Positions 1 to 64,000 of a stretch of DNA of 64,000 nucleotides are shown here, in pieces. The translations under genes were made by a program, and so were the position numbers. The DNA comes from Mytilus trossulus (Eukaryota), in NCBI RefSeq assembly GCF_036588685.1, contig NC_086386.1:30690001-30754000 (forward strand). The letters run 5' to 3'. Under the pieces are notes generated by a model. That model saw only the letters and a list, made by a program, of their open reading frames with translations. It made no database searches and was not told where the DNA came from. Position 1 is the stretch's first letter; each line of letters begins with the position of its first letter.

Positions 1-2559
1 CATAGTAAAATCACAGATTTATTTTGAAATAAGATTGTTCTCGAACAAAGGAAGGAATTCGTCATCACAATTGTTATATATGCCACTGGACGAACACTAA
101 TTATCCAGAAGGGATGTGAATATTTTGCTGGAAAACTTTTGAGTATCAAAGTTTCAAATTAATTTCGGGATTTTTTTTTCTTTCTTGGTGTTCAATAAAA
201 GAAAAAAGAATAAATTACTTGTCCGCTAAATAAGGGTATTCTTGTCAGATGAAAGACTTTTAGTTATATTTAAAAAAAAAATAGGGAAATATGACATTAA
301 ATTGGTTCTGTCTTTTTTTTAAACATCGTTAAAAAGATGTGTGTCTATGGTGAACGCCACAAGAACCCTGTAATACTAGTACGAGAGTATAGCATGTAAA
401 CATTCCTTCTCAATAATATGGTTGTATTGGAAATCTTTTCATACAGATTGACAACTCATTGTCCGATATGCATGTAATATTTGCCACATGACGCCCATAG
501 TTCTTTCTACCATCATCATCTTATTCTTTGATATTGCTGTTAACATCGATGGTTCACACCCAAACAAAATGCGAGTAATGGACCTTCAGAGCTTCTCCGT
601 GTTATACACTTGTGAAATATATAGACGAAGTTTCTGTATTGAAATGAATATACATCTCACAAACAGGATTTTCAAATAACGATTTCGAGTAATCACCTTA
701 CAAACCAATATAAACGTATGGCAAGATATAACCATGAAGGAATTTAGTTTTTGTCAGACACAAGAACTCATCACTTTCATAAAGGTATACGTATATATGC
801 ATGCAATTTCAAATATCAAGAACAAGCGGTCCATGTCGATAGTCCGTTTTCTAACTGTTCGAGTTAGACATGTCACTTGTTCATTCTTGAAAGCTTTCAT
901 ATTCCCCGTCTAACGATGGGAACTGTTTCTGATTGTGTTGACTATAAATGCTTGTATGGTAATTCTGTCGTTTATGTGTACAAGCGGTTGCATTTCCTCT
1001 CCTTTCCAAACAAACAAACGAACGAAAGGCTACTAGTCTGCTTTCTCTGGAGCTCATCCTCAATGGCTCTTATACGTCAGGAAACTTACATGTATACTAA
1101 AAATGATTGTTTCAAGAACAACGATGTATGGATGAACTATTCTAAATTCGTCAATATCAGTTATGCATGACTTAAATATAACTTTTATTACAACTACTGT
1201 ATTACTTATTTGGATTAATGACGGCTATCATGTTCAACATTGCACAAATATTATCATAGAATTAAAAAAAAAATCCTCAAAAATCCTTAAAAAAAATTAA
1301 TACCTTAGCTTAGATAATTGGTATTTTTTCACAAAAAGTTCGTGTAAATGATTGTCAAATGAATTTAATTATGTAAGAATAAAATGTTAAAAAGAAACTA
1401 AAAAAAAATCATGTATGTTGTATTTTTTTGTCAATTAAAAACTTTAAAATTGCAATAGTTTTATTAGCATTTAAACACAGCCAATTTGAATACAAGTTAA
1501 GAATTTCCGGTAAAGTCAATGATATCAAACAGATGTACAATGGTATATCAAATTGGGTAATATTGCATTCAGTTTTTATTAGAGATTAAAACCACTATTT
1601 TTTACTTCATATTTGAATCTTTACGCCAATTGCCGCTAAGAAAGTAATCAAAAATTGTTTCCTTTTATTTTTATACATTTTCGGAATTACGAATCTGAAT
1701 TTTATTTTCAATTAATTTACACAATTTAATTATTAAATCTGTATTCTCATCGTGTATTACATCTTAGTGTATTAACATCGTGACATCATACTCTTTCTTA
1801 TCCTTTCTGTTTATCCTTTCCAAATAACAACATTTATACCTGTGTACGCTTGAACTCACACCTGCGGCTAAATAGCTATAAGGTAAACGAATTGACCTCA
1901 AGCCGAGAAATATACAGTGACCTTTACAAAATAATATACACACTCTGCTCACACATTAGTTGCACTGAAATGATTATCAAAACAATAATGGTAAATAGAA
2001 CTGAAATATTTGCAGTTCAATATCAGTAAAAATGTTCAATAAATATTTTATGAATAAAATCTCAACAATAATTAATTAAATTTATTCAAAAACATTTACT
2101 AGAGATAATTTTATAGGAGTTTAATTCAATCAATACAAAACGGTATATGCATATTCATTTTCGTTCATTCTTATACTGTGGTTAATAACTACGACCATTC
2201 GTCAGCTGTGCGCTTTTAATTATGTATATTGTCGATAAGCTATAAGAGTTAAACAGATTTTATTTTTTTCCAGAATTCAATAAATCGGGCTAATAAGTCA
2301 CGACCCACTCGAGAATTTAACCAAAAAAGTTACAAATACTTAAAACTTGAGATTGACCTAACTTTCTTAAATTATTTTGCAAGTTTATAGAAAGTTACAA
2401 AACAGTTAAGATTGATCATCGGTGATGAAATTCTAATGTTTATTAGAGGAGTATTAGTATTTCCTTTTGTTTTTATCAATAATTTTAACTTTAAGATAAT
2501 CCTATTAACAGCATAACCATAAATGAGTAGCCCCGAAAAATCCATTTGATTTCTTTAGT

Positions 2560-2568
2560 AAAGGATAC
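2560..2568 (-). other. U12-type (minor spliceosome) 5' splice site GTATCCTTT
   Basis: Minus strand reads ...AAT CAT GT|GTATCCTTTAC, a perfect U12 donor consensus exactly where RNF121 homology stops. Confidence 0.9.
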
Positions 2569-17302
<14,734 letters not shown>

Positions 17303-17550
17303 TCTTTTTATCTGGTAACTGAGGATTTTTAATTTAGGCATAAAAACGCAGAAGACCGTAAACCAGTATATTTCCGATAACTATATAAGAAGTACTTTTG
17401 TCCCGGTTAAAATAAATTATTTATTATGTTTATGTTACATTAACTACACCATTTTTTATGTATTGTATGCCTTAAACACAAAACAAAAATCAACAAAAAA
17501 ACACCAGTAAAATATCGTTTCATCTCGGCCTCTTGTAGAGTGTTCTTCTT

Positions 17551-19367
17551 TTAAGGTGGTATACGGGTAGATATGTTTGTATGGGAGTCTATTAAAATAA
17601 AAATGATAGAATTTGTTCATACTTTGCCAAATCGTAGTATCTATTGATTAATGTTCAAAAATATAATAAAAATGATAGGTCACACCACATTTTCTCAAGC
17701 TACAGATTGTGACAAAATGACATATTTTGTATGGATTATACAGGAAAAAAACACCATTTTGTGATTAGAAACTAAACAAAATGATAGAATTGGAAAATAA
17801 ATTGGGAAAAAGCTTTCAGACAATGCTTTGAGAATATCAAAAGAAAAAATGCACTGTTTTAGAGTCACTTCCCTTTAAAATGCCAAATTTGAAAAAAATA
17901 AAAACAACCAAAAATAATCTATGCTTGTAAAAATTTCAAAATTTATAAGTTATATTATTATAAATTTGTTGTTTTAAATGAAAATTCACATTAAATATCT
18001 GGATTTCTGAATCAAGTTTTGCTAACTTTATAGAAAATCTTGACCTTGATCTCTATTTTTTTTACAATACAAGATGGAAACTACTATCAAAGAACTAATC
18101 AAGCCGACCGTGCAAGGGCTGTATAGCCAGTCGAGGTCGTTAAAAACTTCCATTTGTTGAGAACTAATCACTAACTTAAGGTGGTATGGGAATCTAAAAT
18201 AAAAATGATAGAATAGGTTCATACTTTACCAAAACATAGTATCTATTGATATATGAAGAAACGTATAATAAAAATGATAGGTCACCGTGCATTTTCTCAA
18301 GCTACAGAACGTGACTAAATGACACATTTTGTTATTAGAAACTAAACAACATGATAGAATTGTTAAATACTTAAGGGCATACGATACATTTTTGATCCTG
18401 TATTTACAAGTTCATTAAAATTTGCATATAGGCTATTTTTTACCTGATTAAATCAAATATGTCATAAAAAATATACCTTCATGTGCTACTTTTTGAGTAA
18501 AATGAGGTCGAAAGTTTGTATATTTGCTCAAAATTCAGATTTGTTGCCGTAATTTCTTTTTCGAAAGAAAGACATAACTTTTTTTGTAATAAAAGATAAA
18601 CACAAATTATTTTTTTGTTAAATAATCGGTAATTCCTGTATTTTATAAATATCCTAAAAAATATGCAATTTTTTATTCAGAAATAACTCATATTTATCAA
18701 ATGTTCATGAATTGAGGAAAAAACGTAATTTTTTACTGCATGTTTATCAAAATTAAAAAAAATCCTCTATTTACAGTTTTATAAAATTTGGGTCACATAA
18801 TCTCCATGCAAAATGAAACAAAATGCCGTTTTGAAAAATAGGGGTCCATGAACTCGTTTTCAAATTAAATCAGTTTGAATGATAGAAATCAGTTGAAAAA
18901 TTCATCTTTTCCCGATATGTCACAGTTTGACGTCGCGAAAATAACAAATTACGTTACAACGTCATTACCTTCCCTGTAACTGTATCGTAAGCCCTTAAGG
19001 AAAAGATAGCTTTCAGACAATGTTTTGAGAATATCAAAAGATAAGTTAGGGTCACCGTATGTTTTTCCCGGCTAAAATACAAAATAGGAAAATTCCATGT
19101 AGAATTCTTCAGAAAATGCACTGTTTTAGAGCTACTTCCCCTTAAAATGTCATTTTTTTTTAATGAAAACAACCATAAATAATCAACATTTGCAAAGATA
19201 TTTTATAATTATAAGTTATATTCTTATAAAATTGTTCTTTTAAATGATCATTCACGTTTAAAATCTCCATTCCTGCATCAAATTTTTCTAACTTGATAGA
19301 AAATCTGGACCTTTGGTTCTCAGTTTTTTTACAATCCAAGATGGAGGAAAACACCCATACCACCTTA
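17551..19367. mobile_element. Cluster of TTAA-targeting (Kolobok-like) non-autonomous elements: two related copies plus a nested insertion at 18375-18994
   Basis: TTAAGGTGGTA at about 17551 and 18176, end CCATACCACCTTAA at 19367; homologous bodies; inner element TTAA|GGGCATACGATACA...TGTATCGTAAGCCC|TTAA. Confidence 0.7.
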
Positions 19368-19939
19368 AATAAATTGTAATAGATCTAAAACATGTGAAAG
19401 AAAATATATGAAGATAGTGGAATCAACTTTTTTTTAGATTTTAAAAATTCTTTTGCTGTTGACAGTTTCCCCTTCTTTTTTTTAACCTTTTACTCTACAC
19501 TTCTACACACATGACACAATCAGGCTTATCAAATAAAATTGTCAAGTCTCAATTAATTGAATGGTCGTTTGGTAAACCGGGTTACCCGAATGAAATATAA
19601 TTGCTGCAACTTTATTTAAAGCCGTCTTCTCTAACGATGTAGGTAAATAATATACTGGATATATTTACGCAGGAGATATGATGAGATGATTAATAGCAGA
19701 CTTATTTTGTATTGTTATGAATCACAGTTTGTGGCCAACATTAGTAAAGATTATCTTAATTGCATTAGATTGATCAATTCAATAACATTTACCGTTTTCA
19801 ATTGGTGATATTTCAGTTACGTTAAATAATCAAGAAATTTTAAATATACTGCCGAAATTTATCACTTTAGGCAAATCAAATGTAAACCAACTGTTCTTTT
19901 TTCCTAGTTTTAGATATTTCAGTTTTAGATATTGCATAC

Positions 19940-20320
19940 TTTGCACTAAAATCTACAACAAACAGGACGATTTTCCGTTCCCTATTGTTAACTTTCCTTT
20001 TGTTGTTTATGGTGATGTTACTTTGACACTATCTTACGGTGGTGGTGGATACATATCATAACTCAGCCACGTTGCCCGTGTCTGTTGTGATGTTTTGGAT
20101 TTTTGTGAAGGTAATTGATCTATGTATTACTGGTAAATTATTAAGTCAGGGATTTCGTTACTGCAAATTACTCAAACCCTTTACCATGTTTACTTAATTC
20201 TTCCGACATAGATTTAGAAAGATTGGTTTTGAAATTTGATTGTAAATTCAGAAAACTTATTTCAAACGGGATAGCACATCCTCATTTTTACGAAAATGTT
20301 GTTTTCCGTGTCCGGAAATA
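19940..20320 (+). mobile_element. Degenerate reverse-transcriptase remnant (Penelope-like)
   Basis: Broken frames give TKIYNKQDDFPFPIVNFPF, SYG, YIS and KLLSQGFRY motifs; frameshifted. Confidence 0.55.
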
Positions 20321-21940
20321 ATTAATTCATGACGTCTTTACACTAAATCCATTGGATGTCGGAAGTTGCATGTGTATAATGATTTATACTTTAGTCTTAA
20401 GATTCCGCTGAAACGTTTAACCCCACCGTATTTTGTATATATGTGCCTTTCCGAAGTCAGGAGCCTGTAATTCAGTGGTTGCCGATTGTTGCATCGTCCA
20501 TCACCGTTATATCTTTAAAAGCTGGGGCAAATTAAAACCAACTGGACAAATACTTACTACCGAGTAAATCAAGTAAAAAACATATGTCATATGTTCATGT
20601 CTATACAAAACCAACATGAACGACATGACTAAAAATAGAACAGTCGGGTTGAAATGAAAGTGTTTTTCTAATATCATGGAAAACTGCTGTAATTATAGAA
20701 AATTTGACGGAGGCAGAAATGTTCAGAGAGTTGCGATTAATCAGCTGTCAATTTCAACCAAAAATGTTAGGTTACTCCATAAAATAGTTTTTGGCCTTAA
20801 CTGAAAATGTTTATCATTGTTTACATTCTTTCATATATGATTAATAAGAAGATGTGGTATGATTGCCAATGAGACTTATAAAAAAACACCTTTATAGACG
20901 TAGATGTAATCATGTAAGTATAGTATTGACGTGATGTAATCAAATATAGGTGATCATAGGTCACCTCACGACCTTTAACAGTTCCATGAGATCCATATGG
21001 CATTTATTGAATAAACTGTTATAATGGTATAGCGTTAATTTATAATGATGAGGATGATATATGAAACTTTCATACCGAGTTATTTATGCATATCAATAAC
21101 GAAAACAAGTACGAGAGGCACACCCAATGCACTTTTAATATATATTTAAAGAATGACTGCATGTAATTTTTTCTTTCTAGCCTTCTGTCTATGAAGAAAT
21201 AACATCAAAAAAGTGTGAATAACCCGCGTAGAAATTATTTCAATAGCAAAAAAACAAATTTGTTATTAATTTACATTTTAAACCAGAGTAAACCATGTTA
21301 ATCGCCGATGACGTCACGGTCACATGACAAAATGATGTCTATGAGCTGATAAACAAAACGTCAGTCAATCAGAAGACGCGAACACATTCAAAATTAAATT
21401 ATATGAAAATATCTGTGTGACTAACATAAATAATATGCTATTGTTTGATGTTTGTATTACTTCAACACCATCACAGTGCACACAGTGTGTACTTAATGCA
21501 ACTATCATACACTTGAGAGGTTATATAAGCTAGCTATTCAACCAGGTTTAATCCAGCATTATCTACACTAGAAAAGGTCTGTTCCAAGTTAGGAATATGA
21601 CAATTGTAATCTTATCGATTGTTTGATGTGTTTGAGCTTTTGATTTTACCATTCGGTGTTGGACTTTCTGTTTTAAATATTCTCGGAGTTACGAATTTTT
21701 TGTTATTTTACTTTTTGCATTTACTTCAATGACACTGTATTTCGACTATGTCTTTGTCATATATATGTGGTATTCAATTTATCACAAATATTTCTGAAAG
21801 AGACAACAAAAATGATGTGATTTTATTTCTTCATTAAAAAAAAATGATTGTTTTAAACAAACACAGAGACTAGATGACCTTGGTAGCGTTGTTCCTTTTA
21901 ATTGGTTATTCTTAGTCTGATTGCTTTCTCGCAAAAACAA

Positions 21941-24900
21941 TTATTTGCACTGAACAACTCCTCTGTTCATTAATGGACCTTCTTTAAATAAAAACAGTGC
22001 TGGCCAAACGACATAGTCTAATGTATCTCCATCTTTAGTATAGGGTTTGAAGCTAGTCTTGTCTATATATTTCATATCACAGTCAAATTGCAAATACATT
22101 TCTGGTGACTTTATCCTCATGTAAAAACACATTTCAACACACCGCTGTATATAGATAGTACATATTGATATAATGCTGTCTTTTAATTTTGCCAAGAGCA
22201 CCTAGAAAATAAAAAAAAAATGAAAATATATTTTTATATCTAATTTGAAATGTAATTTTAGAATGTGTTTGAATTATAAAGCATCATTCTTGGCTTTCAA
22301 ATATTCCCCTAAAAGTGCGTTCCGGATGTATATAAACTCAGAAAATTGCTTTGGACGCACGAAATTTATAAAGTGTTGTTTCCAATTTTTGTAAATTACC
22401 ATAAAATTTGTTAGAAGCCCATTTTTGTCACAACGACGACAGTCGTAATGTCTTAAGCAAAGGATGACTAACTTTTGATTTGGCAGTCATTTATTTCTAC
22501 TCTGAGAAAGTACTACTTACATAAAGTAAATTACACCTTGTGATTTTTTTAACGCGCATTTCACATCTTTTTTCTTGCTTCAAACCAACTGAGGATTAAT
22601 TTACCTTTTCGATTTCTGTTTGCAGATGTCGAATAACAGAAGACGATATGGAAACTGCAAATTCTAAAATACGACTATGAGGACATTGCTGCAAGTACAA
22701 AGAAACTTCTAAAGTAACGCAAGGATAATAGCAGAAAAAATATAATAGTGCAAATCTAAGTTCTTGGTCAATATACGAATTTACATTAACTGCAATATTA
22801 TTTCAAACATAAATAAATGATTTTTCACGAATACAGTTTAAGCAAAGTAGAAAATTTGTCTATGGTGTACAGTAAAGTTATTTATCTTTTTCCAAATAAC
22901 AATAGAAACACTAATCTTAAATTGAATACAATTTTCTTCTTCTCAAAATGCATGTTCAAAATCGAATTCTTATATACCATAGAAACTGTAAAATGATAAC
23001 AACGTAAAACAGGTACTTTATGTTATCTTTATTTCATTGTTTGCTAATTTATACAAACAAGGTAATTACATGTACATTTGTAAATCATTATCTAATAGTT
23101 AAAGTAGACCGAATACATAGTAAAACACTTGTTAAACGTACCTGGTTGCCCACAAACCATTCCTGTATGTGACTAGAGAATTTACCAACCTGATCTAATG
23201 TTTCTTCATATATAACCTGAAATATTCGAATCAATATAATTTTGCTTCCAATAGTTTGAGCGTCTGCGTAATATGTTGACATCATTTGTTCAAACAACTA
23301 TTTAAGAATAATATTAAGACAAATTGTGACCAAAAGAACTCTTTTTAGTGTCTGACGTTCATTATCAAGTTTTTACTTCTTCAACATCTAATGCTTATAG
23401 CTGATAAAAAATAATATCCGTGCCTCTTCGGGATATTTATTGGAATAAGTTATATAAAGTTCATTTTGTAATTTGTTTGGTCTCATTTCTTGCCGAGATG
23501 ACGACACTGTCACCTCTCCTATACTTCACAAGTGGTGAGACTGTAATAGTTTAAACCTAATTTATTGTTCAAAATCACAAATGGATTAGACACAAGTTTT
23601 ACAACTTAGTAACGTCTTCTCCAATCTGATTGTTCTCTCATGAAAAGCAAAGATTTGTTTTATTCTACAGTATGGCTCCCTCCCCATAATTTCATGCAAT
23701 TCATATGCATACAATTTAATCCATTTTTGTACTATGTTTCATCTCCAGCAGATATTCTGCGCAGAAATAAATAAAACATAAAACTTTTGTTAACATAAAT
23801 ACTGAAGCCCTTAAAGGACAGGTTTCATTTCATCCCAACCTTAGTAAGTTAGTAGTACCTTCAACAAATTAAAAAGGATATCAACTGTGCTTTGTTCGTC
23901 TTGATTCTCATTTTGCGACTGAAGACCAGTAAAAGCATCAAGCCATTCGTTGTCATATATATCACTAAGCATTTCAGATAACTTCTGTGGTCTGTTTGGA
24001 TCATTTAGATTTGTTATTTGTGGATTGTTCTCTTGTAACTGCTTCCCCATCAATTCACTCAGTCTGAAATATGTTTTGATGGGTATCATAATTTAATTTG
24101 AATTATGTAATAGCAATTAGAATCTGAAAGGAATCTAGATGCGTGTACACTTAATCTGATTATCTTATGGGATCGTTGACGTTTGGTTTTTTTTTCTGTA
24201 CGCTAGACGCGTGATTCATCTAGATTTTTTTTAAAAGGCCCTAAATAAATACGCAAAGAGCTTTAAGCAATGCTACTATATTCTAGAGAGTTATTACATT
24301 CTTAGCATTGCCAGAATTTCCAGGTTTTAGAAATTGAGTAGAACTAAACACCACAGACAATACGCCAAGTTATTATCTCAAACTCAGCTGGAAGAAAACT
24401 CACCGTAATGCTAGATCGTTCTTTTCTTCATGACACTTTGTAAGATCTCTTTTACATCCGTCCAGCTCTCTTTCCAAACTGAAAAACGTTAGTATGTCAT
24501 CAGTTCTATATATATATAAGGAAATGCACTGAACGATTGGAACTAGAATTGTATGAACACCACATTATTAACACCTGTAGTAGTCGATGCTTCGAAAGTG
24601 GTATTGGCTATGTAACTGATAAGTTATTGGTTAGTAAATGATTAAGACTAAGCTTCTCTGACAAGGCTGAGATTGTGAAATTACATTTGCTTAACACACT
24701 TAGTAGTCTTATATCTATTGATCATTTCTAACACTCCGCCTGGTCGTTCTGAAATAAGGCAATCTTCAAAAAGGTAAAACTGAACATATTTTGATTTTTT
24801 TCTTACATGTATGACGTAAACCCAAGATATATGTGCCAAGTTACAACCCGGTTTGTAATATTATGTTGACCTGGTTCGGTACTTTTACATCCCGCCATAG

Positions 24901-27900
24901 TGTTATTGTGCTATTATGGTATTTGTTTTTTTTGTATTTTTGACGTTCATTAGGCTTGCGTTTTAACTGATGAGTCTTATGTAGACGAAACGCGCGTCTG
25001 GCGTACTAAATTATAATCCTGGTACCTTTGATAACTATTAACTATATTCAACTTTAAATTTAACGGGAAAAAAAACACCATTAAGTTACATGCAAGCTCA
25101 TAAAAAATTCTTTGTTGACATCATTTGAATATGGTTCCCCTTTTTTGAAATTTGTACCTATTATGGCTGTTAGATTTGTTCACATAATGATATTGTTTTC
25201 AATATAATTTGATTTTTAACTCCTGCCATACAAGTGAGAGGTTTAGCTAACTTTGAAACCAGATTTAATCTACAGATTTCTACGTAAGAAAATGTATCAA
25301 GTCAGTCAGTTGTTTGCCGTTCGAACGATATTCTGGAGATTTTGATTTTGCCATTTGAAAAGTAACTTTGCGTTTTGAATTTTCCATGCTGTTTAGTATT
25401 TTTGTTATTTTCCTATGAAAATAAAGGCTCTTACTTATCCAGAAACTGAAAAAATAACCGAGTTACAATATCAGAATGCTCTAACAGCTAAAGTAGTTTA
25501 GTTAATGATGCGTGAAGAATTTTGAATTAAGCTTTACAACAGTCTGACATAATGCCATATGAAAATCAACAGAAGAATCAAAAATGCAAGTCAAGAAGGA
25601 TGTTCAATTAATATAAAAATATGCACAATGATAAAGAGTTTTGTTATCATCATGATCATGTCGCGTTTGCAAGTCAAGAATATGGCAGTTTGTTTTCCAT
25701 ACGTAAGATATGTTTGAGATTTGGAATTTGCCCTTCTTTAAGTAACTTTGCGTTTTGAATTTTCCTTGAAGTTCGTTATTTTTGTTATTTTTCTATTTGA
25801 TAAAGGCTCTAACCTTTCCAGTGTCTTCACTTGCGTATCTTCCTGTTGAGCTTGATTGTCTGTACCTTGATCTCTTGTTTGACCTTTTGATGTGTCGCTA
25901 AAATAAAAGTTTAAATGTTGCGAAAAATACATTCAAAATAAAAATGATACACATGTTAAGAAACTCGACAAAATAAACTATTATTGTTTAATATCAAACA
26001 TTGTTTAAATTTCAGATGATTTTGTTATTCAAAATCTGTTAAAAACAGTTTTAAAATAACGAAAGTTAAAGATTGTGTAGAGTTGGGTATTCCAAGAAAG
26101 AACAAACAAGTATCAATTATGTGTAACCATGACCTTTACCATCTAGAGTCATATATAATTTGTCTGGCTATTTTTGTCATGTGGATAGGAACTTCCTCAA
26201 AAACAGCTGTTTCTCTCTTGTGAAATCAATTTAGATCCATATTATTGAATTTTCAAACAAATGGCACAAACGTATATGACAGTTTTTTTTTACTGGTTTA
26301 CGCTCCATTTTGTATCTTCAATTTTGATTTTTTATGCACAATATCACAAAGTATAAAAACAAGCTTCATGACAGACTGTATTTTATCCACATTGAATAAC
26401 CATCTTTTAAATAACATCTTGGCGAAAAATATTGTACCTCTTAACCAATAGCAATGGCATCGAATTTGTGTGGCTCTGTCGTATTGTTTTTAATGTTTTT
26501 AATCAATTAGTGCTTCGTTTAAAAGAGAGGCAAAATATGTCCTTACACGGGACATATACACTTATAAGTCAAAAACAAACCTTCAGCTCCATGACAAAAA
26601 GGCCCCGGCAAATTAAGAAATGACACAATCGACAATATACAAAACACAACACAACACAGAAAGGTCACAGGTTACAACTCCGTCGGGCAACTTGATCATA
26701 AGTGGTTGTTTAAGCTTTTGGGGAAAGTTCTGGAAAGTCTTATTTTTATAGTTTTAAACGTTTATCTCTTTAGCATTCTTATTTTGAAAACGTTGGTCAC
26801 AAACACGAACGGAATTCTGAAACATTATTGATTAACACGTGTCCATACTAAATTTCAAGAAGATTTGGATAGTTTGAACCAGCTGACGAGGACAAAATAT
26901 TCTAATCAATTTTAATACATGAGCCAGTTTAAAACCAGAAAATACCGTAGTGTCATTTGAATTCAGAAAAAATAAAAAATAAGCACCAGTATGATGGCTG
27001 ATGTACTACTTTGGTCTCATTGACTTAAACTTTGCAATTTTGTTCAGTTTTTTTTTTTATGAATAATCTGAAAGAATAGAAATAGAGACACAGACAATAG
27101 GCAAACATGGTTGCTAGCAAAATGTATTGATAATGATTTACCTCCATGTCGAAGTCGATGTGACATTATTTGTGTTGTTATTTTTGACTCTTTTCTTCTT
27201 TTTACTAAAAGAAATAATGTTATTAATCACAAATACTCAAATCTAGAGAATAATTACAAAGTCTTAAATGTACCTCCGGAGTAGATTTTTGTTCTATTTT
27301 CGGTTGTTTTGTATATAAACATTTCGTTGTGTAAAGTAAGCTTGATATAAACAGCCGAAAGTTTCTTCCGAGCTTATAAATAAATAATTTTGAGTTAATT
27401 TATACGAATTTGTCAACGCAAACTGCTTGGCACAAAATGATTAAAAATTGGTGATTATATTTCACATTTTAGTATAGGTTAATGAAAATCTAATATATGC
27501 AGCAAGGCTCAACTAAATGAAATTAAGTGTTCGGTTGTCATGTTTTCACCACCCATAAAAACACTTTCTCAATCCCGTTCTATTGTTCATAGTCTTCCGA
27601 AGCACATGCGACTATCTCCCTGTTTTTTGATAGAATGTGTGTTACTTATGCCGTGTTCACACCAAACGTCGTGTACAGTAAACATGTTTACATTTTGTTT
27701 AATGTAATCTGCACTAGTTTCACATTAAATTTGTTCACATCTATACACCTTGTTTAGCTACCTGTACATAAGATTTGTTCACACTTGTAAACTATATGTC
27801 ATTTAAATGTTCATTAGGAAGAACCGAATTCTAATTATTGACCAACTTTTCTAGCAGTTAGGGAACGATTATTTGACTTATAAAAAGGGGGACGGATTTT

Positions 27901-29211
27901 TCCTCAAATTGAGTAAAAAAAATCGAGTTATTCAGATGTTTAGTATGAAAAAAACATTCTGAATCCAAAGTTTCCCCATACATTACAGTGTTAAATATTG
28001 AATGGGTACCATCGAAAAAAAAATAATTATCAACTTTCGCGCGCAAACAAAAATCTGACTCAGACTTCCCCTCCCCCATTTTTTTGGAAGTAAAGTGGTT
28101 GCTCCTTTCAGAAAGTAATTTTGGATGATTTGCAGTAGTTTAAAGATGTGTCGATTGCGCATTAAAAACATTGGCTCGCCATCAGCGTGCCTACAGAAAA
28201 AAAAAGAATTGGGATGCTTAGGATCACTACATTTCTATCTTTTTTGTTTGTTTAAAATAGTATTTATTTCTCCAAAAATATTTGGCAAAGGGTGGGGTAA
28301 TCTTTTTTTTTTAATTTCTAATTGTATTTAAACGGATTTGAGATACTACACAAACAAACAATTAACCTCTCCCTTTTTTAGTAATGCATTTATGAGTGAA
28401 TCGTTGTTTGAGTAAAAAAACCAATGACAAATATTTCTGTCAGTGTGTACGTCCAATATTAATCGATGCGGGAAGACCTTTTCAAATGAATTATGTGTTC
28501 GGCAATGATGATGGGTTTAAGTCTTGATTAGGGGTTAATAAGGCTACGTAAAGTGTTTTTATAACAAATAAATATATCTAGTTTTTACAAATATTTCTGT
28601 GAAGAACTTTTTTAATAAGTGTTATAAGTATCAAGTTTATTTAAAAATTGTTTCATTTTTAAATATACATGGGGAAAATAAAGTTATGAATGCCTAGTTT
28701 TGTGTACACTAAGCCTACACAAGGCCTACACCGACTATCGACTGCATGTAGACAAAACATGATTTAAACTACATGTAAACATTGTGTTTTATCAATGGGA
28801 ATGTAATTGTGTTTTGTTTATGTGTGAGTTACACTAACACAACACCTAGTTCTGGTCTATGTGAACACGGCCTTAGTCTTCTGCCTTTGATGTGTGGTTT
28901 GTGTAGTGTTGTTCTTCTTTTCGTCATTTTTATCCTTTGCCTATTTTTTCATGTAATTGTTATATGTGCGGTACAAGTTTCAGCATTTTTTCATTAATTT
29001 ATTTGCAGAATTTCATTCTATTATATCCCTCTTTAGTGTTCACAGCGGATGGCTTTGAAAGGTGTTGTGGAATGTTAACCTAGTAAAACATATGTATTTT
29101 AAAACAATTATGGGCTAAACTTTAATAAATCATACCACCATGGAAAACAACACCAGTATGTATATTCCACGTCTTCTTCTGGATTAACTTGTCTTTCATA
29201 ATTCGAACATT
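21941..29211 (-). CDS. Mitochondria-eating protein (Mieap/SPATA18) C-terminal-domain family protein; start exon not located
   Basis: Phase-consistent exons: 29211-29136, 27204-27142, 25897-25814, 24478-24404 (coiled coil LERELDGCKRDLTKCHEEKNDLALR), 24063-23859 (LSELMGKQLQENNPQITNLNDPNRPQKLSEMLSDIYDNEWLDAF), 23216-23142, 22688-22605, 22201-21941 (YIQRCVEMCFYM...YVVWPALFLFKEGPLMNRGVVQCK*). RPxKL..YDNEW.DA and WPAL..GP...G motifs are characteristic of Mieap-like proteins. Confidence 0.8.
27649..28872. mobile_element. PIF/Harbinger-like non-autonomous element
   Basis: TTA|TGCCGTGTTCACA ... TGTGAACACGGCC|TTA: short TIR with a 3-bp TTA duplication. Confidence 0.6.
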
Positions 29212-32200
29212 CTGCAACATTGTACTTTTTACGTCTTCCCATACTATAAAAACACTACGTATTTAATCTTATACAAGTATTTTGATGTAAATAATAGTAC
29301 AGTCAATGTTTCGCATGCTAAGCATTCTAATTCATCAGTAACATACGTTCGTGGTTCATTCCCTCTATATTTTAAGATAGCATAGGTTCTCATCAGTTTG
29401 ACTGCCCCTCTGGTATCTTTCGTCCCTCTTTTATGGCAAATCAAACACATATAAATCATTATTAACCACTGAAGTCTTATTGTTTACTACCATAACAAAA
29501 GTAGAAGAAGCAAGTCTACTTAGCTTTTCATATTTTTGTAATACATTCTATATCCTGGATATGTGATATGTGTATTTGTGTTACACATGGTATGCTTCTA
29601 CCCTGTAAGCATTTGATGTCAAATCCAATTTAGGTTTAGGTTTATCCTACCTATCTACCGTTAGTCTGTAATGTTATTTGAACAGACCTCCCTTTTCTAT
29701 TAATTGTTACTTGAAATAAGTTTAACAACATAAAATAAAAACTATATGTATAGTTAATTTCTCAATCACATCTATCATTTCACGTTTATGACATTATCTA
29801 TTGCTATCACCTGAGTTTTCTTGTCATAAGCAACAACACAAATGCAACATGTGCAGAATTTTTCTTTTTCAAGACCATGTATATTTGTCTTTTAATTTGG
29901 TTTTCTTTGCTAAATATTTAGGATTCCGTGTAAGAATTTGTATTGTATTTATTGTTTTTTTGGCAACTGTTTGTCTTTCGTCGCCTTTTCGTTTGCGATT
30001 GCACACTTGGTATATTTTTACCATTAATTCATAATAAATTCTTTTGATGTCGAGTTTTACTTTTTCCCACAATGCTCGTCAACAAAAATAACTCCTAGTA
30101 TATAAAAAAAAACTCGTCAAAGATACCAGGCTATAATTTTGAATGTGACATGTGCTTTTGTTATCAAAACGCTATTACTGCATGACGCCTGAATAAAAAC
30201 AAAAGCAAAAGCAAAAAACAAAAGTGCGATGTTTAAAGTAGGGAGGAGTCAAAATTCCAAACATACTTCCTAATGCAGCTAAGGTAATATACTCCTGGGG
30301 TAGAAAATCCCTTAAGTATTTCGAATATTTTTTAAAGTTCGGAAACATTGGATTAAAAAATATGACCATATCAATGATATTTTATATAAACACTAAAGTG
30401 CTAATAAATGATTCTTTATGCCAGTACAATCTCCACTATTTTGCTTTTACAAACACAACAACTGCAATTCTGACCATTACTTGACATAATATAGTATAAT
30501 ATTTACAATACAGTGGAATATGCTGCTATTTATCTTAAACTACTGTATTTCAAGTTTCTTATCATATAAAAAAATATTCATAAAAATAATTCTGCAGAAT
30601 TCAAAACGACACTGTATTTATACAAATTTTGGCATTTTACCAAATCAAGAAAATTCCCTTTATGAGCCTATTTTGAATAGATTTTTTTTACCTTTGCACA
30701 CTGATTTGAAATTAACTAACACTACACTAATCAATTAGTCATTTTTGAACAATAACATATGTTTGAACTAACTACAGGGATATAACTCTGAAAACATCAG
30801 CTAAACGTTTTAGTTACGTCATATTGTTAAGGGAATACTAAGCTTCTCATTGATCAAAATTATTGTTGATCAAACTGCTATTTAACCAGTGTAATATTTC
30901 TTATCAAATGGATGGTTCGAATTTTTCTAATTTTGTCAAAGGGTCGAAGTAATTACTTTGTCAAAATTTTATGAAAATTAAACGAGTCAAATGTATTTTA
31001 GTGAAGGTGTTTGGTTCCACCTTAACATAGAATTCATGGGAATGAAAATTTATTTAAGATCTTTTATCAGTTTGATTTTGTGACATAGTAATCAAAGGTT
31101 TAGATATTCAAAAATATTAAACGTTTGATAGTATTAGAACTAAAGCAACCTAAAAAGTAAAAAAAAAACAACAACAAACCCATCTACGATGAGCTTTGAG
31201 TTTGATATTCTTGTAATTTGAAATTTTGATCAGTTATTCGGTGCTGGATTGACAATACAAAATATGGTTTGATTTACATATACAAATCATTGTAAAAGAG
31301 AGATGAATGATACCAATGGGATTTTCAAACTCAAAATTGGAAAACAAATAGAAAATACGCAACAAAACGCAAAGCGAATAACAACAAAAAAATATGAAAT
31401 GTATCTCCCTGATGCATCATAGCCTTTATTAATAAAAAAAATAAAGATTGAATGATGCATAGAGTTTTAATAGAATATAATACGAAGTGATACGTGACTG
31501 AAAATGAGATAAAAGAATGAACATGTAAACAACTATATGTCACTGTACGGCCTTGAACAATGAGCAAATACATACCATATAGTAAGGTGTCGACGGCAGC
31601 ATTTTGACAAAATTTGAAAACATTAAATTGTGAAAAACAACAGCAATTGAAATACTAGAACCAATTAACGGGGAAAATGTGATAGACGCAGCCAACAACA
31701 ACTGTTACATTGCAGGTTCCTAATTTTTGATACATATACCTAGATTTTGTGTTTTTCAGTGTTTTCATACTTTTATTTGTCAGTGAATAAATTTTGCTGT
31801 CCGTACTGAAGCTTAAGTTGCACTAGCCAATTTATTGTGTCTGTTTAGTTAACGCATCATTGTAAATATAACGGAATTTGATGAGACTGTCATCAAAGTG
31901 AGAGGGTTAGCGCTATAAAACCAGGTTAAATCCACCATTTGCTACACCTGAAAATGCCTGTATCAAGTCAGGAATATGACAGTTCTTGTCCATTCGTTTT
32001 AATGCGTTTTGTTATTTGATTTTGCCATGTGATTATGGACATTCCGAATTGATTTTCCTCTAAGGTCAGTATTTTGTGATTTTACTTTTTATCTGGTAAT
32101 TTTTTGTTGTTTTATTTAAAATTTTAAGAGTTGTTTGATGAGACAACTGCTATTTAAACTGAAAGAAACTGAATTTAAATCATTTGTAATTATGTGTTTT

Positions 32201-32598
32201 TTTTTTAATGATTCGTTATTAAGTACATTTATGGCCTTGATTTTAAGTACAATTTGCATTTGATAATATAATCTCTTTAATATAACATTCGCGAAACATT
32301 TTGACAGAGGTATAAAGACTAAAATAACAAAAATACCGAACTGAAAGGGAAATTCAAAACGGAAAGTACTTTATAAAATGGTAAAATCAAAAGCTCGAGC
32401 ACATCAAAGGAATGAAAACCAATCGTCATATTCCTGACTAGTTACAGGCATTTCCTTATGTAGAAAATTGTGTATTCAACCTGGTTTTATAGCTAGCTAA
32501 ACCTTTTACTTCTATAATAGTCCCATTGCAATCTTTTATATTGCCAACAATGCGTGAGCAAAACAAAACGACAAAATAGGTAAAACGTTAAAATAATT

Positions 32599-34185
32599 GG
32601 AGTACAGCAGTCAACATTGTAACATATTATAAATCACTATAAAACAAATAACTGGTTCATCAACGAAACACAAAATGATATACATATTTACAAACGTACA
32701 TAAGCAAAAATTAAAATGCAATAGCTCAATAATCATAGCACAATAATTTAATTTTAGATGTAATGCGTCTTCTGATTGGCGTTTTGGCTCATTTTCAGCC
32801 CATTGACATAATTTTGTCATGAGACCGTGAAGTCATCAACGTTTTTTCATGATTTACTCCAATTTAAATGGATTTTAGAATTAAATTATAAGAAATGACT
32901 GTTAATAGTTATAAAAAGTACCAGGATTATAATTTAGTACGCCGACGCGCGTTTCGTCTACATAAGACTCATCAATGACGCTCATATCAAAATATTTATA
33001 AAGCCAAACAAGTGCAAATTTGAAGAGCATAGAGGATCCAAAATTCCAAAAAGTTGTGCCAAATACAGGTAAGGTAATCTATGCCTGGGATAAGAAATTC
33101 CTTAGTTTCACGAAAAGTTCAAAGTTTTGTAAACAGGAAATTTATAAAATGATCACTTTATTGATATTTATGTCAACACCGAAATGTTGACTACTGAGCT
33201 GGTGATACCCTCGGGGACAAAACGTCCACCAGCAGTGGCATCGACCCAGTGGTGTAAATAGATATCAAAAGTAACAGGATTATAATTTAGTACGCCGACG
33301 CGCGTTTCGTCTACATAAGACTCATCAGTTGGATACAGCAGGCAACATTGTAACAATATAAATCACTATAAAACAAATAACTGTTTCATCGACGAAACAC
33401 AAAATGATATACATATATACAAAAGTTCATACGCAAAATTTAAAATGCAATAGCTCAATGATCATAGCGCAATAATTTAATTTTAGATGTAATGCGTCTT
33501 CTGATTGGCTGACGTCGCCTTGGCCCATTTTCAGCCCATTGACATAATTTTGTCATGAGACCGTGACGTCATCAACGTTTTTTCATGATTTACTCCAATT
33601 AATGAGAGCCGTGGTGTAGTGGTTAGTGCATCGGACTACTAACACAAAGGTTCCTGGTTCGATTCCCGTTCGGGATGAAAATTTCAGGAACTCAATTTTC
33701 GGCTCTCCCTTGACACCATTTGCGAGAATGGTCTTAAGGAAACGATGATAGTCCGTCAGAAGCGGACGATAAATGACTGACCCGTGTTAAGAGAGAGCCA
33801 TATCTCTTGCACGTTAAAGACATCCTTGTAGGTTTCGAAAAAGAGTAGGCTAATGCCGCTACAAGGCAGCACTCGTACCCGCAAAGTGGAAAGGGATTAA
33901 TATAAGTTGCAAAACTTGTTTCCCAATCCACTATAAATAAATATGTTTAAACTATCAGTGACGCTCATATCAAAATATTTATAGAGCCAAACAAGTGCAA
34001 GCTGAAGAGCATAGAGAATATATGCCTGGAATAAGAAATTCCTTAGTTTCAAGAAAAATTCAAAGTTTTGTAAACAGGAAATTTATAAAATTATCACATT
34101 ATTGATATTCATGTCAACACCGAAGTGTTGACTACTGGGCTGGTGATACCATCGGGGACGAAACGTCTACCAGCAGTGGCATTCA
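32599..34185 (+). repeat. Local tandem duplication (unit about 730 bp) built of dispersed repeats, with the second unit interrupted by a SINE
   Basis: 32599-32866 is repeated at 33331-33603; the repeat CCAGGATTATAATTTAGTACGCC...GACGCTCATATC... (32920-33330) resumes at 33955; other copies at about 24967-25035 and 30115-30400. Confidence 0.7.
33604..33953 (+). mobile_element. tRNA-derived SINE with Deu/Nin-like central domain
   Basis: Pol III box A TGGTGTAGTGG and box B GGTTCGATTCC; central GGACGATAAA...CCCGTG...CACGTTAAAGA...TTCGAAAAAGAGTAGG resembles the Deu/Nin domain; AT-rich tail; no complete tRNA acceptor stem. Confidence 0.8.
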
Positions 34186-37100
34186 AAATATTCAAAATAA
34201 CATAAAAAATGTGGTGCACACTTTAAATAACCCGCTACTCGCGTTATTCAGTGTGCAACACATTTGTTATGTTATTTTTTCAAAGGCATGAAAAATATTA
34301 CAGTCATTCCTTAAATAACACAATGGTGAGATGTATAAGTATCGATCCTGGTAATACGTATATAACCCAAAAAACAGTAAATATACAACGACAAAAGGAG
34401 GAAACATTTATGTTCATTACAGCAGTTGCATCAGTTACCTTCCTTTCTGATTGTATCTCATTTATAATGCATTACATTTTCTATAATTTTGTGCTATTTT
34501 CACATTTCCTGATCGGAAAAATAGTTCTCCTCACTAGTGAAAAATCTGTTCTCGGTAAATGATTGGTTGAAATTTAATTGTGACGTTAAATTTTCTTTTT
34601 TTCATCTGAATTTTCTTATGGTAACGTCATAAAAATGGCGACCATGTCTGAAGACGTCACATCTAAAGTACACAATTTTCCTCAAATCTTTGAAAATGAA
34701 GGATAAAAATCATTAGGGAAACAGATTCTACCACTGTTACTCGTGTATATTACGATGTTTCTCCACTCTCAACATATAAGTGGAAAGCCTCGCGCTTTAA
34801 TTATTAAAATTTAACTGTCTCGAGTGCCGACATATCGTAATACACTTGTTGCATTGTGGAATCTATATGTAATCAACAATTAAAAAAATTATTACGTATA
34901 CTTACAGTATGAAACGAATTAGTGACATGTATATAACAGTTTCTTAAAGGACCTAAACAAAATAATATACAGTATAAGTAAATGCAGTTAAAAGTTGGGA
35001 TTTCATGTTAAAGAATTTTAGTCGTCTGGTCTCTAATTTTTTAGCTTCTGTTTTACAAAGGTCCTTTCGCAATAATGATAATATTCGATTTGATATACGA
35101 TAACAATACTTATATATACAAATTTCACAATTATGACATGGAAATCAATACAGCTATATTTATTGTTCTCAGCTAAATTTCGTCTAGCTGAATCGTAAAA
35201 GATCTAAATATATCTTATCATACAAGTGAGAGGTTTACCGCTATAAAACCAGGTTCAATCCACCATCTTCTACATTTGAAAATGCCTGTACCAAGTCAGG
35301 AATATGACAATTGTTGTCCATTTGTTTGATGTGTTTTGTCATTTGATTTTGCGATTTGATTAGGGACTTTCCGATTGAATTTTATTCGGAGTTCAGTATT
35401 TTTGTGATTTTACTTTTTGATCTTTTGATATAGTTTAGTCCTTTAGAAATTCATTCGTAATCTACTACTGTTTTTGCAAAAGTTAAAAAGTTTACGCCAA
35501 CAATTTAATCATTGGCAATATGACTTTTCCTCGACTATAAGCTCTATGTCAAAGCTATAAGTACGGTTGTCGATCTAATACTGCTACGGTTACAGTATTT
35601 AAATTCAAAAGTTAAAATAGAATTCTCTGTTTACATGGTTTAAGAATGCAAAAAGACTATTATAATAACTAGTTTACAACAAGAAAACTATAGCGATGAT
35701 GTATAAATTATTGATAAAATGAACACTGTCAGATGGTGTTTTTTTTTTTTTTTTTATCTTTAATAGATTCAAGTTTCATTTTTAAGTCAGTTTTTTTCCG
35801 TAATGACTCATATATGGCTATAGATGTATTACAAATGAACTTTTGAAATTTTATCCTTCTGAATAGAATACACACACAAATACACACGGAGAATTTTCAT
35901 TTAAAAATTACATAAAAGAGAGGAGGAAGGTACGAAACATAGACATTGATGGATAATAAAGGAAATGTTTGTTTTTCCACAATCATGTAACCATGGCTTT
36001 TCAGTGTGTACTTAGTTAAAGTATTTTACTTAGTTAAAGTATGTGTTCCTATATATATACACAAGTTATTCAAAACAATTTTATATAATTAAGGAAGAAC
36101 ATCATTGAAATAAAGTAAAACCCAGTAAACACTTACTTGTTTCACTTCAATCCTACAGGGAAGTAATGAACAATGACAGGTGGAAAAACTGTCTAGTATA
36201 TCTAACTTCATAATGACTATTTATAGATATACAAAAATCGTTATATATTATCATTGGTATGCTCAGACTGTATGTGTTTGATAAGTGTGCCTACTTGTAT
36301 CATAGGACCATGAGGTATATCTTAAGTAAAGATCTCACATGTCAGTATGTCATCCCAGTATGTCATACAGTGTTATATTGATCATAGTGTTCGCATAAAA
36401 TTAAGGACGAGAATATACTTACGGAGATTCCGTAATTTTTTTAATTGATGATTTCAACTTCACTACAAACTCGAAACTCTGGGTTCAATGACTTCCTTGT
36501 AAGTAGCATCCCTCTATCAAGGAAATTACATATTCAGTTAAACCATATCGGCTTCATATGGATGTATAGACAAAATTGTCTTTCGGGTGTATGATATATT
36601 TATCAATACACTTTTGTATATCATGTTTATAGAAGACTGGGGCGAGAGATACCACATGGACATGCAAATCATAGAAGAAATATTAACTGACAAAGCCATG
36701 GAAAATTTGAAAAAAAAAAACAGACAAAAAATAGTACAAACGACACAAGGAAAACTAAAAACTAAGCAACACCAACCCTTCTAAAAACTTGGGCTGATAG
36801 AATTTAGAATTTGATAAACTATATAAGCATATATTACTGAGTTAGTTAGATAATGCTACACCCTCAGCTAATCAACAAAGTATTACCCAAGTTACCATGT
36901 TATTCTTGCTCAAATGTTGACATTGAGACTACTAATAAATTTTTGTTTTACAACGTCGACCTTTAAATGTGACATCAATCAATGATAATACAGGGAAGTT
37001 GATATAATTGCACATTTGACTATCAAAGTATAAAAGTACACTTTGGCACTGTTTAAAATAGTGTCATTATCAATATTATAAAATTACAGGTCTTTATATT

Positions 37101-37399
37101 TAGTTTGAATGGATGCATTTAAAAACTGTTAAAGGATAAAAACACAATTTATAAATTTATTTGTGTAAACTTCTAAGTAATTTGACATGAAAACATATTT
37201 GTTTACTAGTAGTTTGGACTCTTTTTTTTTATAACAAACAAAACAGTTTGAGTACAAGCATTCATATGGAAACAAAATTCTTTTTTGCGGACTTGTTTTT
37301 GGTTATTTTTCATTTGAGGCCATCTTTTAATGGCAGCTTCTCTGAAAGAATACAAAGAAACTAGAATAATCCTTTAATTTTACGTCCCACTATAATATA

Positions 37400-37630
37400 T
37401 AATTATGTGATGTCCTCTCTCAATAACATAGAGTTTGCTGACTATGGTATGAATTCATCGAACCCATTAGGCTTGAAATCAAGGATGCCTCCCATACAGT
37501 TAAGTCTGCATCATATTGACAATGAAAGTCGGTGTTGAACAAAAAGTTCACGACATAAGATATAAATTTAGCTTCCCGATTGTGAACTTTCAATTTCTAT
37601 GTAGCAACCTTCCAGTCGTAGTAACATATA
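37400..37630 (+). mobile_element. Degenerate reverse-transcriptase remnant (Penelope-like)
   Basis: DVLSLNN..FADY...LEIKD...VKSAS...DNE...FSFPIVNF motifs in broken frames; same family as the remnant at about 19940. Confidence 0.55.
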
Positions 37631-38707
37631 ACAGGTAAAGGATTATCGTGTCGATTGTCTTTATACTCTAATTTTGCTGCCATATATTCTTATGTTATGA
37701 CATATATGCAGTTTAAAAGTACTACAATGAAAATTTTCCACGCGACAATATTAAAAACGGTTCACAAAAAAAACTGAAAGATTGACACCAAATAATTAAT
37801 CGTTAAAAATTATAACAATTTGAAATTTAGGAAAACAAATATGGAAAGAAGGATAATAAAGGTAAATAGATAAACTAATAAAGAAAGAAAGAAAGAAAAA
37901 AACAAAGTAGATTAATAAGATCAATACGACGAATCAAATCAATCGGATGAATTAAATAATTGAATTACTCTATTTATACATAAAATTGCCCCAAACTGTT
38001 CTTGAAATAGAACTGTCATGTTTGTATCTAAAGTAGAACAGTCCGAAGTTATCCCAGTATGCATATGCCTCATTTACAGCTTACAAAAAAGACAATAGAA
38101 TATATGCAAAAAGATTGCACGTATTTTCTTCAAGAGAAGTATGTAAAAGAAGAGAAAAGAGGGACGAAAGATACCAAAGGGACAGTCAAACTCATAAATC
38201 TAAAACAAACTGACAACGCCATGGCTAAAAATGAAAAAGACAGACAAAAAAAAACAATAGTACACATGACACAACATAGAAAACTAAAGAATAAACAATA
38301 TCATGAGTTAACAATGTTTATGATTATTACATTAACAGTGTTATTGTATCTATATATTACAGTTGATAACATAAAACGTAAAATAACAACAATACCAATT
38401 TACAAGGGAAATTCCTTTATAAAATGGTAAAATCAAAAGCTTAAACACATCAAACGAATGTAAAACAACTGTCATATTCCTAACCAGTAAACGCGATATG
38501 ATACAATATTCTCTTTATTATGTACATTTTTATTTTGATTGAACAACATTCTTGACTAGCACAATTCTATAAATTTCCACGTGGCATTATGTCAGACTTC
38601 TGTTAGGATTTATTCAAAATTCTTGACGCATATTTATCTTAGCTACATTGGCTTATTGTTTGAACATTTTGATACGGTAGCTCAGTTATTTTGTCAGTTT
38701 CTGTTGT

Positions 38708-41700
38708 TCAATCTTTATGATCCTGTTCAGTACAACTAAGTGTTTTTATGAAAGGCATTATATATTGGCTTTCTTCATAAACCATATTACCATTGTTCAG
38801 CAAGCATTCAGCATTTGTCTTATCGTTGGCTGTTAATTTTTCTTCAGTTTCGACCTTAAACTGGGTTTCTACCGTTTTATTTGGGTAATTATTGTACTTG
38901 TGTTCAGAATCATTTTCTGAAGAGACTTCTTTTATTTTTTCTTTGTTCGTGTAGTGGGAAATATCGAATGCAGGTGAGCTCATCTGATGATATAGTTCTG
39001 TATTTTCACTTGTATCAGCTTCGATATAATCGTACGTTTTGCTTGATGTTTTCTGTGAAGAACTATCAGCCATACTATGGTAATAACTATTTTCTTGACT
39101 TTGTTCTTCAACATATCTTACATGTTTTACTTCAGTTGGATCTTCGACATATCTTACATATTGACTAGAACTATCATCGCGATTTTCCACTCCACGAAAT
39201 GAATTAAATGATGCGTCGTTAGTAGATCCAACATTGATATCGTCAATATAATCATACTCCTGATTCTGCTGTATTTCGTCATATTGCTTGATATTGTCCA
39301 TTTTAATTTGTTCCCAAGGCATACTGCTTTTTCTCTGATTTTGTCGTTTTCTTAATAAACTGTTGAAAAAGACGTAAAGAAATTGATGTTACAAAATGTT
39401 CGTAATACAAGTTTTATGAGTTTGACCGTCCCTCTGGTATTTTTCGTCCCTCTTTTAGTTAAAACACATAATATATACTTCCAATTTCAGTGTCACGTAC
39501 TTTTCCGATTACTTTTATGACTATTCGCCATGTTAAAGGAATACACTCATGGTAAACTCTGCCTCAAGGAGGCTAACCCTTGTTTCTAGTGAAATTACTT
39601 AGTATGTAATTCGTGAAGTAGGATACTAGCAATCAACATTAATATTTAAAAACCTGCTGCAACACTTACTGCCGCGTGGACGAAATCCGAGTGGTTTGAG
39701 AGAGTTGTATGTAATCAAAAGTTTCGCCCGACTTTTATTTTCTGTACAGATGACAATTTGCAACAGTCAAATTAAACACTGGATTTGTATTTTTTCCAGT
39801 ATTACTTAAGTTGCGAGTAAAGAAATTTAGTTTTAGTATAGGTTATAATAATAGATACTTTTATGAATGCTTCAATGAAACTTGAAAATTCGTCTGCCTT
39901 CTTGTACATACCAACACAATACAATCATACCGATGACACAAATAACAGCAAGCGTCACACAAACACAGGTAACAATAACCAAACCCATATCAGTGCTGGT
40001 AGATACTGAAATAATGATAATGACATGAATGATAATATCAGATTATTACATGGCATTTTTCATATCGCATGTATTATCAGCCCTAGGTTCAATATCAGCC
40101 CAAGAGCCGCATGGCTCGAGGGCTGATATTGACCGAGGACTGATAATACATGCGATATGAAAAATGACATGTTATGATCTTTTTATTATCTGCTTAAACA
40201 ATGGAGAATAATAACTGCTAGAATCATAATTGATCCTCAGTTTTACGTGGTTACCAAATAGAAGTTCAAAGAGTGCAGTTCACGGACGTCGGACTCCTAA
40301 TTAAGTTCAATCGATATGAAATCTTTCTATTATATACCTCAACAGAGAAGAAAAATATTTTGATATAGACGAATCAACAAAATAAATAATTCAACAATAT
40401 ATGATAGAAAGATATCATATCGAATGTACTAAATATTGGTCCGTGAACTTGCAATATTTGAACTTTTATTTTGGAACCACGTAAAAGGATCAATATACGA
40501 ATCTGTTATTCTTTTCCATTGTTAAAGCATATGATAAAAAGATCATAACATGTCATTTTTCATATCGCATGTATTATCAGCCATCGACCATACAGCTCTT
40601 GGGCTGATATTGAACCTAGGGCTGATAATACATGCGATATGAAAAATGCCATGAAATAATCTGATATGATAATGATAATGAATATGATAATGATAATAAA
40701 TATGATAATGATAATAAATATGATAATGATAATAAATATGATAAATTGATAATGATAATAAATATAATAATGATAGTAAATATGATAATGATAATAAATA
40801 TGATAATGATAATAAATATCATAATGATAATAAATATCATAATGATAATAGATATGATAATGATAGTAAATATGATAATGATAATAAATATGATAATGAT
40901 AATAAATATGATAATGATAATAAATATGATAATGATAATAAATATCATAATGATAATTATGATAATGATTATAGTGACTATAATGATAATAATGGTATTA
41001 ATTATAAGAATAATAATGATAATGATGATGATGATAATAATTAATCAATACAAACATACTTTAACGAAAGAAAATTTAACTACCATTGGAAGTTCATTAT
41101 AACTTGTTCCAGTTCATCAATATAGAAGCATGAACTTCGTTAAGGTTTCATACCATCGCAATATTATAGGCGCGTTTTAGTAAAACCTCAAAATTGATGA
41201 ATTGCTAATTCTTTAAAGTTTTAAATATTGATGATATATTCACCATCACAGGAAAAACTGTTTAAAACAAAATAACTTTTCCCCAAGTGAATTGTCTGGA
41301 GAAAAATATGTCATTTTGACATATTCGAAAACCAATAAATAAAACGGAATTAAAATGTTTTTCTTAAATTGAATTTTAAGGAAGTCGGTAGCAGTTTATA
41401 AATACAGGATTTTCATACATAATTTTCTTTACTCCTTGGTTTTGATTGTTTTTGTCTTTCTTTCTTTCTTCCTTCCTTTTTTATTTGTTTTTGATATTTA
41501 GCTGCTACAATCTGTAAGTATATTTATAGACTTTTTAGCTCACCTGGTCGAAATTTTCAGACGTATCAGACTGCCTGTTGATGGGTTGCTGTCATTGGTA
41601 ATTTTAAGGACATTTTATAGTTTATAGTTGTTATTTTGAAAATTATTACAGATAGAGATAAACTGTATACAGCAATAATGTTCAGCAAAATAAGATCTAC

Positions 41701-44700
41701 TAATAAGTCAACATGACAAAAATGGTCACATTGAGGAGTAATTGCCCGTTATTTTATTTTTTCAAAATGTCTTTTGAAATGAAATCAAAACTATAACGTT
41801 GCATTATTTCATGTATCAAAAAAGTAAAATCACACAAATACTGAACTCCGAGGAAAATTAAATCAGAAATTCCCTAATCACTTGGCAAAATCAAATGACA
41901 AAACACATCAAATACGAATGGACAACAACTGTCATATTCCTGACTTGGAACAGCCTTTTTCAAATGTAGAAAAGGGTGGATTGATCCTGGTTTTATAGCG
42001 TGTATATATAAATATCAGGAGAGCGACACAGGTTCCTTGGAGCCTCTAGTTTATAAGTGTTATTTTTACCATCATTTTGAATAGAGCCAGTCTTCACAGT
42101 AGCCATATCTGTACTCATATGTACTTCTTCAGTTGTAACTTGTTGGCCATTAAAGGTGTCATGGTTTGTTACTTCGCTGTTTGGAATCGTTTTAAAGTTG
42201 TTTATACTCGATGTTACTGATACAATAGTTTTAGTTGCTTGATCTCTTCTGTTGAAAGCAGTGCTGTGATTATTTCTAAGCATTGTCGTAGAAGAAGCGT
42301 TGTTACCTATAATCTCTCGCCCCATAAGTGTTGTTTGCGCAACTGTTGTTGTTAACTCATTGTTTCTATTGGTTGACACGCCATTACCAGTCACAGTTTC
42401 TATCTGTACAGATGATTCGTCATTGAGGGTTGTATTTGCCTGTGTAGAGGAAACAGTGGAATCTATGTTACCAGTGATTGACTTTACAGTAGAATCAATA
42501 GCTGTTACCAGTGTTGTGCTTTCAGTGTTCGTAGTCTTCTCAACACCAACAGAAGTCAATAATGTTGTGGTCTCTGTTATTGTTTTGTTAATGGTTTTGA
42601 CACCAACCCTAGTAGACATGAATTGGCTCATCCCAGATGTACTTGATTTGCTTCCTTTTTCTACTGTAGTTGAGTTTTGTGTTGTCAGTTTATTTGAAGT
42701 AGTAGTAACTATATTTTGTGATCCTGACATTGTACTTGCAGAGTCTGTCATGGTTGTACTTTGTAAGGTAGACATACCTGAAACATATTGAAAAGTGTAT
42801 GACAAATAGATGATATATACATAGGAAGATGTGGTATGAGTGGCAATGAGACAACTCTCCATCCATCCTAGTAACAATTTATAAAAGTAAACCATAATGA
42901 TTATTGGTCAAGAAACATATAATAACTATATTTTAAAAATGATATAGCCGTAGTTAAAAATCGTAAAATTGCTAAGCACTAAAAAAAGACTTGTCTTTCG
43001 ATGTTTTAATCTTAAGTAATTAATTGTCACATTAAAAAGACAGTGGTAAACATTTTACATAGGATAAGATTTCAATCTAGCCCACACAAATATCACTCAC
43101 CTGATGACGCAATAACTGTTTGATCTGATGCCGTTGTTTCTTTCGCAATATCACCTTTTTAAATATAAAAAAAAATATTGATCAAAAATAGCAAAGGAAA
43201 AAGTAATATTTTATTTAATATTATATTGACCATTATTTTTGTTAACTTCGGTACATTTATGAATTTGGCCTATTGCATGATTATTATAGATTTTTTAATC
43301 TTAAATCAAAAATAAAATGAATAATAACTCCTCAAAATTATGTGACAGTAGCTTCCATTTTTGAAATTTAAAGCATAAATGAGCCCACTTTCACAAGAAC
43401 CTGGTAGTCTAAATAAATCATTCGAGATCGAAACTAAAGTCATCGAAAAGATCGAGCAGATAGTGTGAGTTACATTCTTCCTGACAAATATTTCACTGGT
43501 ATTAAAGAGATAACTGTAGTTACGACTATCCCAATATGGCGACGGCAGATTTAGGTAAAATCTTTACAGTCATTTTTTTCAAATGTAGCATGTTTTTGTC
43601 AATAGTTACTCAGCTGCAAGGTTTTTCTATACCATTACATGATATTTGAATCGTAACGGTGCACTGGCATTGTCTAAGCGCTATGAAAATTGCCGTTGAA
43701 AACTCAAGTAAAGATTATCTCTTTAAAGTCATAAGAAACGAGTGACCGGTGAAAAATAATGTTCTTCCAATTCTTGAACCAATGCATACAAACATCATCA
43801 ACTTAGTCTTCTGTGCTTGAATTTATCATTTTTTTTCGTGTAAATTTCGTATAATCGTCAATTTATTTTTCAATCGGTCAGTGCTGTTGTGAAAATATGG
43901 CAGGTAATTAAAGTTCGTGTTTTGAAGCCGAAGTTTAACGATTGTCACCTGTTTGTCAACAATTGACGAAAAATAAACAAAAAAGCATGGAAATTGAGCA
44001 CGTTTTCAACATGTAAATTCAGATAATAGTTTATTTTAAGGACATCCATGCGTATTGGGTGCAATCAACAGTTTTTTTCTATGACGTCACATTTTTAGGG
44101 ACCATGCATAAGTGACCCTTAGTGGTGGACTGATTAATAAAGATACTTGTATAAAACTTGATATCACTGGAATCAGAATGTTCTCTAGTTTATAATGAAA
44201 TAAAAATAATGTGTACTTTTAATATATTAAAAACATTCCATCCAATGAACATGGGGGAAAAAAGCTCTAATTTTGACAGAAAAAACTTGAAACCAGGTCA
44301 TGTGCACAGACATGAAGACATGATCCATGCACATTTTTCATAATCAAAACTGTATGAAATTTGTAGGTTTTTACCTGGCCTTTCGAAAAAATCTTGTTTC
44401 AGGGTACGGTTTCCTGCTCCGAAAAGAGCTACAGTGGCTGCAAATAAGTTTTCAATTTTCACTGCCAAAAAAACAGGATGTTTACAAAGTTGTCTCCCCT
44501 CAAAACATGTAAAGTTAATTTAATTTTTAAAAATATTTCAATCATTCAACCTGTTTTAATTGAAAGCTAATTAACTATTTTTTACAATCAAACACACAAA
44601 ACATGATACTTTTGCACCAATTGAGTTAATAAACAGGGGTTTCCCTCTATGGTTATTTTTAGTCAGGGAATAAGCCCTAGTTTTTTATACGAAACTGTTT

Positions 44701-47700
44701 ATAGCACCCATTGTGGTCACCGGATTTTTACGAGATGGGTCACAGTGAGGTCACCTTGCATACGGAAAATATGTCGGGGGAATTGCTTGCTGGAAGGAAG
44801 CAATTCAAATAAAGTAAACTTCTTCTAAATATGAATAAATTAAAGAATTTTCTTCAGAAAAAAGTATATGTACATAAGTTTTATAATGAAAACTATCCAT
44901 TGAGTTATAAAAAACATATGCATTATTTTTCTTTGATTTGAGGTTTCTTATGACTTTAATACCAGTGTATTTGTATTTGAACGTTATCGAATAGCAACTC
45001 AAAGTCAGTGAATAACAAACCATCTTCAGCACATTATTGTTATAGCTATGAAAACTGGAAATGGATGATAATAACCCAAAGATGTTGGCGTTACTTTGTT
45101 TCCAGAAAATACTACGTTTTGATTTATTAATTTGTCGCTATGTATAGTGTGAATATATACACGAAGCTTGATGTCCTGTGTTATTCCAATTCTTCGCAAT
45201 CTATCTATAAGTTTCACAAGTTCATAACTTACCAAAGCAGAACGCAGAGCTTGCTGGTACACCACTCGTGTCTAAATAATAAACTCTGAAATCTCCACAG
45301 TTCTTTATTTTTATTGTTAAGCTACTAGTATCATAACTTGAGTCACAACAAGACCCACTTACGCTAAGCTTACATACAGATCTCTCTACTTCTCCATCAC
45401 TAACGGCTGGTATTGTTCCTTAAATTGAACACGAAAATAAAAAATCAATTAGTGGAGTTAACTTCCTTTTATTTATTGAACAATCATGGATTAATTCAAA
45501 AGCATAGGTATCCATATATCTCTGCATATTGTTTTACCTGTTGAAATAATGGTTCGTCCGAACGTGAGTGGGTAAAATTAAACTCGTGAACACTCAATAC
45601 TCAATATATGTTTGACGTTGAACCTCTAAATTGACATCGACTTCTAGAATATTGACTCAATTTTACCCCCAAAAATACAGATTTCAATTTGAAGAAATTA
45701 CACAATAGCATCGGGTGGTCTTTCAACAACAAATAGCTAGTGAAAAGTTATACCATGCACCGATAACATGGTGTGCAATATTACTAGTAACACCATGAAC
45801 TATAACCAATGACTGTAGCAAGCCCTTATAGTGTAGTAGTAATAGATTGTTTAATGGTTATTTGTAATTGTAAGAAAGCAATTGAGGTAAACAGCCTGAG
45901 TTAGTTGTAAAAGCAGATACTAGTATAAGAATTATATATTACCATTCAGCCATATGGGAAACGTAGTACCACAACGCATAAGAAGTGGACAGTCTTTAGT
46001 CATGTCCGAACCGGCTGTAAGATTAGATCTATACCACCCTGTTGCCAAACGATCATCTGAAATGGCAGAACCAGTAATGCCGAGGAGTGGGGATCTTGTT
46101 TCTTCCATCGGACCTTCCAAAAGCAAGTAGTCTGTGCATGGTTCATCTAGTTTGAAATTAGAAATATATAAAATATGAAATTTAATTAATTTCTTCGGAA
46201 ATTCGTACTGTATAATAATAAATAATTGAATAAAGTTAGATAAAATACTAGAATCGATTTTTTTACTTGCGGTTGGTACTACACAGCTACTTTTGCATAG
46301 GTACTATTTCTGTACTAAAAATGTGTAGTACTGGAAATCTACTTATAATATTCAGTACTATATTGTTACTCTAAAATTATTGTAATATTTAGGTACCAAT
46401 ATTTTACAGTACTTTATTTGTACTAGAAATTTAAGTGCTACAGATTTTTGGTTACTACCGTTACATTTTCAGCATTTTGAAAGTTTTTCTATTTCAAATC
46501 TCTAAATGGCAACAGTAGGATACCGCTGTTCAAAACTCATAAATCCATGGACAAAAAACAAAATCGGGGTAACAAACTAAAACCGAGGGAAACACATTAA
46601 ATATAAGAGGAGAACAACGACATAACACTAAAATTTAACACACACAGAAACGGACCGAGCATCCGACAAAATCCCACGAGAATAACAAATATAACATCAA
46701 AACAAAATACATGAATATCTCTTAAAGTTATGATATTCAATTCTGTACCAAAATATTTAGTACAAATCAAGTACTGTAAAATACAAGTACCTAAATATAA
46801 CAATAGTTTTAAAGTAAAGAAACAGTACTAATTATCAAAAGAAAATTTCCAGTACTGCATTTTTTTAGTACAGAAATAGTACCTATGCAAAAGTAGCTGT
46901 GTGGCCTCTGAATATGCTTGATTGAGGAGCTCCTTCACTGGAGTCCCGAACTATTTTCATGTATTGAGATATCAGCGAAAGCGACTTATCACTGATTTTC
47001 ACATCATCACAACAGGTACCACTGTAGGAGCAGGATATGTTTGTATATTTCTAAGCACTTGATTTTACTCCCGCTTTTAAATAAAACTCGTGTTGGTCAG
47101 TCTTTAGTTTTCTGTTTAGCGTTTTCGCCGTTTTTGTCCAAAATACTGTACGTTTTTTTTTTTCTTGAATTATGGTTTTTGATGTAGCTTTATGTTCCTA
47201 ATGTATTGCTCATCATTTACTTAAATTCACATGTATGAAGAAAAATGTTTTAGTTAATACAACAGAAAAAGATTGTCCATGCTTTTAGTGTCCGATAATT
47301 CAATAATGACAGTCTATCAAACAATTTGTACTCGTTCAAGTAACTTCTTAAGACAGATTGCATGACAAATATAAGTCTGTGACCGATTCTTTGTATAGAA
47401 ATTTTTACATTGAGAATAATGCATTAAAATTTGTCTAGGTTTTATTGGTTTTGTTTTGTCTTGTTTTGTTTTGTTTTTGTCTTGTTTGATCTTAGTTAAA
47501 ATGAATACAGCTTTAAAACAAATACATCTTTTAGCTTATAGATTAAAGGGAAAAAAAATGTTTTAACATTTTATAAATATACACCTGGTCAAATAAGATT
47601 TAACTTAAAAACTATATACTTACTTGTTGAAATAGTAATTAAGTTGTCCAGTAAAAAGAAATAAAATAATACTTGTAATAGAACTAGCTTTCTTCTCCAT
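38708..47700 (-). CDS. Type-I transmembrane protein: signal peptide, uromodulin/GP2/OIT3-like D8C(D10C) domain, Ser/Thr mucin stalk, TM, Tyr-motif cytoplasmic tail (about 657 aa; apparent frameshift in exon 1)
   Basis: Exons: 47700-47624, 46146-45943 (EPCTDY...GWYRS...CGTTFPIWLNG), 45418-45233 (TIPAVSDGEVERSVC...SCC...IKIKNCGDFRVYYL...AFCF), 43154-43101, 42777-42070 (S/T-rich), 40005-39912 (MGLVIVTCVCVTLAVICVIGMIVLC), 39359-38708 (CLLRKRQNQRK...). All junctions from exon 2 onward are GT-AG and phase-consistent. Confidence 0.85.
40036..40666. mobile_element. Fold-back/MITE element with long TIRs that are themselves palindromic
   Basis: TCAGATTATTACATGGCATTTTTCATATCGCATGTATTATCAGCCCTAGGTTCAATATCAGCCCAAGAG... 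is inverted at the right end; each arm contains an internal hairpin. Confidence 0.8.
40667..41040. repeat. 18-bp minisatellite (ATGATAATGATAATAAAT)n decaying into (ATA/ATG)n
   Basis: Directly visible; it generates the spurious Ile-rich ORFs 40616-40948 and 40746-41102. Confidence 0.95.
46279..46904. mobile_element. Long-TIR non-autonomous element with an internal insertion (about 46507-46715)
   Basis: ACACAGCTACTTTTGCATAGGTACTATTTCTGTACTAAAAA... inverted as ...TTTTTAGTACAGAAATAGTACCTATGCAAAAGTAGCTGTGT; many GTAC subrepeats. Confidence 0.75.
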
Positions 47701-48655
47701 AATTTATCAAGCGAACTTAATATGTTTGAATCAGAATTATAATTATAATAAATACTTCCTCAGACTTATGGTTTTTACATAGGACATTAAATTCAAAACA
47801 CGAATTGCATTTGAACTATATAAATATGAAAGGGTATACAAAACATAAGGAAGGAATTCTTTTCAATTATAATCTTTTCATGTTCTCACGAAATATAACT
47901 TATCACAATGTTTAAAAAAAAAATTAAAAAGAAATCACCCTTCATACTTTTTTTTCAATCGGCAATCCTCGGGTAACTCCGCTTCTCTCCTTCTATACGT
48001 TAGAATCGGCCGAGTTGTGACGATTGATATATCTTTAATACAACATATTAAAAAGAGGATCGATGATCAAATGATGGGGATTATATTCCACATGTTTTCT
48101 GAGAGTACAATTACCATAGTATGATACCTGAAATAAACGGAGGAGTATTCCGGGCAGGGATTTACACAATCATAACTACATGTCCAATAGTGACAACTCT
48201 ATTGAGCTTTTCAGACATGAGAAGACAATATTTATATCAGATTTTATATTTGCTATTTTTCACTTCCCCTTTTCGTGTGCATCAAGCTTATGATACTGTA
48301 CTGTAGAAATTATTCTTTATTTTCAATCATTTCAATCTCCTTTCTCACAAACATTTAAAATGAGTAATTCGAATGTAAAATACCAACTTAAAATAACTAA
48401 TATAGGCAACGGTACGTCCTTCAACAATGAGAAAAGCCCTCACCGAAAAGTCGGCTACCAAAGGCCGCGACATGAAAATATAAAACAATTCAATTGAGAA
48501 AACTAACGACCTTATTTATTGGTTTATAAAAAATATTGAGTATTCTATGACGTCACAATATTGGTATAACGTTACAAACGTGTCTATGGGCAACGGTATT
48601 GACTGCACCAGCGAAGTTGTTCTTTCCAGTAGCGCTGTATGTCTGTTTGTATAAA
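47701..48655. promoter_or_regulatory. Putative bidirectional promoter region
   Basis: The two predicted start codons (47700 on -, 48656 on +) face outward about 955 bp apart; no transcription start evidence. Confidence 0.45.
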
Positions 48656-51600
48656 ATGACATCGTATGAACTGTTTAATCCTGATTCCATTGAATTCAAA
48701 AAGAGACAGTAAGTAAACGCAACTAATTCAAAATTAACCAAGTTTTATGTCATCATAGTCTTGAAATAAATTGGTAATTAATAAAAATGATTTAAAAAAT
48801 AAGGTGTAAACCAAATTTTTATTCAAAAACTTATTTTTTGACAGACAGTTTGGTTTTATTTAAATTAGTTCTGTATATCTTACATATCATTTAGGGAACC
48901 ATAATTAATTTTGATATGTTATGGATCCAAGAGAATTATTATTAGCTTGACTATATAAACATTACCTTTTGATACGCATGCAGCTTTGTCTAATTAGTGC
49001 GCATAGTTATCATATAGCAATCAATAGTTTACTTGAAATGAACAATTCGTAATTTTTAAAATCACTGAGTATAGACAACTGTATGTACTTCAACAATGAG
49101 AAAACCCCATACCGTATGGCCGGCTATAAAAAGGCCACGACATGAAAAATATGTCACAATTTATTTGGGAGTACTAACGACCTAATTCATATTTGAAAAA
49201 AAATACGAAAAAGAAATATGACAGACGCGAACCAACGACAACCACTGATCTACAGGCTCCTGACATGGCACAGGCATATAAAGAACCCTCTCATAACCTG
49301 GTGTAACAGTTAAACATAAGAACAAATATTAATTTCTTCATAAATGCGCATTTTTTTTAATAGTTTGATAACCTCGCATTACAAACATGCAAAAGTTGAC
49401 TATCTCGAGAGCATAAATATTGCATCTAAGGTTTGAACGATCGAATAATTATTAGTATGTGCATGATTTGTTGAAGTTACTACTGATAAAGGAATAACTG
49501 TCCATTATTCAAATTTTTCTATCATACAGTTTAACCGATTTGACTTTCTGGAAACATTATGCTGAGGAGAAAGCATCATACCATGATTTATTATCAAAGA
49601 AAATGTTAAAAACGGTCAATGAATACAGGAAGAAATTAGTAAAGATAGATGGCTTCAAAGGTTTGTAAATAATATCCGCGTACATTGTGTACGATTTACG
49701 ACTCCATATTTGCTCAACAATCAAGGAAAACTTACCTTTTTTTTTATAATTTGATGATATGTTTACTTAGGATCAATCTTAGTCGTAAGTTTTTTTTGTG
49801 AAATCGACTCCTGGACTGCAACCTACTATGGTAGTGTACAACACATATCTTAACTGCTTTACAATCCGGGAGCACCATTACAATTGTCTAAGCGTAAGAC
49901 AATCTTTTATTTACTAATATTAGAGTACTGGAATCTGCATGCCCACAAAATAAATGCTAGTGTGAATAGCATGAGTTAGTAAATATTGCACTTGTACATT
50001 CAATGGCATGTCTTTGTGCAGTTTATCGGAGTTTCGTGTCGATTTGTTGCATATTCTTCTAATAAAAAACATCTTTTTTAATTTGTAGATTTTCCACTGT
50101 TGAAATCCTTCGAGGCAGCTATGACACGTGATGAAATACAAGCAGAAGAACTGCGATCTGTTGCTTCCAGTTTCTCTTGTCTTACCCGGGATTTACAAAG
50201 GTAAGAGTCCGTAAGACAGTGTTTATTCACACGGTCTTTTTATCATACTTATCTTGTGTCCTTTAGATCATTGACAATCTCAACTTGTTTCGTGAGCTTT
50301 CAAAGTTTTTATGTTTAAGTACATCGCTTAATGTGGATTTTTATGCCCCACCTACGATAGTAGAGAGGCATTATGTTTTCTGGTCTGTGCATCCGTTCGT
50401 CCGTCCGTCTGTCCCGCTTCAGGTTAAAGTTTTTGGTCAAGGAAGTTTTTGATGAAGTTGAAGTCCAATTGACTTCAAACTTGGTGCACATGTTCCTTAT
50501 GATATGATCTTTCTAGTTTTAATGCCAAATTGGAGATTTTACCCGAATTTCACGGTCCACTGAACATAGAAAAAGATAGTGCGAGTGGGGCATTCGTGTA
50601 CTGAGGACACATTCTTGTTTTATACATTATTCTGTTCAAATAATGATAATATAAGATATATTGAAGTATATTTTCGTTTTCAGTGAATTAGACAGTATAT
50701 CTACATCAGAATATGAGAAAGAAGCAGTTGCTTTTAGAAAACTAGTAAAGATACATTCCAAGGTTTTAAGAGAAACTGAATCGGACAGAGATGTGAGTTC
50801 ATTTATGTATTTACCTTACATATTAACCAGACAGTTCTATCTTAGTTTTGTTCATCACTACAACATGCATCTGTTGCTCTTTTAAAATTCCCATTTTTTT
50901 TAAAATTGGAGGCTAATAAGAAACTTCGTCGTAATTATTAAACAACAATGCTTTAAACCTCAGCACTCTCCTGAAAAGACAGTTGTCGTATAATTTTGTG
51001 TCGCATGCTTTTTTGAATACTCTAAATTGCCAAAATTTATCATTTTGATTTGATTTTCAGAAAATTAGCCATGTTGCATTTAAACTAGAAAGAATATATA
51101 CAAATGCTTGCAAAAATGAAAAGTACAATTCCACAAAACAGCTACTAGACAACACAATTGCTAGTTACGATATCCACAAAGAAAGCGAGCTGCTTCTTCG
51201 GGCAAAAATCATTTCAGTAAGTATGTGTTTCATTTATCACCTACCTGTATCTCACATTCTACATCCCTAGAGATACCCATACAACATGTACAAAGCCTAA
51301 GCGTACCTTATGAAAAGTATTTGGAAATATGTAAAAAGCCATATTTGTTTTTTTATTTCAAATAAGAAAATTTATTCATATTTTAAGATAAAGGGAGAAA
51401 TTCATAATGATATAGGATTATTGCAAATATTTATGAATTTTATTACGAACCAGCAAACGGATGCACGAACGAAAACAATTGTCACTTTTAAATCCAGCTT
51501 CATTAAACAAAAAACCTTAAATAAAACAAAACAAAACTTAAATTTAGTCTTAGATGCATGATTTTGTGTAATAGTTGTTAGTTGCTTTGCAGTAACTGCG

Positions 51601-54600
51601 AGTACTCTCATATCTGTACTTAGTGTCTTTTTGTTGTTGGAATGTACAAGTACCCGGCCACGTCCACTTGTATTTGTAGTATTTGTATTGTTATCCATCT
51701 GATGTATTAGGACTTTTTCAACTGATTTTTATAGTCCGTTCTTATGTTGTACTGTTACCCCAATGTCCCAGGTTAGGAGGATGGTTGGGATCCCACTAAC
51801 ATATTTAACCCCGCCACTTTCTCTATGTATGTGCCTGTCCCAAATCATAAGCCTGTAATTCAGTGGTTGTCGGTTGTTGATGTGCAACATATTTGTGTTT
51901 TTTTTGTTTTTGTACATAAACTAGGCCGTAGGTTTTCGCATTTTAATTGTTTTACATTTGATTTTGGGGGATTTATAGATGACTATGCGGTATTGGCTTT
52001 GCTCATTGTTGAAGGCCGTACGGTGACCTATAATTTTGAATGGATGTGTCATTTTGCTCTCTTGTACCACACCACACCACACCACACAACACAATGATGC
52101 GAATACTTAAATCTAATTATCTTTTTAAAAAAAATTCACGAAAAGGTAAAGGAGGAATGTGTCAAAGACAGAAACCCCAACAAAGAACATAAAACGGCCG
52201 AAGGTCACAAATGAGTCATTAACATAGCGAGAAAATCCAGCAACCGCCCCAAACAAAATGTGAACAAGTTCAATAAAAATGCACATCAAACTCCAAAACA
52301 TATAAGTTACTCAAAATTTAAAAAAAAAAATCATACAAGATCAGAGGCTTCATAAAGACCAGACGCTACTGACTTGTGATAGGTGCTAAAATGAGGTGTT
52401 GAACATGTTATCTGAGATCCGAACCTTCCATCTATACATCTAGCCAATGTAGAATAAACAAAAACACAGCAATACGCAAAGTAAAACTCACTTTAAAAGA
52501 AATTCGATTTTTTTTTTATTGATTACGGGTTTGGTGTTGTTAATGTTATCACAGTGGAATTTATTAAAATGATTAACTTTGAAAATAATTTAATTCAGAA
52601 GTCTGAGGAGCTCAAGAAATTATGGCTGGAAGAAGAGAAAGAAAGGCTTGATGTTCTACTGAGGGGATGGAAAGATTGTTTAACTGCTGAAAATCAGCTT
52701 CTTAAACATAGACACCAAGGTCACGGAGACAGAGCATTAAAGATTGCTGACAATATTTATAATGCAGATGTTTGTTCTGAATTGGCTATCATGAGAGTGT
52801 CGCCTCACAAGTACAGAGATTTCGAGGTAAATGAAATTAATATTATCACTTGAAAGGATTTTAATTACACTCTGAAACAACAACAAAAAATAATATATAT
52901 GTCAATGGCATATTAATTCAATATACATGTATATAAAAAAAGTAAAGTTCCGTTTTATTTCATACGTTCGTTGCTACATTGTTCATTCTTCAAATATCGA
53001 ATTGGTTTGTCTTTTTTCATACAAATTAAATTTGTATCAGATTCTCATATGTACATAAATGATAAGTATGGTAGCATGTGTATTTTAGGAAAGTTCAACA
53101 CTGGTAAGCAAAGCAGCAAAGCATTTAGATACGGGCGAAAGGTTGAATACCACAGAAGAAGAAATTACAAAATTACATAGTAAATCGCGGTGCAGAACAG
53201 CAGTCGGTGTCGTAGGAAAAAAGAACAACACAGAAGAAAAGCACTGTAAATCATTGACAATACTCCAAACACCAGATGCTAGTATATCACATGAACATAA
53301 TCGATCAGCTACACTTCCGGCAAGCGAAAGACGTAAAACAAATCGTCGAAAGGACAGGCACCTGGTACATTCAAGTGATAAAGACGACAATAGGTATGAT
53401 ATATCTCGACGTCGCAAAACGAAAATGAGAAACGAACATGCAACGTTAGTACCCTACCACCCAGAGGATAACCAGTGTACAGAGGTCCAAGATTTATATA
53501 AAGAGGGCGACATTACGACCGATGATGAAAACCTGTCGGTTTTTGGTGATAAAAGATTGAAAAACGGTTAGTACACAATTCCCCCTATTACTTTTTTAAC
53601 AAGATATTTACCACTCACACAACTGACAAGGCTTAATTCTTTCATTACTTTGTATGCATATGATATATAAACTTGAATAGCAGGAATTGTAGTTTCAAAA
53701 TTTGTGATGACAAAAAATATTTGTTGGTATAAATAATTACTTATATGTAATTATTGGCCTTCGGCTGTCATCTGCTCTTTGGTTGGGTTGTTGTCTCTTT
53801 GACATATTCCACATTTCCATTCTCAATTTAATGTATGCTTAATTTTAAAATTTAACTCTTTTAGGTAAGACTAAAACGAAGATAGAATCTGGAGATGGCA
53901 TAAAAACCACAAAATGTAGCAGTAAGAAAGTATATGCTCGAGTTATACCACAAAGAAGACAGACAGCAGATATAAGACGTACTGTTACCCAGCATGATGA
54001 TTCTAATGGAGGTTAGTCATGTTTTTTCAATTTCTTTTTAAATTCTGAAATATATTAGTCAATTATTGTTCGATTAAGTTTACAATTATACATTGAAGAA
54101 GTTAAAGACTTAATTTTTAACATTACCTCGTGAAAACTTCGAAAAACATCATGTAACTCAGACGACATTATCAATGCAAAAATACTGTATATATCTATAT
54201 TGCACATGCATATATCTAGTAGCTAATTCAGTATAGAGTTTAATGAAACAGTTTGTTTGTTTGTTTGCGTATTTCTCATCTTCAATTGAATTGTCAATGA
54301 ATAGCCACTCAAAGCTTAAGAATTATTTATTGTCCGATGGTGAAATAAATTGAAAAAGATTTTACCTTCGTTTGATCATCTTTGATTCAATGCCTACTGC
54401 TTTAACGAACAAACGAACACCGCAGATTTTGTATACAAGTAGTATGATTTATAAGATCAACGTTAAGAGAAAAAAAGTTCTGAGAATACTGTTTACTCTT
54501 GCAATTTCAGCATCGCTTGATTCCTCTGATGATGAGTCGACCTTCACAGATAGTGGGAGTGTGGCATCAACAGGTCATTGTTCATCTGTTAAATGTGGTG

Positions 54601-55892
54601 GTATTTCCAGTGAAGCAACACTGACTGCAAACAGAAAGGGGAGTAAAGTACCAGTCTCCGACAGTGCAACCTTTTCTTATTTGTCTGCATTTGAGATACT
54701 CAATCTGAGAGAAGTTGCTACAAGACGGCTAAATGTTTGTATCCACTTAGTCGCTACTGAGACGTATAAGAGCAACGACTTTGAAAAGTTGTCTTTGAAG
54801 AAAGGTATTTTTAAAAATACAAAGATATATAAGATATTGCATGTAAGAATTAAATGGCTCATTTGAAAACGGAAAGATTGAATTTTATAAGCCTTATCGA
54901 TATATTTAGCACGAAAAGTAATTCAGAAAATGTTTTCAATGAAACGTTAAATCAGGGGATATTTCTGAAATAAGGATGGTGAGGTGCAAAGGAAAGAAGG
55001 TTTATATTGAATAACGTAAATCTATAAAGTTGTAGATAGAAAGAATGCTAAAATTAGTGCCAATATGCAAACATTTGTGGGTTTCGTATTACTTTTAGTC
55101 TAACGTTTTCTTAGTAGCCTTTTGTAGGTCTCGACTTGTCTTTTCATCAATTTCCTTTTTTTTTGCATTGTTCGACGTATGAGTTTTGATTGTCCATCGG
55201 TCTTATAATATTAATTCCCAAATTGTCCATTTGATATTTTCGGTTTGTATGCCCCGCCGTAGACGACGGGGACATTAAGTGCTACTTTTAGCTGTTCGTC
55301 CCTCCCATTTCCGATTGTTTGAAGCTTGGTGATTGCATTTGTGTCCTCAGACAAGTTCCTCTTTTATTCTTCCTTTAATCTTCTATTTTGTCAGATTACA
55401 AGAAAATCTGTCACTAAGCTAAATATAAAATAAAAAGCTGTTGTGTGGTTGAAAATGAGACGACTATCCACCAACACCAAATGATGTAGACGGGATGTTG
55501 ATGCAACTATATAGTTCATCGTAATGCCTTCAACAACGAGCTAAATCGTGATCATAAAGAATATTCCTTCATTAGTTTTTAGTGAAAGTAATAGAATAGG
55601 ACACAAAATATGTATCTCTTTTTTTCATAAATTTAAAACTGTATGATTCCGAAGTTAGAGATGACGTAACTATGACAGCCATATGTTGATGTCTAATGTA
55701 TTCTGCTTTTTATTTGATTTAGGAGAATCGATAGTTATGATGCAAACTCCAACAACAGATGGCCTGGCATTTGGATATAAGAAGATTCGACTTAACACTA
55801 AGAAGAAACACGGCCTTTTCCGTGTAAATTTAACCAAAATTGACTATTCTGTGAATCAGAATCTTGAAAATGTATTAAGAATTAAACAATAA
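48656..55892 (+). CDS. Divergent I-BAR (IMD) plus C-terminal SH3 domain protein, IRSp53/BAIAP2-like architecture, 625 aa
   Basis: Ten phase-consistent GT-AG exons: 48656-48708, 49530-49660, 50089-50200, 50684-50792, 51061-51216, 52599-52826, 53089-53566, 53865-54011, 54511-54804, 55723-55892 (1878 nt, open). The N-terminal helices align by eye to IMD; C-terminal VATETYKSNDFEKLSLKKGESIVMM..DGLAFGY..HGLFRVNLTKI is SH3-like. The gene model is solid; domain names are moderately confident. Confidence 0.75.
50338..50620 (-). mobile_element. Short HINE-like dispersed repeat (second copy about 55992-56262)
   Basis: TTTTTATGCCCC hairpin, (CCGT)n, shared core CTTCAGGTTAAAGTTTTTGG..., end CACATTCTTGTT. 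Confidence 0.7.
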
Positions 55893-56831
55893 AAACATGT
55901 TTTGTCTTAATTTTGACATATGGTGGTTATTCCGGGTTGATTCCAATATTATTTCATACAGAATCCCCTATCATATCAATATGCTTGGCCGTTTTTATGC
56001 CCCATTTATGGCCGTTATGTTTATTTGGTCTGTGGGTCCGTTTGTCAGTTCGTACCGCTTCAGGTTAAAGTTTTTGGTCGAGGTAGTTTTTGATTAAGTT
56101 GAAGTCCAATCAAATTGAAACTTAGTACATATGTTCCTTATGATTATGATCTTTCCTAATTTTAATGCCAATTTAGAGATTTTCCCCCATTTTCACGGTC
56201 CATTGAACATAGAAAATGATAGTGTGGGTGGGGACTCCCTGTACTATGAACACATTCTTGTTTGTATTCTGAAGTGCTATGAAATTGTCATGCAGGTCTC
56301 ACAATACTACTTTCATAGCTAAGGGTTCAAGGTCAACTGAACTCGACAAAATTTTCATGTATTCTTATATAAAACATATAAAATTTGACTTATTACATAA
56401 ATAGCAAATGAGGTACCGACCCCGTTACCGAAACTTGACACGAAAACCATGTGATCAAGGTAAGGGGAACATCGTCAACACACTTTGCTGCCTCTATGAT
56501 CCAAAGATAGACATTCTTTACTATCAGAATATGAGAAACTTACCTAATCGCAAAGAAGAATGTTTCAATCAACCAATTAACCAAGGAAAAATTATCGTAA
56601 TCTTGCAATAACTTCTAGACGGTCGAATAAAACATTACAACGAATCTATAGATCATATCTTGGAATTACAAGTGATTGAAAAAATAAAATTTATTGACAT
56701 GAAAAATAACAAATTGAATTTAGAGACTCAACTCGACTGACGATATATAAGGTCTGTTGATCATTATTTAGTTAAAATTGTTTGCTCACTAGTCTATATC
56801 TGCAATTATAGTTTCCGCCATTATATGTATC

Positions 56832-57876
56832 ACAATGAGCAGCTGCGCCATGAGCGCATGATACGCCCGACGTCTTGTGAAGAAGTCTTGTGCAATAATC
56901 ATAAATAGTTTCTGAGAAAGTTTTAAGCAATAAATATAAATTGTTTTATTTACAAAAAACTAAATATTACTAAAATAAAATTTTGAATCAAAACCAAAAA
57001 GTATACAGATCTTTAGATTATTATAACAAAGAAGTGTGTAAATTAAGTTTTAAGCAATAATCATAAATTATTTTTGAGATATGGTGCAACATGTAAAAAA
57101 AAAAAACTCCTCTGTTTTACAAAATACTAAATGACTCAAAATAAAATTTTAAATCATCACCAAAAAATATACAGATCTTTAGATTAATATGACAAAGAAG
57201 TGTGTACAGTTTTAAGCAATAATCATAAATCATTTTTGAGATACGGCACCTGTCATAAAACCCTCCCCCTTTTTTTTTACAAAATACTCAATAACTCAAA
57301 AATGAAATATTGAATCATTACCAAAAAGTATAAAGATATTGAGATTAATATAACTGAGAAGTGTTTAAAGTTTTAAGTCATAATCAAGAATAGTTTTTGA
57401 GATCAGTGCGACATGTGAAAAAAACACACCCCTGTTTTAGTTATAAAGTGCCATAACTCAAAAAGTTTAAATCTTATTTTTACCAAAAAGTATAGATCAT
57501 TTGACCATCATAAGAAACAACTACTGTAAACCAACTTAAATTTGGGAGGGACTTATTTTTGCGACTTTCACGATTAGAAAAATGACGCGAATTTAAATCG
57601 CGAATATGTATAACTTGGATCTTACCTTAACTAAACACCTCTAGTAAATTAAGAAAATAGCCAAATCAAATAGCTGCGAAGTTGACTAGATAGGCCTAAA
57701 CGGGAAATAAAGTATCCGCGAAAATAAATTGGTTTACATGATATTACGTTTCATGAAATTTGGATAAGTCGTTCTCAAGTTACGGTTCGACATGTTTACG
57801 CTGGACAGATGGATGGACACCAGATATTTGTATACCATAATACGTCACTTCAAAATTTTGACCGGCGTATTAAAAA
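56832..57876 (+). mobile_element. HINE-like element with internal tandem repeats and a nested TIR element (about 57523-57740)
   Basis: 5' hairpin TGCGCCATGAGCGCA, repeated AAGCAATAATCATAAAT...CAAAATACT units, GACA/GATG microsatellite, 3' hairpin; inner CTGTAAACCAA...TTGGTTTACA. Confidence 0.65.
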
Positions 57877-58549
57877 GGTACTGGCCCAGTAACAGTGGTC
57901 TTATCAATATCAACTAGGAGCTAAGACACGATTTGACTTATTGGTAGATTTTATTTTGCTGATAATTTAAGCTACATGTAGTTTCCCTCTATCTTCTATA
58001 GTTTCCACTATCATTGGTTATATCGTCATTCTACATCACTGAAAAACTTCTTCTATTATGTTTCTTATTAAGTTAATAAGTTTACCTGTTCTCTTCTATA
58101 TGTGATCTATTCAGTTGTGATACATACTAGTGCACCTAGGATTGACTAGCTTAATTGTATAAGCCACAAATAATAATGAAATTATATAGAAAAACAGTGA
58201 CATTGTTGACCTCTAGATCTCTTCTTTTTTTGTTTATTTTCAGAAGGGTTGTCTCTCTGAAGTAAATCCAATAATCGTTTAAATTCATATTAACATTGCT
58301 ACTGAGTTTTCTTTCACAACACAGCTACATGTAGAGGGCAATAGTATTTTATCTAGGCCTGCAGCTGCCACTTGCTTTCTGTGTGTGATGAATTGTATTT
58401 TGATAACATACTTGTACTTCAGTCAAATAAAATTGGGAGTTTTACCATAGTTGCAAACCGTAAAGCTATTAGAGAGGATGAAGTACGAAACCAAGCATTG
58501 GCCAATCAAAATCCAGAACTGTATTTTGCTAATTTGCTTTGCCATATTA

Positions 58550-59198
58550 AAACGATTACACAAACAAAACAAAAATAACAAAAGTACACACACTGTAATG
58601 TCTCGCCTGCTTTACTTGTTTGAATTCATGTAAAAAGTCTGTGAATTGAATAAGAGTTCACAGTCATATGAACGATACCAGACAGACAAGTAGCAAGTAA
58701 AATGAGAAAAAGACCAAACCACAATTACATATATACATAGCATTGTCATATGAACCATAAAATTGAGGTAAAGGTCAGATGAAACCCAACAGTTAGATAT
58801 GTACACCTTACAATCAAATTATCATTCCACAAACTAAATATAATTTGACCTATTGCTTAAATATGGTACATGGTAAACGATTACACAAACAAAACAAAAA
58901 TAACAAAAGTACACACACTGTAATGTCTCGCCTGCTTTACTTGTTTGAATTCATGTAAAAAGTCTGTGAATTGAATAAGAGTTCACAGTCATATGAACGA
59001 TACCAGACAGACAAGTAGCAAGTAAAATGAGAAAAAGACCAAACCACAATTACATATATACATAGCATTGTCATATGAACCATAAAATTGAGGTAAAGGT
59101 CAGATGAAACCCAACAGTTAGATATGTACACCTTACAATCAAATTATCATTCCACAAACTAAATATAATTTGACCTATTGCTTAAATATGGTACATGT
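58550..59198. repeat. Near-perfect 325-bp tandem duplication
   Basis: AAACGATTACACAAAC...AAATATGGTACATG occurs twice; identical ORFs at 58612 and 58937 are offset by 325. Confidence 0.95.
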
Positions 59199-59889
59199 AT
59201 CTGAGATATGGATTTTTGTACCATGTAACTAGTATAGATCTTACAAAGTCTAATAGAATTATTTTGCAAAAGGATAATGCCCATAACTGTGCTACGGGCT
59301 GTCTTTAACTTGCAATGAGGTAAGATATTTGTTTGCTCTGTGTACATGTTGTAGGCCTCACTTTGTCTTTGAAATGAAGATCAGCAATACAAAAAACTGT
59401 ACCTTTGCTCTCTGTGTATTTTTTGCTGTGCATGTACTGTTTTTGTACCCATATGCTTTGTTTATCTGTTACTATAGTCAAACAGGGAGAACATGTAGGT
59501 AGGTGTCTGAGATTTAAAAAAAAACAACAAAAAAAACACAGGGTCACAACTTGTCACTGTCAAGCTGGTGACCAAATAAGAAGTCAGTTCATTTTGTTAA
59601 ACTTTAGAAATGTGACACAGATATAATTGTTAGACAACTGGACTTATGGATGGAGGAATGGAAAATGCAATATTGACCCATACTTTAGAATTGGTTTAGA
59701 TATACTATAAAAAAGAGGAATTGTTTACATGCACTTGTACATGGAATGGAAACATCAAAGGGAGAATATGACTGCATCTAAAATTGTTATTATCTTTGAT
59801 GAGCCTTATGCATGTGAAGTCATAGACTAAGTAAGAGACATTGATAAGATTAGTAATATTGTTTATTTTTATTAACTATAAGTAGATCA

Positions 59890-61218
59890 TTAATACCAAT
59901 CCTTCCTTTTACCACCCATGGCTTTATCTCCAAAATATCTATGTTCTTTCTTATCTTGATTATATTCATACACATGTTCAGGAGTGAAAAATTCAGAATT
60001 GATATCCCAATTATCCAATTTATTCCTGGCATGTTTTTTCAGTTCAAGAAAATCCATCTCCCAGATATTGGATTTTGGTTCTTTATCTATTGCTATAGAA
60101 TCTTCATTTACTGATTCTATTTTTTTCTTCACAATGAATTCCCCATTGTCTTGTAAATTACAGTGTTCGAAATCTTCTTCTGTCTCAGGTAATCCAAATG
60201 GAAATGTAATGGGTGTAATTTTGATCATATGTGCCACTGATTTTAAGTCTTTGTTTACACTTGGTGTATTCTTCAGAACTACTTTCTTGTACAACTAAAA
60301 AATAAAACATGACATGAGGGTAATCTCAAAATATGGGTCACAACCTAAAAATAACAACAAACAGCATTATGGGTAATATAAATAACAGGTGTGATTTTGA
60401 TCATACATGTATCATTGTATATGTGCCACTGATTTTAAATCTTTGTTTAAACTTGGGTGTATTCTTTAGTTCTACTTTTTTGTAACTAAAAAATAAAACA
60501 TGACATGATATGTCAGAAGGCAATCTTAAAATAAGTGTCACAACCTAAAATAATTAAGGACTACAAAGAGCACTAGAATATAATTCTTCATTAAACCTAA
60601 ATAAAATATTGTTATTGGTTGAATACTTATTAATTTGGAAAATTGTAAGGATAATTCTTATTGGTTACAGTTCTGAAAATATCTTCTGAATCTTTTAAAT
60701 TATTAAGATGACCTTCTATTAGTTCAATGAATAATTTACAGATACCAAAATAAACAGACATACACATGAACCTATTTGATTATGTTTTGTATTTCATTAG
60801 AAAATACATTTTAGCAGAAAATATTTCAAGCCTGATAAGGACAAGACTCCTGACACTAAAAATTCAAAGATGACTTGAGGCTAATGAGCATCTACATAAT
60901 GTACATTAACTGAGTAGTGAAAGACCTTACTAAATGAACAGTCTTATTTAAAACGGATAATACCTTTGTATCTAGTCCATATTTTTCACATATTTCTTTC
61001 TCCCAGTAAGGTCTCCCAGATAAATCTTTCATTCTCTGTACCATGTGAAGCTTTGATACTTCTTGCTCTTTTTTCACTCTTTCTTCTCTTCCCATATGTC
61101 TCTCTACAATTGGTGTAGCCCATGAAAAGTCTTCATCAATTACAGACTGTTTGGGAATATTAACATGCCTGACTTGACTTACATTTAATCTTGGTAAACA
61201 CCTAAGCACGGCTGATAC
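59890..61218 (-). CDS. MRPL30: 39S mitochondrial ribosomal protein L30 (uL30m); start exon uncertain
   Basis: Exons 61218-60964 (VSAVLRCLPRL...KLHMVQRMKDLSGRPYWEKEICEKYGLDTK) and 60294-59890 (LYKKVVLKNTPSVNKDLKSVAHMIKITPITFPFGLP...NGEF...*). RPYWEK, KNxPSVN and PxGLP motifs are diagnostic. A candidate ATG exon at 63056-63042 (MTETS|gtatgt) is low confidence. Confidence 0.92.
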
Positions 61219-61899
61219 CTAAAAAAAATAAAATATATATAAGTTATTTTAATATTTTGGTAAGAATAAAATTCAAACTATCTGTAAGTTGTCATTATCA
61301 AACTATATAATGCCAATTTTCAAATCAATATCTATAATTGTCTAGACTATAAGCATAAAAAAAAGTGTGCAGAAAACTGATTATTCAGGTGAATTCCCCA
61401 AGTCCAAGGACCATAACCATAATAACTCTGCACAAAATCATCAGAGTGAGACCATAGCAAAATTCGTTCTAAGCAGTAAACCACATGTAGTTATTTTTAG
61501 TGAATTTTTCTTAATTCAAAGGTCATACATGTAACTCTAAAACTATTCCCAATGCACATTGTATTATATCAGTACATCAGAAGCGTAATTTTCACCCTCT
61601 CACACACATCTCTGGTACCCAGACCGGAGTTTATACTAGAATGGGTACTTTGGGGGCCTTGGTTGGTCAAAGATGTCCCCTACTTTGACCTGGAGATCAA
61701 TCTTCTGCTATCTCTCTGGTTTGTCTGTTTCCACCGAGTGGCCCGTTGGTTTTCTCCAAGTACTTCAGCTTCCTCCACCATAATAACTGACTTCCCGGTG
61801 TCCTACACGCTCCCTTGGGCGGTGTTGGGTGGGGATTGTTCTGGTGGTGGGATAATATTGTTAAGGACACATCTCCATTAATCCTTAGGGAGTGTACAT

Positions 61900-62118
61900 G
61901 GTGGGTCTCATTTGGGTCTAAGCGTGACCTGGGATTGCCGATTTTTTGTAAGCATGACATGTGAAAGTCAAATTATTGTGCCGTGAAAACGGGAAATAGG
62001 GTCTTGCGGGACCCGGGGAAATGACAATAAAATGAGAATTGCTTACGTACATAGTGTAAGCGGGATACAGGAATCTGACAAAACAGTAACCGGGATCCTG
62101 ACCCCCAATGAGACCCCC
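61900..62118. mobile_element. Small TIR element
   Basis: GGGTCTCATTTGGG ... CCCAATGAGACCC inverted ends, flanked on both sides by TACAT. Confidence 0.55.
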
Positions 62119-63217
62119 TACATCGATTCGCTGTACCCTTGCAGTCAATCAAGGGGTGCGTCTAAATTGGCGAAATCTCGAGTACATACATACATTGCTA
62201 GTCTATATGATGCTAAGCCAAATATTCGGATACTCTCGAGTACATACATACATTGCTAGTCTATATGATGCTAAGCCAAAAATTCGGATACAAGTCATTT
62301 CGGCATCCGTACTAGAAAGGTCAAATCGGCACCTCAGTTGAGTTTAATATCGTAGCAGCTACCTATCAATATCTATGTAGCAACTAGTCTATATCTACAC
62401 GTTCAATAGTCAAAATCTAAGTAGCACTACGTAGTTGCTACGATATTGAACGCGGCCCTGTTAAAAAAAATATCGGACCTCACAGATAAATTTTATTTTC
62501 TCCTTCACCTACAATGTGTCAATGGCTAATTTCAAAGATACAAAAACTGCCTTTAAAAATATAACATTGTCCGAATGGCCAAAGTTTAAAAACTTGTTGA
62601 TGGGCCATGATTCTACTGTGCTATATTATTGTATCGTAGCAAAAAACATACTTTTGTGAAATTTGACATGTTTCGGCTCTACCGGAAACTTGTGTTGCTA
62701 CTGTAATTACAAAACATTCAGGAACAAGTTCGATTATCCGTAATGTGGATTGAGTCAACAGCTAGGACAAAGTGACATGAAGATTTGTCAACAAACATGA
62801 CAAAGTTGATACGATAAAAAGGACCAAGATATGGTTTAAGCATGAATAGACCAATTTTAAACAGATTAATTGCAACAACTTCCCAAGTCTGTAGGCTTTC
62901 TAGCAGGTAAAGATTAGATTTCAAACATGATTGTTAAAGACCTCTATAGACTATAGTCAGGGACTTTATACAAAAAAAATGTATACTATAGAAAGTACTG
63001 TCCCTGCTATAGTATACAAATCCTTGGATCAAAGCACATACACTTGTTTCCGTCATTTTCCATTGTCATTGGTGGTCGACTTGTATTAATTATAGATGGA
63101 TATCATAATTCCACCACAGCCACCAATGGCTTCAGAACAAATTTTAAAAGTGCCTTTGCTTAAACTAACCTTAGAATTTGACACAATGCAGTAGTGGATA
63201 TCCACTCATGCTAGACT

Positions 63218-63732
63218 CGGGCAGCCCTCGTGTACAATGAATACCAAGACGTATCTCCAGGTTGTGTCAGCTCCTTAATCATGTTAATGGAGAGACTAAA
63301 ATGGGAGCCTCTAAAAGATCGCCGTGGCAAAGACCGACTCGCCATGGCATACAAGATCCGCAATAGATTGGTGGATATTGACCCCTCTAATTATTACAAA
63401 CCCAGAGATTCAAGGACCAGAGGAGGCCACCGCGCATACACCAACAGCGCACTCTAAAAGACCAATACAGGTACTCTTTCATCCCAAGATCAACCAGGGA
63501 ATGGAACACTCTTTCGGAAAAAGCCACAACAGCAGCTACACTAGAAGAGTTCAAGGCCAGCCTTACCATCCTGCCAGAGGCCTTGGCAGGAGCTTCACAC
63601 ACCTAGAACTCCTTAGACCCCAGATGTACATAGTTTTATTTGTAAATAATTTTCCTGTAAATAGTTTTTATTAAGTGAGGAGGGAATGCCTCATTATTTC
63701 ACGAGCAAGAGTCATTTTTACACTCAAGAAGA
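63218..63732 (+). mobile_element. 5'-truncated CR1-group LINE 3' end
   Basis: LKWEPLKDRR..RLAMAYKIRNRLVDID...SRTRG then, after a frameshift, YRYSFIPRSTREWNTL; AAGAAGA-type end. Confidence 0.8.
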
Positions 63733-64000
63733 GCCCTTAATTCACTGTTTGCCAGTCTTAACAAAATGAATGGAAATTCAATCAATGACAATACATAATT
63801 TTCATTTTGGTGTACAAGTAATGAGAATACCCATAATCTTCTAGATTCTGAAAAGGTGAATTTAATATATTGTCAAACTACAGTAAAAAAGACATTAAGT
63901 ATTAAACTGGTGTTATTTCAAAAGTCATATACCAATTGAGAGAACACAAATCCTGGTTACAAATTTGAAAGCTACATGAAAGGGAAACACAAAAGGAAAA

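What the first reader, a model, noticed from the sequence alone, without database searches (positions are those of the whole stretch)
38708..46146. Unusual architecture: single D8C/D10C domain on a ~250-aa mucin stalk with TM and signalling tail, no ZP or EGF domain
The familiar D8C proteins (UMOD, GP2, OIT3) are GPI-anchored or secreted ZP proteins. Here the domain caps an O-glycosylatable stalk and is linked to a ~215-aa disordered tail, as in a signalling receptor. The domain carries two N-glycan sequons (NLT, NGT).
Basis: partly seen in the sequence, partly recalled or inferred. Interest (0 to 1): 0.7.

Follow-up and report, generated by a model that had tools for sequence, protein, structure and literature searches.

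The report
Broken mussel uromodulin-domain surface receptor
This mussel gene joins the uromodulin-type D10C domain to a long serine/threonine-rich stalk, one predicted membrane helix and a tyrosine-rich tail, so it is likely a cell-surface signalling receptor; the layout recurs in other bivalves, and this copy carries a frameshift and an early stop that likely disable it.

Summary
The architecture is real. Seven GT-AG exons (47700-38708, minus strand) encode signal peptide, one D10C domain, a ~255-aa stalk (38% S+T), one TM helix and a 214-aa tail with 16 tyrosines. The gene is Mytilus trossulus LOC134697657, with orthologs in three other Mytilus species. The fold matches GP2/uromodulin (Foldseek E 6e-10). 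The decoy reading fails: there is no beta-hairpin, neither FimH glycan site is present, and the C2-C9 disulfide is lost. The layout is not unique. Of 149 best D10C relatives, 28 are D10C-only with TM and tail, mostly from bivalves; only 11 have ZP. One is a coral receptor tyrosine kinase and four are adhesion GPCRs. This copy is likely null. Best reading: a non-catalytic phosphotyrosine receptor of an unstudied bivalve-expanded class, ligand unknown (0.5). No spliced RNA for this gene was seen. My literature searches found no description of the class.

The parts
47624..47700 (-). Exon 1: start codon and signal peptide (MEKKASSITSIILFLFTG...). It is 77 nt long, 4 bases more than the intact form, so the natural splice to exon 2 stops after 26 residues.
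   Evidence: 8 of 8 other Mytilus models start with this peptide in frame; extra bases present in run X1, absent in run X7
45943..46146 (-). Exon 2: N-terminal half of D10C (C1, C3, C4; Ser in place of C2; NLT sequon)
45233..45418 (-). Exon 3: C-terminal half of D10C (C5-C8, C10; no C9). The NGT sequon spans the exon 2/3 junction.
43101..43154 (-). Exon 4: 18-aa start of the stalk
   Evidence: tblastn of orthologs, GT-AG borders
42070..42777 (-). Exon 5: 236-aa S/T-rich, Pro-poor stalk, predicted to be O-glycosylated
39912..40005 (-). Exon 6: single predicted transmembrane helix, ending in a Cys-Cys pair at the cytoplasmic edge
38708..39359 (-). Exon 7: RKRQ stop-transfer and acidic tail with 16 Tyr (YDEI, YDYI twice); premature TGA at 38710-38708
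38639..38707 (-). 22 further codons and TAA that match the orthologs' C-terminus (…YQNVQTISQCS), now behind the premature stop
   Evidence: 11 of 12 other Mytilus tail sequences run to this end

Best explanation
The gene encodes a D10C domain, a serine/threonine-rich stalk, a predicted single membrane helix and a tyrosine-rich tail, and its intact form is likely a non-catalytic cell-surface receptor, while the copy in this window is likely null. SHOWN: exon structure, domain order, GP2/UMOD fold, conservation in four Mytilus species, two reading-frame lesions here. INFERRED: (1) the signal peptide and RKRQ give type I topology; (2) the stalk is O-glycosylated and lifts the domain above the glycocalyx; (3) the domain binds a partner through its protein surface, most likely an own cell-surface or matrix molecule, because the decoy glycan is absent and the domain is the best-conserved part; (4) clustering lets a cytoplasmic tyrosine kinase phosphorylate tail tyrosines, which dock SH2 adaptors, as for the MUC1 tail; the juxtamembrane Cys pair would be palmitoylated. 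The ligand, tissue and kinase are untested.
For: Layout conserved in M. edulis, M. galloprovincialis and M. californianus. M. galloprovincialis vs M. californianus identity: D10C 82%, TM exon 79%, tail 71%, stalk 60% with many gaps. Tyr: 16 of 214 in the tail, 0 of 253 in the stalk; YDYI twice in all three species examined; terminal YQNV in the orthologs (SH2 assignments recalled). D10C also sits on catalytic receptors: a coral tyrosine kinase, P0044 (E 1e-70), and GPS+7tm_2 proteins P0042, P0052, P0066, P0150. P0114 has the same layout with 14 tail Tyr and is encoded whole on 1.5-1.9 kb contigs, 13 of 15 listed members full length. The ESM Atlas nearest named clusters for TM+tail are A36R, MUC1, SCIMP and LIME1, scores 0.81-0.88, leads only. 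Null allele: frameshift and stop, with the frameshift in short-read contigs.
Against: Tail tyrosines are not significantly better conserved than other tail residues (13 of 15 vs 152 of 218, p=0.13; two other pairs p=0.28 and 0.45). YEEI/YDEI is FDEI in M. californianus. No ITAM-type pair was found in the Mytilus tails. One M. edulis model ends early and one M. galloprovincialis model lacks TM and tail (P0005, P0007), so the tail end may be dispensable. Many D10C-TM relatives have short or Tyr-poor tails. No spliced RNA for this gene was found in 4 runs. Four of the ten best Atlas rows are not shown and only 3 of 10 agree on a family. One weak upstream AG at 46247 would reopen the frame of this copy.
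Confidence: 0.5

Rival explanations
1. Membrane-tethered microbial decoy or uptake receptor, like GP2 on M cells: glycans on the domain and stalk catch bacterial adhesins, and the tail tyrosines drive endocytosis or an immune signal.
For: Same fold as the FimH decoy module. Two domain sequons plus 5 in the stalk. Fish omcin5 with D10C repeats protects against bacteria (PMC11415648). Many D10C-TM forms occur in filter-feeding bivalves.
Against: No beta-hairpin: the domain begins right after the signal peptide. No sequon at the GP2 N65 or UMOD N275 position. NGT matches the exposed complex-type N232 and is lost in M. californianus. There is no ZP filament to give avidity. The domain is the most conserved region, not the most variable.
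Confidence: 0.22
2. Structural glycocalyx or adhesion protein: the stalk does the work (lubrication, spacing, matrix anchoring), the domain caps it, and the tail tyrosines are sorting signals or cytoskeletal links rather than a signalling hub.
For: The stalk is the largest part and varies in length, with 694- and 606-aa isoforms. Tyr conservation is not above background. Many relatives have short tails.
Against: A 230-240-aa tail with 15-16 Tyr kept at 71% identity between the two most distant species compared is more than sorting needs. The stalk lacks prolines and tandem repeats typical of mucins.
Confidence: 0.2
3. Gene-model artefact: D10C exons and TM/tail exons belong to separate transcripts, or the locus is a decaying pseudogene across the genus.
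For: No spliced RNA seen. Two lesions here; an early end in P0005, a partial domain in P0002, no TM in P0007.
Against: All six introns have canonical ends and matching phases. Intact 606-694-aa frames in M. galloprovincialis (two annotations) and M. californianus. Graded conservation by region. The same layout is encoded on single short contigs for relatives P0114, P0034, P0075, P0059.
Confidence: 0.08

Closest known systems
Decoy module (beta-hairpin + D10C) of human GP2 and uromodulin (PDB 7P6R/S/T, 7PFP, 7Q3N; PMC8930769)
   Same: Fold (Foldseek E 5.7e-10, TM 0.73-0.77, 29% identity). Cysteines C1, C3-C8, C10 and the core residues R74, D86, W92, R94, V163, Y164 of GP2; the N232-type sequon.
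   Different: No beta-hairpin, no C2-C9 disulfide, no N65 or N275 high-mannose site, no EGF, ZP or GPI end. It has a stalk, a TM helix and a long tail instead.
VWDE and bivalve VWDE-like proteins (e.g. XP_061187077, XP_052098788 cluster)
   Same: N-terminal D10C without ZP. In the domain tree the mussel sequences fall in one clade (98/93) with bivalve VWDE-like and bivalve D10C-TM domains.
   Different: No VWD or EGF domain here. The clade is unresolved inside, so descent from VWDE is not shown.
Teleost omcins (zebrafish omc1-15; PMC11415648)
   Same: D10C-bearing family with variable domain number; lineage-specific expansion.
   Different: Omc5 has five D10C, EGF, ZP and a predicted GPI anchor, and no cytoplasmic tail.
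MUC1-type transmembrane mucins and transmembrane adaptors (MUC1, SCIMP, LIME1)
   Same: Works like: S/T-rich ectodomain, one TM, non-catalytic tail rich in tyrosines (MUC1: seven Tyr in 72 aa, links to GRB2/SOS; PMC5039420).
   Different: No sequence homology shown. No SEA, NIDO, AMOP or VWD domain, no tandem repeats, Pro at most 4 per 100. The adaptors lack a large ectodomain (recalled).

Membership tests
D10C/D8C domain (Pfam PF23283) | Profile score above the curated cut-off | tested here: met
   28.4-30.9 bits vs 27 in 5 of 6 Mytilus proteins; the sixth model lacks half the domain
D10C/D8C domain (Pfam PF23283) | D10C fold | tested here: met
   AlphaFold model of the M. edulis domain, pLDDT 86, pTM 0.81; 12 of 12 Foldseek hits at E<=0.001 are GP2/UMOD
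D10C/D8C domain (Pfam PF23283) | Five disulfides (C1-C8, C2-C9, C3-C6, C4-C10, C5-C7) | tested here: not met
   8 Cys; C2 and C9 both absent. This is a common variant: 115 of 392 domains lack both, 8 lack only one
GP2/UMOD decoy module | Disulfide-bonded beta-hairpin before D10C | tested here: not met
   No Cys and no room between signal peptide and C1
GP2/UMOD decoy module | High-mannose sequon in the groove (GP2 N65 or UMOD N275) | tested here: not met
   C-[ATS]-[DN]-Y-[LV] and YYLD at those places
GP2/UMOD decoy module | FimH binding | not testable with these tools
   needs a binding assay
UMOD/GP2/OIT3/omcin ZP proteins | ZP module and EGF domain | tested here: not met
   No Pfam hit at E<=1 in 6 of 6 proteins; stalk has no Cys
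VWDE | VWD and EGF domains after D10C | tested here: not met
Transmembrane mucins | PTS domain: S+T at least 40%, Pro often over 5% (PMC4948705) | tested here: inconclusive
   Best 100-aa window 44-47% S+T, but Pro at most 1 per 100 here and 3-4 per 100 in orthologs
Transmembrane mucins | SEA domain, or NIDO-AMOP-VWD as in MUC4 | tested here: not met
   definition from PMC5039420 passages
Non-catalytic phosphotyrosine receptors/adaptors | Single TM with a Tyr-motif-rich tail and no catalytic domain | tested here: met
Non-catalytic phosphotyrosine receptors/adaptors | Tyrosine phosphorylation and SH2 recruitment | not testable with these tools
   needs cell experiments; the conservation test was not significant

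The most novel reading that the evidence does not exclude
D10C is not mainly a glycan decoy but a general ligand-binding receptor domain of animals, used on tyrosine kinases, adhesion GPCRs and kinase-less phosphotyrosine receptors; bivalves have expanded the last kind into an undescribed receptor family whose members are gained and lost between mussel species, and this gene is one of them.
Probability: 0.3. Interest if true: 0.6.

Novelty: new variant of a known kind. Interest (0 to 1): 0.33.

Why it matters
The only mechanism solved for D10C is passive display of a mannose glycan on ZP filaments. A single, small D10C without that glycan, kept well conserved on a receptor-like stalk, is a simple handle for asking what the domain's protein surface binds; that bears also on VWDE and OIT3. 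The gene itself is one of many uncharacterised bivalve surface proteins, and this copy is likely dead, so its own interest is modest. A natural loss-of-function allele would be useful only if it segregates in populations.

Tried and rejected
RNA support: four runs listed as RNA (X19, X20, X21, X24) laid on 38000-49500 gave mostly repeat matches. No listed joint matched an intron, the core exons were largely uncovered, and one 278-nt X19 contig covered 38608-38882 (tables were cut, and absence proves nothing). X19 and X2 gave no cover of the exon 1 lesion. Full-length AlphaFold on P0001 with 6 sequences failed (pLDDT 31); only the TM helix was confident. Assembly error as the cause of the frameshift: rejected, because an X1 contig matches 47607-47900 with no difference or gap; X1 may be the source sample, so it is not population evidence. 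Rescue by other splice sites: the two in-frame phase-1 donors drop the hydrophobic stretch, and the one open acceptor (46247) lacks a pyrimidine tract; not excluded. The RefSeq start MEETRSPLL is K or E in orthologs and would lose the signal peptide and C1. Tandem paralogs in the window: none by tblastn, only a short copy of the 3' end. No whole genome was held, so family size and ortholog DNA (dN/dS) could not be measured. SignalP, DeepTMHMM and O-glycan predictors were not available; hydropathy was used. No complex was predicted, since no partner is known. Literature: 10 searches listed no paper on ZP-less membrane D10C proteins; several were broad and I saw only the top listings.
Full report
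Observation. The six exons inside the finding splice by GT-AG rules into one frame that contains RefSeq protein LOC134697657 of Mytilus trossulus unchanged. Orthologs were found in M. edulis, M. galloprovincialis and M. californianus, 70-86% identical in the tail; these six proteins were all that passed among 313 candidates. The domain passes the Pfam D8C_UMOD cut-off, and no ZP or EGF domain scores. The stalk is about 255 aa, 38% S+T, without Cys and almost without Pro. One hydrophobic helix is followed by RKRQ and a 214-aa tail.

Eight of eight other Mytilus models start with a signal-peptide-like sequence in frame with the domain. That exon is here at 47700-47624, but it is 77 nt long and its splice to exon 2 stops after 26 residues. 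A contig of DNA run X7 lacks 4 bases at 47636. A contig of run X1 matches the window over 47607-47900 without a difference, and two differing X1 contigs just before it both run into it, which suggests both haplotypes carry the extra bases. X1 may be the source sample. The RefSeq model starts at a later Met that orthologs do not have and lacks the first cysteine. The TGA at 38710-38708 stands where orthologs have Leu; 22 matching codons follow, with the YQNV motif. Eleven of 12 other Mytilus tail sequences run to that end. Two lesions make a null allele likely (about 0.7). One weak acceptor at 46247 could reopen the frame. Gene loss between individuals is widespread in M. galloprovincialis (PMC7653742, abstract only); whether this gene is dispensable was not tested.

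The domain. An AlphaFold model of the M. edulis domain from a 50-sequence alignment reached pLDDT 86, and all 12 Foldseek hits at E<=0.001 were GP2 or uromodulin. PMC8930769 (main text part 1 of 6 and passages read) defines the decoy module as beta-hairpin plus D10C, with FimH bound through a high-mannose glycan at UMOD N275 or GP2 N65; N232 carries an exposed complex glycan. Aligned to these chains, the mussel domain lacks the hairpin, both FimH sites, and both cysteines of the C2-C9 bond. NGT is the N232 site and is lost in M. californianus; NLT has no counterpart in GP2 or UMOD. Among 392 of 404 domain copies with both ends, 269 have C2 and C9, 115 have neither and 8 have one; 93 have the N65-type sequon, 119 the N232 type and 5 the N275 type. 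So the eight-cysteine form is a common variant.

How common is the layout. The domain found 1,872 representatives at E<=0.001; I examined the best 150, less the window's own protein. This set favours multi-domain proteins and close kin, so it is no census. Using Pfam at E<=1e-5, a profile of my own and hydropathy, the 149 divide into 11 ZP, 7 VWD/VWDE-like (one placed by its UniRef name), 5 EGF, 18 with other domains, 28 D10C-only with TM and a tail of 25 aa or more, 7 with shorter tails, and 73 without a TM or partial. Seven of the 28 have a single domain, and seven have an S/T stalk of 50 aa or more. Of 17 of the 28 looked up, 13 are bivalve, 1 amphioxus, 2 fish and 1 unnamed; the fish models could be truncated. 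P0114 has the same layout (one domain, 96-aa stalk, TM, 215-aa tail, 14 Tyr) and is encoded whole on contigs of 1.5-1.9 kb, which I read as transcripts (inference). D10C also precedes a tyrosine kinase in a coral (P0044) and occurs with GPS and 7tm_2 in four proteins. In a tree of 84 domains (133 columns; most no-TM, EGF and other-domain proteins left out), the mussel domain falls in a 31-row clade (98/93) with bivalve D10C-TM and VWDE-like domains, apart from all ZP rows; the clade is unresolved inside.

Mechanism. Between M. galloprovincialis and M. californianus the domain is 82% identical, the TM exon 79%, the tail 71% and the stalk 60%. A conserved domain without the decoy glycan fits a protein-surface ligand better than a fast-changing microbial target. 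The tail has 16 Tyr against none in the stalk, with YDYI twice and a terminal YQNV in orthologs; that such motifs dock SH2 domains, and that juxtamembrane cysteines are palmitoylated, is recalled knowledge. MUC1 is the working analogy: seven tyrosines, phosphorylated by partner kinases, linked to GRB2/SOS (PMC5039420, passages). The Atlas put the TM+tail near A36R, MUC1, SCIMP and LIME1, but below 0.9. Against this reading, tyrosines are not significantly better kept than other tail residues (p=0.13, 0.28, 0.45), and pooled tails of the 28 relatives hold 90 Tyr in 1,845 residues, several with none or one. I put the signalling receptor at 0.5, a microbial decoy or uptake receptor at 0.22, a structural glycocalyx protein at 0.2 and an artefact at 0.08.

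RNA. Four RNA-listed runs gave no joint at an intron. Support for one transcript is indirect: canonical in-phase introns, intact models in two other species, two M. galloprovincialis isoforms that differ in the stalk, and single-contig relatives.

Known and new. It is a member of the D10C domain family by profile and fold, in an eight-cysteine variant. It is not a member of the GP2/UMOD decoy, ZP, VWDE or canonical transmembrane mucin families (PTS definition from PMC4948705, passages). Omcins are GPI-anchored ZP proteins (PMC11415648, parts 1 and 3 of 5). The bioRxiv velcro-sheet paper (10.1101/2025.05.09.653020, passages) states that the UMOD branch is not needed for sheet formation, so it gives no ground for D10C self-binding. 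Ten searches of the open-access library listed no paper on ZP-less membrane D10C proteins; subscription papers, the original D8C paper and supplements were not seen. Databases already label some of these proteins as D8C-containing or mucin-like. Earlier scan notes on D8C in sharks, protists, placozoans and bacteria point the same way, that the domain is mobile, but I did not test them. Verdict: real, apparently undescribed as a class, but widespread, without a ligand, and likely broken here. Interest 0.33.

Noticed in passing
window 25440-25741 (+): A 72%-identical copy of the gene's last ~20 codons and start of its 3' UTR (ETEKITELQYQNALT), 13 kb away on the other strand, with no other exon of the gene near it; it keeps the ancestral ELQYQN. 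Possibly a relic of a partial duplication.
   Followed up: partly
P0044 (Stylophora pistillata XP_022781145): Two D10C domains, S/T linker, TM and tyrosine kinase domain: a receptor tyrosine kinase with a D10C ectodomain, labelled FGFR-like.
   Followed up: partly
P0042, P0052, P0066, P0150: D10C repeats together with GPS and 7tm_2, i.e. adhesion GPCR-like models; P0042 is from a characiform fish. Gene-model fusion was not excluded.
   Followed up: no
392 D10C copies: The C3-C6 pair is also gained and lost together (233 both, 146 neither, 13 one); 75 copies lack both C2-C9 and C3-C6.
   Followed up: partly
P0030, P0034, P0039, P0043, P0148: Short-tailed D10C-TM relatives carry PPxY motifs, recalled as WW-domain docking sites; a second tail type in the class.
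   Followed up: no
window 21944-22201 (-): Exon with a MIEAP (mitochondria-eating protein) domain hit, E 2.3e-9; more likely exons up to about 24.5 kb.
   Followed up: no
window 6813-8974 (-): Exons of a multi-pass membrane protein that from recall resemble RNF121/RNF175; single exons gave no Pfam hit.
   Followed up: no
window 40052-41044: The intron between stalk and TM exons holds an inverted pair of repeats (about 40050-40170 and 40545-40660) and an 18-bp AT-rich tandem array at about 40660-41040.
   Followed up: no
window 52497-54866 and 59893-62256: Several open frames of 100-170 aa without clear Pfam hits; one has a weak AI2M-like HNH hit below cut-off (60895-61218), possibly mobile-element remains.
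   Followed up: no
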